DNA of 64,000 nt, from assembly GCA_029860075.1 (NCBI GenBank), contig JAOUBX010000001.1:89965-153964 (forward strand). The letters are read 5' to 3'. This stretch comes from Deltaproteobacteria bacterium (GTDB lineage Bacteria > Desulfobacterota > JADFVX01). Positions within the stretch are counted from its first letter, which is position 1. Each line of letters starts with the position of its first letter. This document shows positions 1 through 64,000 of the stretch, one piece after another. The notes beneath the pieces are model-generated. The model did not search any database. It was given only the letters and a program-made list of their open reading frames with translations, and was not told the origin of the DNA. The position numbers and the translations under genes were made by a program.

Positions 1-3000
1 CCCCGAATTAAGGGGAGACAAGCCTGGAAAGTTATACGAACCTGTTGATGCTTTCATGTCTGCTGATGGAACCATCTATGTTGTTGATTCAGATGCAGAC
101 AGGATTATTACCTTTGATGAAAGTGGTGCCTACAAAGGGGCCTTTGGCAGCAAGGGAAGTGAACCGGGAAAGTTTAATGAACCGACAGCAATAACACAGT
201 CAAAAGATGGAAGACTGTTTGTTGTTGATAGTGGTAATAATCGTATCCAGGTTTTTAATACGCATGGCCAATTTCTTTATTCCTTTGGAAAGGGGGGGGA
301 TGAGAGGGGGGAGGTGGATGAACCCGGTGGAATTGCTATCGATAGTCAGGAAAGAGTTATGATTACTGATAGAGATAATTACTCTATCGTTTCTTTTACG
401 CTCGATGGGATCTACCTGGGAAGATTCGGTAAAAAGGGAGATAAAAAAGGGGCCTTTCTTTCGCCGGCGGATATAGCTGTAGATTCACTCGATAATATCT
501 ATGTTTCTGATGACAAAAACGAAAATATCCAGGTTTTTGATTATGACCTGAATTTCAAAAGACTTATAAAGAAAAAATCGCGCAAAGATAAAAGCTTTGG
601 ATTACCTCTGGGCCTTGCTCTTGACAAGTGGGGGGCTCTTTTGTACACAGATGTTGAAAACAGCAAAATACATCGGCTGGATCGAAAGGGGGAGGAAGTT
701 TTTCTCTTTGGCAGTGAGGGAAGTGGACGTGGACAATTCAGCGGTCTTGCTCGAATAAGGTATAATCGCCGTAAGAACCTGATTCTTGTTACCGGGGCCG
801 GGAACTCACGGGTACAGGTTTTCAGGATTACACCTGAAAAAGATGAAAAAGTTATTGCTGCGGCAAAGGCGAGACGAAGGCTCTCCTTCGAGCGGATTAT
901 CCCTCATGTTGCAAATGATATGGCAATGAATGATAAGGGAGAATTCTACCTTGTGCAGTCTGATAAAAGGAAAATTCTTGTTCTTGATAAAGAGGGCAAG
1001 GTTGTATCCCGGTTTGGCAAGGCAGGGAAGGGTAAAAGCCTCTTTGATTTGCCTCATTCCATTATGTTGACACCACTGGAGAGACTCTATATTTCCGATG
1101 TGGATAACCATAAAATCCACGTTTTTGATACAAAGGGTAAAAAGCTTTTCCACTTTGGCGGCAAGGGGAGAAAAGAAGGAAATTTAAGGGAACCCAGGGG
1201 CCTTGCATTTTATAAAGACAATCTATACGTTGCCGATAGTGATAATCACAGGGTCCAGATTTTTAATAAAGATGGAATTTTTCTAAAAAGTATAGGAAAA
1301 GAAGGTGATGGGGCCGGCCGTTTTGATACGCCCTATGATATTGCTGTCAATTCGAGAGGTGAAATCTGGGTTGCCGACTATAATAACTCCAGGATTCAGG
1401 TTTTTGACAAGAATGGTAAATTTCTCAAAAAAATGGGAAAAAAAGGGATGAAAGCCGGGCAATTTTACCGGCCCAGATCTATCTCTATCGATGCCGATAA
1501 CCTGGTTTATGTTCTTGACGGTGAAGAGGGCGCCCGCATCCAGGTTTTTAATGACAAGGGAAAGTATCTTTATTCATTGGGAAGTCCGGGAAAAGGGAAT
1601 CCCCAATTGATGGATGCCCGGAATATTTATGTCCATTCCAATGAAGGGAGCAGGATATTGGTTGCTGATAAGGGAAATAAAGTATTGAAGGTCCTTTTTG
1701 TAAAACAGGTTCCTTCTGTCCCTTCCCCTATCTCCCTTGCCGGTAATGAAGCTTTTAGCCGCTTAACATGGGAGGCGGCCGGGGAGTCCTTTGTTGCAGG
1801 CTATAAAGTTTATGCCAGAGGGCTGAAGGAAGAGGAGTACTCACTGCTTGGTGCTTCCGGATCAGCGGAATTTGAAGTTAAGCATGATAAGGGAAAAGAA
1901 AAACCGCTTTATGTTGTATCGGCCTATTCTTTCGGCGGGCTGGAAAGTGAATTTTCGAAAGAACTGAAAGATGATTTCAGGTTGGGTTATGCTGCTTTTG
2001 AAGGGGGTGATTTTAAGGGAGCCATTATCTTTTTCGAAAAAGTTCTTTCCACTGTGCCTGAAGACCCCAAAGCCCTTCTCTATGCAGGGCATGCCTTTAG
2101 CCGCGAAAAAGAGTATATTAAAGCAAGTGAAAAGTATAAAGCCCTTTCCAGGGTAAAGGGCCATGAAAAGGAAGGCGCGCTGCAACTGGGCCTGCTCTAC
2201 ATGAATCTCGGTGAGCATATTGATGCGGAAAAAATATTTTCCGCCCTCTTAAAGAAAGACCCCGCATTCCTTCAGGCAAAACGTTATATGGGAGAAATAC
2301 TTTTTGAAAAGGGGCTTTATTCACCGGCTCTGGAAATGCTTAATGAGGTTGCTGAAAAAGGCCTTAAAGATGCCCGGATTTACAATATTATGGGCAAAAT
2401 TTACCTCAAGTCCAGTGTGCTTAACAAGGCTGAAAAGGCTTTTAACGACGCAATTAAACTTAATCCCCATTCTGCCGAACTTTACCGGAACCTTGCCGCA
2501 GTTTCCAAAAGGAAAGGGAAGGTAAAGGGGGCCATTGAAAAGCTTAATAAGGCTATCAGTCTTGATTCCAAAGATATTGAATCCTACCTTAATCTGGCGG
2601 AACTTTATATTGAAGCGGGAAAGCTTGAACATTCGGAAAAAGTTATTAATTCAGCTCTTCAAATTTCACCGGACAGCGCCGATGTTAACTATATTAAAGG
2701 GCGCTTGATGACTATGCAGAAGCGCTATGAAGATGCTGTTTTATCTTACGGGAAGGCGCTGACTATTGATAAGGAACATGAAAAATCCCTTTTTTACATG
2801 GCAATGGCCTATATGGAGATGGGGCGAAGAGATGAAGCTGTCAGCCATTTTAAAAAAGCCATTTCCTTTAAAAGTTCCAACCCTCTCGTTTATCTGGCCA
2901 TAAGCCGTCTCTATGAGGAAGAGAACAAACTTGATGAGGCTATTCGCCGCCTGAAACAGTGTGTTGATAAAATACCTGATGATTCGCAATGCCATGAATT

Positions 3001-4909
3001 GCTGGCTCAACTCTATCTTAAAAAGAATAAACCGGAAAAGTCGGAAAAACACCTGGCTAAAGTCGTTCAAATTTCTCCACAAAAGGCAAGCGCTCGAATT
3101 AAACTGGCCTCTGTTTTGAAAGGGCTTGGAAAAACCGGAGAAGCCCTTGTTCAGCTTGAGGCGGCCATCAGTCTGGATGATGCCGGTTCTGAGGCGAGAC
3201 ATCTCCTGGGCACCATTTACCTTGAAAGCAAACAGTTGACAAAAGCGCTCAGGGAGCTTGAAATGGCTGTAAAGCTGGAGGCAGGGAATGCTGCTTATCA
3301 TAACAGCCTTGGACTGGCATACCTGGAACTTTCCAGACCTGACGAAGCCATTGAAGCTTTTAAAAGAGCTTATAATATTAGCGCTCATGAAGTGTACAAG
3401 GCAAACCTCAATGCGGCCTTTGAAAAGAAAACACAACTTGCCGCTTCCAGTGACGGGCCACCTGTTGAAATCGTGCATATCTCTTTTAGTGAGGTTTTTG
3501 CCTCTGCCTATAAATCCTATGAAGAAGAGCCTCTCGGGACAATTTCTCTTAGAAACAACAGTGATGAGGTTTTGAAAAATATCAAGGTTTCTCTTAATAT
3601 CAAGAAATATATGGACTTTCCTTCAGAGCAGCTTGTTAAAAGTATAAATCCCCATGAAACGGTCAAACTTGATATAAAATCGACATTTAATAATGCGCTT
3701 CTCCAGTTAACGGAAGATACGTCGGTGCAGGCTGAAATTTCTGTCCAGTACTTTAAAAACGAGAAAACCCTTTCTTTTGAGCGGAGAGAGTCTCTAACCA
3801 TTTACAATAGAAATGCCATGACCTGGTCCAGAAAGGAGATGGCGGCGGCCTTTGTCACTCCAAAAGATGCGCCTGTCGTTACCTTTGCCCGGGGCGTTAT
3901 CCAGATGGTTCATGGCGAAAGTCCCGACATCGATATGAACATGGGAAAGGCCATTCAGCTCTTTGACGCCCTTGGTGTAAGCGGTGTCGTTTATGTGGTC
4001 GATCCCAATAATCCCTATGCTTCCGTTTCCACCAATAACGGCAAAGTCGATTCCATACAGTATCCAAGGCATACGTTGAAGCACAAGACAGGTGATTGTG
4101 ATGACCTTGTCGTTCTTTATTCGGCCCTTCTTGAAAACCTGGGGGTGGAAACGGTTATGCTTGATATTCCGGGCCACCTTTTTATGGCCTTTAAAACTGG
4201 TATTAAAAGTAAAGACGCCAAAAAGCTTGCAGGCAAGGAAAATCTTTATATCATTCGTGATGAATATGTCTGGATCCCTGTTGAGGTAACCATGGTAGGC
4301 AAGAGTTTTACCGAGGCATGGCGTGAGGGGGCGAAGGAAATGGTTTTAAGAAAGACAAAAGGTGAACTTAATATTATTGATACCCACGGGGCATGGGGGC
4401 AGTTTAAACCTGTTTCCATCGAGGATAAACAGGAAGTGTCTCTTCCCGGTAAAAATAAATTACTGGCCGCAATCAGGGAAGATATTTTCCTTCAGCAGAG
4501 CAAGGGCATAGAGAAGCTGATAAAGCCTTACGTGGAAGCATTGAAGAAGGATCCGGAAAATTACAAAGCCAGGCTTAACCTGGGTATTATTTATGGCAAG
4601 AAGGGTTATTACGAAAATGCGCTCAGGGAATTTGAAGGCATTTTGAAAAAGAGGACAGATGATCCTCATACGCTTAACAATATAGGAAATGTTTATTTTG
4701 AAGAAAAAAAGTATGAAGAGGCCGTAAAATACTATCAAAAAGCGGAGTCATCCGGTGAACCCGACTCTGCCCTCAAATTAAATCTGTCACTTGCCTATTA
4801 CAAGATGGGTAAGCTTGAAAAAGCGAAAGCAAAGTTCAGGGAAGGGGAGAGACTATCTCCGGAAATTGCCGAACGCTTTTCCATCTTCAGATCCATTCTT
4901 TTTGATTGA
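1..4909 (+). CDS. Giant multidomain protein, 5'-partial. N-terminal NHL repeats, central TPR array, C-terminal transglutaminase-like core.
   Basis: The reading frame is open from position 2 (PELRGDKPGKLYEPVDAF precedes the first Met), so the gene starts upstream of the window. Recurrent YVxDxxNxRIQVF NHL-type blades fill the first ~550 aa. Many 34-aa TPR-like units (AxxxYxxA...P) follow. A GDCDDLVVLYSALLENLGVETVMLDIPGHLF motif is typical of the transglutaminase-like Cys-His-Asp core. Confidence 0.8.
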   Translation, partial: PELRGDKPGKLYEPVDAFMSADGTIYVVDSDADRIITFDESGAYKGAFGSKGSEPGKFNEPTAITQSKDGRLFVVDSGNNRIQVFNTHGQFLYSFGKGGDERGEVDEPGGIAIDSQERVMITDRDNYSIVSFTLDGIYLGRFGKKGDKKGAFLSPADIAVDSLDNIYVSDDKNENIQVFDYDLNFKRLIKKKSRKDKSFGLPLGLALDKWGALLYTDVENSKIHRLDRKGEEVFLFGSEGSGRGQFSGLARIRYNRRKNLILVTGAGNSRVQVFRITPEKDEKVIAAAKARRRLSFERIIPHVANDMAMNDKGEFYLVQSDKRKILVLDKEGKVVSRFGKAGKGKSLFDLPHSIMLTPLERLYISDVDNHKIHVFDTKGKKLFHFGGKGRKEGNLREPRGLAFYKDNLYVADSDNHRVQIFNKDGIFLKSIGKEGDGAGRFDTPYDIAVNSRGEIWVADYNNSRIQVFDKNGKFLKKMGKKGMKAGQFYRPRSISIDADNLVYVLDGEEGARIQVFNDKGKYLYSLGSPGKGNPQLMDARNIYVHSNEGSRILVADKGNKVLKVLFVKQVPSVPSPISLAGNEAFSRLTWEAAGESFVAGYKVYARGLKEEEYSLLGASGSAEFEVKHDKGKEKPLYVVSAYSFGGLESEFSKELKDDFRLGYAAFEGGDFKGAIIFFEKVLSTVPEDPKALLYAGHAFSREKEYIKASEKYKALSRVKGHEKEGALQLGLLYMNLGEHIDAEKIFSALLKKDPAFLQAKRYMGEILFEKGLYSPALEMLNEVAEKGLKDARIYNIMGKIYLKSSVLNKAEKAFNDAIKLNPHSAELYRNLAAVSKRKGKVKGAIEKLNKAISLDSKDIESYLNLAELYIEAGKLEHSEKVINSALQISPDSADVNYIKGRLMTMQKRYEDAVLSYGKALTIDKEHEKSLFYMAMAYMEMGRRDEAVSHFKKAISFKSSNPLVYLAISRLYEEENKLDEAIRRLKQCVDKIPDDSQCHELLAQLYLKKNKPEKSEKHLAKVVQISPQKASARIKLASVLKGLGKTGEALVQLEAAISLDDAGSEARHLLGTIYLESKQLTKALRELEMAVKLEAGNAAYHNSLGLAYLELSRPDEAIEAFKRAYNISAHEVYKANLNAAFEKKTQLAASSDGPPVEIVHISFSEVFASAYKSYEEEPLGTISLRNNSDEVLKNIKVSLNIKKYMDFPSEQLVKSINPHETVKLDIKSTFNNALLQLTEDTSVQAEISVQYFKNEKTLSFERRESLTIYNRNAMTWSRKEMAAAFVTPKDAPVVTFARGVIQMVHGESPDIDMNMGKAIQLFDALGVSGVVYVVDPNNPYASVSTNNGKVDSIQYPRHTLKHKTGDCDDLVVLYSALLENLGVETVMLDIPGHLFMAFKTGIKSKDAKKLAGKENLYIIRDEYVWIPVEVTMVGKSFTEAWREGAKEMVLRKTKGELNIIDTHGAWGQFKPVSIEDKQEVSLPGKNKLLAAIREDIFLQQSKGIEKLIKPYVEALKKDPENYKARLNLGIIYGKKGYYENALREFEGILKKRTDDPHTLNNIGNVYFEEKKYEEAVKYYQKAESSGEPDSALKLNLSLAYYKMGKLEKAKAKFREGERLSPEIAERFSIFRSILFD

Positions 4910-5008
4910 TTGGAGTCCCTTGAAATTACTTGAAAGAATTCTTTGACCGGACGGCTATGCGGTAATGAATATTTCATGTGGTGGTCATGTTTCCTGCCAG
5001 TCTGTGTC

Positions 5009-5029
5009 ATTCCCGGCTTGGTCGGGAAT
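5009..5029. terminator. Possible hairpin between the convergent giant-protein gene and intI (ATTCCCG-N7-CGGGAAT).
   Basis: Perfect 7-bp inverted repeat in the 140-bp gap between two convergent genes. No clear U-run follows, so it is weak as an intrinsic terminator. Confidence 0.25.
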
Positions 5030-5048
5030 CCATGAGCTTTACTTATCA

Positions 5049-5960
5049 TTAAAAATCGAGCGGGCTTCCGGTTTTCTTGATGGTTGTCGTCTTGATTGTA
5101 TGGGTGTAAATCATGGTCGTTCGTATGTCACTATGCCCCAGTAGCTGCCGGATTGTCCTGATATCGTAATTAGCCTGGAGCAGATGACTGGCAAAACTGT
5201 GCCGGAAGGTATGAGCACTTACCCTTTTTATAATGCCTGCCTGCTTAACGGCTCTTTTCACTGCTTTATTGACGTGGCTTTCGTGCAGGTGATATTGTCG
5301 CAGTTCTTCTGTCTCGGGTACTTTTGTCAGATTAATTGCGGGGAAAAACCACTGCCGGGGCAATTCTTTAGCACAGTTTTTGTATTTTTTCTCAATGGCA
5401 TTGAACATAAAAGCACCATCATAGGCAGCCTTTTCGTCTTCCTGGAGTACCTTCTTTACGTTTTCAATCTAACCCGTTAGTTGAGGATAAATACTTTCCG
5501 GTAAAGGTACCGTCCTGTCCTTTTGTCCTTTCCCGTCATGGATTGTAAGAATCGCTGTATCAAAATTAAAATTGTTGATGCCTAATTTAAGACATTCAAA
5601 AAGGCGTAAGCCGCAACCACAGAGTAGCTTGACTACCAGATCATAAGGGTGTTCAAGAGAATCGAGTACAAGGTTGACTTCTTCTTTTGATAAAACGACT
5701 GGAATATAAGGTTTTTTTTTGCTCTTACATTGTCTTTATGCTGGCCAAAGTCTTTTTTGATAATATGCTTATAAAAAAAGAGCAATGCATTAAAAGGCTG
5801 GTTTTGTATTGATGAACTACGGAAGATTGCATTAATAATGGGGCAAAAGTGAATTATAAGAACTTGTTTATCAAAAAAAGAGGCTTTGTTTTTTTTAAAT
5901 TGAGAAATCAGGCAATATATTCTTGAAAAAAGGTAATGATTGCGATAAAGATAAGTTATT
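5049..5960 (-). pseudogene. intI: Integron integrase (IntI-family tyrosine recombinase), disrupted.
   Basis: Minus-strand translation aligns with IntI. It gives NALLFFY...PYIPVVLSKEEV...LLCGCGLRLFECLKL...DGKGQKDRTVPLPESIYPQLTG(TAG)IENVKK...WFFPA...HTFRHSFASHLLQANYDIRTIRQLLGHSDIRTTMIYTH. The IntI-specific extra segment (WFWVFA-like WFFPA plus the following helix) is present. The gene is interrupted by an in-frame TAG near 5475 and by a frameshift in a 9-T homopolymer near 5711-5719. No canonical start codon precedes the N-terminus, which is degraded. Confidence 0.75.
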
Positions 5961-6040
5961 AAATTTAATTATTGGTTGCGGTAAGGGGAATTCTACTAAT
6001 AGGGTTTTTCTACAGCCTCGTTAGCTGATAAAACAATTAA
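5960..6040. other. Putative attI region between intI and the first cassette.
   Basis: The sequence tttttctacagcctcGTTAGCT near 5990-6020 resembles the 3' half of the downstream attC site (ttttcctacagactcGTTATATT at 10185-10206). It lies where attI is expected, immediately 5' of intI on the opposite strand. Confidence 0.35.
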
Positions 6041-6051
6041 GTGAGTAAGAT

Positions 6052-6699
6052 ATGAAAACAAATGGTTGGGTAGAAATAATTAAGTCCATTAAAACTCCAA
6101 TTAGCTTACTTGCTCTAATCACCTTGATCGTCGGGTCGTTACTACATTTCAATCCAGATCCAGTAAGTAGATGGGCGGCAATATTTTTGCTTTTTATAAT
6201 CACTATATTTACTATCGCATACGCCATCAAGTATAAGTCGCTATTCCCAACTGAAATAAGATCGATCTGGAGTAAAAATGATCTTCCATTAGAAGAGAGC
6301 GAAAGAGACTCATGGTTAGGTAAATGGAACTGTCGTTGGACATTTAGAGAAAAAGACAATCAGCTTAAGCCATATGTGGATGATATTATTGAAATCAATG
6401 AAATTGGTTGTAACAGTGGTGAATTGACTGGTATGGGCTTTTCTTCCTATATTGAAGGGTCAAAATATTTTCTCAAAGGCCGAGTGTCAAATAAAAGAAT
6501 TGCACACATATTTTATACTAGTTCTGCGGAAACAGCCGGATTGTCAGGCATGGTTATTTTAAGTCGTCCCCCTATTGGTGATATCACAGGATGGTGGCTT
6601 GGTGCAGGGCGTAAAGGTGGAGATATTGGTGGAGGGGTAACTATGGAACGGCATGAGAACAACCTTGATTTCAAGATTAAAAAGTACGAAATCAGCTAA
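6052..6699 (+). CDS. Cassette ORF: hypothetical membrane protein with two N-terminal TM helices and a Gly-rich C-terminal domain.
   Basis: 215-aa ORF starting 30 bp after the putative attI, followed directly by an attC-like hairpin. AT-rich codon usage is typical of integron cassettes. Confidence 0.55.
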   Translation: MKTNGWVEIIKSIKTPISLLALITLIVGSLLHFNPDPVSRWAAIFLLFIITIFTIAYAIKYKSLFPTEIRSIWSKNDLPLEESERDSWLGKWNCRWTFREKDNQLKPYVDDIIEINEIGCNSGELTGMGFSSYIEGSKYFLKGRVSNKRIAHIFYTSSAETAGLSGMVILSRPPIGDITGWWLGAGRKGGDIGGGVTMERHENNLDFKIKKYEIS

Positions 6700-6707
6700 G
6701 TCTTTTT

Positions 6708-6777
6708 AAATAACAGCAGCTATCCAATGGGTCAAGTTGACGCCTAAAAGCGGCGCAACTTACCCATAACGTTATGT
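6708..6777 (+). repeat. attC-like recombination site (ATAAC ... ATAAC|GTTAT).
   Basis: Imperfect hairpin: AAGTTGACGCC pairs with GGCGCAACTT with one extrahelical base. It is flanked by ATAAC (6710-6714) and GTTAT (6771-6775) and sits between two same-strand ORFs. Confidence 0.5.
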
Positions 6778-6794
6778 GTAAATAAGGAGCAATC

Positions 6795-7211
6795 ATGTCG
6801 AAAATGCAAAGCCATTTGGAAATGATTCAGGGGATAATAAATCGATTGTCTCACAATTCTTTCCTACTAAAAGGATGGACTGTAGTGCTAGTTTCAGCCC
6901 TCTTTGCTCTCGCAGCAAAAGACAAGAATGCACTATTCATCTACCTGTCATACTTTCCTTCTATTGCATTTTGGTGTCTTGATGGATACTTCCTGTGGCA
7001 AGAAAGACTTTTTAGAGCTTTATACGATAATGTACGTGTAATGAAAGAAGAAAATATCGATTATTCAATGAATGTCAAAAATGCTGACATTTCGGAGATT
7101 ACTTGGTCAAGTGCTTTTCTTTCAAAAACACTCATTATGTTTCATGGTGTAATTCTCGGTTCTATAATCATTGTAATGCTTCTAACCTTAAAAGGAGGGT
7201 GTAATGGCTAG
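6795..7211 (+). CDS. Small 2-TM protein, SLATT-like (DUF4231-like) putative membrane effector.
   Basis: 138 aa with two predicted TM helices (GWTVVLVSALFALAA and LIMFHGVILGSIIIVMLL) and a conserved soluble segment between them. The stop overlaps the start of the downstream TIR-like gene (ATGGCTAG). Similarity to SLATT is my inference from architecture, not a verified alignment. Confidence 0.5.
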   Translation: MSKMQSHLEMIQGIINRLSHNSFLLKGWTVVLVSALFALAAKDKNALFIYLSYFPSIAFWCLDGYFLWQERLFRALYDNVRVMKEENIDYSMNVKNADISEITWSSAFLSKTLIMFHGVILGSIIIVMLLTLKGGCNG

Positions 7212-7614
7212 AAAAGTTTTTTTTAGTTTTCATTATGCAGATATAATGAATGCAAACATTGTTAGAAATTCTGGACAATTTAAACCAACAGCTGAAACTG
7301 GATTTTATGATAAGTCCCTTTGGGAGGATGCAGAGACTAAAGGAAAGACCGCTATTCAAAAATTAATAGACGATGGTCTTCATAACACTAGCGTTACATG
7401 CTTTCTTCTCGGAGAAAAAACATATGCCCGTCCTTACTGCAAGTATGAGCTTGAAAAAAGTCTCGATGAGAAAAAAGGTATTCTTGGGATATTATTACCA
7501 AATCAAGAAAAACATGGCCCAAAATGGATTAGTAAATATGGAAGAGTATACAGTTGGGACCATAGTAAATTTGCTGATTGGGTTGAGAAAGCTGCAAGGG
7601 ATGCTGGGAGATAA
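7204..7614 (+). CDS. TIR-like domain protein (DUF1863/MTH538-type TIR fold).
   Basis: The N-terminus MARKVFFSFHYAD matches the kVFISYshxD beta-A strand signature of TIR-like domains. The later VTCFLLGEKTYARPYCKYELEKS segment matches the VivliSxnxxxSxWvxxEl helix region. Start overlaps the upstream 2-TM ORF by 8 nt. Confidence 0.6.
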   Translation: MARKVFFSFHYADIMNANIVRNSGQFKPTAETGFYDKSLWEDAETKGKTAIQKLIDDGLHNTSVTCFLLGEKTYARPYCKYELEKSLDEKKGILGILLPNQEKHGPKWISKYGRVYSWDHSKFADWVEKAARDAGR

Positions 7615-8482
7615 CAGTAATAAAAACACTACAGGGGTTGATGGGGTCGGACAGGACTTTAACCTGCTAGATATGTTGCCGGTAACGGCGTACGGTCCGA
7701 CCCCATTGCAGCATGCGTTGATAACAAAAGAAAAGGGGGCACTCAAATTGAAGATTCTATATGCCGAAGATGAGGAAAGACTCCAAAAGTCTACTGCGAT
7801 GCTAATGAGTTGTTGGGGGTATGATTTTGACTTGGCTTCTAATGGTCAAGATGTGGTTGAATATGCCAAAGCAAATGAAGGAGGATATGACCTTTGCCTG
7901 ATGGATGTTGATATGCCCATCATGAATGGTTGCGAAGCAACGGAAATGATACGTCAAAAGTTTCAATATTTTCCTATTATGGGGCTATCAGGAAATCCGC
8001 AATATAAAGATAAATGTCTTGAAATCGGTATGGATGATTTTTTGTCAAAACCCTGTTCTCCAGACGAACTTCTTGCTAAAATCAATGAGCTAACAGTCAA
8101 GTTTGAAAAACTATGCTTTAAAGATGAAACTATTTTTTTGAAAAAGGAGATGCCCATGGACCAGCAACATGCACAAGAATTGAGAGAATTAAAAAAGCAA
8201 GATTTGATTAAAGTTAAATTTGATGATGTAAGCGGTTCAGAGGTTGTTGTTCATAAAAACATTATCAACAAAATTGTTCAGGATTTTAACATCAAAAAAC
8301 AGTTTGTTTCGACATTCATAAACCGCAACCCCGAGAAACCAACCAAGTGTATCCTCTTTGGCAATAATTGCCGTATGCCACAAATGTATCTTGATGGTGA
8401 GGATTATGAAGGCGAGTTGCAAGCAGAAAACGAAGAAGTAAAAAAGTACCCATCCATGATTTTGAAAGCCGAAGAAAAGTAA
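7601..8482 (+). CDS. Response-regulator receiver (REC/CheY-like) domain protein with an uncharacterised ~170-aa C-terminal domain.
   Basis: LKILYAEDEE...DLCLMDVDMPIMNGCEATEMIRQ...IMGLSGNP...GMDDFLSKP is a canonical REC domain (acidic pocket, phospho-acceptor Asp in LMDVDMP, conserved Lys in SKP). Start is uncertain: 7601 overlaps the TIR gene end by 14 nt; 7673 is the alternative. The six-frame ORF's 7373 start lies inside the TIR gene and is unlikely. Confidence 0.6.
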   Translation: MLGDNSNKNTTGVDGVGQDFNLLDMLPVTAYGPTPLQHALITKEKGALKLKILYAEDEERLQKSTAMLMSCWGYDFDLASNGQDVVEYAKANEGGYDLCLMDVDMPIMNGCEATEMIRQKFQYFPIMGLSGNPQYKDKCLEIGMDDFLSKPCSPDELLAKINELTVKFEKLCFKDETIFLKKEMPMDQQHAQELRELKKQDLIKVKFDDVSGSEVVVHKNIINKIVQDFNIKKQFVSTFINRNPEKPTKCILFGNNCRMPQMYLDGEDYEGELQAENEEVKKYPSMILKAEEK

Positions 8483-8647
8483 AATACAAAGCTAATCTTC
8501 GGCGGAACTTTCAGGCCTCTGAAAATCCAACAGAACTTCGAGCGACTTCAAACTGGAGCAGCTCAAAATGTCCAGCCAATGCTAAAAGCTCGTGGCTGAA
8601 AAGTGAGGGCAAACAAAAGTAGGTTGCCCTCAAGAAACGTGGAATTT

Positions 8648-8768
8648 CTAACAAATCAATAAAGAGGGAGCACCAAACATGCGTACTTGATTTTAGTATC
8701 TTACTCCGCTTAAACATTGTCGGTGGTTTTGGGCTGGTTGCCCCGCATGTTTGGCACCCCCTTATTGT
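8648..8768 (+). repeat. VCR-like attC site, copy A of a repeated ~110-bp element.
   Basis: CTAACaaatcaATAAAGAGGGAgcaccAAACATGCGTACTTGATTTT ... GCCCCGCATGTTTGGcaccCCCTTATTGT. The terminal arms are inverse complements with bulges and the centre is variable. It lies between the REC-gene stop and the next cassette ORF and is nearly identical at its ends to copy B at 11613-11721. Confidence 0.55.
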
Positions 8769-8787
8769 GTCGTAATGCTTTTAAAAC

Positions 8788-9243
8788 ATGAAAGAATGCC
8801 CAACATTTGAAAATGCAATCCAGTCCTTTGAAGGATTTTTGAAATCAGAGAATAAATCCCAGGCGATTCAATGGTTATTTCGTGAAGATATCACAACTTA
8901 CAAATTAAAAATGTGGATCAAAATCCCTTATTTTGAAAATCACTGGGAGGTAGCAAAGAAAATTTACCAATTGGGGTTAGATCGTGGGTTCGGTATCAGA
9001 ATCATCCAGATTGGTTCTATTAATAATGATTCTTTATGCTACATCTGGTTGCCACAAGATGAATTAGATATGGACCAATCAATGATGGACCATAATCTGA
9101 AATTAAGTATTTCTCAAACAAACCGGGGGATTACTCCGATTAAAAATAGCGGTTTCTGGAATTTAATAAAATGGGTAAACTCCAAGAGGGGCTACAATTA
9201 TTTAGAAAGTGATATGCCAAGTAGAAAATCATTGATGGTATAA
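8788..9243 (+). CDS. Cassette ORF: hypothetical soluble protein (151 aa).
   Basis: ORF begins 20 bp after the attC-like repeat, on the same strand as all other cassettes. No recognisable domain. Confidence 0.5.
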   Translation: MKECPTFENAIQSFEGFLKSENKSQAIQWLFREDITTYKLKMWIKIPYFENHWEVAKKIYQLGLDRGFGIRIIQIGSINNDSLCYIWLPQDELDMDQSMMDHNLKLSISQTNRGITPIKNSGFWNLIKWVNSKRGYNYLESDMPSRKSLMV

Positions 9244-9392
9244 CAATGAAATACACACCAACCTGGAACCCTGCACTTTTTTGTATGCTTTTGGTAGATT
9301 TGGAGTGCATCATTTTTTCCGCACTGGCTGGAAGGTCCCAGGCGGGTGATTTAGATGCTAGCCTTACGAAATTAAAGAATGGAGAATAATAG

Positions 9393-10001
9393 ATGAGAAC
9401 GACCCTAATAGTCTTATTTTTAATAGCTATGCTCATTTCTTCGACTCAAACATTTCGGCACTTTTATGTGAAGTTTATTCATCCAACTGGCTCGGTTTTG
9501 GACCAATTTAAAACAGAAACTGAATCAGATATCGAAAAAGCAAAAAGTATAGATGATCTTGTTACACTTTATCGTAAGGCAAAAGATGAAATTAAAAAAT
9601 ATGAATCAGACTCCAGCAATCCGAAAATTGAACACAAACGTCGAAAAAATATTGAACCGTATAAATCTGAAATTCAAATTAAAGGGGAAATACGATCAAG
9701 AGAATACGATCAAAATCAACTGTTCAAATTATGCTTTTATTGGCTTTGTGGATTGCTTAGCACACTTATAGGCATCTTTGCTTTCAAGAAAATTAATAAT
9801 TGGTTGGGACTTTCAGGAATAATTGTAGGGTTTTCCGAAATGCTATGTTGGACAAGTCCACTATTTCACAATCGTCTACTTAGTCAACAATATGAATACT
9901 TGTTGAATTATAAATTATTGTTCTCGTTTGTAACTATGGTTTTCCTGGCATCACTTTGGCTAATAGTTGAAAAGAGGGACTTTTTAGCAGAAAAAGGCTA
10001 A
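9393..10001 (+). CDS. Cassette ORF: hypothetical membrane protein with an N-terminal TM, a charged coiled middle and three C-terminal TM helices.
   Basis: 202-aa ORF with RBS-like gaatggagaat upstream, followed by an attC-like hairpin. Confidence 0.5.
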   Translation: MRTTLIVLFLIAMLISSTQTFRHFYVKFIHPTGSVLDQFKTETESDIEKAKSIDDLVTLYRKAKDEIKKYESDSSNPKIEHKRRKNIEPYKSEIQIKGEIRSREYDQNQLFKLCFYWLCGLLSTLIGIFAFKKINNWLGLSGIIVGFSEMLCWTSPLFHNRLLSQQYEYLLNYKLLFSFVTMVFLASLWLIVEKRDFLAEKG

Positions 10002-10044
10002 AAAGGTGCTTGAAAACGATGCAGAAACCAGCACGTTTCAGCTC

Positions 10045-10206
10045 AAACGTTGAAGCTGTAGGAAAACCCCTTTTGAAGTTTTTTTTTGGAAAAACCACAA
10101 AAATGACAAATATTTAATTCAATAAAATCAGCATGTTAGGAAATCGAAAAAATTATATTTTCGTAAATTTTTATTAAATTTGAGTTTTCCTACAGACTCG
10201 TTATAT
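10045..10206 (+). repeat. attC-like site with a long AT-rich loop.
   Basis: AACGTTGAAGCTGTAGGAAAAC (10046-10067) pairs with GTTTTCCTACAGACTCGTTAT (10185-10204). The 3' arm ends in GTTAT as in the other sites. A smaller hairpin (GCTTGAAAACG/CGTTTCAGC) lies just upstream at 10009-10044. Confidence 0.4.
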
Positions 10207-10255
10207 TGTTTTTATAAGATACTTAAGTTTCTCGCTTTGAGTGGAGGTATAACAT

Positions 10256-10468
10256 ATGGAAACATTTATTAATATTTTTGTCAGTTGGTTCCCAATGATC
10301 CTTTTAATTGCGGTCTGGGTACTTATGGTGAAAAAAATCAGGCCAACACAAAAAGAGTCTGTTTCTTTAATGAGGAAGCAAGCTGAACTCTTAGAACAGC
10401 ATCTTCAACAGGCCGAGCGAATAGCAAGTGCTCTCGAAAAAATCTCTCAAAAATTGAATTCAGAATGA
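10256..10468 (+). CDS. Cassette ORF: small single-TM protein with a C-terminal coiled coil (70 aa).
   Basis: Strong RBS (gagtggaggtataacatATG), a hydrophobic helix (FPMILLIAVWVLMV) and an amphipathic tail. No family assignment. Confidence 0.45.
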   Translation: METFINIFVSWFPMILLIAVWVLMVKKIRPTQKESVSLMRKQAELLEQHLQQAERIASALEKISQKLNSE

Positions 10469-10575
10469 GTATATACAAAGAAACAATATGACCAGTCACT
10501 AAACCGGACCGTACACCCACGTTGGCTCTTGCCAATGGCTCCGGCTTGGTCGATTGGCTTTACGTTAGAGCTCAA

Positions 10576-10965
10576 ATGAAAAAAACAATTAGCATAGTTT
10601 CAATTTTTCTTTTGGTAATTTTTATCGGATATGCAGTTATTAAAATTATTGGGTCAGCTGGTAATATTAATAACCCCGATGCTCAACTAGAAGCAATGCT
10701 ACCAGAGGAAAGAGAATTCTGTAAAAAAGTCCTATGGCAGATTAAACCTGAATCTAGTGTAAAAGATGTAATAACATTACTTGGTAAGCCATCTCGTGAT
10801 TTAAAACTTAAAAAGAATTGGTGGATGAAATTAAACGGAAAAAAGGACAGAGTGGGCGTTTATTTTACCTTGTCAGGCTTTGCAGAAGAGGTTGTTTTAG
10901 ATGGAGGGCCAGGCAGATTCTACTATAGAAGAAAAGTATCAGATCATGTGAGTAAAAACTTCTAA
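10576..10965 (+). CDS. Cassette ORF: small secreted or membrane-anchored protein (130 aa from MKKTISIV).
   Basis: Signal-peptide-like N-terminus MKKTISIVSIFLLVIFIGYAV. The six-frame ORF extends to 10522, but that Met has no RBS and the 10576 Met gives a typical signal peptide. The stop TAA sits inside the CTAAC inverse core of the next attC. Confidence 0.5.
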   Translation: MKKTISIVSIFLLVIFIGYAVIKIIGSAGNINNPDAQLEAMLPEEREFCKKVLWQIKPESSVKDVITLLGKPSRDLKLKKNWWMKLNGKKDRVGVYFTLSGFAEEVVLDGGPGRFYYRRKVSDHVSKNF

Positions 10966-11038
10966 CATTCTCATTCACCAGATCGTCACCTTCGCCTTTT
11001 CGGGCTCCGGTGCTAACTGGTGATGAAGGGTGTTAGGA
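10961..11038 (+). repeat. Canonical attC site (inverse core TCTAAC ... core GTTAGG).
   Basis: 78-bp imperfect palindrome with TTCACCAG/CTGGTGA(tg)AA arms and an inner ATCGTCACC/GGTGCTAA pair with bulged bases. It begins with CTAAC overlapping the ORF stop codon and ends with GTTAGG, as in classical integron attC sites. Confidence 0.65.
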
Positions 11039-11054
11039 ATACAAAGTAAAAGAG

Positions 11055-11549
11055 TTGGAACAATTCAAATATAGCCATACACTAGAACTGTCGGAGTCTG
11101 AATATGCCGATATATACGGCATTTACTCAAGGCGTTCACGTCCTTGGCGACGGTCTTTGGTCGTCATTGGTGGTGTCGCTTGTTTGTTTTGGACTTACAC
11201 GCTTCTTTTAGGAATCGTACTACTCGGTTTGGCATGCTTGGCTGTTTTCGAACCACGCATGGTACCCTTTGGTGCGTCATCGATATTCAAGGGTCACGCT
11301 CATTTGCATCAGCCACTCACTTTTGGAGTTTCCGATGTGAAACTATCGGTTTCGGGATCCAATTTGAATTTATATTGTGATTGGTCAAATCTCGCAGTGT
11401 GGTATGAACGCGACGGCTGGTTACGTGTTTCACCGCATGGTATGCAAGATTTGTATTTTCGTGTTTCAGATTTACAGGAGAAAGCGGTGTATAATAGCGT
11501 CTTAGAATTGTGCCGGAAACACGGGAAAGAGTTTAATAGTAAGGATTAA
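11055..11549 (+). CDS. Cassette ORF: membrane-associated hypothetical protein (YcxB-like or bacterial PH-like, tentative).
   Basis: 164 aa with two TM helices after a basic RSRPWRRS stretch and a C-terminal beta-rich domain. The stop is followed by CTAAC. Confidence 0.45.
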   Translation: MEQFKYSHTLELSESEYADIYGIYSRRSRPWRRSLVVIGGVACLFWTYTLLLGIVLLGLACLAVFEPRMVPFGASSIFKGHAHLHQPLTFGVSDVKLSVSGSNLNLYCDWSNLAVWYERDGWLRVSPHGMQDLYFRVSDLQEKAVYNSVLELCRKHGKEFNSKD

Positions 11550-11553
11550 TTTC

Positions 11554-11721
11554 CTAACAAATTGACCGTTAAAACGCGGTTGTGTTTTAACGTCGGCTTA
11601 CTTGAACCAGCAAATAAAGAGGGACCGCCAAACACGCGTACTTGATTTTCAGCGTGTCGTCCCGCAGTAACATTGCGGTAATTTAAAGGCCTCGGCCCGC
11701 ACGTTTGGCGGCCCCTTATTG
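11554..11721 (+). repeat. VCR-like attC site, copy B, carrying a ~47-bp mini-hairpin insertion.
   Basis: Same terminal arms as copy A (AAATAAAGAGGGAccgcCAAACAcGCGTACTTGATTTT ... GCCCGCACGTTTGGcggcCCCTTATTGT). Between the CTAACaaat motif and the repeat body sits the insertion tgaccgTTAAAACgcggttgtGTTTTAAcgtcggcttacttgaaccag, a perfect 9-bp stem-loop that is absent from copy A. Confidence 0.55.
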
Positions 11722-11757
11722 TTGTTGTTATATTTTTGTTACCCATAAGGTAAGTAA

Positions 11758-12402
11758 ATGAATTTGGAACTCCATCACTTTTTCATTCTTGTTAAGCCTG
11801 AGGCAGAAGTCGCGGAAAAATTGATATCAATTGGGATGTGCGAGGGAACAAGAAACAAGCATGAAGGGCAAGGAACTTCAAACAGGCGTTTTAACTTCTC
11901 AAACGGGACTCTAGAGCTGTTATGGGTTCATGATGAAGAGGAGGCAGTTAACGGTCCAGGGAAGGGTATGTGTTTAGCAGAGCGGACTAAAAATACAAGC
12001 GCTTCACCATTTGGGGTTATTTTTAATAGAAAGGATAATTGTAGTCAAGAAATGCCATTTGAAGGATGGAAGTACGAACCTGTCTATTTTCAAGCGCCGT
12101 GGGCTTTTCATATTGGGGCTAACTCGAAGAGCATAGTTGAACCACTCTGTGTATATATGCCATTTATTGAGCCTGGAATGTCAAAAGGACTTGATGAGAA
12201 CGAAACATTTAAGTCTATAACTCAAGTAAAGGTACATACTCCATCGGAACCAATGTCGAATGTTCTGGATATTGTGAAAAACGCTGAAAGGTTAACCATT
12301 GTAAATGGTAAAGAACATTTAATAGAAGTTACTTTCAATGAGAATCATATGGGTTGTTCACAGGATTTCAGGCCAGATCTTCCGCTGGTGGTTAATTGGT
12401 AA
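11758..12402 (+). CDS. Cassette ORF: glyoxalase/VOC-like (Glyoxalase_3-like) domain protein.
   Basis: LHHFFILVKPEAEVAEKL...HEGQGTSNRRFNFSNGTLELLWV resembles the glyoxalase-like domain family. This is the last same-strand small ORF before the convergent giant gene. Confidence 0.45.
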   Translation: MNLELHHFFILVKPEAEVAEKLISIGMCEGTRNKHEGQGTSNRRFNFSNGTLELLWVHDEEEAVNGPGKGMCLAERTKNTSASPFGVIFNRKDNCSQEMPFEGWKYEPVYFQAPWAFHIGANSKSIVEPLCVYMPFIEPGMSKGLDENETFKSITQVKVHTPSEPMSNVLDIVKNAERLTIVNGKEHLIEVTFNENHMGCSQDFRPDLPLVVNW

Positions 12403-12659
12403 GGGATTGAGTGAATAAAAATATAACGATTAGCTACACCGGGTAGTGTTCCACGGCACTTTTTTGTGCTTGAGTAGCACAAAAGAATCACCACTCCAAA
12501 ATGCAGGTTAGCACAGTGTTATAATTGTGCTTCCGGCGGAGGTATATCCGAATCCTTCTTACCTGATACTCTCTCAAAGAGGACGGGGCTTTCGTGCAGT
12601 TGCCATAATGAAAGTAGTCCAGCCACCCTCGGCCATTAATGTCACCTCAGAGCGCTTAT

Positions 12660-15600
12660 TCACTCAACCTTTAATGATGTAGGTGCGCTGAGTGGATTGT
12701 CGTCTAGATCATAAAACTCTAAATCATCTTCATTAGCAAACATCAATTCACCCAAGTACGGTATTTTAATAAGTTTGACAAATTGTTTAGTTCCATCCTC
12801 AAATGTTTTAAAAATAGATTTATTCACTGTAGTTCCTGCCATATGTGAATAAGTATCATAATCAGCACCACCAACTACAACATCACCTTTATAGCGCTGT
12901 TCTGAAACTGAGTTGTTTGGAAATACATAAAATTTCGCAGCTGCACTAAAACCATGCCATCGGTGATGTGTATCAGGCATGTAAAGCAAACGCTCCTGTA
13001 GTTCTTTTTTAAATCTAGCCATTTTAATAGCCCTGGGTTTACCCTCGAATATTTTTCTGGGTGTGTAATATGGAACACTGACAGATTCCAATGGCATTAT
13101 TACCGGTCCCTTACGAACTTGTGCTATCTGTGCTTCCGTGCGATCAATCATATCCCGCTCAATACCTTTCAAAATAGTCGTTAAACGATCATTAGGTACC
13201 CACTTTACTTTAATTTCATGACCGAATGTTGTCATATTTATATCACCAGCTTTATACGCATATTTCGAACCATCCCACTTAACCGCGACATTACTACTGA
13301 TATAAAAGTGCCAATCTCTATAATTACGTATGTTCAAATCTGCCCAAATTTGAAAAGCATCCCAATTATCAACAAAACCTTCTTCATCATTTTTCTTACT
13401 TCTTGGAATTTCAGTAATAGTTACATAATCCAAATTATTATCATCAAAAAGTTCTTGCACTCGTTTAAAGCTGTGTGTGTATTCTATTAAGCTCCCTATT
13501 GCAGAATCATCAACCCCGAAAACTTTGGGTTCAATGCCGGTACGCGCCCACCAGTCAATAGCATTTAAGAATGGAGTTGTATCCTCGTCTTCCGTTTCAG
13601 TGGATTTCAGCCTTTGATATTGTTGAGCAAATTCTGCTGCTATCGTCAATGCCAGTAGTGCCCCTGCTTTAGCTCTGGCTATCTTTGCCTGAGGTTTAGA
13701 TTGTGGTATACGCCTTAATATCCTCTGTTTTTCCTTTCTAGATAAATGACTGCCATTGACCAATTTATGTGCTAAATTTGGATCAATTCGCCATAACATG
13801 GAGACAGCTACATCTCGGTGTTTAGGTGTGATGCGCCCTGTTTCTCGTGCAACTTTCATTAATTTATGAAATCTTTTTATATTGTTAGAATAACTGTGCC
13901 TTTCACGAATGTTCCTCATATAGGGAACTGTTAAAGACTCAACAATTTCTGGTATCGGAATATCTTTCACCAATTTTTTGATTTTCTTTTTAAGGGTTTC
14001 TGGTGTTGCACCCTTAGCAACTATTTCTGTTGTTTTCTTTTCTAAAGCGGTAAGAGATCTCTTAACACTTCGGTAGGCTTCTCTCAATTTGGACTCATTC
14101 AAGCGTTCGTCAAGGTGTCTCCCACTTTGCTCGTGGATGGATAACGCTTCACGCAGCCGAGCCAAACGTCGATAAGCACTCTGAATTTCATTATTTGAAG
14201 AAATAGCGCTTTGTACCACCCCTTTGCCACGCCTAACAATTTCACCATCTGAAAATACTGTTAATGTAGCAACCTTATTGCCGGGACCAGGTTCCTTGGC
14301 AATATGAACATTAAAACCTAATTCAACCAAAGCTCGGTACGTGCTTTGGTTAAGTCTGAAGGTGCTGGCTCTATCTTTCGATTGAATAATAATATCGATA
14401 TCACCTCCGTTGTGATGGAGGTGATGCACTAGTCTTGCCGCACCGCGTGCATCACTGGTTTTCGCCAATTTACCCATATGATGCTGAAAGCCTAATAAAA
14501 TACGTACATTTCGAACGTTTTCCCGATATTCCTTTCCCATCGCACGCTCAAACTCCAATAACGTCTCACTTCTTACATCACCCACATCTAAGAATCGTAT
14601 GCCGCTGGGTTTATGGGTAACAAACATCAATAGACTCGCAGCATCCCCTATCCCATTAGGCGGTTTTTCTCCTTTTAACCGGACTTCTCTTAACTTTGCG
14701 AAGACTCGATTAAGGCCATACAAATCAATTCGTAAAACGTCATTTTCCAAATGTAGATGATGGTATCCTTTTTTATTTTCAGGTTGGGGTATGGCATTAA
14801 AATTAGTAGCTAATCCACTCTTCTTTAATTCAGTTTCAAGGGCTGTTATTCTTTTTGCAAACCCAGATCCTGGTGCATCAGGATTGGTAGCAAAAACAGC
14901 GGGGTAATATATATTATGTGCAAGTATACCTTCTTCCAAAACAATACGCTTGATTTGCCGGATATGATCTTCATGAAGGTGCTTTATAACTACTCCACTG
15001 ATTTCGTTAATTTTTAGAGCTTCTTTGACAGCTGCAATTGCATGAGGATAAACAGCATCAGTAGTGCCAGTATCATTAGCAAGCCCTTTGCCCCTGCCCA
15101 TATGAAACACACGTAGTGATTCTTTGCCACCTGTTGGGACAGCCAAAAGCGGATGTGCCGGGCTGTGCCCTAAACCCGGAGCAGGAACATGAGTAGCATA
15201 TCCGTAGGCAGGCAATATCGCCAGCCTATGACCTTGCCGGATCAGTAGCAGATCATCATCGTCAGGTTCAATAGATTTAGGCGGATTGGATGAGCTTAAA
15301 TTTAGTTTGAACGCAGATTTGGCATTACTGCTTGCTGGTTTATTTACCATGTTATAAACGAATTCTCGGGTTTGCCAACCGGCATCTTTAACTTTATATT
15401 TTAGAAGGGCGATTATTTTGCTGCCGTCTAATGGCAAATGACGCACTACAGCGCTATTATCTTTTGCGAAATTATTTATGTCTGCAGGTTGCAGACGGCT
15501 ACCTGATGGATGATCGGATTTAATAATCAAATCCCATTCTTCAACATCAATGTCATTCCTTTTCCATTTGAACGTCACAACATCCTCTGTAATTGCAGTT

Positions 15601-16841
15601 CCCGGTACAGGCCAGACAAGTTCTGGAGCTCGCATGACAATAGGTCGTAGAAGAAAACGGCTTGCGCTGGATCCAGCCTTGGAACTATGAACAATAAGGT
15701 CTCCACTATTATTCATGGCTACTATTTTATGGATTTTCAACTTCTCTCCGATAGGCAAAAGTTTATCCAATGGAGACATAATATTGTTATGCATAATAAA
15801 ATGTACAGGTTCAGATTCAGTATAGGCACCCTTAAATTCAACAACATAGCCAGCTATCATATTAGAATCATTAATCAAAACAGGTGTAAATTCTTGATAG
15901 TAGTCTGGCCTGGCAGGGGAAAGCATTCCCTCAAAAATATGGATATTTCCATCCTCTATTGTAAATATCTTCGTCGATCTGGGGTCTCCCTCTTCTATAT
16001 ATATGGGGCAGTCTGCTGGCTTAGCATAAATTATTTCTGGAGGATTTGTGGCGAATGCACCAACGAGTGTTCCTATGGAATTATTTGCCGAAACACCCCC
16101 TGGGCCTGGTAACTTTGTCGACAATAATAATGACTCGGATTGTAAATCGTATTGATAAATTATTGATTGTCGATTCGAGGTGTTTAAGCATGCAATTGGT
16201 GTCTGAAGATCGTATGGAGTATAATTCCAGTCATTTAGAACATGACCCTCCATTGGGGCTGGTACATAAGGTTTTCCTCCACCAACAAGTCTGTCCTGGT
16301 CGGTTAATAAAGGCATATAAAGAAATTCGAAATCACCAAAACGGGTATAGGATTTCAATTTATTATTTCGAAAAGTAAAATGTTTCCTTGCATAATGTTC
16401 ACTTGCTAATATAGTTCCTTTATTATTTAATGACGCGCTTTCCAGAGATGGATCAAGACTTTCTTTCTCGCTTATATTATATTCGAAAACTTTATGATCT
16501 TTTATATTAAAAAGCGACATTGCAGTTATTTCCTGATAGGTCATATTTCCCGTTTTCTTAGTAATGTATTTATTAGCTAGGACTTCTCCACGATCGTTGA
16601 GGCTAGTATACCTATAACCAGGTCTTGGTGTGATTTGACGAACAATTTTATTATCCTTCCAGATGCCATACATTTCTTTTCCATAGTTAATAAGTACTTC
16701 AGACTCGTTGTTGATGTCAATTGGAGTAGCATCTTTTATGCCCAGGTCAACAATTTCATATAAAGGCGGATTTGCAAATATTACAGGAGGGTGTGCTAAT
16801 AGGTTGGCTGCAATACAAAAATATAGACACGTATATTTCAT
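12660..16841 (-). CDS. Giant secreted protein (1393 aa) with a signal peptide, a beta-rich N-terminal region, an internal metallo-beta-lactamase-fold domain and a long coiled C-terminal region.
   Basis: N-terminal MKYTCLYFCIAANLLAHPPVIFA signal peptide. HLHEDH (HxHxDH) and downstream FVTHKP..DVGD and FQHHMG motifs define an MBL fold. Codon usage is AT-rich like the cassette array. Confidence 0.7.
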   Translation of the reverse strand: MKYTCLYFCIAANLLAHPPVIFANPPLYEIVDLGIKDATPIDINNESEVLINYGKEMYGIWKDNKIVRQITPRPGYRYTSLNDRGEVLANKYITKKTGNMTYQEITAMSLFNIKDHKVFEYNISEKESLDPSLESASLNNKGTILASEHYARKHFTFRNNKLKSYTRFGDFEFLYMPLLTDQDRLVGGGKPYVPAPMEGHVLNDWNYTPYDLQTPIACLNTSNRQSIIYQYDLQSESLLLSTKLPGPGGVSANNSIGTLVGAFATNPPEIIYAKPADCPIYIEEGDPRSTKIFTIEDGNIHIFEGMLSPARPDYYQEFTPVLINDSNMIAGYVVEFKGAYTESEPVHFIMHNNIMSPLDKLLPIGEKLKIHKIVAMNNSGDLIVHSSKAGSSASRFLLRPIVMRAPELVWPVPGTAITEDVVTFKWKRNDIDVEEWDLIIKSDHPSGSRLQPADINNFAKDNSAVVRHLPLDGSKIIALLKYKVKDAGWQTREFVYNMVNKPASSNAKSAFKLNLSSSNPPKSIEPDDDDLLLIRQGHRLAILPAYGYATHVPAPGLGHSPAHPLLAVPTGGKESLRVFHMGRGKGLANDTGTTDAVYPHAIAAVKEALKINEISGVVIKHLHEDHIRQIKRIVLEEGILAHNIYYPAVFATNPDAPGSGFAKRITALETELKKSGLATNFNAIPQPENKKGYHHLHLENDVLRIDLYGLNRVFAKLREVRLKGEKPPNGIGDAASLLMFVTHKPSGIRFLDVGDVRSETLLEFERAMGKEYRENVRNVRILLGFQHHMGKLAKTSDARGAARLVHHLHHNGGDIDIIIQSKDRASTFRLNQSTYRALVELGFNVHIAKEPGPGNKVATLTVFSDGEIVRRGKGVVQSAISSNNEIQSAYRRLARLREALSIHEQSGRHLDERLNESKLREAYRSVKRSLTALEKKTTEIVAKGATPETLKKKIKKLVKDIPIPEIVESLTVPYMRNIRERHSYSNNIKRFHKLMKVARETGRITPKHRDVAVSMLWRIDPNLAHKLVNGSHLSRKEKQRILRRIPQSKPQAKIARAKAGALLALTIAAEFAQQYQRLKSTETEDEDTTPFLNAIDWWARTGIEPKVFGVDDSAIGSLIEYTHSFKRVQELFDDNNLDYVTITEIPRSKKNDEEGFVDNWDAFQIWADLNIRNYRDWHFYISSNVAVKWDGSKYAYKAGDINMTTFGHEIKVKWVPNDRLTTILKGIERDMIDRTEAQIAQVRKGPVIMPLESVSVPYYTPRKIFEGKPRAIKMARFKKELQERLLYMPDTHHRWHGFSAAAKFYVFPNNSVSEQRYKGDVVVGGADYDTYSHMAGTTVNKSIFKTFEDGTKQFVKLIKIPYLGELMFANEDDLEFYDLDDNPLSAPTSLKVE

Positions 16842-17249
16842 AATACCCTCATAGTCAAATGGCTAGGTTCCTTTACTATACATTTAGAGATTCACGACAA
16901 ATCAACTCAACCAGTAAATAAGCGCTTTGGGTTAAACGAATGCTATAAAGACACATAATGTACATATTAAGTCAAAACAATTCCTTCTATCTTCGTAAAA
17001 GTAGACCAATTACTGAATTAGTTTCTAAAAAATTATAGTAATTTAAGCATTTTTGGAACTGAATTACAAATTACAGCTTATAATCTACTTGTTTACAGGT
17101 AAAGGTATTTTTTAATTAGTACGGTAAGTACTTCACCCCATATTGTTAGTGTAGCATTGTTTCTGTAAATTCAATTTAAAGGTTGAAAGAGGTGGATCAA
17201 ATTAGTACTCCTAAATAGTTCAGCAAAACTAATAAAAGGAGGAAGAGAA

Positions 17250-17402
17250 ATGATCCACCAAGAAAAAGGTAGCATATTTAATGAGTTAATAGAAACGATA
17301 TCGGAGAAAGGACTGGAAGGCCTGGGTGAAGCCGTAAAAAAATCCAATTACCTCCATAAATACAATGAATGTTCCCCTTTTCTCTATTTGAAGTCACTTT
17401 AA
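17250..17402 (+). CDS. Possible small ORF (50 aa) with a strong Shine-Dalgarno.
   Basis: aaaaggaggaagagaaATG, then MIHQEKGSIFNELIETISEKGLEGLGEAVKKS... It falls below the ORF-track size cut-off. No homology inferable. Confidence 0.25.
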   Translation: MIHQEKGSIFNELIETISEKGLEGLGEAVKKSNYLHKYNECSPFLYLKSL

Positions 17403-17438
17403 AAAGCTGATATCATCTTGATAAAATTTAGTGACTAA
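17391..17438. promoter_or_regulatory. Two related palindromes (AAGTCACTT and TTAGTGACTAA) upstream of the dnaJ-like/MerR operon. Candidate operator for the HspR/MerR-like regulator.
   Basis: Two perfect short dyads sharing AGTSACT, 20-70 bp upstream of the 17460 start. MerR/HspR regulators typically autoregulate through dyad operators. Not a match to the CIRCE or HAIR consensus. Confidence 0.3.
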
Positions 17439-17459
17439 AAAGGACCCAGAGAGATCTCG

Positions 17460-18539
17460 ATGCCGAAAAAAGATTATTATAAAATGCTGGAAGTAGATAA
17501 GAAGGCAAGTGATGCCGACATAAAGAAGGCCTTTAGAAAGCTTGCAAGAAAATACCATCCCGATGTTAATCCCAACAACGAAGAGGCGGAAGCAAAGTTT
17601 AAGGAGATCAACGAAGCCTATGAGGTGCTCGGTGATACTGAAAAAAGGAAGCAGTACGATACGATGGGTGACAGCTTTTTTGAAGGTTTCAGGCCGAGCG
17701 GCAGCGGCTTTGAAGGATTCAGTTCTCAGGATTTTGAAAACCTCTTTAGGGGAACAGGCGGATTTGAAGATATTTTCGGGGGGATTTTCGGTCGTGGCGG
17801 AGCCCGGCGTGCTGCGCCTCAAAAAGGTGAAGACCTTAAGTACAGGATGGAAATTGACCTGGAAGAGGTTGTGACCGGCAAAAAGGTGGATATCTCCTTT
17901 TATCATTCGACGAGTTGCACAAGCTGTGGTGGCAGTGGCGAGAAGCCGGGAGGCAAGAGTGATACCTGCTCCCGCTGCGGAGGAAGTGGTAATGCAGCCC
18001 TTTCACGAGGCTTTATGAGGGTGCAGCAGACCTGCCCTGCCTGTAACGGCGCCGGCAGAGTCAATGTGGAGGCCTGTTCTTCCTGTGGAGGGAAGGGGGA
18101 GATTGCAAAGCATGAAAAGCTGAGTGTCAAAATACCGGCCGGGGCAGATAACGGTTCCATGATAAGGCTGGCAGGAAAGGGGAATGCCGGGAGGCATGGC
18201 GGGCCATCGGGAGATCTCTATATTGAAACGAAGATAAGGGATAAGGCGGGCTTTAAAAGGGATGGCCGGGATATTACCGTTGAAGCCCTTATCTCTGTGC
18301 CGCAGGCTATTTTAGGTGACACCATAGAAGTGTCTACTATTGATGGCAAGGCAAGTATGAAAATACCTAAAGGGACACAAAATGGCCAGAAATTCAGGCT
18401 GAAAGGGAAGGGTCTTCCTCCTATGGGCGGTGGAAAGCGGGGAGAACAGTATGTTCTTGTTACCGTTAATATTCCGAAGAACCTTGACGGGGAGGCGGAG
18501 GACCTTGTCAGGGCTCTCGGCAGAAAGTTAAGGAGTTAG
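17460..18539 (+). CDS. dnaJ: DnaJ-family chaperone (J domain, G/F region, four CxxCxGxG zinc-finger repeats, C-terminal substrate-binding domains).
   Basis: J domain DYYKMLEVDKKASDADIKKAFRKLARKYHPD with the HPD motif. Zinc-finger repeats CTSCGGSG, CSRCGGSG, CPACNGAG and CSSCGGKG. Confidence 0.9.
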   Translation: MPKKDYYKMLEVDKKASDADIKKAFRKLARKYHPDVNPNNEEAEAKFKEINEAYEVLGDTEKRKQYDTMGDSFFEGFRPSGSGFEGFSSQDFENLFRGTGGFEDIFGGIFGRGGARRAAPQKGEDLKYRMEIDLEEVVTGKKVDISFYHSTSCTSCGGSGEKPGGKSDTCSRCGGSGNAALSRGFMRVQQTCPACNGAGRVNVEACSSCGGKGEIAKHEKLSVKIPAGADNGSMIRLAGKGNAGRHGGPSGDLYIETKIRDKAGFKRDGRDITVEALISVPQAILGDTIEVSTIDGKASMKIPKGTQNGQKFRLKGKGLPPMGGGKRGEQYVLVTVNIPKNLDGEAEDLVRALGRKLRS

Positions 18540-18543
18540 AAAG

Positions 18544-18921
18544 ATGAAGAGGAAAGGTTATATAATCAGCCAGGCTGTTGAAATGACGGGAACCGATGAA
18601 GTAACCCTTCTTTCCTATGAAAGGGAGGGACTTATTGAGCCCCTTATTGAAGAGGGGGAGCGGTTCTATACTGATGAGCATATTGAGAAGGTCATGATGA
18701 TAAAAAGACTTACCGATGATCTCGGTGTCAATATGGCCGGTGTGGAAGTCATTTTAAACATGCGTGAGCAGATGCTCAATATGCAAAGCGAGTTTGAAAA
18801 GATTATCGATGAGATGAAGCTCGGCATTTTGAAAGAACTGAATGATTATGAGTCGAGGCTTAGAAGGCCGAGGATTGAAAGTAAGGCGGGAAAATGCTTA
18901 AAGGTTAAGATTGAAGATTAA
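18544..18921 (+). CDS. MerR-family transcriptional regulator (HspR/CbpM-like).
   Basis: N-terminal helix-turn-helix YIISQAVEMTGTDEVTLLSYEREGLIEP is typical of MerR/HspR. It sits immediately downstream of the dnaJ-like gene, as in hspR and cbpA-cbpM arrangements. Confidence 0.75.
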   Translation: MKRKGYIISQAVEMTGTDEVTLLSYEREGLIEPLIEEGERFYTDEHIEKVMMIKRLTDDLGVNMAGVEVILNMREQMLNMQSEFEKIIDEMKLGILKELNDYESRLRRPRIESKAGKCLKVKIED

Positions 18922-21337
18922 TCCCCTTCCCCGCATCATCCTTTCCCGGCCCCTTATAAGCATAACTTTTCTCTACATTGCCGGACTTTTTGCAGGGAAA
19001 ACTTTTGAGCCTGAATATATTTTCTCTCTTCAGCTTTTGTCTCTCCTTTCGCTTCTGCTTCTTATTTCTTTCTTCTATTTTAAAGATATATTTCCTTACG
19101 CCCTTTTTCTTCTCTTTTTCCCTCTCGGTTTATTTCTCTCACAAGGTTTTGGTTTTATTTATGCCGGAAAAGAAAATGTAAGCCAATATGCGGGCCGGGG
19201 GAGGATAATCGTTGAAGGAACCGTCCTGGAAAGAAATGACCTGGGGCCTGAAAAAAAACTCTTAATAGAGACGGCAAAGGTTTTTGAGAAGGAAAGTGCA
19301 GCCGTCGTCAGGGGGCGCATACTGCTTACGCTTAAATGGGGTGGTGAAAGTATCGTGCCCGGCCAGAGGGTCAGGTTCAGGGGGAAACTTAAGGAACCAC
19401 GCAATTTCGGTAATCCCGGTCACTTTGATTATGAAAAATATCTGCATGAACGGGGAATCTATGGGACATCCTATTTGAAAGATGATGATTCGCTGGCTGT
19501 TATCGGCGGCGGCAGTCCTCTTTGGGAAAGGGTTTATTCATACAGGCGGAAGGTAAGCGCCGCCATTGAGGAAAGCAGTTTAAAAGAGTCGAGGGGGATT
19601 ATTGCCGCCATCAGCATCGGTGACCGCGGCTATATTGAAGAAGATCTCATGAGGGCATTCAGAAAGTCGGGGGTAGCGCACCTCCTGGCTATTTCAGGCC
19701 TCCATATGGGGATTGTGGCCTTTTTCTTTTTCAGGCTTTTCAGGTGGTTGCTTTCAAGGTCCGAGAGTATTCTTCTTTACAACCTGGCAGGCAAGGGGGC
19801 TGCCATGGCGACACTTATTCCGCTTACAATATACCTCCTTGCCTCGGGCATGGCAACTTCTGCCGTGCGGGCATATATTATGGTTGTTATTTTCCTCTTT
19901 TCCCTTATCATGGAAAGAGAGGCGCATATTTATAACACGATCGCCTTTGCAGCCCTTGTGATCCTCTTTATATGGCCGCCGGCTCTTTTTGAGGTTGGCT
20001 TTCAGCTCTCATTTATTGCTGTCTTGTCAATTGTTTACCTTGTTCCCAAACTGGAGCGATTCCCCGGGACAGGAAGGAAGAGTCAAAAAAAAGACTGGAA
20101 AAGCAAAATGGCAACCTTTGTCATTGTCTCTATTGCAGCATCACTGGGAACGGCTCCCCTGACTGCTTACTATTTTACGGAGGTCTCTTTTTCTGCCGTC
20201 ATATCAAATCTCCTCATTATTCCACCGGGAGCTTTTATTGCAGTCCCTCTTTCAAGTCTCGCTCTTTTTCTCTCAATATTTTCAATGGAAGCGGCAAAGG
20301 TCATGTTTTTCGCGGCCTCTGCTGTTATGAAACTTCCCATTCTGCTCGCTCAGCATATCTCATCCATACCTTATTCATCATCCATTGTTGTCCCGCCATC
20401 AGGGTATGAGATCGTTTTTTATTATCTTCTTCTCATTTTAATCTTCAGTTCCTATAGAAAAGTCGCTTTTTCAGCAATGCTTATCCTTCCCCTTGCTTTT
20501 ATGTTTTTTAAATTTTCGGATAATGGGCACGATGAATGGTCAGGGAAGCTAAGTGTGACCTTTATCAGCGTCGGCCAGGGAGAATCGGCTTTTATACGCT
20601 TTCCCCGGGGGAAAACAATGCTTATCGACGGGGGAGGGTTTTATGATAATTCCTTTGATGTGGGCCGCATGGTTTTGAGGCCTTTTCTTCTTTCCCGGGG
20701 TGTAAAAAGGCTGGATTACGTTGTCATTACCCATCCCCATCCCGATCATATGTATGGCCTTTTGCATATTGTTTCGGAATTTTCAGTCCGTCAACTCTGG
20801 ACCAACGGCATGCCGCCCTTCGATGATATATATGGTGAAATCCTGGATGTTTCAGAAAAAAAAGGGACCCTGAAAAAGGTGATAAACGCTTCATCCCCTC
20901 CTGTTGAAATTGAAGGGGTAAGGATAGAATTTTTACACCCGCCGCCGGGAGTGATGAGATTCAGATCAGGGACGGATATCAATAACGGATCGATTGTCAT
21001 GAAAGTGACTTTCGGTAATAAAAGTTTCCTTTTTACGGGAGATCTTGAAAAAGAAGGCGAAAGGAGACTATTAAGCAGCGACTATGATCTGAAGGCGGAT
21101 GTCATAAAAGTTGGTCATCACGGCAGTCTTACATCGAGCGCGAAGGCTTTTGTCAGGGCTGTTTCTCCCGATTATGCGCTTTTTTCGGTGGGTCATAATA
21201 ATCGTTTTCATTTTCCGAAGAAAGCAATTGTCAAACGCTACATGGATGTGGGAAGTTCTCTTTTAAGGACCGATGAATCGGGCGCCGTCACTTTTTTTAC
21301 TGATGGCAGGGAATTGAAAGTCAGCACATTCAGGTGA
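18911..21337 (+). CDS. comEC: DNA internalization competence protein ComEC/Rec2 (N-terminal TM region, competence domain, C-terminal MBL domain).
   Basis: LAISGLHMGIV competence-domain motif, more than 10 TM segments, and C-terminal VITHPHPDHMYGL ... VGHHGS metallo-beta-lactamase motifs. Confidence 0.9.
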   Translation: MKINPLPRIILSRPLISITFLYIAGLFAGKTFEPEYIFSLQLLSLLSLLLLISFFYFKDIFPYALFLLFFPLGLFLSQGFGFIYAGKENVSQYAGRGRIIVEGTVLERNDLGPEKKLLIETAKVFEKESAAVVRGRILLTLKWGGESIVPGQRVRFRGKLKEPRNFGNPGHFDYEKYLHERGIYGTSYLKDDDSLAVIGGGSPLWERVYSYRRKVSAAIEESSLKESRGIIAAISIGDRGYIEEDLMRAFRKSGVAHLLAISGLHMGIVAFFFFRLFRWLLSRSESILLYNLAGKGAAMATLIPLTIYLLASGMATSAVRAYIMVVIFLFSLIMEREAHIYNTIAFAALVILFIWPPALFEVGFQLSFIAVLSIVYLVPKLERFPGTGRKSQKKDWKSKMATFVIVSIAASLGTAPLTAYYFTEVSFSAVISNLLIIPPGAFIAVPLSSLALFLSIFSMEAAKVMFFAASAVMKLPILLAQHISSIPYSSSIVVPPSGYEIVFYYLLLILIFSSYRKVAFSAMLILPLAFMFFKFSDNGHDEWSGKLSVTFISVGQGESAFIRFPRGKTMLIDGGGFYDNSFDVGRMVLRPFLLSRGVKRLDYVVITHPHPDHMYGLLHIVSEFSVRQLWTNGMPPFDDIYGEILDVSEKKGTLKKVINASSPPVEIEGVRIEFLHPPPGVMRFRSGTDINNGSIVMKVTFGNKSFLFTGDLEKEGERRLLSSDYDLKADVIKVGHHGSLTSSAKAFVRAVSPDYALFSVGHNNRFHFPKKAIVKRYMDVGSSLLRTDESGAVTFFTDGRELKVSTFR

Positions 21338-21675
21338 CGGCTCTTTTGACTCGATATTGTAGTATAATGAAATTAAGGGAACCTCTAAAAAATCATGCCT
21401 TTTCTCCGCCGGAATGATGAGCGCTTCCCTGACGGTTCATATTGACTGGGAATATAAATGAAAGGTATGGCGTGATTGACAGGCACAATTCAGTGGTAAA
21501 GGGCTATTGTGAAAGGTTGAATATTTTGTGCTATACTTTATTTCTTCTCATACTCCAGTCCTGTCACAGGTCGGCCGTGATCCAATAATAAATAGTAAAA
21601 ATGTTTTTTTTGAAGGAAATTTGTTGATATACTATGATAGGATAGTTAATCTGTTCAACTTAGAGGAGAAAACTA

Positions 21676-22311
21676 TTGTCTATAAGTGTCGTTATTTCTT
21701 TCAGTAATAAACTCTTTTCCGAGGGGATAAAAAAGCTGCTCGAAAATGATCCCCGAATAAAGGTGGAAAGCGTTTCGTCCCCCGGAAAAAAGGAAGCAAA
21801 AAGATCTTTAGCCCTTAAACCGGATATTCTTTTACTCGATTTTACTGCCCTTTATAATGATTTTTCCTTCCTCGATGAGTCAAGTCTTATCAAAATGATA
21901 CTTTTTGATACGGGATGCGGGGAAAATAATATTACTCATGCCATTGTGACAAGAGGTGTCAAGGGTGTTGTGCTCAGTAATTCTTCCATTGATTTGCTTG
22001 TAAAGGCAGTTAAGGCAGTCGCTGAAGGTGACGTCTGGTTTGATAAGGCGACGGTGAAGAACCTTCTCACAGGCATGAACTCAATAAAGAGTGAAGATAA
22101 AGAGGTCCTTACGAAAAGAGAAAAGGAGGTGGTTACCCTCGTTGGCAAGGGTTATAAAAATAAAGAAATTGCAAAAAAACTTTATATCAGTGAGCCTACC
22201 GTTAAAACACATCTGCACAGAATTTTTCAGAAGCTGGAAGTTAGCAACAGACCCCAATTGATTACCTACGCCCTAAAGAATCCGGAAATTTCAGGTTTAT
22301 CTCTCGATTAG
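21676..22311 (+). CDS. LuxR/FixJ-family transcriptional regulator, possibly the EpsA-type regulator of the exosortase locus. TTG start.
   Basis: C-terminal LTKREKEVVTLVGKGYKNKEIAKKLYISEPTVKTHLHRIFQKL is a LuxR-type HTH. The receiver-like N-terminus is degenerate. RBS gaggag lies 7 nt before the TTG. Confidence 0.75.
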   Translation: MSISVVISFSNKLFSEGIKKLLENDPRIKVESVSSPGKKEAKRSLALKPDILLLDFTALYNDFSFLDESSLIKMILFDTGCGENNITHAIVTRGVKGVVLSNSSIDLLVKAVKAVAEGDVWFDKATVKNLLTGMNSIKSEDKEVLTKREKEVVTLVGKGYKNKEIAKKLYISEPTVKTHLHRIFQKLEVSNRPQLITYALKNPEISGLSLD

Positions 22312-22505
22312 CAACTAATTTTTTTATACATTTTGCCGGTGGTTTAGCTTGAAATATAGAGCTAAGTCATTGAATTCACAGGTTAATTTGGTTTGGTGTA
22401 GACCTAAAGGTTTACAACGCCGTTTACTATTTTTATCCGGTAGTATAATTGACTTGAGTGCTCATAAAAGTGAAAATGAAATCATAATAGTTTAGGAATG
22501 AGTTA

Positions 22506-22856
22506 ATGATTGAGTTAAGAATTTGTCCCCAATGCAACAAGGTTTTTTATTCTAACAGCAAAGAGTCTTCTCCTCCTTGCGTGTATTGTGGCTATGTACT
22601 CATAGAGAGATGTGAAGAGAGAAAGGAAGTATCACAGGATATGACACTTACCATTAACGGTCGAAAAAAGGGCGTAACACTAAAAGATTATTCTCCCAAT
22701 GGCGCTATGGTCGTTTATGTAGGCAGCGAAATTCCTGTTAACACTTCTTTCTTATTTGAAATAAGGGAATTGAATATTAAAAAAGCCGCTAAAATCGTTT
22801 GGTCAAAAAAAATAAACAAGTCCATATCGGCAACAGGGATTCGTTTTTGCCGGTAA
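22506..22856 (+). CDS. Zinc-ribbon plus PilZ domain protein (putative c-di-GMP receptor).
   Basis: CPQCN...CVYCGY zinc ribbon followed by RCEERKEV ... DYSPNGAMV, which fits the PilZ RxxxR...DxSxxG pattern. Confidence 0.6.
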   Translation: MIELRICPQCNKVFYSNSKESSPPCVYCGYVLIERCEERKEVSQDMTLTINGRKKGVTLKDYSPNGAMVVYVGSEIPVNTSFLFEIRELNIKKAAKIVWSKKINKSISATGIRFCR

Positions 22857-22876
22857 TGGGGAGCAGGGAGGAAAAA

Positions 22877-23497
22877 ATGAGAAAATATAAAATTAAAGGA
22901 CCCCAAATAGCTGCTTATGCTTTTTTTGCAATCCTTTTAATCTTTGCGGCGCCTAATGCGCTTGCTGAAGAAGCAGATGAGAGCAAGGCTAATAATCCTT
23001 CCGCTTACCTTATCGGTCCTGAAGATATTCTCGAAATCTCTGTCTGGAAGAATGAAGACTTGTCAAAAGTGGTAAGAGTAAGGCCTGACGGGGTGATTTC
23101 TCTCCCCCTCATTGGAGATGTGATTGCCGCCGGCCTCAGTCCGGCAGAATTGCAAAATATAATAATTGAAAAATTGAAAAAGTATCAGAATGCCGCTGTT
23201 GTTTCCGTCATTGTCGGCGAGGTTAACAGCTATAGAGTCTTTGTTGTCGGTGAAGTGGTAAGGCCTGATACGTATATATTGAGAAGAAAGACTTCGGTTA
23301 TTCAGGCCGTCGCCATGGCAGGCGGCTTTACGCCTTTTGCCAAAAAGAACAGGATTGTCTTGATCAGGGAAAAAGGGAATAACAACGGTAATGTTAAAAA
23401 GAAAATTCGCATTTACTTTGATGACATTGTAGATGCCGGTGAAAAATATGATAACAATTTAACCTTAATTCCGGGAGATACCCTCTTTGTCCCGTAG
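22877..23497 (+). CDS. Polysaccharide export protein (Wza/EpsE family; Poly_export plus SLBB domains).
   Basis: Signal peptide, then PSAYLIGPEDILEISVW...RPDGVISLPLIGDV...GLSPAELQ, which is characteristic of Wza-like exporters. The ATG at 22877 has a ggagg RBS; the six-frame ORF's earlier start lacks one. Confidence 0.85.
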   Translation: MRKYKIKGPQIAAYAFFAILLIFAAPNALAEEADESKANNPSAYLIGPEDILEISVWKNEDLSKVVRVRPDGVISLPLIGDVIAAGLSPAELQNIIIEKLKKYQNAAVVSVIVGEVNSYRVFVVGEVVRPDTYILRRKTSVIQAVAMAGGFTPFAKKNRIVLIREKGNNNGNVKKKIRIYFDDIVDAGEKYDNNLTLIPGDTLFVP

Positions 23498-24638
23498 ACC
23501 AGGCTTATTACTAATAATGATTATTTTAATGCAATCAAATTTAATGAGTAAGAGCGCCTTTGGAATGATGACGTTGAGCCCCTCTCTTGCCGTTAGTGAG
23601 CGATACCATAGTAATGTTGAGGCGAGCAGTACTGATGAAGAGGCTTCCGAAGATTACGAAACATCGATTAATCCGCAGATTGCTCTCCTTAATGAATGGG
23701 AGGGCCTCTCAATTACCGGTAACTACAGCCTCAATTCGAGGCTCTATGCGAAAGATGCCGATCGTAACTATGTAGGCCACACCTTTAGCCTGGCCATGGA
23801 TAAAGAGCTTACAAGGAATATATCCATGTTTTTTTCCGATTCTTATATTTATACAAAGGATTCCCGTGAAGCCCTTGAAAATCAGATGGAGCTGGGCCGG
23901 GGCACGGTCATTACAAACAGCGCGGCTTTGTCTTTGGCCTATACTATTAGTGAGAGGGCCTCATCAGGCATCGGCATATCACAAAGTACGACACTTTATG
24001 ATAATGAGGAGCTTTTTGACGATAGAACGGATGGCTTATCCCTGACTTATTCAAACAGGATGAGCCGCTATTTAACGTTGGATTTCAGTTATGCTTACAC
24101 GGTTTTCAACTATGAAAATGATTCTCATGTTGATGACCGGGAGATTCATAATATGAGCCTTGGCATAACAAGAATGTTAACGAGATCACTCACTTTTACC
24201 CTCACTGCCGGCGTGAATTATATGCCCGACATGGAATCCGATTATGACTGGACCGGCAATGGGGGACTTTCCAAATCATGGAGACGGACTTCTCTTGACC
24301 TTGCCTATACAAGAGCCGTAACAAACAGCGGCGGTTTGGTGGCGGAGGTTGTCATTAATGATCGCGGTTCTCTTCTTTGGCATATTAACAGGGCAAGGAC
24401 AGTCACATGGTCGCTTGAGGGGAGTTATTCAAAAAGCAGGAGTAAAGACACTGACGTGATAGACAACTATTCTTACAGTTATGGTCTTAATTGCAGCTGG
24501 CAAAGGGGCGAATGGACTATGCTCAATCTTGGTGTTACAAGGTTTGAACAAAAGACGGATGATCTGCTCACGAGAGAAGTGGAAAGTAATGCCCTTTTTT
24601 TGAGTATTGCATTCACTCCCGAAGGATGGAGATTATAA
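23487..24638 (+). CDS. Putative outer-membrane beta-barrel protein of the EPS locus (EpsL-like). TTG start.
   Basis: Signal peptide MSRRPGLLLIMIILMQSNLMSKSAFG, alternating amphipathic beta-strand composition rich in Y/S/T/N, and a terminal aromatic residue pattern. Position between the exporter and Wzz matches PEP-CTERM loci. Confidence 0.6.
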   Translation: MSRRPGLLLIMIILMQSNLMSKSAFGMMTLSPSLAVSERYHSNVEASSTDEEASEDYETSINPQIALLNEWEGLSITGNYSLNSRLYAKDADRNYVGHTFSLAMDKELTRNISMFFSDSYIYTKDSREALENQMELGRGTVITNSAALSLAYTISERASSGIGISQSTTLYDNEELFDDRTDGLSLTYSNRMSRYLTLDFSYAYTVFNYENDSHVDDREIHNMSLGITRMLTRSLTFTLTAGVNYMPDMESDYDWTGNGGLSKSWRRTSLDLAYTRAVTNSGGLVAEVVINDRGSLLWHINRARTVTWSLEGSYSKSRSKDTDVIDNYSYSYGLNCSWQRGEWTMLNLGVTRFEQKTDDLLTREVESNALFLSIAFTPEGWRL

Positions 24639-24639
24639 G

Positions 24640-26160
24640 ATGATAGCAGATACGAATAAAAATTTGATAGATCAGGTAGAGCCTTTTATCCGGAGAAAGT
24701 GGATAATCGTCATATCTTTCCTGCTGGTTTTTCCTCTGTCTGCCGCTTATGCCTTGATGATGCCCAAGTCATATCGTTCGACGACCTTAATACTCGTCGA
24801 ACAGCAGAAGGTTTCCGAACAATATGTGACACCCACAGACGCTACTCCCATTACGCAGCGTTTAAATACGATAAGTCAGCAAATAATGAGCAGGACCAAC
24901 CTGGAAAGTATCATCATGGATTTTAACCTTAATGCCCCCAGGGAGCCCGGGTTAAAGGAAAAAATATTAAATAAACTCGGTCTTTCAATGGATCGCACTC
25001 CTGTAATGGAAGTTCTCATTGAAGAGATGAAAGCCAATATTGAAGTGAATGTGCATGGCAGACGGCGAGGTTCGGGAGATGCATTCAGCATAAGCTTTGC
25101 GGGGAAGGACCCGGAAGTAACGAGGCAGGTAACCAATGCGCTGGCCACAATGTTTATTAATGCAAACCTTAAGATAAGAGAGCAGTATGCCGAGGGAACG
25201 ACGGATTTTATTTTAGGGGAATTGAAAAAAGCCAAGCTTGAACTTGAGGCCCAGGAAAAAGCGCTGTCGGATTTTAAAACGGAGCATATGGGGGCATTGC
25301 CTGAACAGCTGAATGCCAACTTAAGAACGCTTGACCGTTTGCAGTTGGAGTTGCAATCCGTGAGGGATAGCATTAAAAGCACGAAAGACAGGAAATTATT
25401 GCTTGAAGCTCAATATGCAGCGGGCAGGTTGGCGCCGACGGCAGGAACGGGAGATATATTGTTTCGCCTCAATGAAGAACTGGCCGGCTTGATAAATGAA
25501 GAAAGATCATTGCTGTCCCTGTATAAAGAAAACTATCCCGATGTCATTCTTGTTCGGGAACAAATCAGGAATTTGGAAACCCGGATAGCGGAAGAAAAGA
25601 AGAAGAAAGGCAAAAAAGGCAGAACCGCCGGAAATGGAGTGTCTTCCGGATCAAATAGTGAGCTAATGATGTTGGAAGGGCAGATACGATTATATATGAA
25701 CCGGGAATGGGAAATTAATAAACAGACGAGGCATTATGAAAAACGTGTGGAAGAAACGCCCTCTAATGAGCAAAGGCTGGCAGATTTGACAAGAGATTAT
25801 AATATTTCCTTTCAAAATTACCAGCAGTTGCTTGAAAAAAAGCTGAGCGCCCGATTGGCCGAGAATTTGGAAAAAAGGCAGAAAGGGGAAAAATTCAGGG
25901 TCCTCGACCCTGCCAATTTACCGGAAAAGCCTTTTAAGCCGAATGTAAAATTGATTGCCGCCATGGGTGGGGCTCTTGGTATCGGCCTCGGTATGGCCCT
26001 TGTTTTTCTTATTGAATTAATGAATCCGGCCTTCAGGAAAGCAGAGGATTTTGACGGTGTTTTTTCATTGCCTGTTTTAGGGCAAATCCCCCTGTTTGAA
26101 GATAAGCCTGAAAAAAATATTAAAAGCAGGTTGAAGGTAGTTAACGGTGGAAAGGCTTAG
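24640..26160 (+). CDS. Polysaccharide chain-length determinant protein (Wzz/GumC/EpsF family).
   Basis: N-terminal TM (WIIVISFLLVFPLSAAYALMMP), a long coiled periplasmic domain, and a C-terminal TM with a Gly-rich AAMGGALGIGLGMALVF segment. Confidence 0.85.
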   Translation: MIADTNKNLIDQVEPFIRRKWIIVISFLLVFPLSAAYALMMPKSYRSTTLILVEQQKVSEQYVTPTDATPITQRLNTISQQIMSRTNLESIIMDFNLNAPREPGLKEKILNKLGLSMDRTPVMEVLIEEMKANIEVNVHGRRRGSGDAFSISFAGKDPEVTRQVTNALATMFINANLKIREQYAEGTTDFILGELKKAKLELEAQEKALSDFKTEHMGALPEQLNANLRTLDRLQLELQSVRDSIKSTKDRKLLLEAQYAAGRLAPTAGTGDILFRLNEELAGLINEERSLLSLYKENYPDVILVREQIRNLETRIAEEKKKKGKKGRTAGNGVSSGSNSELMMLEGQIRLYMNREWEINKQTRHYEKRVEETPSNEQRLADLTRDYNISFQNYQQLLEKKLSARLAENLEKRQKGEKFRVLDPANLPEKPFKPNVKLIAAMGGALGIGLGMALVFLIELMNPAFRKAEDFDGVFSLPVLGQIPLFEDKPEKNIKSRLKVVNGGKA

Positions 26161-26164
26161 TTTA

Positions 26165-27184
26165 ATGAAGAAAAATGTGCTCAATTTAAATATCAATTCT
26201 TTGCAAATGGAAAATACCGGCGCCGCCGGCATGGAGAATTTTAATAAAAAGATGACTGAAAGTGACAAAAAACGGAATGTGAATGCTTCCAGTATATGGT
26301 GTATTGGCGGAGGGAAGGGGGGCATTGGAAAAAGCTTCATATCGTCTAACCTGGGCACCCTGCTGTCAATGCAATCGAAAAGAGTGCTGCTTGTCGATGC
26401 AGACTTTGGCGCCGCAAATCTGCATACCTTTATTGAATGCAGGCAAAGAATGTATTCTTTCTCAAAGTTTTTGAAAAGGGAGGGCTCAAATATCAGGGAC
26501 GTTATTTGTAAAACGTCATTTGATAATGTGGACCTTCTTAGCGGGGCCAATGATGTTCTCGATGTGGCGGATATCAAGGAGGGCGCCATGAGGCGTCTCA
26601 TAAGAGAATTAAGAAATCTTGACTATGATTATATTTTGATCGATGTGGGGCCGGGCACTTCATCTCATATGCTGGACCTGTTTCTTATGTCCGATCAGGC
26701 CCTTTTAATATCGACGCCGGAGCCCACATCCATTGAAAATACCTATCGTTTTTTAAAGGCCCTCTGTTTAAGGCAGATAAAGCAGCTTGTCAGCAGCGGG
26801 AAAGACGATGAATTGAAAGGGGCCCTTTGCGCGGCCCTGGGAATGACGGGTAACAGCAAGGCAAAGACCATCATTGAAATTTTTGAAAGGTTAACAACGC
26901 TTGATAACGGCCGGGGGAAATACCTTGATGCCGTCATAGGAGAAATGGATTTTTCACTCATCATTAATCAAACGAAAAATAAAGCCGATGAAAATATCGG
27001 TTTACAAATGAAACAGGCATGCTGTGACTATTTTAGTATAGAAATGAATTACCTTGGCCATATCAAATACAATGAAACCGTCGGGGATTCGCTTCGTAAA
27101 CGCATGTCTCTCGTAAAAGACTTCAGTAAAAGTGAGCCGGCTCTGTTGATGAAAGCCTGCCTGAAGAAGATGCATGATAAATGA
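26165..27184 (+). CDS. MinD/ParA-family P-loop ATPase associated with the EPS locus.
   Basis: Deviant Walker A GGGKGGIGKS, VDADFGAANL and the downstream Walker B ILIDVGPG. Confidence 0.75.
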   Translation: MKKNVLNLNINSLQMENTGAAGMENFNKKMTESDKKRNVNASSIWCIGGGKGGIGKSFISSNLGTLLSMQSKRVLLVDADFGAANLHTFIECRQRMYSFSKFLKREGSNIRDVICKTSFDNVDLLSGANDVLDVADIKEGAMRRLIRELRNLDYDYILIDVGPGTSSHMLDLFLMSDQALLISTPEPTSIENTYRFLKALCLRQIKQLVSSGKDDELKGALCAALGMTGNSKAKTIIEIFERLTTLDNGRGKYLDAVIGEMDFSLIINQTKNKADENIGLQMKQACCDYFSIEMNYLGHIKYNETVGDSLRKRMSLVKDFSKSEPALLMKACLKKMHDK

Positions 27185-27243
27185 GCCTTTTTTCAAGACC
27201 AAGTTTAATAACGTGAATAGTAAATGAAAACAATGGGTCTGCT

Positions 27244-28218
27244 TTGAAAAATGAACTGAAAAATTATTATGAGATTCTTGACCTCTCGCTGGATGCCGAT
27301 ATGAAAGCGCTTGAAAAAGCCTATAAAAAAGCGATGTCGATATATGGGCAGGATTCAGCCGCAATATATTCTCTTTATACGGAAAAAGAGAAGGAAATGA
27401 AGGTATCTAATATTAAAGAGGCATATCATACGCTTAAGGATCCCGAAGCACGGCGGCTTTATGATAGAAAACTTGATAACATGAGCGCAGCCCTTTCAGA
27501 GGATAGCAATTTGAAATCAGAACTTGCTGTAAGCGATGAGGTCGGTTTGCAGGATTGCCTTGTTTTGAAAAAGCCCCTTGCCGTTATGGAAGCCGGTGAT
27601 CCCCTGGCCGCAGAGCACTACCGCATTCTTTATACAAAGCTCGAGCAAATTCATATGAATAATAATGACAATGTCTTTGCCCTGACCAGCGCAATAAAGG
27701 GAGAAGGAAAGACAACGACATCGTTAAACCTCGCCTACATTATTAGTGAGGAATTCAGGAAAAAGGTAATTCTTCTGGAGACGGATTTAAGGAAGAATTC
27801 TATTGCTGAAAATTATCTTCAGCCTTTTAGGGGCAGCGGATTGGTTGATGTTCTCAGCGGGAGGGCCGATCTTGATGAGGCAATCTACCCTTTGAGTGAT
27901 AGTAACCTTTATGTTCTTCCTTCGGGAATGAGTGTAAGAAATTCAACGGAACTTCTGGCCTCTCCCAAAATGCCTCAAATCATTGAAATACTAAAGTCTG
28001 AATTCGATTATGTCATTATTGATTGCCCACCGGTGCTGCCTTTGGCTGATATGAATGTTTTATCAAAAATGGTAGATGATGTTTTGCTTGTTGTTCAGGC
28101 GGGGAAGACCCACAAAGATCTCGTTGCGCAGGCAATTAAAGCGCTTTCACGGGGGAAAGTAGCAGGATTTATTTTAAATGGAACAGAGAAGTCGGCTAAA
28201 AATTATTATTACTATTAA
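27244..28218 (+). CDS. BY-kinase-like (CpsD/EpsG-type) P-loop ATPase with an N-terminal degenerate J-like domain. TTG start.
   Basis: C-terminal FALTSAIKGEGKTTTSLNLAYII ... IIDCPPVLPLADMNV matches the tyrosine autokinase ATPase fold. The N-terminus NYYEILDLSLDADMKALEKAYKKAMSIYGQD...RRLYDRKLD mirrors a J domain but has YGQD in place of HPD. Confidence 0.7.
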   Translation: MKNELKNYYEILDLSLDADMKALEKAYKKAMSIYGQDSAAIYSLYTEKEKEMKVSNIKEAYHTLKDPEARRLYDRKLDNMSAALSEDSNLKSELAVSDEVGLQDCLVLKKPLAVMEAGDPLAAEHYRILYTKLEQIHMNNNDNVFALTSAIKGEGKTTTSLNLAYIISEEFRKKVILLETDLRKNSIAENYLQPFRGSGLVDVLSGRADLDEAIYPLSDSNLYVLPSGMSVRNSTELLASPKMPQIIEILKSEFDYVIIDCPPVLPLADMNVLSKMVDDVLLVVQAGKTHKDLVAQAIKALSRGKVAGFILNGTEKSAKNYYYY

Positions 28219-28249
28219 GTATTTAATGTGGCTGCGGAGGTAAGGTGAT

Positions 28250-29644
28250 ATGTATTTCTTTTTTAATCGATATTTTCCGATAAAGCAACTTTACCTGTGG
28301 ATTTCAGAACTGATCATTATTTTTATGGCGCTGATCGCACTTGGCCATATTATCTCATTTGTTGTCGGATCGGCTATTCTTCATTATGATCCTTTTGTCA
28401 TAAAAATAATTCTTATGGTCGTTGTTTATATGGTTTCACTCTACTATTTTGATATTTATTCACCCGAGTTATACCGTCCGAGCCAGCAAATGCTTGTCAA
28501 GTTAGCCCAGGCCCTTGGCGTGGCAACGCTTGTGCTGATGGGCATTTATTATGTTTCGCCTCAAATCAGTGTGTGGAAGGGGATGCTGATTGTTAATGCG
28601 CTTGTGCTGCCCCTTCTTATCACGTCATGGCGTTCTCTTTTCACTCATGTAACCCACTTTCAGATGCCCAGAGAAAAAGTTCTCCTTATCGGCACAGGCG
28701 ACCTTGCCCAAAAGATTGGAAGCAAAATATACACCGAACCTCATCATGGACTGCATTTAGCGGGATTTATCGATGATAATCCCCATCAGGCAGACCAGGG
28801 AAATGTGAATCCCGGAATCGTCGGTGGTTATGGTGATATCGCCAGGGTTGTCAGGGAGAAAGAGGTGAGGCGGATAATCGTCGCCTTGGCCGACCGGCGG
28901 GCGAAACTTCCCATGTCGGCCCTCCTCGATTGTAAGCTAAAGGGCGTAACCATCGAGGAAGGTGAGACATTTAACGAACGGCTGGAGGGAAAAGTTCCTC
29001 TCGATCAGCTGAAACCGAGCTGGATGGTTTTTTCTGACGGCTTTAAATCGTTGAGGTCAAGGAAAATTCTGAAGCGTATCCTCGATATTTTTCTTTCAGC
29101 GCTTTTGCTGATTCCTGCGGCCCCCTTATTATTGATTACACCCCTCTTGATAAAACTCGAATCAAAGGGGCCTGCTATATTTAAACAAAAACGTGTCGGT
29201 GAAAACGGCAGGGAATTCGACATTTATAAATTTCGTTCCATGCGAACCGATGCAGAAGACAGTACGGGGCCTGTCTGGGCAAGGGAGAAAGATAACAGGA
29301 TAACCAAAATAGGCGCTTTTATAAGGAAGGTCAGAATTGATGAACTTCCTCAAATATTTAACGTCATCAAAGGAGATATGAGCTTTGTCGGGCCAAGGCC
29401 GGAACGGCAGTTTTTTGTCGATCAGCTGAAAAGAGAGATTCCCTATTTTGAAATGAGAACGGTCGTCAAACCGGGACTTACGGGCTGGACCCAGGTTAAA
29501 TACCCTTATGGCGCAACCATTGATGACGCCAGGGAAAAGCTTCAGTATGACATTTATTATATAAAAAATATGTCTCCTGTCCTTGATTTCATCATTTTCT
29601 TTATGACCATCAAGGTCGTTCTTTTCGGCAAAGGGGCCAGGTAG
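28250..29644 (+). CDS. Undecaprenyl-phosphate sugar phosphotransferase (EpsB/WbaP-type priming glycosyltransferase).
   Basis: Five TM helices, then ILDIFLSALLLIPAAPLL...KQKRVGENGREFDIYKFRSM...ITKIGAFIRKVRIDELPQIFNVIKGDMSFVGPRP, the hallmark of the bacterial sugar transferase family. Confidence 0.9.
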   Translation: MYFFFNRYFPIKQLYLWISELIIIFMALIALGHIISFVVGSAILHYDPFVIKIILMVVVYMVSLYYFDIYSPELYRPSQQMLVKLAQALGVATLVLMGIYYVSPQISVWKGMLIVNALVLPLLITSWRSLFTHVTHFQMPREKVLLIGTGDLAQKIGSKIYTEPHHGLHLAGFIDDNPHQADQGNVNPGIVGGYGDIARVVREKEVRRIIVALADRRAKLPMSALLDCKLKGVTIEEGETFNERLEGKVPLDQLKPSWMVFSDGFKSLRSRKILKRILDIFLSALLLIPAAPLLLITPLLIKLESKGPAIFKQKRVGENGREFDIYKFRSMRTDAEDSTGPVWAREKDNRITKIGAFIRKVRIDELPQIFNVIKGDMSFVGPRPERQFFVDQLKREIPYFEMRTVVKPGLTGWTQVKYPYGATIDDAREKLQYDIYYIKNMSPVLDFIIFFMTIKVVLFGKGAR

Positions 29645-29721
29645 GAAGAAGAGCAAATCCGGGGATAATTCATAGCGCTTCATCATTGAAAGAACACTTC
29701 AGCAGGGATTCAAATTAAATT

Positions 29722-31683
29722 ATGTGTGGTATTGCGGGAATCATAAATTTAGCCGATCATCAAAAAATTGATGAGGCGGAAATAGAGCGCATGATCGCTG
29801 TGCAGAAGCACAGGGGGCCTGACGAGTTCGGCATGCTCATCGATGGAAACGCCGGTTTTGGCCATGCGCGGCTCAGCATTATCGATCTTTCATCGGGGAG
29901 CCAGCCTATGTCCAATGAAGAGGGTTCTCTCTGGATCGTATTTAATGGGGAAATCTTTAATTATATAGAACTGAAAGAAGAGCTGGTAAAGAAGGGACAT
30001 CAATTCAGGACCACTTCCGATACGGAAGTCATTATCCACCTTTTTGAAGAGCATGGTCTTGATTGCCTTCAATATTTAAACGGTCAGTTTGCCTTTGCTA
30101 TCTGGGATAATAAAAAGAAGGAACTCCTTCTTGCCAGAGACAGGGTGGGAATTTCACCGCTTTATTATGCCGGGAAGAATAAGCGCTTTTATTTTGCCTC
30201 GGAAATAAAATCTATCTTCGCCACAGGCGCCGTTGAAAGAGAAATTGATCCCCTTGCCCTGGATGAGCTCTTTACCCTCTGGCATACGGTAGCGCCGAGG
30301 ACGGCATTCAAAGGGATTTTTGAGCTTCAGCCGGGCCACTTTATGACTGTTAAAGGAGGGGAAATTTCAGTCAAAAAATACTGGGACCTCTCCTTTTCTG
30401 AAAAAGATACCGTCATTTCCGAAGAAGAAGCTTCCCGGGAATTAAAAAGACTGCTTGTCGATGCTACCCGGTTAAGACTGAGAGCTGATGTTCCCGTTGG
30501 CGCTTATCTTAGCGGCGGCCTTGATTCATCGGTAACGACGGCCTTGATACGTCATTATACGAATTCCCCGCTGGAAACTTTTTCCGTTGCCTTTGAAGAC
30601 AAGGCCTTCGATGAAAGCCGTTATCAGCAGGAAATGGCAAAGGCGCTGGCGACGACGCACCATGAAATCAAGTGCTCATATAAAGATATTGGCGATAATT
30701 TTCCCGATCTTGTCTGGCATACGGAAAAGCCTCTTTTCAGGACGGCGCCGACGCCGCTTTTTTTGCTTTCAAAACTGGTCCGGTCCAATCATTTCAAAGT
30801 CGTTTTAACGGGTGAAGGCGCCGATGAAGTGCTTGGCGGATACGATATATTTAAAGAAGTAAAGATCAGGGAGTTTTGCGCAAAAAACAGGAACTCAAAC
30901 TTCAGGCCATCGCTTCTGAAAAAACTATATCCCTATCTCCCTGCTTTTCAGAGCCAGTCTCATGCCTATATGAATGCTTTTTTTAATGACAAACTGCTCG
31001 ATGTGAATGACAGTCTTTTTTCGCACAGGCCGCGCTGGCAGACGACTTCAAAAATAAAAACTTTTTATTCACAGAATTTTAAGAATGAAATCGGCCTTTC
31101 TTCCCCGGAAATTACCTTCGGCGATACGCTTGATCCCTCTTTTTCCCGATGGAAACCTTTTGAAAGGGCCCAGTATCTTGAAAGCAAGGGCCTGCTGCCG
31201 GGCTACCTCCTTTCATCGCAGGGAGACCGGGTTCTCATGGCCCATTCCATTGAGGGGCGATTTCCATTTCTTGATCACCGTGTAATGGAATTTGCTTCCA
31301 AACTGCCCTATACTTATAAAATGAAAGTGTTAAATGAAAAATACCTTTTGAAAAAAGCGATGAAAAAGTATTTGCCCAAAGAAATTACAAAAAGAACGAA
31401 ACAGCCTTATATGGCGCCTGACAGCAAAAGTTTTTTCAGTAAGGGCGCCCCCGATTATGTTTCATCGCTTTTATCGGAAGAATCCATAGACAAGTATGGG
31501 TATTTCAATTCAAAACCTGTGAACTTGCTCGTCAGGAAATGTAAAAAAGGGGCTGTCACGGGATTCAGGGATAATATGGCCCTTGTGGGCATTTTATCGA
31601 CCCAGCTTCTTCATGAACGTTTTATTGAAAATTTCAGAATCGATTGGGAACCCCTTGCCAATGTCCGGAAAATTACTATTTAA
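29722..31683 (+). CDS. Asparagine synthetase (glutamine-hydrolysing) family amidotransferase, exosortase-associated type.
   Basis: N-terminal MCGIAGI Ntn-hydrolase start and the SGGLDSS PP-loop motif. About 650 aa. Confidence 0.9.
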   Translation: MCGIAGIINLADHQKIDEAEIERMIAVQKHRGPDEFGMLIDGNAGFGHARLSIIDLSSGSQPMSNEEGSLWIVFNGEIFNYIELKEELVKKGHQFRTTSDTEVIIHLFEEHGLDCLQYLNGQFAFAIWDNKKKELLLARDRVGISPLYYAGKNKRFYFASEIKSIFATGAVEREIDPLALDELFTLWHTVAPRTAFKGIFELQPGHFMTVKGGEISVKKYWDLSFSEKDTVISEEEASRELKRLLVDATRLRLRADVPVGAYLSGGLDSSVTTALIRHYTNSPLETFSVAFEDKAFDESRYQQEMAKALATTHHEIKCSYKDIGDNFPDLVWHTEKPLFRTAPTPLFLLSKLVRSNHFKVVLTGEGADEVLGGYDIFKEVKIREFCAKNRNSNFRPSLLKKLYPYLPAFQSQSHAYMNAFFNDKLLDVNDSLFSHRPRWQTTSKIKTFYSQNFKNEIGLSSPEITFGDTLDPSFSRWKPFERAQYLESKGLLPGYLLSSQGDRVLMAHSIEGRFPFLDHRVMEFASKLPYTYKMKVLNEKYLLKKAMKKYLPKEITKRTKQPYMAPDSKSFFSKGAPDYVSSLLSEESIDKYGYFNSKPVNLLVRKCKKGAVTGFRDNMALVGILSTQLLHERFIENFRIDWEPLANVRKITI

Positions 31684-31724
31684 AAATGACATTGCATTGA
31701 AAGTTGAAAAATATGGGAGGAAAT

Positions 31725-31970
31725 ATGCTGCACAATCAAATCAGAGCATTTATTTTTGAAAATTTTATCTTCGAGGAAGACAGTGAAGATATGTTGAAAA
31801 ACGATGACTCCTTTCTCGAAAAAGGAATCATCGATTCGACGGGAATTTTGGAAGTTGTCATGTGGATGGAAGATACCTTTGGTGTTCACACCGATGATAC
31901 GGAACTGATTCCGGAAAACCTGGATAGTGTAAATAACCTGGCCGGCTTTATTGAAAGGAAAAAATCCTGA
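31725..31970 (+). CDS. Acyl carrier protein-like.
   Basis: GIIDSTGILEVVMWMEDTFGV contains the DSxG phosphopantetheine attachment motif. Small acidic protein immediately upstream of an AMP-ligase. Confidence 0.65.
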   Translation: MLHNQIRAFIFENFIFEEDSEDMLKNDDSFLEKGIIDSTGILEVVMWMEDTFGVHTDDTELIPENLDSVNNLAGFIERKKS

Positions 31971-32050
31971 TTGAGTCTTTACGCTTAAATTGCCCGGTTT
32001 TTGATGAAAAGGGACCGATAAAAAGCTTAAAGCTAACTATCTAATGGGTG

Positions 32051-33592
32051 ATGCTTATGTTAATCCAGGACTATTTAATAAAGGCCGTTTCAAACTATCC
32101 TGAAAAGGAAGTGATCATTGCCGGTAAAAAACGGCTCACCTATAATGAGCTGTTAAGGGATTCAGGAAAGATTGCAGCCTGGCTTATGAGGCGGGGACTG
32201 AAAGCCGGAGACCGGGCAGGCATATTGATGGATGAACCCATGGAATATGTTAAATCCTACTTTGGAATTTTGCTTGCCGGTGGCGTCGTTGTTGCCATGA
32301 ATTCTCAAACAACGGTGAGAAGTCTCACCTATCAGGCCAATAACTGCGAAATATCCTTTCTTCTCAGCCAGCTAAAGTTTGTTAAATACGTAAAAGAACT
32401 GTCAGGGCAGGTTGATTCTCTAAAAAATGTTCTTATCAGCAGTTCAGGCGATGAAGAAGTGCCTGAAAAGCTGTCCTTTGATCTGGAAAACCTGGAAGAC
32501 CTGTTGCAACGTTTTTTCCCGGAGCCGCCTTCCTTTCCCGCTGTCGACGCTGATGGCCTTGCCCAGATTATCTATACGTCAGGCACGACGGGAGAACCTA
32601 ACGGTGTCATGCTGAGGCACAGAAATCTCATTGCCAATACGAATTCCATTGTTAAGTACCTTGAGCTGACGGAAGCAGACAGGGTAATGGCTGTTTTGCC
32701 TTTCTTTTATTCCTATGGCAATTCGCTTTTGCTGACTCACATTGCAGTGGGCGGGTCTATTGTCGTTAACCAGCACTTTTTATATCCCAATGTCATTCTC
32801 GATGAAATGGCGGCAGAAAAGGTAACGGGATTTTCCGGCGTTCCCTCTACCTTCGCCATCTTGCTTAACCGTTCCTCTATCAGGGAGTATCAATTTCCTT
32901 CACTCAGGTATGTTACCCAGGCAGGGGGCGCCATGTCGCCAAAGCTTGCAAGGGAAATCAGCAACATATTGCCTGAAACCGATGTTTATATCATGTACGG
33001 CCAGACAGAAGCTTCGGCCCGCCTGTCCTACCTTGAGCCTGAAAAGCTTATTTCAAAGGCAGGCTCCATAGGCAAGGCTATTCCCGGCGTTACACTGAAC
33101 CTGCTCGATGCTGAAGGTAATCCTGTTCCTGCCGGGGAGGTCGGTGAAATTGTTGCAGAGGGCGAAAATATTATGGCCGGATACTGGGAAAACCCTGAAA
33201 GGACAGCCCGGGTTCTTAAAAAAGAAGGCCTCTGGACGGGAGATCTGGCTAAAAAAGATGAAGAGGGTTACTTTTACATTGTCAGCAGAAAAAGCGAGAT
33301 GATCAAAAGCGGCGCCCATCGGATCAGTCCGAAAGAGATTGAAGAGGTCATTCATGAGCATGCTTCCGTACATGAAGTTGCCGTTATCGGCATTAAAGAT
33401 GAAACGCTCGGTGAAAAAATCAAGGCTTGCATCGTGCTTAAAGAAGGCTTTGATTTAAAGAAAATGGAGATAATGAGGCACTGCAAGCAGTCGCTTCCAC
33501 CCTTCAAAATCCCGCATGACGTTGAATTCATGGCGGAACTGCCAAAAACAACGAGCGGGAAGATAAGAAAAAAAGAGCTTCTTTCCGCTTGA
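32051..33592 (+). CDS. AMP-dependent synthetase/ligase (acyl-CoA or acyl-ACP ligase, exosortase-associated type).
   Basis: YTSGTTGEPNGVML AMP-binding motif, GYGQTE-like YGQTEAS motif, and a C-terminal TSGKIRKKEL lysine motif. Confidence 0.9.
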   Translation: MLMLIQDYLIKAVSNYPEKEVIIAGKKRLTYNELLRDSGKIAAWLMRRGLKAGDRAGILMDEPMEYVKSYFGILLAGGVVVAMNSQTTVRSLTYQANNCEISFLLSQLKFVKYVKELSGQVDSLKNVLISSSGDEEVPEKLSFDLENLEDLLQRFFPEPPSFPAVDADGLAQIIYTSGTTGEPNGVMLRHRNLIANTNSIVKYLELTEADRVMAVLPFFYSYGNSLLLTHIAVGGSIVVNQHFLYPNVILDEMAAEKVTGFSGVPSTFAILLNRSSIREYQFPSLRYVTQAGGAMSPKLAREISNILPETDVYIMYGQTEASARLSYLEPEKLISKAGSIGKAIPGVTLNLLDAEGNPVPAGEVGEIVAEGENIMAGYWENPERTARVLKKEGLWTGDLAKKDEEGYFYIVSRKSEMIKSGAHRISPKEIEEVIHEHASVHEVAVIGIKDETLGEKIKACIVLKEGFDLKKMEIMRHCKQSLPPFKIPHDVEFMAELPKTTSGKIRKKELLSA

Positions 33593-33668
33593 AAAAGCAG
33601 AACGGCAGTTACTGATTTTTTAACATTTTTTACCTTAATTCCAAGGCCAGAGATAAAGGAGTCTATTC

Positions 33669-34661
33669 ATGAAACGCTGCACAAATTGTGTTCTTCCTTC
33701 CACATTCCCCGGAATATCATTTAATGATGAGGGTCTTTGCAATCATTGCCGGAATTATCGCGGCCATGCGGCAAACGATGCAATGAAGCTTAAGTATGAA
33801 AATAAATTTCTCGATCTTTTGAAAGAAAAAAGCAAAGAATCCCATTATGACCTGCTCATGGCTTACAGCGGCGGCAAGGACAGTACTTATACGCTGGAAG
33901 TTTTTGTTAATCGCTATAAGCTGAAGGTCCTTGCCCTTACTTTCGACAATACCTTTATTTCGGACCAGGCCTTTATCAATATGCGGAAAGTCTGCGGCAA
34001 TCTCGGCGTCGATCACATGGTCATAAGACCCAGCCGGAAGATGCTGAGAAATATATTCGGCAGAGCTGCCAGAGAGGAGCTTTACCCGGCAAAAACGCTT
34101 GAACGGGCGAGCACCATATGCACTAGCTGTATAGGGCTTGTAAAAGCGGTCATACTAAGAACGGCCATTGAAAAGGAAATCCCTTTTGTCGGTTACGGGT
34201 GGTCGCCCGGCCAGGCGCCTGTTCAGTCATCGGTTATGAAAGCGAATCCCGGTTTAATGAAAATAACGCAAAAGGCCATCTATGAACCGCTTCTAAAGAT
34301 AGCCGGTGAGGGAATTAATCCCTATTTCCTGACGGAAGCGCATTATTCTCAGCCCGAAAAGTTTCCCCATAATATTCACCCCCTTGCATTTTTAGAATAT
34401 AAGGAAGAAAAAATATTCAGGAGACTGGGGGAGCTTGGTTGGGAAAAACCTTCCGATACGGACGCAAACTCAAGTAACTGTACGGTAAATGCCCTTGCCA
34501 ACGAGATCCACAAGGACCGTTACGGATTTCACCCCTACGTTTGGGAAATCGCCAATATGGTCAGGTCGGGCGCAATGACGAGAGACGAGGGGCTTGAAAA
34601 AATTGAAACCCCGGAAGATAAAGATATGGTTCGGTTTGCCGAAAAAGAACTTGAACTTTAA
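33669..34661 (+). CDS. N-acetyl sugar amidotransferase (PP-loop ATPase, WbuX/LPS-associated family).
   Basis: N-terminal Cys cluster CTNCVLPSTFPGISFNDEGLCNHC and the PP-loop SGGKDS. Fits the PP-loop sugar amidotransferase family. Confidence 0.8.
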   Translation: MKRCTNCVLPSTFPGISFNDEGLCNHCRNYRGHAANDAMKLKYENKFLDLLKEKSKESHYDLLMAYSGGKDSTYTLEVFVNRYKLKVLALTFDNTFISDQAFINMRKVCGNLGVDHMVIRPSRKMLRNIFGRAAREELYPAKTLERASTICTSCIGLVKAVILRTAIEKEIPFVGYGWSPGQAPVQSSVMKANPGLMKITQKAIYEPLLKIAGEGINPYFLTEAHYSQPEKFPHNIHPLAFLEYKEEKIFRRLGELGWEKPSDTDANSSNCTVNALANEIHKDRYGFHPYVWEIANMVRSGAMTRDEGLEKIETPEDKDMVRFAEKELEL

Positions 34662-34672
34662 GGGGTAACTTT

Positions 34673-35530
34673 TTGAGCGCTCAAGGAGAAGAAAAAAAAA
34701 TATTTATTACCGTCGATCTTGAAGACTGGTTTCAGGTTGAAAATTTTAAGGCTTATATTCATCACCATGAATGGGACAATTGTGAAAAACGATATGAAAA
34801 AAGCACCTCCCTGCTTTTGGAGCTTTTTGATAAATTTAAAATAAAGGCTACTTTTTTCATCCTGGGCTGGAATGCCGAAAGAAGTCCCCATCTTGTCAGA
34901 GAAATCAGTAAGAGGGGTCATGAGATCGCTTCTCACGGCTATGGTCATGAACTCTGTTCTTCTCTCGATGAAGAGGCGCTTTACGATGATTTGAAGAGAA
35001 GTAAGGAAATGCTTCAGGATATTACAGGTGTTGAGGTGCTTGGTTACCGGGCGCCCAGCTTTTCAGTTGATGACAGAGTGATAAGCCTGTTAAAAAAACT
35101 GGGCTATCGCTATGATTCGAGCTTAAATAGTCTGGGCCTTAACTCAAGGCACGGAAAAATCGATTTACAGTCCTATAAAAAACGGGGTCTTGCATACCTT
35201 GATGAAGAGGGTTTTGCTGAACTGCCTGTGAGCAACTGGCCTTTTATGGGGATGAATCTTCCCTGGGGAGGGGGAGGGTATTTCAGGTTCTGGCCTTCAT
35301 TTTTATTTTATGAGGGAGTAAAGCGCATTTTGAGGAAGGAAGAGGGATACAACTTTTATTTGCATCCCTGGGAAGTCGATCCCGGCCAGCCCAGAGTGAA
35401 TGACGCGGATCTCTTGTTTAAGTTCCGCCATTACCTGAACCTGGACGCCTGCTTCAATAAGCTGGAGCGATTTATTAAAAAGTTCAGGAATCATCACTTT
35501 ATTAGCTGTGCCGATTATTTAGAGAAATAA
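34673..35530 (+). CDS. Polysaccharide deacetylase family protein, XrtA/PEP-CTERM-locus subtype. TTG start.
   Basis: IFITVDLEDWFQVENF N-terminus and HGYGHE motifs are characteristic of the exosortase-associated deacetylase subfamily. Confidence 0.8.
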   Translation: MSAQGEEKKIFITVDLEDWFQVENFKAYIHHHEWDNCEKRYEKSTSLLLELFDKFKIKATFFILGWNAERSPHLVREISKRGHEIASHGYGHELCSSLDEEALYDDLKRSKEMLQDITGVEVLGYRAPSFSVDDRVISLLKKLGYRYDSSLNSLGLNSRHGKIDLQSYKKRGLAYLDEEGFAELPVSNWPFMGMNLPWGGGGYFRFWPSFLFYEGVKRILRKEEGYNFYLHPWEVDPGQPRVNDADLLFKFRHYLNLDACFNKLERFIKKFRNHHFISCADYLEK

Positions 35531-35552
35531 TTTTTTTAAAGAAAATTAATTA

Positions 35553-36467
35553 ATGACTGCACGCGGTAATGGTGGAAAAAAGGAGGTCCGGGAGAAGCTC
35601 GAGGCCTCAATAAGTGAATTAAATGATAAGCCTGGACATATTGAAGGGTCTTTACTTTTCGAAAATGTCATGAGGGACTACCTTCAGTGTATTCACGGTT
35701 TCATTGCTACCGACAGGGACGGGCTTATAAATCTTGAAAAAAAAATCGATCAATCTGCGGGAATTGAGACAAGATTGATTTACCATCAGGCTTTGGTTTA
35801 TCAACTTTATCTCCGAAATATCGGGAATATAGGTAAACAGGCTTTGCCTGAAGGTGTTGCCGCCTATCTGGGCCAGGACTTTGACCGCATAGTTGAATTG
35901 GCGGACAAAGGGAATGCGGCCAGGCTCTCTTTCACAGATTACCCCTTTTTAAGTTATATAGAAAAACTCTGTTTTAAGAGTCTGCCCTTCGGCAATCACG
36001 ATGTTACCCTAAGCGGTGTGCCGAGAAAATTAATGTTCAAACAGTCCTTGAAAAATATGCTGAAAATGTCCTTTTCGCTTCTCTCTATGGGAGGGAATGA
36101 ACCCCTCTTTGAGCTTCACTACAATCCTCACCGGCTAAGGTTGTTTAATCCTGATGGATGGAAGGAGGTCTTTGCCCTGGCTGCTCAGACCTTAAAAACA
36201 CGAAAGGAAGTAAAGGGGCTTTTTGGCGCAACCTGGTTTTATGACCCTGCAATGAAAGAGGTTTCGCCGGAATTGTCTTATATACGCGAATTAATTGAGA
36301 AAATAGGGGGAGCGTTTTATTTGGCCGGTTCCAGTGAAGATGACAGGAAAAATGCTTTTTTTGCTTCCAAAGCCCGAAAAGAGGCTTATGAAGAGGGACG
36401 CTATATGCCGACCAGCTATATGATGATTATTAAAAGAGAGGCCTTGCTGCAATATTATGCCTCCTAA
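35553..36467 (+). CDS. Hypothetical protein of the EPS locus (304 aa).
   Basis: ORF with good coding bias. No recognisable motifs. Confidence 0.5.
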   Translation: MTARGNGGKKEVREKLEASISELNDKPGHIEGSLLFENVMRDYLQCIHGFIATDRDGLINLEKKIDQSAGIETRLIYHQALVYQLYLRNIGNIGKQALPEGVAAYLGQDFDRIVELADKGNAARLSFTDYPFLSYIEKLCFKSLPFGNHDVTLSGVPRKLMFKQSLKNMLKMSFSLLSMGGNEPLFELHYNPHRLRLFNPDGWKEVFALAAQTLKTRKEVKGLFGATWFYDPAMKEVSPELSYIRELIEKIGGAFYLAGSSEDDRKNAFFASKARKEAYEEGRYMPTSYMMIIKREALLQYYAS

Positions 36468-36683
36468 TTAGTGTCCATCCAGAAACTATAATAAATGAAA
36501 CTTTGTTTTCAATCCGGAAAGGAGGGGTTTTTTGCAAGGTCAAGGAAATCAAGGGTTTCGCCGAGTTGTACTACTGTACATCGCACAAGTAAAGCCGAAG
36601 ATTGACGCAGAGATTGCGAAAAAGCACCCTTTCCGGATGAAAACTGATTATTTTCGCCATTTACCGGAATCATGGATTGAATT

Positions 36684-37703
36684 ATGAATCTGCCCTTAAA
36701 AAGATTGCTTTATAAAATGATATCCGCTCTTGGATCTTCTTATATTCAAAAAAAAATCAGGAGTGATCTCACTATTGTCATGTATCACAGTGTTGTTGAA
36801 AAACTGCCTCAACTCTATGACTGGTGCTACGTCGATGCAGAATCTTTTCGCCGCCAGGTAAGCTATTTAAAAAATAATTTTGAAGTCATACCGCTTTCCC
36901 GGGTCCCCGGCAGATTAAGGTCAGGCAGAACCGGGCGCCCTCTTGCCGTGATAACCTTTGATGACGGTTACCAGAATAATTTTGATGTTGCCTTTCCCAT
37001 TCTCAGGGAAGAAGGCCTGCCTGCCACCATTTTTTTAACGACGGGCCTCATCAATACGGACGATACGCTCTGGGTATGCCGCCTCCATGAGGCCTTCAGC
37101 AATACGGAGGCAAGGGAAGTAAGATGGGAGGGAAAGATATTCCCCATAGGAGGGCAGGATGAAAAGGTTGAGCTCATTGCGCAAATGAAGAATAAATTCA
37201 AGACAATGCCTATTGCTGAAATACGCCCCCTGTTGAAGGCAGTTGTCCATCAATTAGGCTATGATTTAAGTCAACCCGTAGCGCATGACTCTCTCTACGG
37301 CATGCTTGATTTCCAATCGATAAATGTAATGCGCCGGTCAGGTCTCATTGATTTTGGCGCGCATACGATGGCCCATGAAATTCTGAGTTGCCTGCCGCCT
37401 GAAGAACAGGAAAAGGAAATAAAAGGCTCCCTTAACACCGTATCGGAAATTACAGGGAAAAAATGCACTCTCTTTGCCTACCCCAATGGCGCCGGAGAAG
37501 ATTATAACGACGAAACAATAGAGATTCTCCGTCAGTGCGGGATTGAAGTTTCCCTGACGACTATTGAAGAGATGATCGATGGTGATACGCCTTTGCTGGA
37601 GTTAAGAAGATATAGTATTGGCCCCGGTATGGATATGGGATATTTCAAGCTGCTCGTTATACATTTTATAACCTGGTTTAAAGGCTTGAAATTATCTCAT
37701 TAG
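36684..37703 (+). CDS. Polysaccharide deacetylase (CE4/NodB family).
   Basis: ITFDDGYQNNFDVAFPILREEGLPATIFLTTG and the downstream HTMAHE motifs are canonical CE4 motifs. Confidence 0.85.
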   Translation: MNLPLKRLLYKMISALGSSYIQKKIRSDLTIVMYHSVVEKLPQLYDWCYVDAESFRRQVSYLKNNFEVIPLSRVPGRLRSGRTGRPLAVITFDDGYQNNFDVAFPILREEGLPATIFLTTGLINTDDTLWVCRLHEAFSNTEAREVRWEGKIFPIGGQDEKVELIAQMKNKFKTMPIAEIRPLLKAVVHQLGYDLSQPVAHDSLYGMLDFQSINVMRRSGLIDFGAHTMAHEILSCLPPEEQEKEIKGSLNTVSEITGKKCTLFAYPNGAGEDYNDETIEILRQCGIEVSLTTIEEMIDGDTPLLELRRYSIGPGMDMGYFKLLVIHFITWFKGLKLSH

Positions 37704-37727
37704 AACAGGGCAGGGATTTCAAGGGAT

Positions 37728-38777
37728 ATGAATATTAGAATTGCCTCACTTGAGGACAGACATGAATGGGATGCTTATATAGGGAATTATGAGGGCTCAT
37801 CGCCTTATCACCTTTTTGGCTGGGGGCTTGCCGTAAAAGAGGCTTACAGGCATGAACTTTATTATCTCATGGCAGAGGAGGACGGGCATATTGTCGGCCT
37901 TTTACCTTTAGTCTATATGAAGCCTCCTCTCTTAAAAGGGGAACTTGTGTCTCTTCCTTTTTGTGACCAGGCGGGTATTTTGGCGGAAGACGAAGCTGTT
38001 AGGGCGGCGCTGACGGCGGAGGCCTTTGCGCTGGCCAAAAAAATGTCCCTTAAACATGTCGAGTTGAGAGAGTACGCTTCCCATGATGAGGACAAGGGCA
38101 GTCAATACAGGGTGACTTGCCGCAGAGATAAAGTACAGATGATTCTGGCCCTTCCCGGTTCTTCGGAAGGTCTTCTGGCAGGCTTTAAATCAAAATTAAG
38201 AAGCCAGATTAAAAAAGCGGAAAGAAACGGTTTGACCTTTAGCTGGTTGGATATCAGTGATTTTGAAAAATTCTACACCGTTTTCAGCGCCAATATGAAG
38301 GATTTAGGCTCCCCCGTTCATTCAAAAAAATGGTTTCTCGCGCTCATAAAGGCATTGGGGGAGGCTGCAAGAGTGGGTGTTGTTTATTATGGTGATATTC
38401 CTGTCGGCACGGGATTTATCTTATGCCACGGAAAAAGGGTATCAATTCCCTGGGCCTCTACAAGGCGGCAATATAACTATTTGTCTACCAACATGCTTTT
38501 GTACTGGAATATGTTAAAGTTTGCCGCCGACAATGGTTATGGAGAATTCGATTTCGGAAGATCGACTCCCGGAGAAGGAACCTATAAATTCAAGGCCCAA
38601 TGGGGCGCCGAGCCTTGTCGGCTAAGCTGGAAATATATCCACCTTGAAGAAAAAGAGCGTCATGAAGGTTCCGCTTCGAAGGGTTATAGAGAAATCGTTG
38701 AGAAGATCTGGCAAAAGATGCCCCTTTCACTGGCAAATACCATCGGCCCTGTTGTAAGGAAATATATCAGCTTGTAA
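37728..38777 (+). CDS. FemAB-family protein (PEP-CTERM-system-associated acyl/aminoacyl transferase fold).
   Basis: HEWDAYIGNYEGSSPYHLFGWGLAVKEAYRHELYYLMA matches FemAB/GNAT-like family starts. Genomic context agrees with the pepcterm_femAB family. Confidence 0.7.
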   Translation: MNIRIASLEDRHEWDAYIGNYEGSSPYHLFGWGLAVKEAYRHELYYLMAEEDGHIVGLLPLVYMKPPLLKGELVSLPFCDQAGILAEDEAVRAALTAEAFALAKKMSLKHVELREYASHDEDKGSQYRVTCRRDKVQMILALPGSSEGLLAGFKSKLRSQIKKAERNGLTFSWLDISDFEKFYTVFSANMKDLGSPVHSKKWFLALIKALGEAARVGVVYYGDIPVGTGFILCHGKRVSIPWASTRRQYNYLSTNMLLYWNMLKFAADNGYGEFDFGRSTPGEGTYKFKAQWGAEPCRLSWKYIHLEEKERHEGSASKGYREIVEKIWQKMPLSLANTIGPVVRKYISL

Positions 38778-38792
38778 TAAGCTTCCCTTTTT

Positions 38793-39608
38793 ATGGTAAG
38801 AATGACGAAAAATAATACTCAACTATCGCTGATCATTTTATCCTGGAATTCAAGGCATCATATTGAGAGATGTTTGCCCTCTCTTTTAAGCGCTCTTGAT
38901 AAGCCGGAAGTGAAGGCTGAAATCTTTATTGTCGATAACGGTTCTACAGACGGCTCGGTAGAACTTCTGAAAAACTATGAAAAAGACCATGAAGGAATCA
39001 TTAAGCCAATATACCTGGACAGCAACAGGGGAACGACCTATTCCCGCAACCTGGCCCTTAAAGAGGCTGCAGGCAAATATATTGTCATTATGGATTCGGA
39101 CGTCGAACTGCGTGCTAATATCATGGAGCGTTTGATCCATGTCCTGGAAAGTGAGAAAAATGCCGGGCTGGTTGTGCCCCGCCTGGTTTACGGGAATGGC
39201 TCGCTTCAAAAATCGACAGATACTTTCCCCACGCTCTGGAGAAAGATATTCCGTTATTTTTTTCTAAAAAAGATTGAAAACAGGGAAGATAAAAAGCCCG
39301 AAGAGGAAAATATTAGAAAAGTGGATTATGCAATATCTGCTTTCTGGCTTTTTCGAAAAGAGGTTTTAAGGGACGTCGGGTTTTTGGATGAAAAAATATT
39401 TTATGCGCCTGAAGATGTTGATTATTGTCTCAGACTATGGAAAAAAGGGTATGAGATTTTGTATGTGCCCCATCTTTATGCCGTCCATCATGCCCAGGAA
39501 ATTTCAAGAGGTTTTAAATTCAACAAAGCCATGAGAGAACATATTAAAGGGCTTATTTATTATTTTGTAAAACACAGGTATTTTTTCCAAAGACCAAAGT
39601 TTTATTAA
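38793..39608 (+). CDS. Glycosyltransferase family 2.
   Basis: LSLIILSWNSRHHIERCL ... IVDNGSTDGS ... DSD motifs of the GT-A fold. Confidence 0.85.
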   Translation: MVRMTKNNTQLSLIILSWNSRHHIERCLPSLLSALDKPEVKAEIFIVDNGSTDGSVELLKNYEKDHEGIIKPIYLDSNRGTTYSRNLALKEAAGKYIVIMDSDVELRANIMERLIHVLESEKNAGLVVPRLVYGNGSLQKSTDTFPTLWRKIFRYFFLKKIENREDKKPEEENIRKVDYAISAFWLFRKEVLRDVGFLDEKIFYAPEDVDYCLRLWKKGYEILYVPHLYAVHHAQEISRGFKFNKAMREHIKGLIYYFVKHRYFFQRPKFY

Positions 39609-39632
39609 TTGCAGATCAGGTAACTATATTAA

Positions 39633-40757
39633 ATGCAACGGAAAGTAAATGTGCTGCAACTGGGCAGCCCCTCCGGTCTTTATGGCGCAGAAATGTGGAT
39701 AATCGCGCTCATTAAGCACCTTGATCCTGAAAAAATACGTTCTTATGTCGCTTCAATAAGGGATGAAGCCGGAAGTGATGTTCCGCTTTGCGTCAAAACG
39801 GAAAAACTCGGTTTTTCAAGCTGCATTATTGAATCTTACGGGAGGGTCAACTTTTCAGGCGTAAATAAACTCCGGGCCTTTATTAAAGAGAATGCAATAG
39901 ATATTTTGCATACCCATGGCTACAAAACGGACCTGACAGGACTTTTCGCTGTCAGGGGGACTTCATGTAAAATTGTAACGACCCCCCACGGCTGGACAAA
40001 GGACCCTGATCTTAAATTATTAGTATATGAAATGATTGATCGTCTTGCTTTCCCCCTTTTTGACGCCGTTGTTCCCCTTTCTCATGATCTTTTCTCTTCA
40101 TTAAGGCGCATTCCGGGTTTGAAGGGTAAACTGCATCTGGTAAATAACAGTGTTGATACGAGCGAGATTAATGAAGTATCCTCCGTAGCTTCAGAGATAT
40201 CCTCTCTGAAAGAAGGAGGGGCATTTGTCATCGGTTATATCGGCCGCCTGACTCCCGGAAAGGGTCTCGACGTATTGATTAAATCTGTTGCTCACCATGG
40301 CGAACCGAACTGGCATGTGGCAATTATTGGAGAGGGTGAACAGGAAAAGGAACTGAAATCAATGGTCATGGAATTAAACTTGACTGATAAAGTGACTTTT
40401 TTCGGTTTCAGGCCCGACCGGCTTGCTTTTCTGAAAGGTTTTGACCTCTTTGTTTTACCTTCCCGTTCGGAAGGTATTCCACGGTGTATTATGGAGGCAA
40501 TGGGGGCCGGTGTCGCTGTTGTCGCTTCCGATATTCCCGGTTGCCGTTATCTTGTGGAAAATGAAAAGACGGGGCTTTTGTTCGAAACAGATAATCCTGC
40601 AAGCCTGGCCTCTGAAATTAAAAAAATACAATCTCATCATGGCTTGAAGCAGGCCTTCAGTGATGAGGGAAAGAAAAAAATTAATGCGAAATTTTCTGCG
40701 GCCCGAATGGCGCGGGAATATGAAGAACTTTTCCTTGAGCTGGCTGAAAGAAGGTAA
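39633..40757 (+). CDS. Glycosyltransferase family 4 (GT-B; exosortase-locus sugar transferase).
   Basis: C-terminal FVLPSRSEGIPRCIMEAMGAGVAVVASDIPG, the EX7E-like GT4 motif. Confidence 0.85.
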   Translation: MQRKVNVLQLGSPSGLYGAEMWIIALIKHLDPEKIRSYVASIRDEAGSDVPLCVKTEKLGFSSCIIESYGRVNFSGVNKLRAFIKENAIDILHTHGYKTDLTGLFAVRGTSCKIVTTPHGWTKDPDLKLLVYEMIDRLAFPLFDAVVPLSHDLFSSLRRIPGLKGKLHLVNNSVDTSEINEVSSVASEISSLKEGGAFVIGYIGRLTPGKGLDVLIKSVAHHGEPNWHVAIIGEGEQEKELKSMVMELNLTDKVTFFGFRPDRLAFLKGFDLFVLPSRSEGIPRCIMEAMGAGVAVVASDIPGCRYLVENEKTGLLFETDNPASLASEIKKIQSHHGLKQAFSDEGKKKINAKFSAARMAREYEELFLELAERR

Positions 40758-40799
40758 TTCTATTTGATGATATTTGAAAATAAAAACAGGGATTGACAA

Positions 40800-41609
40800 A
40801 TGATTATTTTAACAGGGGCAAATAGTGATAAGGCTAAAGATGATGCCGGTAATATTTACAGGAATTTCAGCTTTAGAGGCGTTATCGGTGAAACCGTTGA
40901 AAAGGCGGAAAGCCTGGGTTACAAGCCCGTCGTATACGACCTTGGAAACCTCGGCAGGGGAGAACCTTTTTCGGTGCACGATGAGTCCTTTGCAGAAAAA
41001 GGTTACTATGAGAGGGATGTTCAGGGATCTTATAAGTCCAAGTCACTTTTTAAACCTGAAATGGTTAAATATTGTATGAAGCAGTATGACGATTTGGTGG
41101 TCTATCTCGATGGCGATGCGCAGCTGCTCGATAATATTGATGAGGTAAAGAGTGATGATTACGATATTGGAGTGACACTGCGCGATGCCTCGGAACTGGA
41201 AAATGAATGGCACCAGGAACATTTTGAAATTGTAAAATATGTTAATGCCGGTGTTATTTTTTTTAATAACACAAAAGGCACAAAAGATTTTCTCGACTTA
41301 TGGACCAAAGCGACGGATGACGTCGGTAATGACCAGAAAGCATTGAATAAATTGACTTGTCCCGATGATTATCCGGAACCTTACAGCGTTCATGTCGTTA
41401 ATGGCTTTCGGATCAAGTTTTTTCCCTGCAAAGCCTATAATTATTATTACTTTGAAGAGGGATGGTTCCCAAATGTAAAAATATTGCACTTTAAAGGACC
41501 GGTGCGTCATTTTTATCCCTTTAACCGGAAGAAAAGGCTCTATTGCGCATCTGTTATTCCTGTAAGAAATAAACTGAGGGACTTCATAAAAAAAATCCTT
41601 CCTTCATAA
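40800..41609 (+). CDS. Putative nucleotide-diphospho-sugar transferase (GT-A-like, DxD).
   Basis: VVYLDGDAQLL DxD-like motif and the overall pattern resemble GT8/mannosyltransferase-like enzymes. Weak. Confidence 0.45.
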   Translation: MIILTGANSDKAKDDAGNIYRNFSFRGVIGETVEKAESLGYKPVVYDLGNLGRGEPFSVHDESFAEKGYYERDVQGSYKSKSLFKPEMVKYCMKQYDDLVVYLDGDAQLLDNIDEVKSDDYDIGVTLRDASELENEWHQEHFEIVKYVNAGVIFFNNTKGTKDFLDLWTKATDDVGNDQKALNKLTCPDDYPEPYSVHVVNGFRIKFFPCKAYNYYYFEEGWFPNVKILHFKGPVRHFYPFNRKKRLYCASVIPVRNKLRDFIKKILPS

Positions 41610-41684
41610 GAATGTTTACTGTGGTCATTATATTTCCCCGTATTTTATATACAGAAACCCTTATAGTTTAGCCGGAATTCTAAA

Positions 41685-43124
41685 ATGGAACCATTAGCCC
41701 TCTGCAAATCTTTTTTTGAGGCCCTAAACAGTGAAAACGTCAGGTATTGCCACTGGAAAAGTAACGGTCACCTTTTGAAAGCCCTTTGCGGCAAGACCGA
41801 CCTCGATATCCTTGTTCACAGGGATGATAAAAAGGACTTTGAGGAAATTCTCAAGGCACATCCTTTTAAAAAGATTATTTCCCCTCCTGAAAAACAGTTT
41901 GAGGGGATGGAAGATTACCTGGGCTTCGATGAAGCGACGGGAAGCTTTATTCACCTGCATGTTCATTATCAATTGATACTGGGCCAGAAATATATCAAGA
42001 ATCATCATTTGCCCCTGGAAGACCTGTTTTTCGGCAATCTTGTAAAGGCCCATAACCTGTATATTCCCTGCCCTGAAATTGAACTGATTATGCTTGTCAT
42101 CAGGGCGCACATGAAAACAGACCTTTTGTCGCTGGCCAAACATGCCCTGAAAGATTTGATTTCCACAGGGTACACGGCTTTCCCCGCTGATATTGAAGAT
42201 GAATTCAGAGCACTCATATCAAAAAGTGACAGGGCTAAAGTGATAAAGCTTTTACATGAAAGCAAGCTTCCCCTGAGGGAAAGCCTTGTCAGCGAATTTA
42301 TCAAAAGATTTTCGGAAAAAAAATTAACCTTTTATCAAATCTTTTTTACCCAGGTGGAAATACTGAAGAGCCTCAGGGATTTCAGACGGCGAAAGAGTCT
42401 CCTCGTCTATTTAAGCTATTTCTCTTTTTACCTGTCTGAGCTTCCGCTTTCAGGTAAAGTCAAGGCGCATAAAAAAAAGACACTCGAAGGGGAGGGGAAG
42501 ATCATTTCACTTGTCGGCGCAGACGGATCGGGCAAGTCCACCTTAATTAAAGACCTGGAAAAATGGCTGTCCTGGAAACTCTCTGTTAAACGCTATTATT
42601 ACGGTATCCCCAAAAATAAGGTAAGCAAATTAAATTCTTTCCTTGTGAGGGGATTTAATAAGCTGGGCCTCTCTTTTATTGCCTCTTTTATTGAAAAGCT
42701 TTTCTGGATTTACGTGGCGAGAAAAAGGTATTTAATTGCCATAAAATCCCGAAAAGACGTGAGGCGCGGACAGCTTGTTATTACCGACCGTTTTCCTTTA
42801 AAAGATTTTCATGACATGCCCGAGCCGATGGATGGCCCCAGGGTTCATCTTTCCCCTTCCCATTCGCTTGCAGGAAAGCCTTTAACAGCTCTTGAAGCCC
42901 GTTATTATAAAAAGATTGACTATCCTCATCTGATTTTTGTGATCCAGGTTGAACTGGAAGAATTAAGAAGACGAAAGTCCGATCTGCCTATAGAGGTTCA
43001 CAGGGTTAAGGCCGATGCCGTTAACCGTTTAAAAGAGAGTGCCCCTGTTTTTCCGGTAAACGGGAACCGGCCATATGATGAAGTGCAATTGGCCGTTAAA
43101 CGAAAAATATGGGAACTTATTTAG
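41685..43124 (+). CDS. Hypothetical protein with a C-terminal P-loop kinase-like domain.
   Basis: Walker A LVGADGSGKSTLI, then a DRFP segment reminiscent of thymidylate- or nucleoside-kinase-like folds. The N-terminal 260 aa are unassigned. Confidence 0.5.
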   Translation: MEPLALCKSFFEALNSENVRYCHWKSNGHLLKALCGKTDLDILVHRDDKKDFEEILKAHPFKKIISPPEKQFEGMEDYLGFDEATGSFIHLHVHYQLILGQKYIKNHHLPLEDLFFGNLVKAHNLYIPCPEIELIMLVIRAHMKTDLLSLAKHALKDLISTGYTAFPADIEDEFRALISKSDRAKVIKLLHESKLPLRESLVSEFIKRFSEKKLTFYQIFFTQVEILKSLRDFRRRKSLLVYLSYFSFYLSELPLSGKVKAHKKKTLEGEGKIISLVGADGSGKSTLIKDLEKWLSWKLSVKRYYYGIPKNKVSKLNSFLVRGFNKLGLSFIASFIEKLFWIYVARKRYLIAIKSRKDVRRGQLVITDRFPLKDFHDMPEPMDGPRVHLSPSHSLAGKPLTALEARYYKKIDYPHLIFVIQVELEELRRRKSDLPIEVHRVKADAVNRLKESAPVFPVNGNRPYDEVQLAVKRKIWELI

Positions 43125-43170
43125 TAACTGCCCCTTTGATTGCAGATGGGCTGAAAGTTAGAGAATATAA

Positions 43171-44520
43171 ATGTTTTATGCTTTAGGCTTCCTTTTAATA
43201 AATTTCGCCAGTTACTTTCTCGCCATTTCGAGAGGACCTTTCTGGGGATTATTCGCCTATATGAATATCTATTTCAATTCCCCTCAGGAAATTATAAACT
43301 GGTGGACTCTCTACCTGCCCTTTCACCGCTGGAGCCTGCTCACATCGCTTGTCCTTTTTGTTTCATTGGCCATTCACTGGGGCAAGACCTCGGACCATAA
43401 GTTTAGAAATGCCAGGTGGGTCTATGTATTTTTAGCGCTAAGTGCTGTGGTATGTTTTACAAATGCCTTTAACCCCAAAGATGCAAACCAGTATTTATAT
43501 TCTCTTTTAACCTATTCGATTATTGTTTTCATCCTCATAAAAAGCATTACCTCTGTCGATCAATTCCGTTTATTCTGCCTGAGCGCTATCGTTTTTGCCG
43601 CCGGCCTTTCAGTTAAGGCCTACCTGACAGGCAAGCGCGTGCATGCCAGGCTGGAGTACGGCGGTTCTGCCGACGCCTACGGATCGAATGAATTTTCATT
43701 GCTTCTGGCAGGAATTATTCCATTGATGCTGCCTTTTTTTAAAAGTGGAAAACCCTATGAGAAGATTATCTGCATATTGTCTCTCCCTTTTTTATTAAAT
43801 GCCTTGGTCCTTTGCAACAGCCGGGGTTCTTTTATTGCCTTTGCAGGGGCCATCGTCATCGCCACAATCATCTCTTTTGACAAGGAAATTACCAGATATT
43901 TCCTGGTTTTACTTATGCTGGGCCTTCCTTTGCTGCTTTATTTATCGGATGAATATTTTATAGACAGGCTCTCTTCTCTCGTCGGTGCAGACGAGGCCAT
44001 AGAGAGTGTCGAGGGAGCAAGAGAACTTTCCAGCGGAAGAACGGAGATATGGTCTTACGGGATCGACATGGCCGGGGACAACCTTTTTGGCGCCGGACCT
44101 AATGCATTTAAAGAGTTGGCCCGCTTCTACATGCCGGAAGAGGTGTTGACATTTCATCCCGGTGCAAAGTATGGCGTCCGTTCAGCGCACAACACTTATT
44201 TGCAGGTCCTCGTTGAGCAGGGGGTTTTGGGGTTCATTGTATGGATCGCCATGTGTCTGCATAGCTACCTGTTGATCGTTAAGTCTTTTAACCGGGTGAA
44301 AAGGGTGGACCTGGATTCGCAGTTCTGGAAGTTTTCGCTTTTTGCTTTAAACATTTCCTTTGCTTCCATAATGATCGGCGGCCTGGTTAATTCGAGAGTG
44401 TATTATGAGTTTTTCTGGTGGCAAGTTGCCCTTATTGCCGTGGTAACGTCACTTGTTAGCAGGGAAATTGAAGATAAGGTTAATCCTGTTGATGAGAATG
44501 ATGAAAAGAGGATTTACTGA
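43171..44520 (+). CDS. O-antigen ligase/polymerase family membrane protein (Wzy_C; exosortase-associated O-glycosylation ligase type).
   Basis: About 10 TM helices and an SRGSFIAFAGAIV segment typical of the Wzy_C domain. Periplasmic loop before the last helices. Confidence 0.8.
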   Translation: MFYALGFLLINFASYFLAISRGPFWGLFAYMNIYFNSPQEIINWWTLYLPFHRWSLLTSLVLFVSLAIHWGKTSDHKFRNARWVYVFLALSAVVCFTNAFNPKDANQYLYSLLTYSIIVFILIKSITSVDQFRLFCLSAIVFAAGLSVKAYLTGKRVHARLEYGGSADAYGSNEFSLLLAGIIPLMLPFFKSGKPYEKIICILSLPFLLNALVLCNSRGSFIAFAGAIVIATIISFDKEITRYFLVLLMLGLPLLLYLSDEYFIDRLSSLVGADEAIESVEGARELSSGRTEIWSYGIDMAGDNLFGAGPNAFKELARFYMPEEVLTFHPGAKYGVRSAHNTYLQVLVEQGVLGFIVWIAMCLHSYLLIVKSFNRVKRVDLDSQFWKFSLFALNISFASIMIGGLVNSRVYYEFFWWQVALIAVVTSLVSREIEDKVNPVDENDEKRIY

Positions 44521-44523
44521 TCC

Positions 44524-45852
44524 ATGCTGAATATAAAGGCTCAATATCATAACTTGAAGAATAAGCTTGAAGATAAATTACTGAAAAGAATCGTAAAAAA
44601 TTCGGGCGTTATTTTATTCGGCAACTCGACGGCCGCAGGCCTGGGCATTATATCTTTTACCATACTGGCCGGCCAGGTAGGGCCCGAATCTCTGGCTATT
44701 TTAGTGCTTGCCCAGACATACGCCCTCATTATTAATGATATTTTTAATATACAGACATGGGAGTCAATGGTTAAGTTCGGCGCTTCTGAATTAAAATCAG
44801 AGCGAATCAAAAATGTGATTAAAACGAATTTGATACTGGATTTTGCCAGCGCAATTATTGCATTTGGCTTTGCCCTGATGCTTGTAAAAACGGTGGGCCG
44901 CCTTTTGGGCTGGCAAAGCTCTTTTTTCCCTTTTTTGTCTCTATACAGCGCTAGCATTCTTTTTAATATAACGACCCTTACCATAGGAATTCCCAGGCTT
45001 TTTAACAAGTTTGCTTCCATTGCAAAAATTCAGGTCGTCATGGCAGTTATTAAGCTTTGTGCCGTATTATATGCAATGGCAAGTTCGTCAACTTTTACGG
45101 TCTATATCTATATCTATTTAGTCGTCGATATTCTGACAAATTTATCCCTCAATATTTACAGCATAAGATTGCTAACGCAAAAATACGGCAGAACATGGAT
45201 AAGGGAGAAAATAGCTTTTGATAAAAACCAGCTGAAATTTATCTGGTGGACCAATCTTCGCACCATTATAAGGATTCCCGTGCGTCACCTGGATATGATT
45301 GTTATCAGTTCTGTTTTATCCGTCAAAATGGTTGGTATCTATAAAGTTTACAAAGAGATAGCAGGACTGATAAACAGGGTTGGAGAACCGATCAATCAGT
45401 CCATGTTCCCTGAATTTACAAAACTGATCGGCAGTAATAATCTCGGTGATGCTGCCGGTATAACCAAAAAAACCATGCTCATATTGCTGGGCGTCGGTTC
45501 TGCCGTTACTCTGGGTCTGCTCCTTACATCCAGATTTCTTGTGGGAACCTTTTTCGGAGAAGAATATCTTCAGGAAATATATGCCTTGTACCTGATGCTC
45601 TTCTTTTTTTCAATGAGCTTTATTACCGTTCCCATTAATTCCCTTTTCATTGCTGCCGGCTTTGCAAAGTATAGTTTTATGGTCCTGTTATTTACGAACA
45701 CTATTTATTTAATGACTCTTTTCAGCCTTGGTAAGTTAATAGGCATCTATGGTATTATTGCGGCATTTGCCCTTCAGCTGGTATTAAATAAGGGATTAAA
45801 GGTCTTTCTGCTGAAAAGATATTACCATGAATGGGGCACGGTTATCCGGTAG
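44524..45852 (+). CDS. Polysaccharide flippase (Wzx/MOP superfamily).
   Basis: 12-14 predicted TM helices. N-terminal KNSGVILFGNSTAAGLGIISFTILAG is typical of Wzx-like proteins. Confidence 0.8.
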   Translation: MLNIKAQYHNLKNKLEDKLLKRIVKNSGVILFGNSTAAGLGIISFTILAGQVGPESLAILVLAQTYALIINDIFNIQTWESMVKFGASELKSERIKNVIKTNLILDFASAIIAFGFALMLVKTVGRLLGWQSSFFPFLSLYSASILFNITTLTIGIPRLFNKFASIAKIQVVMAVIKLCAVLYAMASSSTFTVYIYIYLVVDILTNLSLNIYSIRLLTQKYGRTWIREKIAFDKNQLKFIWWTNLRTIIRIPVRHLDMIVISSVLSVKMVGIYKVYKEIAGLINRVGEPINQSMFPEFTKLIGSNNLGDAAGITKKTMLILLGVGSAVTLGLLLTSRFLVGTFFGEEYLQEIYALYLMLFFFSMSFITVPINSLFIAAGFAKYSFMVLLFTNTIYLMTLFSLGKLIGIYGIIAAFALQLVLNKGLKVFLLKRYYHEWGTVIR

Positions 45853-45880
45853 AGAGCATTTTTGCAGGTGAAAGGATATT

Positions 45881-46672
45881 TTGTACAGAGTTGAATTTAT
45901 AGGGCTTCCCGGCGCAGGCAAGAGTACCGTCAGAAAAGCCTTGATCGACAGGTTGAGGGCTGCTTCCGGCGACGGCAGGTATTTCACTGTGGAAGAAGCT
46001 TATCTTCATGGGGCAAGGTTAAATATGGATAAGGTTTTCAGATATTTTTTGAAGCTTCTGCCCGGTTCTGCGGCAATTAAGCTTTCAAATAAACTGGTTA
46101 ACCGGTCGCTTATGCATTTTGAGGCGCAAAACCGCTTTCTCGCAAATTATGGCAAGGCTTTAGGCGCTTTTTTTTCCTCACATGTTTTCAATGAAATGTC
46201 AATTGATGACAGGCAATCGGTGATTTCGGCTTTTCTTGAAGTGGGGGCATTTTACGAATCTGTTAATGCATTATCATTTAAAAACCCGGTCGTCTTTTTT
46301 GAAGAGGGCCTGGTCCAGAAATCTTTAATGTTCGTCTCCCCTTCAGGCAGCTACGGAAAAGACATGGTTAATCTGGAAACTTATCTCGATGAGATTCCCC
46401 TTCCTGAAATATTGATTTATGTCAAAAGCGATATTGAAACATGCTCCCGGAGAATGTTGAGCCGTCCTGAAGGTTTGACGAGACGGTTAAAAAATGCCGA
46501 TGCCGCTTTGATTTGTGAATTTTTGAAAAAAACGGACAGGCACTTGCAGGAAGTTGCCTCCCGGGCGAGCGGGAACACTTCCTGCGCTGTGATAGAAATT
46601 AATAATAATGGAAAGCTCGAAGATAATATTGATTGTCTTGAAAGAAGGATGAGAGAAATTACGAAAGCGTAA
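45881..46672 (+). CDS. P-loop NTPase of unknown function (possible sulfotransferase or kinase-like). TTG start.
   Basis: Walker A FIGLPGAGKSTV at the extreme N-terminus. No further family signal. Confidence 0.5.
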   Translation: MYRVEFIGLPGAGKSTVRKALIDRLRAASGDGRYFTVEEAYLHGARLNMDKVFRYFLKLLPGSAAIKLSNKLVNRSLMHFEAQNRFLANYGKALGAFFSSHVFNEMSIDDRQSVISAFLEVGAFYESVNALSFKNPVVFFEEGLVQKSLMFVSPSGSYGKDMVNLETYLDEIPLPEILIYVKSDIETCSRRMLSRPEGLTRRLKNADAALICEFLKKTDRHLQEVASRASGNTSCAVIEINNNGKLEDNIDCLERRMREITKA

Positions 46673-46686
46673 TTTGATAAAGGTCT

Positions 46687-47739
46687 ATGGGTAAGACAGT
46701 CAAAGAATATAACAATAATTATTCAATCCTTTTTGGTCTTTTATGTTTCGGCGTCGTCTATTTGCATTCAGACTGGGCCGGTGGTTTTGATATCTATACT
46801 TTTGGTGTTAAGAGCAGTCTTTTAAAAAAGTTATCTGCACTTCTTCTCATGTCCATTGTTCCTTCTTTTTTCATTTTATGGGGATATTTATCCTGTAAAT
46901 ATTTTTATTCTCATGAGAGGCCCCTGCAATTTTTAAAGAAAAAAATCATCCAGTTTTACCCGCTTTATTTTTTTTCTTTCACCATCAATATGGTGACCCG
47001 GTCAGATTATATGTTTGACCTTCCCCGGTGGAAGCTTGTTCTTGCTCTCATGGGCATGTATTACGAATCCGGCCTCTGGGGAGGGGGACATATTTTCCTT
47101 GTCGTGCTGGCTGTCATTATAACGATAAGCATTTTTAAGCTCTTTAATTTAAGGCGCAGGGGAATCTTTCTGTGCGGCATAATGGTTTTGATAGCGGCAA
47201 AAGCGCTGCCTCATGAATCGGACCTTTGTTATATAAAGTATTTCGGCTATTATGCCGCTTTTTTTCTTGGTGCCCTGTTAAAACATTATTCCGCATTTGA
47301 CGGCCCTCTCTATTTAAAAAATACTTTCGAAAGAGCGTTAATGCTGGCAATTATGGGTGTGGGCATGATGACGCCGCTTCTTAATTTCTTTAAAATCTAT
47401 GCTCTTGAAATTGAGTATAATCCCAATTCACCGGAGCAGCTCTTTTTCAGTGTTCTTCTTATCTATCTATTGTCAAGAATGCTGGACCGGCTGCCTTATC
47501 TGCGGGATCGCTTCTTTTTAGGCAAAGTTATTCACAAAATCGGAAATAATGCCTATGGCCACTTTATTTTGCAATCACATATTATTCGTCTCATTATCTA
47601 TTTAAATTCATTCCTCCTGGTAAACAAATTTGTTTTACAATTATTTATTATTATTTTTACCTCATCTATTGTCGTTTATCTGCTGCTGCCCATTTACAGG
47701 AGCACGGAAACACTTGTTTTCAAGGTATTGCCTTCATGA
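46687..47739 (+). CDS. Acyltransferase family 3 (membrane-bound O-acyltransferase).
   Basis: About 10 TM helices, a conserved His in the first helix region (VVYLHS), and the overall pattern of OatA/acyltransferase_3. Confidence 0.65.
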   Translation: MGKTVKEYNNNYSILFGLLCFGVVYLHSDWAGGFDIYTFGVKSSLLKKLSALLLMSIVPSFFILWGYLSCKYFYSHERPLQFLKKKIIQFYPLYFFSFTINMVTRSDYMFDLPRWKLVLALMGMYYESGLWGGGHIFLVVLAVIITISIFKLFNLRRRGIFLCGIMVLIAAKALPHESDLCYIKYFGYYAAFFLGALLKHYSAFDGPLYLKNTFERALMLAIMGVGMMTPLLNFFKIYALEIEYNPNSPEQLFFSVLLIYLLSRMLDRLPYLRDRFFLGKVIHKIGNNAYGHFILQSHIIRLIIYLNSFLLVNKFVLQLFIIIFTSSIVVYLLLPIYRSTETLVFKVLPS

Positions 47740-47960
47740 TTTGTGAGGAGTGCGCCAGGGAGCGTATCATTTAAGGGGTATGGACAGCTTCATGTTATAT
47801 TTAGTAAACTTAAAGGTATCTCTAAAAAATATTTTCCTGCTTCATTAAGGGGCAAAGTATTCAGGGCTTGACTTAAAGAGAGGGGGGGGGGGCATGTTTT
47901 CAGGTTTATCTTGCAGCGCCCTGTTATAGCGTTTTAATTTAAAATAAGAAGGACAACAAG

Positions 47961-49322
47961 GTGATCAAAAAGGTATCAAGGCGGCTGTTTCTCAAAATGA
48001 CGGCTCTCTTTGCATTTTTCTTATCTATTGGCAAAGTGGATTATTCCTATGCTTCCGGCGCTGATGCAACAGGCAGCATGCCGGGAGGGGAGGGAGGGGA
48101 AAAAATGAATCCGGGCGTTGATGAAGACGGCCTGTCAAGGGTCTATATTGCATCAGGGCATTCACCTGAAGAAAATATAAAAGAAGCCGTCCGTCTTATG
48201 GGTGGAATTGAAAAAATGATTGGAACCGATGATATTGTTGTGCTAAAACCCAATGCCCAGTGGTGGAACCAGGGCACGACGAACACAAACAATATGAAAG
48301 GTTTCATTGAAGGGGTACTTGCAATAAAAGATTTTAGGGGGGAAATAATTATTGCAGAGAATCACCACTATAAGGAACTGGATTCCCGCGGATGGACGAC
48401 TGAAGAGAGAAACGGCGATTATAATCTTAATGAACTGGTTCAATATTTTAATGATGCCGGTTTTGCCAATGTGAGCAAATATCACTGGGTCGATGGAGGG
48501 CCTAATCCGCAGCCGCAGGAGGGCACCGGCGGCGGCGGCCAAAGGGTCCCGTCTGTTTCAGAGGGTGATGGGTATGTATGGCTGAAAGATGAAATCTATG
48601 TCAGTCCGGAAAATAGAAAGTGCATGATGACCTGTCCCGTCTTTACCTCTCCCTACAGCGGCGCAAAAATTGATCTTAAAAAAGGTGTTTTGGAGGGCGG
48701 CGAGTATATTGATAAGGTCAAGCTGGTAAACTTTTCATGCCTCAACCATCACGGACAATCATTCGGGGTTACCGCTTCCATAAAAAACCTTATGGGTGTT
48801 GTCGATCTTACCTGCGGTTATCACGGAACAGAGCCCGAAGGATTTTATAATGTTCACTTTGTTGGAGAAATGTCTCTTCTTTATAAATCAGGCATTGGTC
48901 TCAAATACTATGGGAAACGTTTCGGTTTTGGTTCTGCTTTCGGAAAAAAAATGCAGGAAATGGGTTCATGGAGCACTCAATATACGGGAGGGGCGCTCGG
49001 CCACTGGATGAAAAGGGTCAAAATGCCGGATATTAATATTCTGGCTGCTGAATATGTCGGTTGGGGAGGCAGAGGCCGGAAAGGCCCTGAAAAGAGAGAA
49101 AGAGCGAATACCGTCGCTATTTCTCACGACCCTGTTGCTCTCGATTATGTGGGGGCCATGCATATTTTATTGCCCGCAACGCCTGAAAAAGAAACTTTTT
49201 ATAGAAATCTGAACAATCCCCATAAGAAACCCTTCCGTTCATTTTTGGAGGAATGTCATCGTCAGGGGATTGGTAATCTTGATGCGCAAAAAATTAAAAT
49301 CATAAGAAGTACCTCACAGTAA
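47961..49322 (+). CDS. Exported hypothetical protein with a twin-arginine (Tat) signal peptide. GTG start.
   Basis: MIKKVSRRLFLKMTALFAFFLSIG is a Tat-type signal. 453 aa with no clear catalytic motif. Possibly DUF362-like. Confidence 0.55.
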   Translation: MIKKVSRRLFLKMTALFAFFLSIGKVDYSYASGADATGSMPGGEGGEKMNPGVDEDGLSRVYIASGHSPEENIKEAVRLMGGIEKMIGTDDIVVLKPNAQWWNQGTTNTNNMKGFIEGVLAIKDFRGEIIIAENHHYKELDSRGWTTEERNGDYNLNELVQYFNDAGFANVSKYHWVDGGPNPQPQEGTGGGGQRVPSVSEGDGYVWLKDEIYVSPENRKCMMTCPVFTSPYSGAKIDLKKGVLEGGEYIDKVKLVNFSCLNHHGQSFGVTASIKNLMGVVDLTCGYHGTEPEGFYNVHFVGEMSLLYKSGIGLKYYGKRFGFGSAFGKKMQEMGSWSTQYTGGALGHWMKRVKMPDINILAAEYVGWGGRGRKGPEKRERANTVAISHDPVALDYVGAMHILLPATPEKETFYRNLNNPHKKPFRSFLEECHRQGIGNLDAQKIKIIRSTSQ

Positions 49323-49374
49323 AGGGCCGGCTTCTTACGGCAGGTATTTTTTTTAAGAAAAGAAACCAACCATA

Positions 49375-50523
49375 ATGTCTGATAAGTGTTTTCTTGTTTT
49401 TTCTGATGATTTTGGAGAGCACCCCTCCAGTTGTCAGCATATTTTCCGCTCTATTCCAACCGAGCATCCCGTTTTATGGGTCAATACCATCGGCATGCGC
49501 TCTCCCCGTTTGACATGGAGGGATTTAAATAAAGCCTTTCTTAAGGCAGGAAGAATGCTTTCCGGTTTATTTAAGGGAGGAAGTAAAAAAGTCTCAACGG
49601 GCCATATCAAAGTCTGCCAGCCGCCAATGCTGCCTTTTTTAAATATTCCTTTTGTAAGAACCTTTAATAAAAGAAGCGTTACGGGGCATGTAAAGAGGAA
49701 ACTGGAAGGGCTCGATATGAAATCGCCCATTTGTGTCATTACTGCGCCCAATGCCTGTGATTATATCGGCCAATTTAATGAGAGCCGGATTGTTTATTAT
49801 TGTGTCGATGATTTTGCCGAGTGGCCCGGCCTGGATAAGTCACTTGTGCAATCCATGGAAAGTGATCTCATCGATAAGTCCGACCGGTTTGTGGCCACCT
49901 CTCAAGACCTTGCTGATAAACTGGAGCAAAAAGGCAAGAAGGCCCATCTTTTAACGCATGGCGTCGATTATACGTTTTTTCAGAAGGCCTCTCAAAAGGA
50001 ACACCCGCTTCTGGCCCATATTCCGAAACCGAGAGTTGGATATTTTGGTTTGTTTGACGGCAGGAGTGACTTGGATTTAATTAAAGCCGTTGCAGCCGGA
50101 ATGCCGGACATATCTTTTGTTGTTACGGGAAATACAGAGGTCGATATTTCGGACATGAGGAAGATAAAGAATATCTATTTTACAGGAAGTATACCCTACA
50201 GTGAATTACCTCAAATGGCTAAAGGCTGGGACATCTGTATGCTTCCCTACCTTGTGAATGTATTAACCAATGCCATTCAGCCCTTAAAAATTAAAGAGTA
50301 CCTCGCTACGGGCAAGCCGATTATCAGCACGCCCATTAAAGAAGCATGTAATTTGAGCGATTATGTAAACATTGCTGCAACAGCGGATGAGTGGGAAAAT
50401 AGCATTCGCAGTAATTTAGGGCCTCTTTCCCATGATTTAATTAAAAAAAGAACAGACTTTTTGAAGAATGAGTCCTGGGCATGCAAGGCTGAAAAGTTCT
50501 TTAAGCTATGCCTCGAAGATTAA
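49375..50523 (+). CDS. Glycosyltransferase-like protein (GT-B fold, tentative).
   Basis: Size and C-terminal pattern are consistent with GT1/GT4-like enzymes found in EPS loci. Weak motif support. Confidence 0.5.
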   Translation: MSDKCFLVFSDDFGEHPSSCQHIFRSIPTEHPVLWVNTIGMRSPRLTWRDLNKAFLKAGRMLSGLFKGGSKKVSTGHIKVCQPPMLPFLNIPFVRTFNKRSVTGHVKRKLEGLDMKSPICVITAPNACDYIGQFNESRIVYYCVDDFAEWPGLDKSLVQSMESDLIDKSDRFVATSQDLADKLEQKGKKAHLLTHGVDYTFFQKASQKEHPLLAHIPKPRVGYFGLFDGRSDLDLIKAVAAGMPDISFVVTGNTEVDISDMRKIKNIYFTGSIPYSELPQMAKGWDICMLPYLVNVLTNAIQPLKIKEYLATGKPIISTPIKEACNLSDYVNIAATADEWENSIRSNLGPLSHDLIKKRTDFLKNESWACKAEKFFKLCLED

Positions 50524-50567
50524 GCCTTCTCTTTCATCAAAAAAGAGACTGAAAAGTGGGGTTAAAA

Positions 50568-52016
50568 TTATTTGACTGACTTTATTTTTATATGGGCCAC
50601 CGGCATAGGCATGCAATCCCCATCAAAGGTATAGCTGCTTACAGACAAATGGTGAAGGTATTCTTCTATGTTGGTATAGCCGTCATTATTTCTGTCCATG
50701 GCCGAATCGTTAGCCTTTGTATTCAGGCCTTTCAAGACTTCCCAGCTATCGGCCATGCCGTCGTTGTCCGTATCTGCCGGAGGGGCGGGGGTGGTAAAAG
50801 TCGGGAAGTCACCGGGGTAGGTCACAGTATCGATTATGGCCCCTGTTCCTGCTGAAAAGTCGGCAATGATCCTGCTGTCGACACTGTCTCTCACAGGCGC
50901 TGTGGCGCCGACAGCCGATAAAAGGCAGTTGGCAATAGCCGGAGACATGATGTCAGTTGTTATGGCCGCTGCCGGCCAGGCGTCGATTTTTCTGAATCCT
51001 TCATTTAACAGCTGGTTTTGCCATTCAAAACCGACGGACCACTCGGGCGCGCTCTGGTCCATTCTTCTTATCCCTATATTCCCTTTAACATATATGAGCG
51101 GATGAGGAGCCAGCCCCTGGGGATAGTGAATGGCTTCAAAGGCTGTAGCATTTGACCGGGGTCCTCTCTTGACGTAGTTATGGACCCAGTTGACCCTGCC
51201 GTGTTCATAGGTCATCATGGACAGGTTGCCTTTAAAGTTATATACCACATTATTGACGACGTCCGCCAGAGGCGCCGATACTCCTCCGCCGATCATGGGG
51301 TTTCTGTCCTGGTTATGGGCAAGGTAGTTGTGATGAATTGAAACTTCGGCATTATTGTTTTTCCCGGAAATGAGCAGCCCTTTACTGTGATCTGCTTTAG
51401 GGTGGCCTATCGGTTTGGCATTATTCAAGCCTTCCGAAACAATTGACCATTGAAGCGTAATATTCGTCGCATTCCATGAACTGCTGAAGGTTTCATCGAT
51501 GCCCCAACTGAATGAAGAGTGATCTATGATGATATTGTAGGCTTTATTAGGGTAATAACCGCCATAGTCACCATATATTGCAATGGTATCAAAGGTTTCG
51601 GCGTCATTTTGATCTATCACGCCGTGAGAACCTAACCTGAAGCGCATATGCTGCATGATTAAATCATGCGTATTGATGATCGTCGGTCTTCCTGTGACAA
51701 GGATGCCGCCCGGTGATGTTTGTCCGGCAATGGTTATGTAAGGATTAGATATGTAAAGGTTAGAAGTCAGATTAATAATGCCGGAAACTTCAAAGACGAC
51801 GATTCGCTTTCCAGGGGCTTCAACGGCTGCTCTGAAGCTCCCGGGGCCGCTGTTATTAAGATTGGTGACCTTAATAATCGCGCCTCCTCTTCCGCCGGCG
51901 CTGTTTGCCCCAAAACCTTCAGCTCCGGGGAATGCCGCAACAGCATAAGCAATTCCCGGCAAGAAAACCAGGAGCATAAAAATAATAGGTAGAAAGAAAT
52001 GCTTCATAAATTTCAT
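50568..52016 (-). CDS. Secreted right-handed beta-helix polysaccharide lyase/hydrolase (pectate-lyase-like) with a C-terminal Ca-binding dockerin/thrombospondin-type-3-like repeat.
   Basis: Signal peptide MKFMKHFFLPIIFMLLVFLPGIAYA. VTNLNNSGPGSFRAAVEAPGKRIVVFEVSGIINL is typical of pectate-lyase-like beta-helix starts. The C-terminus carries DTDNDGMADSWE...DRNNDGYTN Asp-rich calcium-binding repeats. Confidence 0.7.
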   Translation of the reverse strand: MKFMKHFFLPIIFMLLVFLPGIAYAVAAFPGAEGFGANSAGGRGGAIIKVTNLNNSGPGSFRAAVEAPGKRIVVFEVSGIINLTSNLYISNPYITIAGQTSPGGILVTGRPTIINTHDLIMQHMRFRLGSHGVIDQNDAETFDTIAIYGDYGGYYPNKAYNIIIDHSSFSWGIDETFSSSWNATNITLQWSIVSEGLNNAKPIGHPKADHSKGLLISGKNNNAEVSIHHNYLAHNQDRNPMIGGGVSAPLADVVNNVVYNFKGNLSMMTYEHGRVNWVHNYVKRGPRSNATAFEAIHYPQGLAPHPLIYVKGNIGIRRMDQSAPEWSVGFEWQNQLLNEGFRKIDAWPAAAITTDIMSPAIANCLLSAVGATAPVRDSVDSRIIADFSAGTGAIIDTVTYPGDFPTFTTPAPPADTDNDGMADSWEVLKGLNTKANDSAMDRNNDGYTNIEEYLHHLSVSSYTFDGDCMPMPVAHIKIKSVK

Positions 52017-52236
52017 TACTTTTCTCCTTTAGCCTGATTAAGGTCTCATAAGTACACTATTTAGTTTTCATTCAGAAAGGGCGCTTTTTCGCAATCTCTG
52101 CGTCAATCTTCAGATTTGCTTGTGCGACGTACAGCAGTATGCCTCGGCGAAACCCTTGATTTCCCTGACCTTGCAAAAAATCCCTCCTTTCCGAATTGAA
52201 AGTATAGTTTCATTTATTATAGTTTCCCGATGGATA

Positions 52237-52851
52237 CTATTTAGTTATTGATAGTAACTCAGGAGCTGATGGCGGGTCAATATCGTATATTCCACTTATT
52301 TCTATCTCCATTGCGCTTTGCCTTGCAAGCAGTACAAGAGGACCCTCTGTCAGTGGGGAAAGGTTAACGGTTATACTCCAGTTTCCACTGGCATCAGAGG
52401 TGGTGCTGCCAAGCAAAGTCATGGAATTCTTGTCGAATGTTTCTATTAAGGTAGATGCAACTCCCGTACCTGTAAGCGTAAAAGAGGTATAGTTGCTTAA
52501 GTTTGCCTTAAAATTATCTCCCGGGATTTGTATGTTAAATGTGCTGATTTCATTTGAAAACTCACTTTCGTTCCCTTTGGCGTCGAATGATTTCATAACA
52601 AAAAAATAAACCTCGCCGTTAGGCAGGCCCGTTATTGTGTGGCTCGTCTGGTTCCCCATGACAGGAGGCGTATTGTTTGTGTAAACACCGCTCCTATTGC
52701 CCCAGTAGATGACGAAATGGTCAATATACAGCCCTTCATCCCAGGTTGACCAGCCAAGGGTTACGTCCAGGGCAAGCGCCGGTGTCGATATGAACAGTGA
52801 AACAAGGAGGTTGATAATAAATATTTTTATTTTCTTCTTAAAAGATCTCAT
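52237..52851 (-). CDS. Secreted fibronectin-type-III-like domain protein.
   Basis: Signal peptide, then TLGWSTW...YFFVMKSFDAKGNESEFSNEIS, an FN3-like pattern. Confidence 0.6.
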   Translation of the reverse strand: MRSFKKKIKIFIINLLVSLFISTPALALDVTLGWSTWDEGLYIDHFVIYWGNRSGVYTNNTPPVMGNQTSHTITGLPNGEVYFFVMKSFDAKGNESEFSNEISTFNIQIPGDNFKANLSNYTSFTLTGTGVASTLIETFDKNSMTLLGSTTSDASGNWSITVNLSPLTEGPLVLLARQSAMEIEISGIYDIDPPSAPELLSITK

Positions 52852-52921
52852 AGTCAGTTGTGGTTATGTCCCCTCTTAATTGTGTAATATCCTTTTCCTT
52901 ACAAAATGTTCTGCAAAGGTT

Positions 52922-53317
52922 TTAGGGCATAAAAATGCTTAACTCATTGGAGAAACTGCTTTCGTTGCCTGCCGCATCAACAACTTTAAGTGAAAAAAAC
53001 CATTCATTTGGAGAAAGGCCCGACAGGGTGTAGCTGCAATTATTGATATTGCCGCAGCCCGATGGTGCGCCGACACCGGTATCGGTACAGCTGATTTCAA
53101 TAAGGTTGACCGGTATTTGAGCCGTATAGGTTCGCGGGGCAATTCCGTAATGAATGACGTAACCATCGAGGTCTGAAGCACATGATCCGCTTTGACTGGT
53201 TGAAGGGGCCGTCCAGGTAAGGGTAATATTGGTCCCATTGGCAGTTCCATTGAGAGCATATTCCTTAACTGTTGTTGTGCCCACGTCACCGCAGGCGGTA
53301 TGTATTGATGCCGCCAT
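52922..53317 (-). CDS. Small secreted FN3-like protein. Start uncertain; the six-frame ORF extends to 53593.
   Basis: ITLTWTAPSTSQSG...YTLSGLSPNEWFFSLKVVDAAGNESSFSNELSIF FN3-like pattern. The ORF segment upstream of Met-93 (MIFSKVKTYFPVPGQCCRPGRREKNCHFDEAEGE...) looks non-native. Confidence 0.45.
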   Translation of the reverse strand: MAASIHTACGDVGTTTVKEYALNGTANGTNITLTWTAPSTSQSGSCASDLDGYVIHYGIAPRTYTAQIPVNLIEISCTDTGVGAPSGCGNINNCSYTLSGLSPNEWFFSLKVVDAAGNESSFSNELSIFMP

Positions 53318-53659
53318 TAATGTGAGGATGACATAACGTGAAAAGAGGCGGGGCCTTTTATCTCTTAAATAAAAAAACTTTTTGACGGGAAAAAACAAAC
53401 TGCTGAGAAGAAGCAATGTCCGCTCAGCAAATTGCGCTGACCTGTCATTTCGGGTGAAGGGAGAAATCTTTTCCTCCCTGACTTCCAGTATTTCTCCTTC
53501 TGCCTCGTCGAAATGACAATTTTTTTCCCTTCTTCCAGGCCGGCAACACTGGCCTGGAACAGGAAAATAAGTTTTAACCTTTGAAAAAATCATGGATTTT
53601 ACTTAGCCGGTATTTTACAGTTCATCCGATAAAATATCGGCTCCCCTTTCCCCTGGACT

Positions 53660-53691
53660 AAAAAAGCCGCCAGAAGTTTATCTCTGGCGGC
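53660..53691 (-). terminator. Rho-independent terminator-like hairpin on the minus strand (GCCGCCAGA-N8-TCTGGCGGC followed by T6 in minus-strand sense).
   Basis: Perfect 9-bp GC-rich stem immediately followed by a run of six U in the minus-strand transcript. No annotated minus-strand gene lies upstream of it. Confidence 0.5.
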
Positions 53692-54121
53692 CCGGCTGAC
53701 AGTATATCCTTTTTTCCGTGATCATTCCGGATATCTAAGTCCCGAAGCTCTGCGTCCCGGGGTTTCCCCCAGTTTGCTCTGAGCAGAGTGCGATTTATAA
53801 ATCAGGATTATAACAATTGTACTGATCTACAGTTAAAATGATATCTTTTTAATAGAAAAAAATCAAGATGAATTTGCCTGGAAAGGGTAGACGGCTGTGG
53901 GTTTATAGCATAAGCTCCTGGTTTCAAAGGGTTTTTAAAAAAATGGCTTCAACTTATGCTTAGTCGGGTATTTATAAAATGTTTTGCTTGCCTTCGCCCG
54001 CTGGCATTTTAAGGCCGCCATGACAGGAAAATTCATGTCCCATTGGAAATATGGTCTTTATAAGTTGCATGTTAAAGAGTACAATTTTAAAATATGAGTA
54101 ATTTTACAAGAGGTTGATTCT

Positions 54122-54976
54122 TTGAATATAGATTTTTTATCTCATAAAGGCTTGATAATCAGAGCTTTCCTGCTGCTTGCTTCTTTTCTCCTGTTGTATT
54201 ACCCCATTATTGTTTCCCTTGTGCATGACTGGTCCATAGATGACAATTATTCCCACGGCTATATTGTTCCTTTCATGAGTTTATATCTTGTCTGGGAAAG
54301 GCGCAGTGAGCTTCTGTCTTTAAAGATTAAACCGAATTCATCGGGTTTGCTCTTATTGATAGTGGGTTTGTTTGTCATGATTCTGGGGCATGTAGGGGCC
54401 GAGCTTTTTCTCGGCAGGCTTTCCATTCTCATTGTTCTTTCAGGGATAGCGCTTTTTTTATTAGGGAAAGAGTATTTGAAGATATTGGCCTTTCCCATCG
54501 GTTTTCTTATCTTTATGATTCCTTTGCCCTCAGTCATCTTTAATTCTCTTGCCTTTCCTCTTCAGCTTTTAGCTGCCAGGGTTGCCGCCGGCATAATTTA
54601 CACCTGTGGTATCCCTGTTTTAAGGGACGGCAATATTATTCATCTGGCCAATACCACTCTGGAGGTTGCCGAAGCATGCAGTGGCATAAGATCACTTGTT
54701 ACGATAATGACACTGGCGACAATTTATGCCTATTTTATGGAAAGTAAGCGCTGGAAACAGGTGGTCCTTTTCCTCTCCTCTATTCCCATTGCCATTATCA
54801 CCAACAGCGCCCGCGTAACTTTTACGGGATTCCTGTCTCACTACTATGGTGATGAAGCGGCAAAAGGTTTTTACCATACCTTTGAGGGATGGTTTATGTT
54901 TGTTGTCGCTTTTTCGCTGTTGCTCCTTTTTGGGCTTCTTTTGAGAAAAATAACCTTTGGCCGCAAAGTACATTGA
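54122..54976 (+). CDS. xrtA: Exosortase (XrtA/EpsH family, 8-TM transpeptidase). TTG start.
   Basis: Hallmark DDNYSHG motif (HDWSIDDNYSHGYIVP), 8 TM helices, and conserved Arg and Cys in GIPVLRDGNII...ACSGIRSL. Confidence 0.9.
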   Translation: MNIDFLSHKGLIIRAFLLLASFLLLYYPIIVSLVHDWSIDDNYSHGYIVPFMSLYLVWERRSELLSLKIKPNSSGLLLLIVGLFVMILGHVGAELFLGRLSILIVLSGIALFLLGKEYLKILAFPIGFLIFMIPLPSVIFNSLAFPLQLLAARVAAGIIYTCGIPVLRDGNIIHLANTTLEVAEACSGIRSLVTIMTLATIYAYFMESKRWKQVVLFLSSIPIAIITNSARVTFTGFLSHYYGDEAAKGFYHTFEGWFMFVVAFSLLLLFGLLLRKITFGRKVH

Positions 54977-55362
54977 AAAGCAGGAAATTTCCGTCACTGC
55001 GCCACAAAGAGAGCAGTATAAAATCTTTTGTCAAAGAATTTTACACTGCCTCAAAACCTCATAAATAAACATCATACCTCATATCATCTTCTCCAGGCAG
55101 CCCTTGAGTCATCAGTCATGAGGCTCGTGTCTTATGTGTCATACTAAAAAGCAGGCTATCTGTAAAAAGTAATGTCAGGAAATTTTACATTTCTTTGAGG
55201 CTGTAAAGGGGTAAATGAATTTACTTATTAAAAACAATAGCTTATGCTTCGGCAAGGTAATTGCACTATCTGTTCCTAATGAGACTTTTGCTGGAAAGTT
55301 ATGCCCTGGCGCTATTGCCGGGCTAAGCGTAATCAATAGTGAACAAACCGGGGAGGAAGAGA

Positions 55363-58300
55363 ATGAAGTTGTCAGGGAGTTTTTTTTCAATAAGAAATAT
55401 AAGTATGCCTTTGGGAATGTTGCTGGCTTTCTATCTCTTCTCTCTGGCCAAACCTGTTGAGCTTAATGCGGCCCCGGCTCCGGCGTCGCTGATCCAGACC
55501 ATTGATACATCCCGGTTAACCCCGCCCAGTCCGGATCCGGCAGGTCTTTGCTATCTCAATTTTTCCGATACTTTCTTGATCAGTGATTCAGAAGTCAATG
55601 AGATGCCCATCTTTACCGGTGATAACCTCTTTGAAATATCTCCATCAGGCATCCTGACGAGTACCATGACTACCTTGCCTTTTTCTTTTGAGCCTACCGG
55701 CGTCACGCTTAATACGAATAATAACCATCTTTTTTTTACAGATGATAATGAAGGATTTATTATTGAAGTAAATCCCGGGCCTGACGGGAGCTATTTCACA
55801 GGAGACGATAGCGTTACTTATTCCGACACCTTTTTATTCAATTGTACTGATCCTGAAGGCATTACTTTTGACAGCCTGCAGGGAGATCTTTATGTTGCCT
55901 GTGGATTAGATGCTCTCGTTTCCCGCGTCTCTCCCGGAGTCAACGGTTTTTTTGACGGCGCGCCGCCTGTCGGTGATGACGAGGTGACCAATTTCGATAC
56001 GGCAAGCCTCGGTGTCATTGATCTTGAAGGGATTACCTATGATTCCGATAACGGTCTTTTGTATATCGTCGGTGAACCTGGTGATTTATTAGCGCATATC
56101 ACAACTGACGGCAAGCTTGTGCGGATGATCGATATTTCAGTGATAAATGCCATAGACCCGGCTGGTCTGGCTTATGCGCCGAGCAGTATTGATCCTTCCG
56201 TTATGAGCATCTATCTTTCCGACAGGGGTATTGATAATAATGATGATCCATCAGAAAATGACGGTAAGTTCCATGAACTGTCCATACCGCTCATTTCGGA
56301 AGGCAATTTAATGCCTTATGTCTTTGCAGGACCGGACCAGGCCATCATTTTTCCCGATGACGCTCTCCTCGATGCTATCGCCTCTGATGACGGCCTTCCC
56401 TATCCACCGCAGCTGATTATCACCTGGAGCGTTATGAGCGGACCGGGAACAGTCACCTTTAGTGATGCCGGTGCCCTGAAGACGACTGTCGGCTTTTCGG
56501 AACCGGGGGCATATGTGCTGCGTTTGACAGCGGCAGACGGCGAGTTTGAGAGCACAGATGAGTTGAACATTTTTGTGTCCCATTTGGCCTATACGCCCGC
56601 TGCGGATACTTTTGTTGATAAGGCTAATCCCGGTACCAATTTTGGGAGCGCGCCGGACCTTGAGATAAGCGCCCTTGGTGATGGATCGCCACAAGAGACT
56701 GCTTACCTTCAATTTGACGTCGTTGGACTTGCCGGTCCCGTACAGTCGGCCAAAGTGAGGTTAGAAGTAAGCAATGCCGGCGTATTTGGAGGCAGTATTC
56801 ATTCCGTGCCGGATAATAGCTGGGGAGAATATACCCTTGACTTTAACAGTAAACCGCCCCATGAAAGTCAAAGTCTGGATGCCCTGGGAAAGGTGAATGC
56901 CGGTGATACGGTATTGTTCGATGTGACAGAGGCCATTAGCGGAGAGGGCACTTATAGCTTTGCCATTTCGGGAGTCAACCCTGCCTGCACAGGCGGCAGT
57001 GATGGATCGATGGGGGAAAGCGGGGACCTGGGGACTTACGCATCGAATTTGACGGGAGAAAAAGTTTATTTCAGTCCTTTTATCCCTGCAAATAGCGGCA
57101 TGGTATCCTATATTCATTTTGAAGAATTCTCCGCTGACGGCCCGCTGCGGGCGGGGGTCTATGATCAACTGGGGAACCTGCTTGCTTCCTCTGTGGAGCT
57201 TAGGGGAAATAATTCCAACCCCGGTATGGAGATGCACGCGGCCCTTGATCAAGCTATCTGTTTAACCTCAGGGCAAACCTATTATCTGGCCCTTTGGGTG
57301 GGTAAGGACGGATGGGCCGGTACCGCTTATGGCGGACCGGGCGGGGGAACCTATTATGTCAGTGATGTGCCGTCTTTTCCCGCATCATTGTCATTGCCGG
57401 GAAATACTCAGAGCGGTTCCACCTCAATGAGGATCACAGTCAATAACAGCCCTGATTCCTTTGCCGGCGGCACTGCGGCAGTTGCAGCTTACCGTTCTCG
57501 CGAGTATCTGAATAATCCGCCAATGTTAATTATCAATCCTGTTCCCATCGGTATTCCATCAGCCGTAAATGATGCATTTAGCATGGATGAAAATACGACA
57601 CTAAGCGGCAGCGTTATAACTAACGACAGTCCGGGCGATGTTCCCATCACAGTGAGCGAGCTTGTCGGTGTAAATAACGGTCTGCTGACTTTGAATGACG
57701 ACGGCATTTTTTCCTATACGCCGAATGCCGACTTTAACGGCACAGACAGTTTTATCTACCGGCTGACCGATGCCGATAATGAAAGCTCCGACGGCACAGT
57801 GACCATAACGGTGACAGCCGTCAATAGCGGGGTGCCGGTAGCCGTCGATGATCCGGCAGCAGCCGTAACGCCGGAGGATACGCCGGTGACTACTATCAAC
57901 GTGCTTTTAAATGACACGTTGGCAGATAACGCCGTCATCAGCGCCTTTGACGCTATTAGTGTGAATGGCGGGGTGGTGGTTTATAATGGTGACGGCACAT
58001 TTACCTATACGCCGGCTTTGGGTTTCAATGGCACGGACAGCTTTACCTACCTGTTGATTGATGATGACGGTGAATCCGGTACGGCTGCTGTGGCCGTCAC
58101 GGTGACAGCCGTTAATAGCGGGGTACCGGTGGCTGTCGATGACCCGGCGGCTGCGACAACGGCCGATGGCATAGCGGTGACTACCATTGACGTGCTCTTA
58201 AATGATACGCTCGTGGACAATGCCGTCATAAGCGCCTTTGACGCTATTAGTGTGAATGGCGGAGCGGTGGTTAATAATGGCGACGGCACATTTACCTATA

Positions 58301-60525
58301 CGCCCACATCGGGTTTTACCGGCACGGACAGCTTTACCTATACACTGACCGATGATGATGGTGAATCCGGTACGGCCACGGTGACCGTTACCGTGACATC
58401 CGTCAATAGCGGGGCGCCGGTGGCTGTCGATGATCCGGCGGCGGGGACAACGCTTGAGGGTACACCGCTGACTACCATTGACGTGCTCTTAAATGATACG
58501 CTCGTGGACAACGCCGTCATAAGCGCCTTTGACGCTATTAGTGTGAATGGCGGAGCGGTGGTTAATAATGGAGACGGCACATTTACCTATATGCCGGTAT
58601 CGGGTTTTACCGGTACGGACAGCTTCACTTATACGCTCACCGACGACGATGGTGAATCCGCCACAGCCACGGTAACCGTCACAGTGACTCTGCCCGTCCT
58701 TTGTGATGGCGGCAGCAATGGATCGATGGGGGACAGCAGGGATCCGGAAACTTATGCGGCGAACCGCAGAGGAGAAAAAGTTTATTTCAGTCCTTACACA
58801 CCTGATGTGAGTGGAAGGGTATCCTATATTCACTTCGAAGAATTTTCCGCCGGAAGTCCCATAAGGGCGGGAATTTATGACCACCTGGGGAATTTACTGG
58901 CTTCTTCTGCGGAGCTAATGGGAAACAATTCCAAACCCGGTATGGAGGTTCATGCAGCGCTTGATCAAACTGTCTGTTTAGCCTCGGGGCAAACTTATTA
59001 TCTGGCCCTTTGGGTGGGCAAGGACGCATGGGCAGGCACTGCTTATGGCGGACCGGGCGGAGGAACATTTTATAACAGTGATGTCTTGTCTTTCCCTTCA
59101 TCCCTCCTATTGCCGGGAAATCAGCAGAGCGGCTATACTTCGATCAGGATTACAGTGAATAATAAACCGAACGCCTTTGATCCGGGTATTCCCGTTGCGG
59201 TAAATGATGCATTCACCATTAGTGAAAATACGACACTTAGTGGCAGCGTTATAACTAATGACAGTCCGGGCGATGTTCCCATTACAGTGAGCGAGCTTGT
59301 CGGTGTAAATAACGGTCTGCTGACTTTGAATGGCGACGGCGCTTTTTCCTATACGCCGAATGCCGGTTTTAACGGCACAGACAGTTTTATCTACCGGCTG
59401 ACCGATGCCGATAATGAAAGCTCCGACGCCACAGTGACTATTACGGTAACAGCCGTCAATAGCGGAACGCCGGTAGCCGTCGATGATCCGGCGGCAGGGA
59501 CGACAACGGAGGACACGCCGGTGACTACCATTAATGTGCTTTTAAATGACACGCTCATAGACAATGCAGTAATCAGCGCCTTTGAAGACGTTAGCGCAAG
59601 TGGCGGAACGGTGGTTAATAATGGCGACGGCACATTCACCTACACACCGGCATCAGGTTTCAATGGTACGGACAGTTTTATCTACGTGCTGACCGACGAT
59701 GATGGAGAATCCAGTATGGCCGCAGTAGCTGTTACAGTGATATCGGTCAATAGCGGGGCACCGGTGGCGGTCGATGATCCGGCGGCAGGGACAACGCCGG
59801 AAGGCACGCCGCTGACTACCATCAATGTGTTCTTAAATGATACGCTTGTGGACAATGCCGTCATAAGCGCCTTTGACGCTATTAGTGTGAATGGCGGGAC
59901 GGTAGTTAATAATGGTGACGGCACATTTACTTACACACCGGCATCGGGTTTTAGCGGCACGGACAGCTTTACCTATACACTGACCGACGATGATGGTGAA
60001 TCCGGTACGGCAACAGTAACCGTTACGGTGACTTTACCCGTCTCCTGTGTTGGCGGCAGTAACGGATCCATGGGGGACAGTACGGATCCGGGAACTTATG
60101 CGGCTAATTCTACAGGAGAGAAAGTGTATTTCAGTCAATTTATACCTGTCAATGGTGGAAGGGTTACCTATATTCATTTTGAAGAATTCTCTGCCGGTGG
60201 TCCGGTGCGGGCGGGGATCTATGATCACCTTGGGAATTTGCTGGCTTCCTCTGCCGAACTTGCGGGAAATAACTCAAACCCCGGCATGGAGATGCATGCG
60301 GCACTTGACCAGGATGTTTGTTTAGTCTCAGGGGAAACCTATTATCTGGCCCTCTGGGTGGGCAATGACGCATGGGCCGGCGCCGCTTATGGCGGACCGG
60401 GCGGGGGAACCTATTATAACAGCGATGTGCCGGCTTTCCCCTCTTCTTTAGCATTACCGGGAAATAAACAGAGTGGTTCTACCTCGGTGAGGATGACCGT
60501 AAACAACAGCGCCGACGCTTTTTAA
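55363..60525 (+). CDS. Giant secreted repeat protein (~1720 aa): N-terminal SdiA-regulated/phytase-like beta-propeller, a DNRLRE/CBM96-like domain, then three copies of a ~165-aa Cys-containing domain interleaved with cadherin/VCBS-like ~97-aa tandem repeats.
   Basis: Signal peptide MKLSGSFFSIRNISMPLGMLLAFYLFSLA with a ggagga RBS. DNRLRE-like segment LAYTPAADTFVDKANPGTNFGS...AYLQFDV. Repeats of VNSG.PVAVDDPAA.T...T.I.VLLNDTL.DNAVISAF...NGDGTFTYTP..GF.GTDSFTY.LTDDDGES. No PEP-CTERM tail. Confidence 0.85.
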   Translation: MKLSGSFFSIRNISMPLGMLLAFYLFSLAKPVELNAAPAPASLIQTIDTSRLTPPSPDPAGLCYLNFSDTFLISDSEVNEMPIFTGDNLFEISPSGILTSTMTTLPFSFEPTGVTLNTNNNHLFFTDDNEGFIIEVNPGPDGSYFTGDDSVTYSDTFLFNCTDPEGITFDSLQGDLYVACGLDALVSRVSPGVNGFFDGAPPVGDDEVTNFDTASLGVIDLEGITYDSDNGLLYIVGEPGDLLAHITTDGKLVRMIDISVINAIDPAGLAYAPSSIDPSVMSIYLSDRGIDNNDDPSENDGKFHELSIPLISEGNLMPYVFAGPDQAIIFPDDALLDAIASDDGLPYPPQLIITWSVMSGPGTVTFSDAGALKTTVGFSEPGAYVLRLTAADGEFESTDELNIFVSHLAYTPAADTFVDKANPGTNFGSAPDLEISALGDGSPQETAYLQFDVVGLAGPVQSAKVRLEVSNAGVFGGSIHSVPDNSWGEYTLDFNSKPPHESQSLDALGKVNAGDTVLFDVTEAISGEGTYSFAISGVNPACTGGSDGSMGESGDLGTYASNLTGEKVYFSPFIPANSGMVSYIHFEEFSADGPLRAGVYDQLGNLLASSVELRGNNSNPGMEMHAALDQAICLTSGQTYYLALWVGKDGWAGTAYGGPGGGTYYVSDVPSFPASLSLPGNTQSGSTSMRITVNNSPDSFAGGTAAVAAYRSREYLNNPPMLIINPVPIGIPSAVNDAFSMDENTTLSGSVITNDSPGDVPITVSELVGVNNGLLTLNDDGIFSYTPNADFNGTDSFIYRLTDADNESSDGTVTITVTAVNSGVPVAVDDPAAAVTPEDTPVTTINVLLNDTLADNAVISAFDAISVNGGVVVYNGDGTFTYTPALGFNGTDSFTYLLIDDDGESGTAAVAVTVTAVNSGVPVAVDDPAAATTADGIAVTTIDVLLNDTLVDNAVISAFDAISVNGGAVVNNGDGTFTYTPTSGFTGTDSFTYTLTDDDGESGTATVTVTVTSVNSGAPVAVDDPAAGTTLEGTPLTTIDVLLNDTLVDNAVISAFDAISVNGGAVVNNGDGTFTYMPVSGFTGTDSFTYTLTDDDGESATATVTVTVTLPVLCDGGSNGSMGDSRDPETYAANRRGEKVYFSPYTPDVSGRVSYIHFEEFSAGSPIRAGIYDHLGNLLASSAELMGNNSKPGMEVHAALDQTVCLASGQTYYLALWVGKDAWAGTAYGGPGGGTFYNSDVLSFPSSLLLPGNQQSGYTSIRITVNNKPNAFDPGIPVAVNDAFTISENTTLSGSVITNDSPGDVPITVSELVGVNNGLLTLNGDGAFSYTPNAGFNGTDSFIYRLTDADNESSDATVTITVTAVNSGTPVAVDDPAAGTTTEDTPVTTINVLLNDTLIDNAVISAFEDVSASGGTVVNNGDGTFTYTPASGFNGTDSFIYVLTDDDGESSMAAVAVTVISVNSGAPVAVDDPAAGTTPEGTPLTTINVFLNDTLVDNAVISAFDAISVNGGTVVNNGDGTFTYTPASGFSGTDSFTYTLTDDDGESGTATVTVTVTLPVSCVGGSNGSMGDSTDPGTYAANSTGEKVYFSQFIPVNGGRVTYIHFEEFSAGGPVRAGIYDHLGNLLASSAELAGNNSNPGMEMHAALDQDVCLVSGETYYLALWVGNDAWAGAAYGGPGGGTYYNSDVPAFPSSLALPGNKQSGSTSVRMTVNNSADAF
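56980..60522 (+). repeat. Intragenic segmental triplication plus tandem ~290-bp repeats inside the giant secreted-protein gene.
   Basis: Near-identical nucleotide blocks: the ~500-bp domain at about 56980-57480, 58700-59190 and 60045-60520; ~290-bp units at about 57540-58700 (four units) and 59190-60040 (three units). Confidence 0.8.
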
Positions 60526-60744
60526 TTAATCGTTGAAGTCCCCGTCCTTTGGGCGGGGATTTTTACCTAAGACAAGATTGGAATTCAGGTCATCTTATTG
60601 TCCTTTCTGTTGAATCTCCGGCAAGTCTATTTCCTCTTACTCTCAGATTAAAACCTCATAAAGCCTGGCTGCTTGTCAAATAGTGAACTTTATCATAAAA
60701 TTAACTGATAGCAGGATAAATTCTCCCGCAGGGAGCTTTGGGGT

Positions 60745-62136
60745 ATGAAAAAGATGGAATTTGAAAAAGATATTCTTTGTATCGGTGCCGGTTACGTGGG
60801 TGGCCCCACAATGGCTATGATAGCGGCCAAATGTCCGCAATATAAGGTGACAGTCGTAGATATTAATGCAGAAAGAATCGCCGCCTGGCAAAGTGATGAT
60901 TTGCCCATTTATGAGCCGGGATTGCTTGATGTCGTGAAAGAAGCGAGGGGCAGGAACCTGTTTTTCTCAACAGATATCGACTCGAATATAAAGCGTGCAG
61001 ATATAATTTTTGTTTCAGTGAACACGCCCACTAAAACTTTTGGTGAAGGGGCGGGAAAGGCGGCAGATCTTCAATATTGGGAAAAGACGGCAAGAGACAT
61101 ATTGCGGCTTTCTGACTCGGATAAAATTATCATTGAAAAAAGCACGCTTCCTGTCAGAACGGCAGAGGCCATGGAACGCATACTTAACTCAAATGGCAAA
61201 GGCATTCATTTTGAGGTTTTATCAAACCCCGAGTTTCTCGCTGAAGGGACGGCTGTTGCCGATCTTGAATGTCCCGACCGGGTTCTTATCGGTTCCCGTG
61301 AAAAGGAGAGTGGCAGAAAAGCAAGGCAGGAAATCGTTGATATTTATGCTAACTGGGTTTCACGGGATAAAATAGTTACAAGTAATGTGTGGAGTTCTGA
61401 ATTATCCAAACTTGTTGCAAATGCATTTCTTGCCCAGCGGATTTCTTCGATCAACAGCATTTCGGCTTTATGTGAAAAAACAGATGCTCATGTGAGTGAA
61501 GTTGCTTATGCCGTCGGCATGGATAGCCGTATCGGCAGCAAGTTTCTTAAGGCAAGTGTCGGATTTGGCGGCTCATGTTTTAAAAAAGATATTCTCAACC
61601 TCGTATACATTTGTGAAACCTATGGCCTTCATGACGTTGCGCAGTACTGGGAAAATGTGATCAAGATAAATGAATACCAGGAGAGGCGCTTTGTTCAGAA
61701 TATGCGTTGCGCTCTTTTTAACAGTATTGCCAATAAGCGGATTGCCATTTTTGGGTTTGCCTTTAAGGCGGATACGGGCGATACGAGGGAATCTCCCGCT
61801 TTGTATGTTGTCCGCCAACTGCTTGAAGAACGGGCAAAGGTTGTTGTCACCGACCCTCAGGCGCTGGAAAATGCAAGGCTGGACCTTGATGAATTCGGTG
61901 ACGCTATCCAGTTTACTGATGATCCCTATGAAGCGGCTAAAGGCGCACATGCCGTGGCCATTGTTACCGAATGGGAAGAATATAAGAGACTGGATTATGA
62001 AAGGATCTATAATGATCTGGAAAAACCGGCTTTTATTTTTGACGGAAGGAATATTCTTGATCACCGGAGAATGCATGATCTGGGTTTTAACGTTTACGCC
62101 ATCGGTAAACCGCCACTCACGCATTTCAAGGAATAA
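60745..62136 (+). CDS. ugd: UDP-glucose 6-dehydrogenase (long, eukaryote-like form).
   Basis: N-terminal Rossmann ILCIGAGYVGGPT, catalytic GFGGSCFKKD with the active-site Cys, length 463 aa. Confidence 0.9.
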   Translation: MKKMEFEKDILCIGAGYVGGPTMAMIAAKCPQYKVTVVDINAERIAAWQSDDLPIYEPGLLDVVKEARGRNLFFSTDIDSNIKRADIIFVSVNTPTKTFGEGAGKAADLQYWEKTARDILRLSDSDKIIIEKSTLPVRTAEAMERILNSNGKGIHFEVLSNPEFLAEGTAVADLECPDRVLIGSREKESGRKARQEIVDIYANWVSRDKIVTSNVWSSELSKLVANAFLAQRISSINSISALCEKTDAHVSEVAYAVGMDSRIGSKFLKASVGFGGSCFKKDILNLVYICETYGLHDVAQYWENVIKINEYQERRFVQNMRCALFNSIANKRIAIFGFAFKADTGDTRESPALYVVRQLLEERAKVVVTDPQALENARLDLDEFGDAIQFTDDPYEAAKGAHAVAIVTEWEEYKRLDYERIYNDLEKPAFIFDGRNILDHRRMHDLGFNVYAIGKPPLTHFKE

Positions 62137-62247
62137 ATAAGACCTGATCATTGCCTGGATGATGCAAGTGAATGTTGAAATAAAAGAACCTGTTAATACC
62201 TTTTTGCCGGTTTTTAAAAGGATAATTTTTAGAAAGGCGCAAGGTAA

Positions 62248-62913
62248 ATGAGTAATAAGGTATTTTACAATTTACGTTTCTTTACAGTCCTTTTTCTGCT
62301 CATTTCTGCTTTCATCTTCCGGCTTTACTGGTCGCCCGGCACAGGTGTTCCTTTAAAAAAGAACTTTGTCGATTTTCCTCTTGAAATTTCAGGATGGAAA
62401 GGCCGTTCAGCGACACTCGATAAAGAGGTTCTCCATGTTTTAGGCTTAACGGATTACATGATGAGAGATTATGTTCCTCTTAATTCTTTATCTCGGCTTA
62501 GGGCCACATTGCCCATAAATTTATATGTAGGTTATTATGCGTCCCAGGCAAAGGGGAAAACCTATCATTCCCCAAAGAACTGCCTGCCCGGGAGTGGTTG
62601 GGAGTTGACGGGAATTGATACTGTGCCTGTTGATTTTAACGGGACCACCTATAAAATCAACAAGGTATTAATTCAAAAAGGGCTTGAAAAGCAGCTCGTT
62701 CTTTACTGGTTTCAGGACCGGGGGAGAGTCATTGCAAGCGAATACTGGGCAAAAATTTACCTGGTTTTCGATTCTGTAATGAAAAAAAGAACGGACGGCA
62801 CCTTTATAAGGATAATGGCGCCTGTAAAAAGTTCACTTGATGATACACTTAAAGAAGAAATTCTTTTTGCCAAATCAATGTTTCCCTTTCTGAAAGAACA
62901 TTTGCCGGACTGA
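62248..62913 (+). CDS. epsI: EpsI-family protein (exosortase-associated periplasmic partner, transmembrane-anchored).
   Basis: N-terminal TM, then FPLEISGWKGRSATLDKEVLHVLGLTDYMMRDY, typical of the EpsI family that is either fused to or encoded next to exosortases. Confidence 0.75.
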   Translation: MSNKVFYNLRFFTVLFLLISAFIFRLYWSPGTGVPLKKNFVDFPLEISGWKGRSATLDKEVLHVLGLTDYMMRDYVPLNSLSRLRATLPINLYVGYYASQAKGKTYHSPKNCLPGSGWELTGIDTVPVDFNGTTYKINKVLIQKGLEKQLVLYWFQDRGRVIASEYWAKIYLVFDSVMKKRTDGTFIRIMAPVKSSLDDTLKEEILFAKSMFPFLKEHLPD

Positions 62914-62928
62914 TTTTTTTCCTGCTTC

Positions 62929-63747
62929 TTACCAGAACGCCCATAAGCCCGTTTTAATAACGTAAATACCCAGCAGGAGATTTGTCATGCCATGGGCCAT
63001 AATGCAAAGGTAAAGGTTTTTGGTCCGGTAGAGAAGCATATTGTAAAGGACGCCTGCAACAATGCCGGCGAGCCATAGGTTATGCTCTAATCCGAAGAGG
63101 ACGGAAGCGATGATAAAGGAAGGCCATGTAAAGGCGCCGATCCTGATGGATGTGAAGTCGGGATTAATAATGTATCTTAAAATAAAGGACCGCCAGAACA
63201 GTTCTTCAAATAAGGGTACAATCAGTGATGCGCCGGTTAACCTGATAATGATAAAAATATAATAGAAAACATCAGGAAGAAGGTTTGGATCAAAGGATTT
63301 ATTTTCTCCCTGTTTTGCAAAGTCCTGATCAAGGTTTATCCATAAAATGAAAACCATCGCTCCAATAAATAGGGATAATATAAGGCCCTGACGATTAATA
63401 CCTTCCCATTTAAGCTCATCATATGCGTTCCGGAAATAAATGAGAGCAATGATGACAAGGAGAATCCTGACGGTATAAAAGAAAGGCGTCAAATAGAGGG
63501 CGGCAGTATTATTTGCCAAAATAAATTCAAAGGCTGATTCGAGGGGAATAAAAAGTATGTAAAGGGCAAAAGGAAAAACCCTGGGAATCCACGGTTTGGA
63601 TAAAACGCTTATGGTCAAAGGAATCTCCCGGAGAATTATTGGGTGCAGATACGTATGTCTTCGCAGCGGCTTCTGCACCATGAACCAGTACCGGTAATGA
63701 TTAAATGCCGGAACGAATATGAAAAGATATACCTGTCTTTCAGGCAT
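62929..63747 (-). CDS. CPBP-family intramembrane metalloprotease (CAAX protease/Abi-like; PEP-CTERM-locus CAAX-protease-related type).
   Basis: Conserved EELFWRSFILRY (EExxxR) and FGLEHN (FxxxH) motifs. Six to seven TM helices. Confidence 0.8.
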   Translation of the reverse strand: MPERQVYLFIFVPAFNHYRYWFMVQKPLRRHTYLHPIILREIPLTISVLSKPWIPRVFPFALYILFIPLESAFEFILANNTAALYLTPFFYTVRILLVIIALIYFRNAYDELKWEGINRQGLILSLFIGAMVFILWINLDQDFAKQGENKSFDPNLLPDVFYYIFIIIRLTGASLIVPLFEELFWRSFILRYIINPDFTSIRIGAFTWPSFIIASVLFGLEHNLWLAGIVAGVLYNMLLYRTKNLYLCIMAHGMTNLLLGIYVIKTGLWAFW

Positions 63748-64000
63748 TTGTAAACAGGTTTTTAAGGTTTTTCAGGTATGTGATGTGACAGAACCAAAGG
63801 ACTTGTCTTATCTTTTTTCAGTCATATGGCGGATGAATGTGCCTGATAAAGCTTTTTTTTGATCCTTGTTCTTTTGATTTTACGTTTTTATTGATTTTAT
63901 TCACCAGGTTTGTTGAGTTTTTCTGTGGAATCGCTAAGCCTCTTCATTTCACCTGATCAGTGGTAAGAGGAACCCGCTTGCCGGTAAAAAAGTGCAGAAG

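What the first reader, a model, noticed from the sequence alone, without database searches (positions are those of the whole stretch)
5049..12650. Chromosomal integron: degenerate intI plus an array of ~10 same-strand cassettes with attC-like sites
A minus-strand IntI-family integrase is followed in the opposite direction by small AT-rich ORFs, all on the plus strand. Each ends at or near an imperfect-hairpin element with ATAAC/CTAAC ... GTTAT/GTTAG ends. One of these (10961-11038) is a textbook attC with the stop codon inside the inverse core. The integrase includes the integron-specific extra segment (WFFPA...HTFRHSFASHLL). This is the defining architecture of an integron, here inside a genome that otherwise looks like a Deltaproteobacteria-type EPS-rich chromosome. 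The cassettes encode almost entirely unknown membrane or secreted proteins.
Basis: partly seen in the sequence, partly recalled or inferred. Interest (0 to 1): 0.75.

Follow-up and report, generated by a model that had tools for sequence, protein, structure and literature searches.

The report
Decayed chromosomal integron with attC-targeting MITE
This is a real but dead chromosomal integron: a broken integrase gene beside seven or eight gene cassettes, one of them a candidate TIR phage-defence pair; it is ordinary as integrons go, but it is interrupted by a small transposable element from a widespread family that inserts specifically into integron recombination sites.

Summary
On the minus strand, 5052-5818 is the remnant of an integron integrase. 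It scores 276.9 bits against TIGR02249 (cutoff 265) and aligns without gaps to VchIntIA through the IntI-specific segment. It is inactivated three ways: the N-terminus is missing, there is a frameshift, and there is an in-frame TAG. No attI is recognisable.

Downstream, ten plus-strand ORFs form 7-8 cassettes (6021-12518), not about 10. I built attC covariance models only from integrons of other genomes. In the whole window they give 10 hits, and 7 are plus-strand hits at the predicted inter-ORF positions. Four are strong (6718-6777, 9996-10055, 10960-11038, 11604-11729) and three are weak.

Four of the seven carry a point mutation in the AAC or GTT core, which fits decay after loss of the integrase. 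One (7630-7725) remains unexplained.

The other (10042-10207) is a 148-nt MITE inserted in the R' core of an attC. That MITE family occurs in at least 120 metagenome stretches and nearly always sits at attC R' sites in a fixed orientation.

One cassette is the PADLOC candidate defence pair PDC-M50 (TM protein + ThsB-like TIR). The same pair occurs in other arrays with different neighbours.

The integron is a new member of a known kind. The MITE is the interesting part.

The parts
5052..5818 (-). intI pseudogene (integron integrase remnant). Homology to the intact 438-aa relative P0002 starts at its residue 183. There is an in-frame TAG at 5469-5471 and a frameshift in the T9 run around 5714-5726.
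   Evidence: tblastn: 69% identity over 225 aa plus 74% over 35 aa in another frame. TIGR02249 276.9 bits, profile positions 66-313 of 315; 2a3v residues 72-307 aligned without gaps.
5819..5988 (.). AT-rich stretch of unknown origin where attI and the intI 5' end would be expected. No attI is recognisable.
   Evidence: no fold signal (z -0.27) and no similarity to the MITE or to any of the 218 fetched loci.
5989..6019 (+). Right-end remnant of a second MITE copy (…GGGTTTTTCTACAGCCTC). It abuts the core GTTAGCT (6020-6026), which starts cassette 1.
   Evidence: (D15, I1).
6021..6771 (+). Cassette 1: ORF 6052-6699 (215 aa, no family) plus attC 6718-6777 (R'' AGCTATC, with the AAC core mutated to ATC; R' GTTATGT).
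   Evidence: bottom strand folds with extrahelical T and G, z -3.6; 40.8 bits; 43.1 bits, E 4.9e-8.
6772..8772 (+). Fused unit of two or more former cassettes. It holds PDC-M50A TM protein 6795-7211, PDC-M50B/ThsB-like TIR 7204-7614, the unexplained hairpin 7630-7725 (stem 7641-7652/7695-7706), receiver-domain protein 7748-8482, and the long attC 8646-8778 (R'' TTCTAAC; R' GTAATGC, with the GTT core mutated).
   Evidence: attC 11.9 bits; sister of attC 11601-11733.
8773..9357 (+). Cassette: ORF 8788-9243 (151 aa), with attC 9238-9363 (R'' GTATAAC containing the stop codon; R' GCTAGCC, with the GTT core mutated).
   Evidence: z -1.8; 9.5 bits, weak.
9358..10051 (+). Cassette: ORF 9393-10001 (202 aa), with attC 9996-10055 (R'' GGCTAAA containing the stop codon, AAC mutated to AAA). 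Its R' is split by the MITE, and the original R' continues as GTTATAT at 10200-10206.
   Evidence: 15.3 bits; 25.2 bits, E 4.3e-4.
10052..10199 (+). 148-nt MITE with terminal inverted repeats GAAGCTGTAGGAAAAC / GTTTTCCTACAGACTC. It is flanked by GTT on both sides (10049-10051 and 10200-10202).
10201..11032 (+). Cassette with two ORFs (10256-10468, 70 aa; 10576-10965, 129 aa) and the textbook attC 10960-11038 (R'' TTCTAAC containing the stop codon; R' GTTAGGA).
   Evidence: z -3.7; 27.2 bits; 29.1 bits, E 5.8e-5. 10486-10570 scores only 7.0 bits.
11033..11727 (+). Cassette: ORF 11055-11549 (164 aa) and the long attC 11601-11733 (R'' CTTGAAC, R' GTTATAT). An older R'' TCCTAAC at 11552-11558 is separated from it by a 49-nt insert.
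   Evidence: 20.7 bits, E 0.004.
11728..12524 (+). Last cassette: ORF 11758-12402 (214 aa, weak Glyoxalase_3 match) and attC 12421-12524 (R'' ATATAAC, R' GTTATAA). This is the end of the array.
   Evidence: z -2.1; 10.1 bits, weak.

Best explanation
The locus is a chromosomal integron that has lost its recombination machinery and is decaying in place.

Shown:
- An IntI-type tyrosine recombinase gene has lost its 5' third and carries a frameshift and a stop codon.
- No attI is recognisable.
- Seven attC sites lie in cassette orientation and delimit 7-8 cassettes carrying 10 ORFs.
- Four of the seven sites have a substitution in the otherwise near-invariant AAC (R'') or GTT (R') triplet.
- A 148-nt MITE sits inside the R' core of one attC, and the right end of a second copy abuts the core that precedes cassette 1.

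Inferred:
- The cassettes were captured one by one by IntI-catalysed recombination of folded bottom-strand attC hairpins at G|TT, while the integrase still worked. The TM+TIR pair in particular is found in other organisms' arrays.
- Loss of intI and attI then froze the array. The MITE or its parent IS may have helped cause that loss, because the remnant lies exactly at the array's proximal edge.
- Since then, attC sites have been drifting, with core mutations, a lost attC after the TIR gene, and insertions.
- The three sites with intact cores (10960-11038, 11601-11733, 12421-12524) could still be substrates for an integrase supplied in trans.
For: Integrase:
- TIGR02249 'integron integrase' scores 276.9 bits against a cutoff of 265, even though only profile positions 66-313 are present.
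- It aligns without gaps to VchIntIA (2a3v) residues 72-307. Xer proteins match only in two blocks that skip query residues 115-170, which is the IntI-specific segment.
- The catalytic R, K, HxxR, H and Y are all readable in that alignment.
- The closest relatives are about 70% identical proteins that their sources name integron integrase.
- The truncation, frameshift and TAG are shown.

attC sites:
- Model R1 was built from 22 attC sites of other genomes.
- In 1.05 Mb of 85 control loci, all 84 hits at E<=0.1 lie in the orientation expected for cassettes; in the 80 intI loci, all lie upstream of intI, and none lie downstream.
- R1 and R2 hit 6718-6777, 10960-11038, 9996-10055 and 11604-11729 strongly, and 8646-8778, 12421-12524 and 9238-9363 weakly. 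All are on the plus strand and all at inter-ORF positions.
- Bottom strands fold with the extra bases on the R''-L'' arm.

Decay:
- The cores read ATC, GTA, GCT and AAA in four sites (alignments). Among 84 model hits in other integrons the counts are AAC 82/84 and GTT 84/84.

Cassette mobility:
- The TIR gene is 89-92% identical at DNA level to genes in arrays L010 and L012-L015. Those arrays have different neighbours and different attC sites, and L012 and L015 diverge exactly after GCGTTA.

MITE.
Against: - Three attC calls (9.5-11.9 bits) are individually no better than the best background hits (14.2, 10.6 and 9.7 bits elsewhere in the window). They are credible only collectively and by position.
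- The comparison of core mutations is biased, because the models reward AAC and GTT, so mutated sites in other arrays are under-sampled.
- The frameshift lies in a T9 run of a short-read metagenome assembly and has no independent confirmation. The 5' truncation and the TAG do not depend on it.
- No sister genome was available, so there is no direct evidence on when the array last changed or whether it is really frozen.
- A second, intact intI elsewhere in this MAG cannot be excluded.
- The causal link between the MITE and the loss of intI/attI is conjecture. 170 nt (5819-5988) between them is unexplained.
Confidence: 0.85

Rival explanations
1. This is a still-functional cassette array (a CALIN-like platform) serviced in trans by an intact integron integrase encoded elsewhere in the same genome. 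Under this reading the local intI remnant is irrelevant and the cassettes still shuffle.
For: - Three attC sites keep both cores and a canonical geometry (10960-11038, 11601-11733, 12421-12524).
- A MITE-split attC keeps L'-spacer-CGTT, so it may still be cleavable.
- Sample SRR7134660 holds a variant junction at 7629|7630, which shows some population heterogeneity.
- Cury et al. 2016 discuss CALIN elements in genomes that encode an integrase elsewhere (PMC4889954).
Against: - Four of seven sites carry substitutions in the triplets that are 82/84 and 84/84 conserved in arrays next to intI genes.
- The polymorphic breakpoint lies inside R'', not at G|TT, so it is not an IntI product.
- The other contigs from SRR7134660 are 100% identical and in the same order as the window.
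- No second intI is present in the 64-kb window.
Confidence: 0.1
2. This is not an integron at all. Under this reading, a phage or Xer-type tyrosine recombinase remnant happens to lie next to a run of small genes separated by ordinary terminator or REP-like hairpins.
For: - Several inter-ORF hairpins are weak or non-canonical: 7630-7725 has no model hit, 10486-10570 scores 7 bits with z -0.9, and 9238-9363 has z -1.8.
- Rfam has no family that matches here.
Against: - The recombinase passes the curated integron-integrase cutoff and has the IntI-specific segment.
- attC models with no false positive in the 551 kb downstream of intI in the 80 intI loci (either strand) hit four sites here at 20.7-43.1 bits (R2) in the right orientation.
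- Three stop codons lie inside R''.
- The terminator-like count is at chance, 3 against 4.6 expected.
- The TM+TIR pair occurs as a cassette in other arrays.
Confidence: 0.02

Closest known systems
CALIN with a neighbouring intI pseudogene, i.e. an inactivated chromosomal integron (Cury et al. 2016, PMC4889954; Xanthomonas integrons, PMC12444791)
   Same: An attC/cassette cluster lies next to an IntI remnant inactivated by deletion, frameshift and stop codon. Cury et al. found such pseudogenes near 15 of 279 CALIN elements, and IS elements in a quarter of complete integrons. In Xanthomonas most intI genes are inactivated by frameshifts, stops or large deletions, and the arrays are then stable.
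   Different: The host is an uncultured Deltaproteobacteria MAG. The IntI belongs to a clade whose intact members are about 420-440 aa long with a long N-terminal extension. The attC sites are heterogeneous, with only one sister pair, unlike typical large sedentary integrons. The decay of individual attC cores is visible site by site.
Sedentary chromosomal integrons of the Vibrio type
   Same: The location is chromosomal, on a 184-kb contig between housekeeping-type genes. The cassettes mostly have unknown function and are promoterless-looking, and they include a defence-type cassette (cassettes as defence reservoirs: bioRxiv 10.1101/2024.07.02.601719 and PMC12614218).
   Different: The array is small (7-8 cassettes), the attC sites are not homogeneous, and the integrase is dead.
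IS1111-attC insertion sequences and group IIC-attC introns, the known mobile elements that target attC sites
   Same: The MITE in this array and its relatives insert into attC sites in one orientation. Papers on the known attC-targeting elements, IS1111-attC and group IIC-attC introns, were found (PMC11187229 and PMC3001079).
   Different: The autonomous relative found here (L065) encodes a 516-aa DDE transposase with DDE_Tnp_1_6, DUF772 and DDE_Tnp_1 domains. I recognise that architecture as IS1182-like from my own knowledge. It is neither a DEDD IS110/IS1111 enzyme nor an intron reverse transcriptase. It has terminal inverted repeats and a GTT duplication, and it inserts at the R' core rather than elsewhere in the site. 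I found no description of it in the held literature.
PADLOC candidate defence system PDC-M50 / Thoeris ThsB
   Same: ORF 6795-7211 matches PDC-M50A (E 2.7e-52). ORF 7204-7614 matches ThsB1 (7.9e-39), PDC-M50B (1.5e-35) and Pfam ThsB_TIR (1.8e-18).
   Different: No ThsA-type effector is present in the array, so this is not a Thoeris system. PDC-M50 is only a candidate system, and no function was tested.

Membership tests
Integron | Integron-type tyrosine recombinase (IntI) carrying the IntI-specific additional segment | tested here: met
   TIGR02249 scores 276.9 bits against a cutoff of 265. The alignment to VchIntIA 2a3v is gap-free across residues 72-307, whereas Xer proteins skip query residues 115-170.
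Integron | An intact, expressible intI gene | tested here: not met
   Homology starts at residue 183 of a 438-aa relative. There is a frameshift near 5714-5726 and a TAG at 5469-5471.
Integron | An attI site and Pc promoter next to intI | tested here: inconclusive
   Nothing is recognisable in 5819-6019, which holds unexplained AT-rich DNA plus a MITE end. attI sites have no general model, and promoter-like matches are at chance level.
Integron | attC sites with an R''-L''...L'-R' hairpin and extrahelical bases on the bottom strand, recognised by a covariance model | tested here: met
   R1 and R2 were built from other genomes. R2 gives four hits at 20.7-43.1 bits and three at 9.5-11.9 bits, all on the plus strand and between ORFs. 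IntegronFinder's own model could not be run.
Integron | Cassettes all in one orientation, divergent from intI, each ending in its attC | tested here: met
   All ten ORFs are on the plus strand while intI is on the minus strand. Three stop codons lie inside R''. Two junctions lack a recognisable attC.
Integron | Cassettes are mobile units found in different contexts | tested here: met
   This was tested for one cassette only. The TM+TIR pair occurs in L010 and L012-L015 with different neighbours, and L012 and L015 diverge right after the R' GTTA.
Sedentary chromosomal integron (as classed by Cury et al. 2016) | More than 19 attC sites, or presence in all genomes of the species | tested here: not met
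   There are only 7 attC sites. Species-wide presence cannot be tested, because only the same sequence was found in two samples. The criterion is quoted from PMC4889954.
MITE derived from a DDE insertion sequence | Terminal inverted repeats, a flanking duplication, no ORF, many copies, and an autonomous element with the same ends | tested here: met
   The inverted repeats and the GTT on both sides are shown. At least 120 metagenome stretches were found and 84 copies read. L065 carries a transposase gene between the same ends.
IS1111-attC group | A DEDD (IS110-family) transposase and subterminal repeats | tested here: not met
   The L065 transposase matches the DDE_Tnp_1_6, DUF772 and DDE_Tnp_1 domains.
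Thoeris defence system | ThsB (TIR) together with a ThsA effector | tested here: not met
   A ThsB-like TIR is present, but no ThsA match was found among the ten cassette proteins. The partner is PDC-M50A.

The most novel reading that the evidence does not exclude
The 148-nt element at 10052-10199, together with the remnant at 5989-6019, belongs to an undescribed and environmentally widespread family of MITEs, with IS1182-like DDE parents, that recognises the R' core of integron attC sites (…CGTT^AGGC) and inserts there in a single orientation with a GTT duplication.

The insertion keeps L'-spacer-CGTT intact on its left. On its right it recreates a hairpin followed by GTTRRRY. The element could therefore ride with the downstream cassette, or even be moved by IntI as a pseudo-cassette.

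It would be a third, mechanistically different class of attC-targeting parasite, alongside IS1111-attC and group IIC-attC introns, and a possible agent of integron inactivation.
Probability: 0.45. Interest if true: 0.65.

Novelty: new member of a known kind. Interest (0 to 1): 0.4.

Why it matters
The integron itself adds one more inactivated chromosomal integron, from a poorly sampled lineage. Its teaching value is that attC erosion can be read site by site after the integrase was lost. It also carries a candidate TIR defence pair as a cassette, which fits the current view of cassettes as defence reservoirs.

The more useful lead is the MITE. If a DDE-type element homes to attC R' cores, it would be a new way for cassette arrays to be parasitised, marked or broken. 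It would be a source of false 'long attC' calls. It would also be a natural probe of how a transposase recognises a site otherwise read only by IntI.

Tried and rejected
- **Rfam.** Gathering and permissive thresholds gave no attC family and only noise in the region.
- **My own strict-geometry attC scanner** (AAC/GTT required, 4-6/5-7 nt spacers). It validated well on 80 intI loci but found only 3-4 sites in the window. It cannot see mutated cores, so I replaced it with covariance models.
- **10042-10207 as a long attC.** Rejected. Its stem is the pair of terminal repeats of a MITE, and the real attC ends at 10055.
- **5865-6034 as an attC or attI hairpin.** It has no fold signal (z -0.27). 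Only its last ~31 nt match the MITE end.
- **R'' of the first attC at ATAAC 6710-6714** with a 13-nt bulge. The model instead places R'' at 6718-6724 with one substitution.
- **Sister-genome comparison.** Exact-protein look-ups returned only the source contig and 100%-identical short contigs from SRR7134660.
- **Relatives of the 8646/11601 attC family, the 7641 stem and the 49-nt insert** among 218 fetched loci. None were found.
- **A resemblance of the 8646/11601 sites to Vibrio VCRs.** This was only recalled from memory and not tested, so I dropped it.
- **Promoter and terminator scans.** Both were at chance level.
- **A possible relic attC at 8571-8599** (7.4 bits). It is not significant.

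Full report
**Source and context.** The window is part of a 184-kb metagenome contig (ENA ERZ27296429, k141_2948265). NCBI attributes its proteins to a 'Deltaproteobacteria bacterium' MAG (MDH39727xx, locus tags OEV42_). The locus lies between a 1617-aa (1700 aa as called on the full contig) NHL/TPR gene and a 1393-aa gene of unknown function. dnaJ, comEC and EPS genes lie further on, so the context is chromosomal. GC is 0.34-0.39 across most of the array, against roughly 0.42-0.45 in the upstream flank (the downstream flank is more variable, 0.36-0.48), with one cassette at 0.44.

**The integrase.** On the minus strand, frame-by-frame translation shows an IntI-like reading that needs one frame change and reads through a TAG.
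- tblastn with an intact 438-aa relative (P0002) aligns its residues 214-438 to 5052-5726 (69% identity, with an in-frame TAG at 5469-5471).
- Its residues 183-217 align to 5714-5818 in another frame. Nothing upstream aligns.
- The gene has therefore lost its first 182 codons, has a frameshift in a T9 run, and has a stop codon.
- The reconstructed 251-aa translation still scores 276.9 bits on NCBIfam TIGR02249 'integron integrase' (cutoff 265), over profile positions 66-313 of 315. XerC, XerD and XerA models are far below their cutoffs.
- Against solved structures, the best match is VchIntIA (2a3v, E 4e-54), aligned without a gap over residues 72-307.
- The catalytic R (GLRLFEC), K (GKGQKDR), HxxR (HTFRHSF), H (GHSD) and Y (IYTH) can all be read in that alignment.
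- The nearest database proteins are 66-72% identical. Their sources name them integron integrases, from Nitrospirota, Scalindua and Desulfobacterales.

**An attC test independent of the window.** Rfam holds no attC family, so I built my own tests.
- I wrote a strict-geometry scanner and checked it on 80 loci fetched around IntI homologues from reference genomes. At score 11 or more it gave 74 hits upstream of intI in cassette orientation. It gave 7 on the other strand and 20 in 551 kb downstream.
- I aligned 22 short attC sites from those other genomes. Their R-box/L-box structure shows covariation: 86% of cells paired against 73% in shuffles, and 11 pairs with double changes.
- I built model R1 from that alignment. 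In 1.05 Mb of control loci, all 84 hits at E<=0.1 lie in the orientation expected for cassettes; in the 80 intI loci, all lie upstream of intI. There were none downstream.
- Model R2 was rebuilt from those 84 hits, with the window excluded.

**attC sites in the window.** With filters off over the whole window, R2 gives ten hits of 9.5 bits or more, and seven are on the plus strand inside the array.

| Site | R2 bits |
|---|---|
| 6718-6777 | 43.1 |
| 10960-11038 | 29.1 |
| 9996-10055 | 25.2 |
| 11604-11729 | 20.7 |
| 8646-8778 | 11.9 |
| 12421-12524 | 10.1 |
| 9238-9363 | 9.5 |

- The three hits elsewhere score 14.2, 10.6 and 9.7 bits. They imply about 0.17 chance hits in the 6.7-kb array strand, where seven are seen (my arithmetic).
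- The three weak sites are credible only collectively and by position.
- DNA folds of the bottom strands support the picture. 6705-6780 (z -3.6) forms the L-box stem with single extrahelical T and G on the R''-L'' arm. 10958-11040 (z -3.7) and 8640-8778 (z -4.3) also fold with the extra bases on that arm. 9238-9360 and 12420-12527 are weaker, at z about -1.8 to -2.1.
- Three stop codons lie inside R'': 9241-9243, 9999-10001 and 10963-10965.

**Signs of decay.** The model alignments show substitutions in the core triplets of four sites:
- R'' AGCTATC at 6718 (AAC to ATC)
- R' GTAATGC at 8772 (GTT to GTA)
- R' GCTAGCC at 9357 (GTT to GCT)
- R'' GGCTAAA at 9996 (AAC to AAA)

Among the 84 model hits in other integrons, AAC is kept in 82 and GTT in all 84. 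That comparison is biased, because the model rewards these triplets.

The two long sites, 8646-8778 and 11601-11733, are sisters: 37-nt and 27-nt blocks are 92% and 89% identical. Each has a different defect. One has the mutated R'. The other has a 49-nt hairpin-containing insert between the old R'' (TCCTAAC, 11552-11558) and L''. A new AAC at the canonical 5-nt spacing is what the model uses there.

**Hairpins that are not attC.** 10486-10570 scores 7 bits with z -0.9, so the 70-aa and 129-aa ORFs share one cassette.

7630-7725 has a perfect 12-bp stem (z -2.9) but gets no model hit at all. Two comparisons show that it replaces an attC:
- The TIR gene is 92% identical to genes in L012-L015. 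Those genes are followed, after the same AAAACAC, by a canonical 58-nt attC (62 bits with R1).
- In sample SRR7134660, a contig that is 100% identical to 5946-7629 continues with ATAACCAATCATTCAACCCGACCGC…, which is a canonical attC start.

The breakpoint 7629|7630 lies inside the ancestral R'', so it is not an IntI product. I could not explain the event.

**The MITE.** The 164-nt hairpin at 10042-10207, which looks like a long attC, is a transposable element.
- Its stem arms (GAAGCTGTAGGAAAAC / GTTTTCCTACAGACTC) match, with 1 mismatch in 20, the ends of a 1.8-kb element in a Nitrospira integron array (L065). That element carries a 516-aa DDE transposase with DDE_Tnp_1_6, DUF772 and DDE_Tnp_1 domains. 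I recognise that architecture as IS1182-like.
- In both places the element is bracketed by CGTT…GTTA.
- In the window it occupies 10052-10199, between two GTT triplets, inside the R' of attC 9996-10055. The original R' continues as GTTATAT at 10200-10206.
- A ~31-nt right end of a second copy (5989-6019) abuts GTTAGCT, the core that starts cassette 1. Its left part is gone, along with attI and the 5' end of intI. The 170 nt between it and the intI remnant match nothing.

**The MITE family at large.** 80 loci holding 84 copies were read.
- 58 of the 81 evaluable copies have GTT on both sides.
- After removing the element and one GTT, 38 of 56 restore a canonical attC ending exactly at that GTT. 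The rate is 49 of 1590 for random GTTs in the same attC-rich loci.
- The restored R' is mostly GTTAGGC, GTTAGCC or GTTAGGT.
- With R2, 44 of these loci gave 63 attC hits at E<=0.001. By my comparison of coordinates, 24 of them end exactly at the tip of the MITE repeat.
- When the copies are oriented by their attC, the interiors of different copies are co-oriented in 324 of 330 significant pairs.
- The family therefore inserts at the R' core of attC sites in one orientation.
- A few copies of a sub-family sit elsewhere with 5-nt duplications, and the L065 IS sits in a cassette ORF at CGTTAT. A sequence preference plus survivorship in 'safe' attC sites is not excluded.
- Searches of the held literature found MITEs flanking whole class 1 integrons, and two attC-targeting groups (IS1111-attC, group IIC-attC introns). 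Nothing like this element was found.

**Cassette contents.**
- ORF 6795-7211 matches PADLOC PDC-M50A (E 2.7e-52).
- The overlapping ORF 7204-7614 matches ThsB1, PDC-M50B and Pfam ThsB_TIR. No ThsA is present.
- The TIR protein's 90% cluster has 36 members, including one from a Candidatus Moranbacteria bin.
- The TM+TIR pair recurs in L010, where it is the first cassette next to an integrase fragment, and in L012-L015, in the middle of arrays. The neighbours and the attC sites differ between these loci.
- The window and L010 share sequence only to the right of G|TTATGTG upstream of the pair.
- ORF 7748-8482 has a receiver domain (E 3.9e-22) with an unassigned C-terminal half.
- ORF 11758-12402 has a sub-threshold Glyoxalase_3 match.
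- The remaining ORFs have no family.

**Verdict.** It is a fossil one, best filed with CALIN elements that keep an intI pseudogene. Cury et al. found these near 15 of 279 CALIN elements. It also resembles the inactivated Xanthomonas integrons. The count of cassettes and the nature of two hairpins needed correction. The unexpected item is the attC-homing MITE.

Noticed in passing
window 10052-10199 and 5989-6019; L065 7180-8995; L099-L178: A MITE family with an IS1182-like DDE parent inserts at the R' core of attC sites in one orientation with a GTT duplication. It was found in at least 120 metagenome stretches. 38 of 56 reconstructed empty sites are canonical attC sites, and interiors are co-oriented in 324 of 330 pairs.
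   Followed up: yes
window 7629|7630; L008 (SRR7134660) last 38 nt: There is a population variant. In another sample the TIR gene is followed by a canonical attC start (ATAACCAATCATTCAACCCGACCGC…) instead of the window's 12-bp-stem hairpin. The breakpoint lies inside R'', not at G|TT.
   Followed up: partly
window 6795-7614; L010, L012-L015: The two-gene PDC-M50 candidate defence pair (TM protein + ThsB-like TIR) travels as an integron cassette. The TIR gene is about 90% identical at DNA level across unrelated arrays, with a cluster member in a Candidatus Moranbacteria bin. The TM partner is only about 50% identical.
   Followed up: partly
L010 about 6417-6450: After the TIR gene in L010, R''-like TTTAAC and R' GTTATGC are only 7 nt apart, which looks like an attC whose whole L''-L' hairpin has collapsed. 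A similar R''…R' pair 20 nt apart lies at window 11552-11585.
   Followed up: no
L005 versus L006 (Candidatus Scalindua): Two Scalindua assemblies share the same intI and flanks but differ by one extra 144-aa cassette next to intI. This is a clean example of cassette presence/absence polymorphism in an integron with an intact integrase.
   Followed up: no
window 53683-53788 (-): A c-di-GMP-I riboswitch (RF01051, 55.1 bits against a gathering score of 35) lies upstream of minus-strand genes at 52237-53593. It is unrelated to the integron.
   Followed up: no
P0002 and relatives (alignment A1): Intact IntI proteins of this clade are 420-440 aa long, with an N-terminal extension of about 110 aa ahead of the usual SAM-like domain. 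It is conserved across Nitrospirota, anammox and Desulfobacterota bins.
   Followed up: no
window 12660-16841 (-): The 1393-aa ORF directly flanking the array end has no Pfam match. It was also the sole member of its 90% cluster in the protein collection.
   Followed up: no

Follow-up and report, generated by a model that had tools for sequence, protein, structure and literature searches.

Organization of the locus

The window, i.e., the whole stretch of 64,000 nucleotides of deltaproteobacterial DNA that was analysed, contains small same-strand ORFs separated by attC-like sites, together with an integron integrase (intI) pseudogene on the minus strand (Table 1), which bears out the integron setting proposed in the initial annotation. 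The frame of the pseudogene translates as ...HTFRHSFASHLL...LLGHSDIRTTMIYTH... with internal stops; it is the sole intI seen, and an attI-like GTTAGCT is present at about 6015. The source record has no gene called at the position of the pseudogene. The cassette studied here is the second in the array, near attI and the promoter region, and the remaining seven cassette ORFs gave no PADLOC match and no significant Pfam match.

Table 1. Features identified at the locus (positions are those of the window).
Feature	Position	Strand	Description
Integron integrase (intI) pseudogene	about 5049..5790	-	Retains the C-terminal catalytic region, with in-frame stops, but lacks the N-terminal part
attC of the preceding cassette	6711..6778	+	Imperfect inverted repeat with two bulged bases; bottom-strand fold z = -2.8
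thsF-like effector gene (ORF1)	6795..7211	+	138 aa; PADLOC PDC-M50A match, 47% identity to P0242
thsB (ORF2)	7204..7614	+	136 aa; short TIR-domain protein predicted to sense infection and make the signal, with E82 as catalytic Glu
attC-like site between thsB and the REC gene	7610..7723	+	AGATAAC ... 17-nt inverted repeat ... GTTGATA
REC-domain gene, separate cassette	7748..8482	+	244 aa from TTG 7748; Pfam Response_reg

The reading frames of ORF1 and ORF2 are intact, each with a good ribosome-binding site. Their lengths and their overlap of 8 nt, as described initially, agree with the coordinates obtained here, and a Shine-Dalgarno sequence (AAAGGAGGG) is found just 5' of the ORF2 ATG. ORF1 and ORF2 form a single integron cassette and are translationally coupled.

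The ORF1 and ORF2 proteins

The ORF2 product had been described as TIR-like and is recognized by Pfam ThsB_TIR (PF08937, E 1.8e-18), by the PADLOC models ThsB1 (E 7.9e-39) and PDC-M50B (E 1.5e-35), and by the B. cereus ThsB entries PDB 6LHY and 9B7D (E 2e-23), although it is shorter than B. cereus ThsB by about 55 residues. The glutamate of its YCKYELEKS segment, already pointed out as a candidate catalytic residue, is well placed for that role: the KYELEKS part aligns with RYEIMKS of B. cereus ThsB, with E82 opposite the glutamate of that motif, which we take to be the catalytic E85 reported by Ofir et al. 2021. Judging from these sequence matches, ORF2 is a ThsB-type TIR protein. Homologues with 79-80% identity to ORF2 are encoded in type I Thoeris operons, where a SIR2-STALD ThsA is the partner in three of the four contexts examined.

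ORF1 matched the PADLOC model PDC-M50A (E 2.7e-52), and its homologue P0242 aligns with it with an E value of 9e-40. No match was obtained in Pfam and NCBIfam profile searches of ORF1. Its AlphaFold2 model (pLDDT 92) contains long helices at residues 3-43, 53-81 and 111-133, and three hydrophobic stretches (about 23-43, 47-62 and 107-135) are seen in the hydropathy profile. We also identified a conserved cytosolic motif, LDGYFLWQERLFRALYD, in this family of predicted small membrane proteins, which comprises 1874 homologue clusters from at least 580 species; charged positions conserved in ORF1 include R17, K26, D63, E70, R71, R74, D78 and R81. The ORF1 product had been regarded as a SLATT-like protein with two transmembrane helices; a small membrane effector with a SLATT-like action still seems a fitting description by analogy, but membership of the SLATT family was rejected, as there are three hydrophobic helices, not two, and the Pfam SLATT models matched neither ORF1 nor its family at E<=10.

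The pairing of the two genes is conserved. Among 80 species loci, 55 have a TIR gene on the strand of the ORF1 homologue and no more than 300 nt away from it, downstream in 47 cases and upstream in 8, and close ORF1 homologues (84-87% identity) are always found in the same two-gene unit, with varying flanking genes. Members of the ORF1 family also accompany TIRs of widely differing lineages and, now and then, SLOG-type partners.

Cassette boundaries and the REC-domain gene

The cassette starts at the R' sequence GTTATGT (6772-6778) of the preceding attC. In three related cassettes (L093, L097 and L104), the similarity to the window sets in at GTTATG(C/T)GTAAA or no more than a few bases from it, and the DNA 5' of this point is unrelated. 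Downstream of thsB, we identified a 17-nt inverted repeat (7641-7657 and 7690-7706) that is 88% complementary and includes the perfect 10-bp hairpin noticed initially, whose arms, GGGGTCGGAC (7643-7652) and GTCCGACCCC (7695-7704), are indeed separated by 42 nt. The bottom strand of this attC-like site folds better than all of 200 shuffled sequences (z = -3.2), and the site is atypical, as it lacks bulged bases and its R' is poor; it is possibly rearranged. In locus L092, the otherwise identical pair diverges at 7630, 15 nt past the ORF2 stop, and continues into a canonical R''/L'' (ACATAAC-CAATC-ATTCAACCCGACCGC), and in L097 a related pair is likewise followed by a canonical attC.

The next gene encodes a protein with a receiver domain (Response_reg, residues 3-113, E 3.9e-22), as expected from the initial annotation, with a C-terminal part that has no assigned domain and amounts to about 130 aa instead of approximately 170 aa. 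A 14-nt overlap with ORF2 and a 60-bp junction had been described for this gene, and the overlap depends on a start at ATG 7601. We rejected this start, since translation would read through the attC-like hairpin and since the TTG 7748 version of the protein aligns from its first residue with each of the 15 full-length homologues, which themselves begin with MKI or MRI. TTG 7748 is the most likely start codon of the REC gene and, on this sequence comparison, leaves a spacer of 133 nt after ORF2 with the attC-like hairpin inside it, in place of a 60-bp junction with overlap.

The three genes had been proposed to form an operon of a new system type, in which a REC phospho-switch would govern a suicide module made of a TIR and a two-helix membrane protein. 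The genes are in fact adjacent and on the same strand, and a long ORF (7373-8482) extends from within ORF2 into the REC gene, so that ATG 7601 would give the overlap mentioned above. Nevertheless, we give this proposal almost no credence. Besides the start of the REC homologues at TTG 7748, the 15 full-length homologues have unrelated DNA 5' of them, and five of them lie directly after the attC R' sequence GTTCGGC, which indicates that they are cassettes of their own; here, too, an attC-like site lies within the spacer, and the same pair in L092 diverges shortly after the ORF2 stop. Moreover, the C-terminal domain of the REC protein was found in none of the 80 ThsF-family loci, and a TIR or ThsF gene in none of the 62 loci of REC homologues. 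Neighbourhood conservation, suggested at the outset as a check, was found for ORF1-family genes and TIR genes but not for the trio. The REC gene is placed by these comparisons outside the module, with no predicted functional link to the ORF1/ORF2 pair.

Relation to type V Thoeris

Type V Thoeris, composed of ThsB and ThsF (the 'DUF2270' effector), was recently described and validated (Yirmiya et al., 2025; bioRxiv 10.64898/2025.12.03.692087). The validated systems come from Bacillus, in which phage infection induces the production of 3'cADPR by the TIR, added 3'cADPR triggers effector toxicity, and protection against phage was demonstrated (Yirmiya et al., 2025). The link with our cassette is provided by P0242, which also matches PDC-M50A (E 1.8e-48): its upstream neighbour is identical, in 251 of 251 residues, to the validated type V ThsB of B. 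thuringiensis DAR 81934. ORF1 is therefore a ThsF homologue, because it is 47% identical to a gene that stands beside a TIR matching a validated type V ThsB at 100%. In addition, when the TIR sequences of Table S1 of that work were blasted against the 80 loci, two IMG TIRs labelled 'DUF2270 - Type V' were 100% and 99.3% identical to the TIRs of loci L077 and L076, respectively, both of which adjoin ORF1-family genes. Peptides of plasmid TIRs had no match among the Table S1 rows listed (Yirmiya et al., 2025), and the plasmid matches closest to B. thuringiensis ThsB (H1 and H2) have no adjoining effector gene.

The DUF2270 label itself was not recovered with HMMER, as PF10028 had no match in ORF1 and, in its family, reached at best an E value of 4.2, in one of 29 members. 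PF10028 also misses P0242, the neighbour of a TIR identical to the validated ThsB, and we therefore consider that the label reflects remote homology or a representative-based annotation. Since it is irreproducible with HMMER even for P0242, its lack in ORF1 was not counted against type V membership.

The cassette and the validated systems each pair, in a two-gene unit, a ThsB-type TIR with a three-helix membrane protein of about 135-141 aa, and the TIR lineages found beside the ORF1 family overlap the published type V list. They differ in gene order, as the effector gene comes first here and the validated Bacillus operons have the reverse order; effector-first is the commoner order among the 80 loci. 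They also differ in the ThsB, present here in a short form, and in the setting, an integron cassette of an uncultivated deltaproteobacterium. ORF1 and ORF2 match both models of the PADLOC candidate PDC-M50 (PDC-M50A and PDC-M50B), which, unlike type V Thoeris, is a computational candidate only with no mechanism attached, and a literature search for its name found nothing. PDC-M50 appears to be the same system as type V Thoeris.

Taking together the gene anatomy, family membership, conserved pairing and cassette boundaries established here, we consider it highly probable (roughly 0.88) that positions 6772-7723 are a two-gene type V Thoeris integron cassette, with a thsF-like gene followed by thsB, and that the REC gene is an independent cassette. 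The initial annotation had anticipated that this integron cassette encodes a defence module, and this view is upheld by the PDC-M50 and type V matches, which at the same time contradict the claim that the combination was undescribed.

Proposed mechanism and alternative explanations

By analogy with the published type V system, from which the trigger, the signal identity, the oligomerization and the membrane damage are taken, phage infection would be sensed by ThsB, whose TIR active site (E82) would use NAD+ to make a cyclic form of ADP-ribose as the signal, most probably 3'cADPR. This signal may be bound by the conserved charged cytosolic part of ThsF, constituted by the N-terminal helix and the LDGYFLWQERLFRALYD segment, with ThsF arranged as a ring-shaped homo-oligomer when binding it. 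The three-helix ThsF would then breach the membrane, and the infected cell would be killed or arrested ahead of phage release (abortive infection).

Apart from the three-gene operon dealt with above, three other explanations were weighed. The same two-gene Thoeris could use a signal other than 3'cADPR, be it 2'cADPR, canonical cADPR, a further ADPR derivative or some other molecule, since one validated type V variant, from Bacillus sp. 1NLA3E, is unresponsive to added 3'cADPR, the published TIR clusters mix several effector types (Yirmiya et al., 2025) and ORF2 is a shortened ThsB; we regard this as rather unlikely, considering that 3'cADPR was shown for type V (Yirmiya et al., 2025) and that the nearest relatives of ORF2 mostly stand, as described above, beside a SIR2-STALD ThsA, a reader of 3'cADPR. 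It is much less probable still that the TIR is itself an NAD+-depleting effector and ORF1 a membrane sensor or anchor instead of the executioner. NADase effectors do exist among bacterial TIRs and this possibility is conceded for unverified types (Yirmiya et al., 2025), but the family matched here belongs to a verified type, whose TIR makes a signal by itself and whose effector becomes toxic when 3'cADPR is added, and the association of the ORF1 family with diverse TIR lineages, and occasionally with partners of the SLOG type, is that of an exchangeable effector. We also think it improbable that the cassette is carried as a passenger, silent or in decay, with genes that are perhaps not expressed, an idea suggested by the intI pseudogene and by the atypical attC after ORF2, which differs from the canonical site of L092. 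Both ORFs retain intact frames and good ribosome-binding sites, the cassette is close to the attI/promoter region, and ORF1 carries all residues invariant in its family (by definition, as it is the first sequence of the alignment).

Significance and comparison with other systems

The main value of the analysis is the correct annotation of the pair as thsF/thsB, type V Thoeris (formerly PDC-M50), and not as a new system combining TIR, two-helix and REC proteins. The pair is an ordinary new example of a known system and opens no new question. It adds an environmental, integron-borne case to a defence type so far validated only in Bacillus, and its ThsF family proves to be very broadly distributed, with 1874 protein clusters and at least 580 species representatives. 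It is also an illustration of how one conserved ThsB lineage can exchange its effectors. We consider it somewhat more likely than not that this cassette arose by recombination of ThsF with a ThsB lineage that elsewhere, at 79-80% identity, serves SIR2-SLOG ThsA. If so, it would be natural evidence that one TIR signal is read by both effector classes, ThsA and ThsF, which are interchanged as modules, and that type V Thoeris is spread by integrons among environmental bacteria.

Type I Thoeris (SIR2-SLOG ThsA and ThsB) resembles the pair in its ThsB proteins, given the identity just mentioned and the similarity of about 45% between ORF2 and the B. cereus ThsB structure 6LHY, and probably uses the same signal, but its effector is a SIR2 NADase, whereas here it is a small membrane protein. 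In type VII Thoeris (ThsB and the SLATT effector ThsH), as in CBASS systems with SLATT effectors, a nucleotide signal likewise acts on a small membrane-spanning effector; in type VII, however, the signal is canonical cADPR and the effector is a SLATT protein, and SLATT effectors have two hydrophobic helices, in contrast to the three of ORF1. Two-gene phage-resistance integron cassettes with a ThsB homologue and a partner other than ThsA, named BRiCs, were also described (Kieffer et al., bioRxiv 10.1101/2024.07.02.601719); these differ from our cassette in that the partner has about 300 aa and a different fold, and they are located in mobile integrons of clinical bacteria.

Gene Pair and Protein Families

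ORF1 and ORF2 were found at the positions proposed in the initial annotation, including their 8-nt overlap, and a strong ribosome-binding site (AAAGGAGGG) is present upstream of the ORF2 ATG. The ORF1 product, identical to NCBI OEV42_00430 from a deltaproteobacterial MAG contig, had been described as a SLATT-like protein with two transmembrane helices; we identified three hydrophobic helices, and no SLATT match was obtained at E ≤ 10, either with ORF1 alone or across 28 homologues. No Pfam or NCBIfam family matched ORF1, and the PADLOC candidate-system model PDC-M50A did so with E 2.7e-52. Its family is extensive (1874 clusters) and highly conserved, with invariant residues that include R17, K26, D63, Q69, E70, R71, R74, D78, R81 and H117. 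ORF1 is a membrane protein of three helices, and its charged cytosolic segment is conserved.

The prediction of a TIR protein encoded by ORF2 was confirmed, and its type is ThsB, as indicated by Pfam ThsB_TIR (PF08937, E 1.8e-18), PADLOC ThsB1 (E 7.9e-39) and PDC-M50B (E 1.5e-35), and the solved Bacillus cereus ThsB structures 6LHY and 9B7D (E 2e-23). The TIR active-site glutamate is intact: KYELEKS aligns opposite RYEIMKS of B. cereus ThsB, so that E82, the candidate catalytic residue proposed within YCKYELEKS, faces the glutamate of that motif. Given this alignment, we take E82 to be the counterpart of B. cereus E85, which is reportedly the catalytic glutamate. The shortened ORF2 lacks ~55 of the residues that B. 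cereus ThsB has between the TIR core and the C-terminal WV motif.

Correspondence with Type V Thoeris

Type V Thoeris is composed of a ThsB TIR protein and the effector ThsF, the latter annotated as DUF2270 (PF10028) (Yirmiya et al., bioRxiv 10.64898/2025.12.03.692087, December 2025). The system of B. thuringiensis DAR 81934 protected B. subtilis, produced 3'cADPR upon infection, became toxic upon addition of 3'cADPR and was blocked by the Tad1 sponge (same study). Since HMMER revealed no connection between PF10028 and ORF1, the link was tested through sequence identity. Two of the IMG TIR proteins that Table S1 of that study lists as 'DUF2270 - Type V', 2709405279 and 2700921483, are 100 and 99.3% identical to the TIR proteins of our comparison loci L077 and L076, respectively, in which an ORF1-family gene lies 54 and 25 nt away; it is the sole non-TIR gene of the L077 operon, and no PF10028 match was found among the immediate neighbours in L076. 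A search seeded with an ORF1 homologue from a Bacillaceae plasmid also recovered P0242, a 141-aa protein from the B. cereus group, whose gene lies directly downstream of one with a product identical (251/251) to the validated DAR 81934 ThsB, a position that agrees with the effector's IMG gene number (that of ThsB plus one). P0242 shares 47% identity with ORF1 over 124 residues (E 9e-40) and matches PDC-M50A (E 1.8e-48); like ORF1, it has no HMMER match to PF10028. Based on the Table S1 identities and on P0242, ORF1 is, by sequence, a ThsF homologue, and PADLOC PDC-M50 appears to be identical with type V Thoeris; we do not count the negative DUF2270 HMM result against type V membership.

By analogy with the published system, phage infection would activate ThsB, which would convert NAD+ into a cADPR isomer; this would bind oligomeric ThsF, and signal-bound ThsF would disrupt the membrane, aborting the infection. 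Most probably this isomer is 3'cADPR: in three of the four long contexts examined, the closest relatives of ORF2 (79–80% identity) adjoin SIR2-STALD ThsA, which acts as receptor for 3'cADPR in type I Thoeris. A signal other than 3'cADPR, which we consider unlikely, would accord with a second validated type V system being unresponsive to added 3'cADPR (bioRxiv 10.64898/2025.12.03.692087). TIR proteins with 75–78% identity to ORF2 have ORF1 homologues as partners (loci L009 and L044), and this association of ORF2-like TIRs with both ThsA and ORF1-type partners is consistent with a single TIR cluster serving several effectors, as noted by Yirmiya et al. (same preprint). P0128, 82% identical to ORF2, was observed on short contigs (L181–L183) where neither ThsA nor ThsF is encoded next to it, and may represent an isolated thsB gene or a cassette of one gene.

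The initial annotation regarded the combination of TIR, 2TM and REC proteins as undescribed; a TIR protein with a small membrane effector is an already described and validated Thoeris type. Type VII Thoeris combines TIR and SLATT, and integron defence cassettes with two genes, including ThsB, have been reported (bioRxiv 10.1101/2024.07.02.601719). Little sets the present case apart: it is an environmental type V system carried by an integron, and its short ThsB comes from a lineage otherwise associated with type I.

Conservation of the Pair and the REC Gene

We took 80 ORF1-homologue loci, each from another species (at least 580 species were matched). In 55 of them a TIR gene on the same strand is located no more than 300 nt from the ORF1 homologue (47 downstream, 8 upstream), and 4 more have a TIR gene elsewhere in the flank. 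The close homologues (84–87% identity) always have the TIR gene alongside, as a two-gene unit, and the flanking genes differ every time (radical SAM and methyltransferase; hypothetical proteins and SLFN_AlbA_2; beta-lactamase and VWA-TIR). The gene pair is conserved across taxa.

No TIR neighbour was detectable in 21 of the 80 loci (e.g., L041, L050, L052 and L024); the genes adjoining ThsF there, which include a 5-hmdU DNA kinase domain (two loci), SLOG/LD_cluster proteins and a radical SAM protein, could be alternative partners of the same effector. On the Desulfobacterium autotrophicum HRM2 plasmid pHRM2a (L101, 58234–63638), an lnu(F) lincosamide-resistance cassette is followed by a hypothetical gene, then by a homologue of ThsF with 61.5% identity to ORF1, and lastly by a TIR gene; this mobilizable plasmid thus seems to combine antibiotic resistance and a Thoeris V pair in one array.

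The REC gene (7748–8482) had been proposed as third member of the module. Its C-terminal domain is absent from all 80 loci, with any REC domain found in only one, ~1.8 kb away; conversely, neither ORF1 nor TIR homologues occur in 62 metagenome loci that encode homologues of the REC protein (15 full length, 45–71% identity), which argues against this membership. The proposed 14-nt overlap with ORF2 presumes a start at ATG 7601, whereas homologues start at the position of TTG 7748. ATG 7601 was rejected as start; it would lengthen the N-terminus by 49 aa, encoded in the hairpin-bearing stretch. In the full-length homologues, which begin with MKI or MRI, the alignment to the TTG-7748 protein sets in at residue 1, the DNA upstream bears no relation to that of the window, and an attC R' (GTTCGGC) followed by a Shine-Dalgarno sequence directly precedes the gene in L115, L118, L119, L120 and L122. 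For these reasons the REC gene is, judging from the compared loci, a cassette of its own. In the protein, the predicted REC domain stands (Response_reg, residues 3–113 when numbered from TTG 7748), and the unassigned C-terminal part measures ~130 aa, not ~170, with nothing recognisable in Pfam/NCBIfam beyond residue 113. REC plus this domain forms its own family (L110–L127), a response-regulator-like protein circulating as an integron cassette.

Integron Setting and Cassette Boundaries

The integron setting was correctly recognised: an integrase remnant, a pseudogene given its in-frame stops and missing N-terminus and with no gene call in the source record, is followed by an array of small ORFs, all on one strand, with imperfect inverted repeats between them.

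Features of the Thoeris V cassette and its integron context
Feature	Position	Strand	Remarks
Integron integrase pseudogene	~5049-5790	-	C-terminal catalytic half, recognisable by HTFRHSFASHLL and LLGHSDIRTTMIYTH
ORF1	6795-7211	+	138 aa
ORF2	7204-7614	+	136 aa
attC-like site after ORF2	7610-7723	+	Atypical: no bulged bases, R' GTTGATA

At the 5' edge, the window and related units become alike from GTTATG(C/T)GTAAA, or a few bases off; this motif represents R' of the attC before the pair, and sequences 5' of that point are unrelated. Behind the L097 pair lies a canonical attC that folds as a bulged stem, with R'' GCATAAC, complementary to the GTTATGC start of the cassette, and R' GTTAGGT. L092, an independent assembly with the same 215-aa gene, ORF1 and ORF2, is identical to the window through 7629 and departs 15 nt past the ORF2 stop with ACATAAC-CAATC-ATTCAACCCGACCGC (L092 1685–1722), the beginning of a canonical attC, complementary to GTTATGT. 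In the window, the perfect 10-bp hairpin described previously (GGGGTCGGAC, 7643–7652; GTCCGACCCC, 7695–7704; 42-nt spacing) is the core of a 17-nt inverted repeat (88% complementary), and its bottom strand folds better than 200 of 200 shuffles (z = -3.2). The sequence right after ORF2 is a recombination boundary, not an intra-operon junction, and the site in the window may be rearranged or a population variant relative to L092.

The other seven cassette ORFs (6052–6699 and 8788–12402; 70–215 aa, several with hydrophobic segments) had no PADLOC match and no Pfam match above threshold. An attI-like core, CTACAG(C/A)CTCGTTA, occurs twice, beside the integrase remnant (6005–6019) and mid-array (10196–10210), with weakly similar AT-rich regions upstream; the second may be an attI remnant or mark the fusion of two arrays. 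Two long attC-like inverted repeats (8658–8768 and 11613–11722; arms 89–92% identical, AATAAAGAGGG...CCCCTTATTGT) do not end in the usual AAC/GTT, pointing to an atypical class of attC or a different kind of repeated element.

Follow-up and report, generated by a model that had tools for sequence, protein, structure and literature searches.

attC sites (59-base elements) are the single-stranded-DNA recombination sites found at the ends of integron gene cassettes, and their structural reference is the attC of aadA7, through the work of Mazel, Bouvier, Nivina and colleagues. The bottom strand of an attC folds into an imperfect hairpin in which R' and R'' form an R box carrying AAC/GTT, followed by an unpaired spacer of 4-5 nt, an L box, a stem with extrahelical bases and a variable loop. 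The integrase IntI binds this folded form and cuts in the R' box, leading to excision or insertion of a cassette. Two kinds of mobile element are described as interrupting attC sites near one end, namely IS1111-attC insertion sequences (PMC11187229) and group IIC-attC introns (PMC3001079), both of which are coding, multi-copy elements of 1.3-2 kb. The introns enter the attC bottom strand and can part a gene from its attC (PMC3001079).

Here, we analysed a stretch of 64,000 nucleotides from an uncultured bacterium (64 kb; hereafter the window) that holds two long repeats, copies A and B, the second of which is accompanied by a 48-nt hairpin-bearing segment. Our findings indicate that the two repeats are very probably paralogous attC sites, each ending a gene cassette of a sedentary chromosomal integron. 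Paired attC sites in such an integron are ordinary biology. The coordinates of the features are collected in Table 1.

The locus resembles known integrons in that each cassette carries one attC at its 3' end and the array adjoins intI and attI. About nine cassettes occupy the plus strand from 6020 to 12530, with ORFs running from 6052 to 12402, and an attC-like site follows each small plus-strand ORF between 6020 and ~12530. Two of these attCs are only 60 nt long. The site at 10960-11038 was missed by our covariance models, which are class-biased. The integrase gene has lost its N-terminal domain, its frame shifts near 5714-5720, and a TAG interrupts it in frame near 5470; despite its pseudogene state, the catalytic motifs AHTFRHSFASHLL and LLGHSDIRTTMIYTH are still legible. 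The stitched product of 250 aa scores 281.6 bits against TIGR02249 (cut-off 265), and its best relatives are named integron integrases at ~72% identity, the nearest being those of Nitrospirota, anammox Planctomycetota and Desulfobacterota. Directly upstream of the first cassette ORF (6052-6699) lies what would, from its position, be an attI-like core.

Table 1. Features of the integron and of the sites around copies A and B (positions in the window)
Feature	Position	Strand	Basis or remark
intI pseudogene (integron integrase)	5049..5830	minus	three-frame translations, TIGR02249, best relatives
Putative attI core GTTTTTCTACAGCCTCGTTA, GTTA crossover region	6004..6023	+	position: between divergent intI and first cassette
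attC, cassette 1	6718..6777 (60 nt)	+	CM R3 27.8 bits, E 2e-4, bottom strand
attC copy A	8646..8778	+	end of response-regulator cassette; CM R2, CM R3, PWM
attC, cassette with ORF 8788-9243	9238..9363	+	CM R3 27.0 bits, E 3e-4
Short attC, cassette with ORF 9393-10001	9996..10055	+	CM R3 28.8 bits, E 1.2e-4
attC, cassette with ORF 10576-10965	10960..11038	+	TTCTAAC ... GTTAGGA, read from sequence
Displaced R'' box + spacer TCCTAACAAAT	11552..11562	+	PWM
48-nt single-copy segment	11563..11610	+	between displaced R'' and L'' of B
attC copy B	11601..11733	+	end of 164-aa ORF cassette; CM R2, CM R3

Copies A and B are each ~133 nt long, and a third copy is absent from the 64-kb window. The 5' arm, AATAAAGAGGGA.C.CCAAACA.GCGTACTTGATTTT, spans 8658-8694 in A and 11613-11649 in B, and the 3' arm, CCCGCA.GTTTGGC..CCCCTTATTG, spans 8742-8767 and 11696-11721; with up to three mismatches allowed on both strands of the 64 kb, each arm pattern is matched exactly twice against a chance expectation of 0.00. 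Pairwise comparison bore out the original prediction of two repeats with shared arms and a variable centre, identity being 86-88% in the stem arms and 60% in the centre, and the likeness of the two centres is itself well above that of shuffled sequences (global score 17 vs -10 +/- 4). The same prediction was right to count two copies but, at ~110 bp, fell short of the full elements (Table 1); copy B would start at 11552 if the box upstream of it were included.

Both copies have the R''-spacer-L''...L'-spacer-R' layout of known attCs, with unpaired spacers of 4-5 nt and an AAC/GTT R box that is imperfect in each of them. Copy A reads TTCTAAC-AAATC-[AATAAAGAGGG...CCCTTATTG]-TGTC-GTAATGC, that is, R'' (TTCTAAC, 8646-8652), the spacer AAATC, L'' and stem from 8658, L' ending at 8767, the spacer TGTC and R' (GTAATGC, 8772-8778). 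Copy B reads [AATAAAGAGGG...CCCTTATTG]-TTGTT-GTTATAT, with L'' and stem from 11613, L' ending at 11721, the spacer TTGTT and R' (GTTATAT, 11727-11733); the box in register ahead of it is CTTGAAC (11601-11607), followed by CAGCA. The copies share the orientation of the ORFs that they follow, a response-regulator ORF for A and a 164-aa ORF for B. It had been proposed that the repeat ends in a non-standard core, CCCTTATTGT; this motif is instead the L' arm, whose pairing partner is AATAAAG, and a spacer of 4-5 nt separates it from R'. The R' box of A is of the canonical GCATAACG type (bottom strand) with one point mutation, its bottom strand reading GCATTACG.

The stem of 18-22 bp forms better on the bottom strand, where 27/28 pairs are made in A and 28/28 in B, as against 25/28 on the top strand of each copy. 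Predicted DNA folds agree in direction, at -24.5 (bottom) vs -19.2 (top) kcal/mol for A (z -4.5 vs -2.3) and -23.8 vs -22.0 kcal/mol for B; hence the bottom-strand preference anticipated for an attC is seen in both copies. Five stem pairs vary between A and B: one is a G-C to C-G swap, and the remaining four are bottom-strand G.T wobbles that correspond to A.C mismatches on the top strand, so that all of the stem differences keep pairing on the bottom strand only, although two sequences make this thin evidence. As in known attCs, extrahelical bases lie on the R''-L'' arm of the bottom strand: three bulged T's (alignment columns 112, 116 and 118), where attC-aadA7 has a G/T pair, in a pattern that recurs in attCs of other integrons.

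A covariance model based on A and B matches sites in other integrons, and from such sites we built two further models, R2 from only five external attCs in integrons of other phyla and R3 from 33 external sites. In the 64-kb window, R2 matches A (37.4 bits, E 5.7e-7) and B (42.9 bits, E 2.4e-8) and nothing else, both at full length and on the bottom strand, while the top five R3 matches are all bottom-strand sites of the array, with B first (32.0 bits) and A third (28.4 bits); the training sites of R2 and R3 were first chosen by the A+B-based model, which makes this test of membership not fully independent. Across 80 intI loci, all 32 R2 matches fall upstream of intI on the expected strand, a portion that makes up 18% of the search space. 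The external attCs also covary in the class structure: pairing holds in 89% of cells, and double changes number 140 where shuffles give 45. Taken together, the integron context, the R''/L''/L'/R' anatomy, the bottom-strand pairing and the external covariance models strongly support the identity of A and B as attC sites.

It is conceivable that the 133-nt repeats are instead a structured RNA or regulatory element (terminator, 5'-UTR element or promoter carrier) shared by two cassettes. The next ORF starts 10-25 nt after the end of each copy, a TTGATT motif is kept in the centre of both, and one promoter-like match falls at 11705-11734. However, promoter-like matches (19 vs 20.8 expected) and terminator-like matches (3 vs 4.6) in the array are at chance level, and the region matches no Rfam family. 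Furthermore, the non-transcribed bottom strand pairs better than the top strand, the differences between A and B would place A.C mismatches in the would-be RNA, and the attC models of other integrons match in the bottom-strand orientation only. We therefore regard an RNA or regulatory element as extremely improbable, and treat A and B as attC sites in what follows.

As attC sites, A and B depart from known examples in that R' of A has GTA in place of the invariant GTT, the only good R'' of B lies 48 nt from L'', and the cognate integrase is a pseudogene. On a PWM of spacer and R'', the R'' of copy A (TTCTAAC) scores 11.6 bits; the in-register CTTGAAC of B is weak at 1.1 bits, a score equalled by 1.4% of window 12-mers. 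The two R' boxes score only 2.6 and 0.1 bits, below the range of external attCs (training minimum 5.0). Elsewhere in the array, the attC at 9238-9363 has a mutated R' (bottom strand CTAGC in place of CTAAC) and that at 9996-10055 a degenerate R'' (TAAA in place of TAAC). Because intI is a pseudogene and several attCs carry point mutations in their R boxes, the integron is decaying; the resident integrase is inactive, and A and B are for the same reasons probably relics rather than active substrates.

The segment beside copy B lies downstream of a second, displaced R'' box, CCTAAC (CCTAACAAAT, 11553-11558), located 3 nt past the stop codon of the 164-aa ORF. Together with its spacer, this box is identical to the R'' and spacer of copy A at 10/12 positions, and its PWM score of 7.9 bits, equalled by 0.05% of window 12-mers, is inside the range of the 33 external attCs. 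The leader CTAACAAAT is found at 8648 and 11554 and nowhere else in the window. Within the segment, a perfect 9-bp hairpin, CGTTAAAAC/GTTTTAACG (11567-11575 / 11584-11592), is lengthened by GAC/GTC with one bulged base; in its stem the segment is built like a short attC, except that it lacks an R' box. The original prediction spoke of a 47-bp insertion with a perfect 9-bp stem: segment and stem are real, the length is 48 nt, and the word insertion is fair for an indel relative to A, the leftover stem of a short attC fused to B being an equally good description.

The original prediction went further and saw in the hairpin a MITE-like miniature element that targets attC DNA, and a remnant of an IS1111-attC element or group IIC-attC intron may likewise be considered. 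Like such elements, the segment interrupts an attC-type site, at its R''/L'' end, and parts a gene from its attC; it also has TG...AG ends and folds into a hairpin. Conversely, it is non-coding, single-copy and devoid of recognisable element ends. No further copy was found in the window (up to three mismatches), in 90-odd fetched integron loci, in 72,556 plasmids or in IMG/VR. Its ends read TGACCG... and ...AACCAG, terminal inverted repeats are absent, the internal hairpin being the only inverted repeat, and the fold is ordinary against shuffles (z -0.7 and -1.5). CAAAT does flank the segment, but it also stands beside CAAT in copy A, where nothing interrupts the site, and is therefore no target-site duplication. 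Elements known to target attC are all far larger than 48 nt, and the segment has no coding capacity. The two named families were rejected on the same grounds, there being no ORF and thus neither a DEDD transposase nor a reverse transcriptase, and the Rfam search of the region returned no group II intron. A mobile miniature element, or a remnant of either family, is thus very unlikely and largely refuted in the data searched.

The segment may instead derive from a one-off insertion into a once A-like attC, or from a deletion that fused the stem of a neighbouring short attC to B, and we place these two origins at roughly even odds. Had hairpin-bearing DNA landed exactly between the R'' spacer and L'' of B, a prospect we put close to, if short of, an even chance, B would formerly have been contiguous like A, reading CCTAAC-AAAT-C-AAATAAAG..., and its real R'' would have moved by 48 nt. 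Indeed, B without 11563-11610 reads CCTAACAAATCAAATAAAGAGGGA where A reads TCTAACAAATCAATAAAGAGGGA, the two being near-identical over the junction but for one extra A in B. The confinement of CTAACAAAT to these two places in the window is consistent with such an event, as is the presence of a good displaced R'' (7.9 bits) with a poor one in register (1.1 bits). In homologous cassettes, moreover, the R'' of the attC shares bases with the stop codon of the 164-aa ORF, which fits the displaced box. Against this, ATTTGTTAG is near the class consensus and occurs in 3/33 unrelated attCs, so that the 9-mer identity could be chance. The segment also opens with canonical short-attC geometry (a stem 5 nt from R'', of 3 bp, one bulged base and then 8-9 bp) that would be unexpected in an arbitrary insert, and its source copy was found nowhere in the window, integron loci, plasmids or IMG/VR. 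With only A and B to compare, the segment may have been gained by B or lost from A.

The same geometry is what would be expected if the displaced box and hairpin (11552 to ~11607) were the remnant of a separate attC of ~56 nt that belonged to the 164-aa cassette. A deletion would have taken the R' of that remnant, any cassette lying in between, and the R'' and spacer that B once had, merging two attCs into a composite site that retains one R'' and one R'; by contrast, an uninterrupted B-type attC after the 164-aa ORF would read CCTAACAAATCAAATAAAG.... On the bottom strand the remnant would comprise a spacer, GAC, GTTAAAAC, an 8-nt loop, GTTTTAAC, a bulged G, GTC, AATTT and GTTAGGA, an arrangement like that of short attCs in other integrons (L043 333-390, L074 2555-2611). 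The two 60-nt attCs of this array, the other decay within it, and a close pair of attCs elsewhere (L086, 6779-6837 and 6903-6992, 66 nt apart) are all in keeping with a fusion, and CTTGAAC (11601-11607) is one substitution away from a perfect R' (GTTGAAC). Nevertheless, PWM scores for the putative R' lie between -10.5 and -6.9 bits, so that no R' can be recognised, and the R3 match is partial and non-significant (11552-11574, 11.2 bits, E 2). A fusion further demands that the 10/12 identity of box and spacer to A be chance, at ~9% for the 9-mer, and that the deletion endpoint fall exactly at the L'' boundary of B. We consider it a tentative explanation, below an even chance and only a little less likely than the insertion.

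It is tempting to speculate that the 48-nt module records an undescribed attC event, either a tiny foldable structured insertion or an aberrant joining of attCs at their L boxes, although we think this improbable. In the first case, the site would form a three-way junction in which the self-folding insert returns R'' next to R'; in the second, two attCs would have been joined at L boxes rather than R boxes. Either, if true, would provide new information on the rearrangement of cassette arrays.

Among other integrons, those of Desulfobacterota, Nitrospirota and further groups (L015, L044, L077, L086, L037, L026) contain a GGGGC...GUCCCUCU class of attCs that A and B resemble in structure. They share with this class the design of L box and stem (RAGGGG paired with TCCCTCTY, with bulged T's) and the R'/R'' spacing, and differ in having weaker R boxes and an AT-rich outer L arm (CAATAA/TTTATTG, where the class has GCTGA/CCAGC). 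In sequence, the A/B family so far consists of two sites in one organism, with 0 matches in the GTDB genome collection, 0 in IMG/VR and only 3, at chance level, in JGI metagenomes. The original description of the repeats as VCR-like holds only loosely: like VCRs and the attC families of homogeneous sedentary integrons, they are long (133 nt, in a family of lengths around 130 nt), paralogous within one array, and conserved in their arms around a variable centre. Unlike VCRs, they sit in a heterogeneous array, where the family accounts for only 2 of ~9 attCs and the others, of 60-126 nt, are unrelated in sequence and length; nor have they any sequence relation to Vibrio. A homogeneous array of the structural class of A and B does occur in a Desulfobacterium MAG (L044), with at least five sites of 128-131 nt.

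The region is a chromosomal integron of an uncultured bacterium, with an inactivated integrase and ~9 cassettes, and the two repeats within it, A and B, are attC sites. This identity, already put forward in the original prediction, is borne out by the integron context, the layout of the boxes, the pairing of the bottom strand and matches to the attC covariance models R2 and R3. The integrase gene, intI, survives as a remnant that lacks its N-terminal domain and is interrupted by a frameshift (near 5714-5720) and by a stop codon in frame (near 5470), and is therefore a pseudogene. Its nearest relatives, at ~72% identity, are integron integrases of uncultured Nitrospirota, anammox Planctomycetota and Desulfobacterota. 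Downstream of an attI-like core lie ~9 small plus-strand ORFs, extending to 12402, each followed by an imperfect palindrome. By analogy with known integrons, IntI would once have acted on the folded bottom strands of A and B to excise and insert cassettes.

Coordinates and composition of the integron features bearing on A and B
Feature	Position	Strand	Details
intI remnant	~5049-5830	minus	stitched 250-aa product with AHTFRHSFASHLL and LLGHSDIRTTMIYTH; TIGR02249 281.6 bits (cut-off 265)
attI-like core	6004-6023		divergent from intI; GTTTTTCTACAGCCTCGTTA
Copy A	8646-8778	plus	R'' TTCTAAC 8646-8652; spacer AAATC; L''/stem AATAAAGAGGGAGCACCAAACATGCG; centre ~60 nt; CGCATGTTTGGCACCCCCTTATTG; spacer TGTC; R' GTAATGC 8772-8778
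5' arm, 3' arm of A	8658-8694, 8742-8767
Displaced R'' and spacer	11552-11562		TCCTAACAAAT; consensus quality; 3 nt past stop codon of 164-aa ORF
48-nt module	11563-11610		9-bp perfect hairpin 11567-11575 / 11584-11592
Copy B	11601-11733	plus	stem as in A; spacer TTGTT; R' GTTATAT 11727-11733
5' arm, 3' arm of B	11613-11649, 11696-11721

Pairwise alignment of A and B over 133 nt each gave 86-88% identity in the stem arms and 60% in the centre, a value below that of the arms yet far above shuffled controls, so that the proposed pattern of conserved arms around a more variable centre holds. The 37-nt 5' arm is 92% identical between the copies, and each arm pattern, allowing up to three mismatches, matches twice in the 64-kb window against a chance expectation of 0. 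Viewed as attCs, both copies show the standard layout, and the motif CCCTTATTGT, formerly taken for a non-standard core, is therefore the L' arm, with the R' box lying 4-5 nt beyond it. On the bottom strand the R' of A reads GCATTACG, one substitution from GCATAACG, which is present in attCs of other integrons. Logan contigs of sample SRR7134660 are identical over A and B to the 184-kb metagenome contig to which the window belongs (ena:ERZ27296429), and no strain variation in either copy was found among them. A JGI contig carries a response regulator identical to that of the cassette ending in A.

The structured strand is the bottom one. Within a 28-pair structure it forms 27 pairs in A and all 28 in B, against 25 for the top strand of each. 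A and B differ at five stem pairs, comprising one G-C to C-G swap and four G.T wobbles on the bottom strand that are A.C mismatches on the top strand. Folded as single-stranded DNA, the bottom strand is the more stable in both copies (A, -24.5 vs -19.2 kcal/mol, z -4.5 vs -2.3; B, -23.8 vs -22.0 kcal/mol). Three bulged T's lie on the R''-L'' arm of the stem, the arm on which attC extrahelical bases are expected. Pairing kept on the bottom strand only, between two paralogues, is a good illustration of attC single-strand logic; it confirms established knowledge of these sites without extending it, and A and B are new examples of a well-known kind of site.

The description of the repeats as VCR-like holds loosely; in the strict VCR sense it does not, the array being heterogeneous, with A and B the sole members of their sequence family and the other attCs (60-126 nt) unrelated to them. 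No further copy of the 133-nt repeat was found: an exact-pattern scan with the 5' arm gave no match in 185,579 species genomes, the family had none in IMG/VR or in a plasmid database, blastn of A and B against ~90 fetched loci returned nothing, and the three matches to the two-arm pattern in JGI metagenomes, all coding or unrelated, equal the chance number. Elsewhere, homologues of the 164-aa ORF preceding B (in cassettes of L088, L091 and L092) and of the response regulator (in a cassette of L096) come with attCs unrelated to A and B, as is usual for cassettes. In L089, another locus with a homologue of the 164-aa ORF, no attC follows that gene.

Structural likeness extends further than sequence. 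Among 80 integron loci fetched by way of the integrase, a covariance model built from A and B (R1) found matches in the expected place and orientation in L015, L077, L086 and L044, and these sites have in common with A and B the RAGGGG/TCCCTCTY L box, the bulged T's and the spacing to AAC and GTT. R2, trained on five external sites only out of R1's matches, had only two matches in the whole window, A at 37.4 bits (E 5.7e-7) and B at 42.9 bits (E 2.4e-8), both full length and on the bottom strand; these scores, like those of R3 and the covariation, are to be read in the light of training sites first picked by likeness to A and B and of alignments fitted to the model. In the intI loci, all 32 R2 matches lay upstream of intI and in the orientation expected of an attC bottom strand, a space amounting to 18% of that searched. 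An unfiltered run of R3, whose training set was 33 external sites, had its top five window matches in the array, all on the bottom strand (in order, B, 9996-10055, A, 6718-6777 and 9238-9363). Furthermore, the class structure covaries among the external sites: 140 double changes were counted, vs 45 in shuffles, and 89% of cells are paired, a share that drops to 34-54% once partners are slid. A grammar-based harvest of attCs under strict settings was enriched upstream of intI (19 sites vs 2). RNAalifold found no structure in the harvested sites, the arms-only MAFFT alignment being out of register, and for this reason the models were built by iterated covariance-model searches.

Two of these loci contain arrangements of their own. 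L044, the integron of a Desulfobacterium MAG, has at 1222-8399 at least five attCs of 128-131 nt, of the A/B structural class and with nearly identical aligned ends; unlike the array studied here, it is homogeneous and genuinely VCR-like. In L086, a Thermodesulfovibrionales integron, two attCs (6779-6837 and 6903-6992) lie 66 nt apart and apparently bound an ORF-less mini-cassette. In the window, an isolated weak R3 match far from the array (52593-52624, minus strand; 18.7 bits, E 0.03; GCCTAACGGCGAGGT..ATTTTTTTGTTATGA) is probably due to chance.

B departs from A at its 5' end, where a consensus-quality R'' with its spacer is displaced to 48 nt upstream of the start of the homology to A. In a position matrix for spacer and R'' made from the 33 external attCs, the box of A scored 11.6 bits, the displaced one 7.9 bits and the in-register box of B, CTTGAAC-CAGCA, only 1.1 bits, the last value lying below all training sites and being reached by 1.4% of window 12-mers. 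With the 48-nt module deleted, B reads CCTAACAAATCAAATAAAGAGGGA, where A reads TCTAACAAATCAATAAAGAGGGA. B therefore combines a single good R'' with a single R', and an extra hairpin module lies between them. The perfect 9-bp hairpin noticed earlier is present in this module, and its proposed origin as a MITE-like insertion is unsupported, because the module is single-copy in the window and absent from the fetched integron loci, plasmids and IMG/VR, has no terminal inverted repeats, shows an unremarkable fold next to shuffles and lacks a target duplication. The flanking CAAAT was rejected as such a duplication: A already has CAAAT beside CAAT, and on the bottom strand the duplication would shorten the CCCTCT-GTT interval to 6 nt, as against 10 nt in A and the class consensus. 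For the repeats, promoter and terminator readings were also rejected, scan counts being at chance level.

The module may be a single insertion event in an attC that formerly resembled A, and the identity of the restored junction with A favors this; an allele without the segment would then read CCTAACAAATCAAATAAAG. However, 3 of 33 unrelated attCs also contain the 9-mer in common with A, whose identity could therefore be due to chance. About equally probable is that the module is the leftover of a short attC fused to B by deletion. Its bottom strand runs GAC, GTTAAAAC, an 8-nt loop, GTTTTAAC, a bulged G, GTC, AATTT and GTTAGGA. In terms of attC parts, these are an L-box triplet of 3 bp with one extrahelical base, a stem of 8-9 bp and 5 nt of spacer before R''. 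This layout recurs in short attCs of other integrons (L043 333-390 and L074 2555-2611), two 60-nt attCs are present in the window array, and the closely spaced pair in L086 gives a precedent for such proximity. Against a fusion, the module has no recognizable R' (-10.5 to -6.9 bits).

Elsewhere in the array, the invariant GTT is gone from the R' of A, the bottom strand of the 9238-9363 attC reads CTAGC where CTAAC would be canonical, and the attC at 9996-10055 has a degenerate R'' with TAAA replacing TAAC. The mutated R boxes of the latter two fit decay that set in once the integrase was lost. Taken together with the dead integrase, the R' of A and the displaced R'' of B, they make the cassette array look like a fossil. 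The locus is a small, clean case of attC decay, combining R-box point mutations with one attC whose R'' is displaced; its importance is slight beyond annotation, in identifying an integron with a dead integrase and its cassettes.

Several further features were observed. The two-ORF cassette at 6795-7614 encodes as its second protein one with a ThsB-type TIR domain (PF08937, E 1.8e-18), which makes a role of this cassette in anti-phage defence possible. In the response-regulator cassette, 163 nt of non-coding tail (8483-8645) precede the attC, and a 73%-identical homologue in L096 has a ~110-nt tail (1002-1110) with similarity patches TTCGGC...TCTGAAA...CTT.GA, which suggests a conserved 3' element travelling with the gene. 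A 9-bp perfect hairpin, TGAGGGCAA N11 TTGCCCTCA, at 8604-8632, 13 nt upstream of the R'' of A, parallels that upstream of the in-register box of B. A second attI-like core lies mid-array at 10184-10203, where GTTTTCCTACAGACTCGTTA agrees with the first core at 18 of 20 positions (chance expectation 0.03); set within a 250-nt AT-rich non-coding stretch, it forms a perfect 12-bp inverted repeat with a partner 116 nt upstream (10056-10067). The motif is absent from the 80 other integron loci; this second core could represent a duplicated attI or what is left of a second integron platform. Outside the integron, families of 300-nt direct repeats at 56992-60351, many at 291-nt spacing and 78-91% identical (GC 51-52% vs ~42%), are probably a repetitive protein-coding region, and a c-di-GMP-I riboswitch (RF01051, 55.1 bits, E 4.9e-8) lies on the minus strand at 53683-53788.
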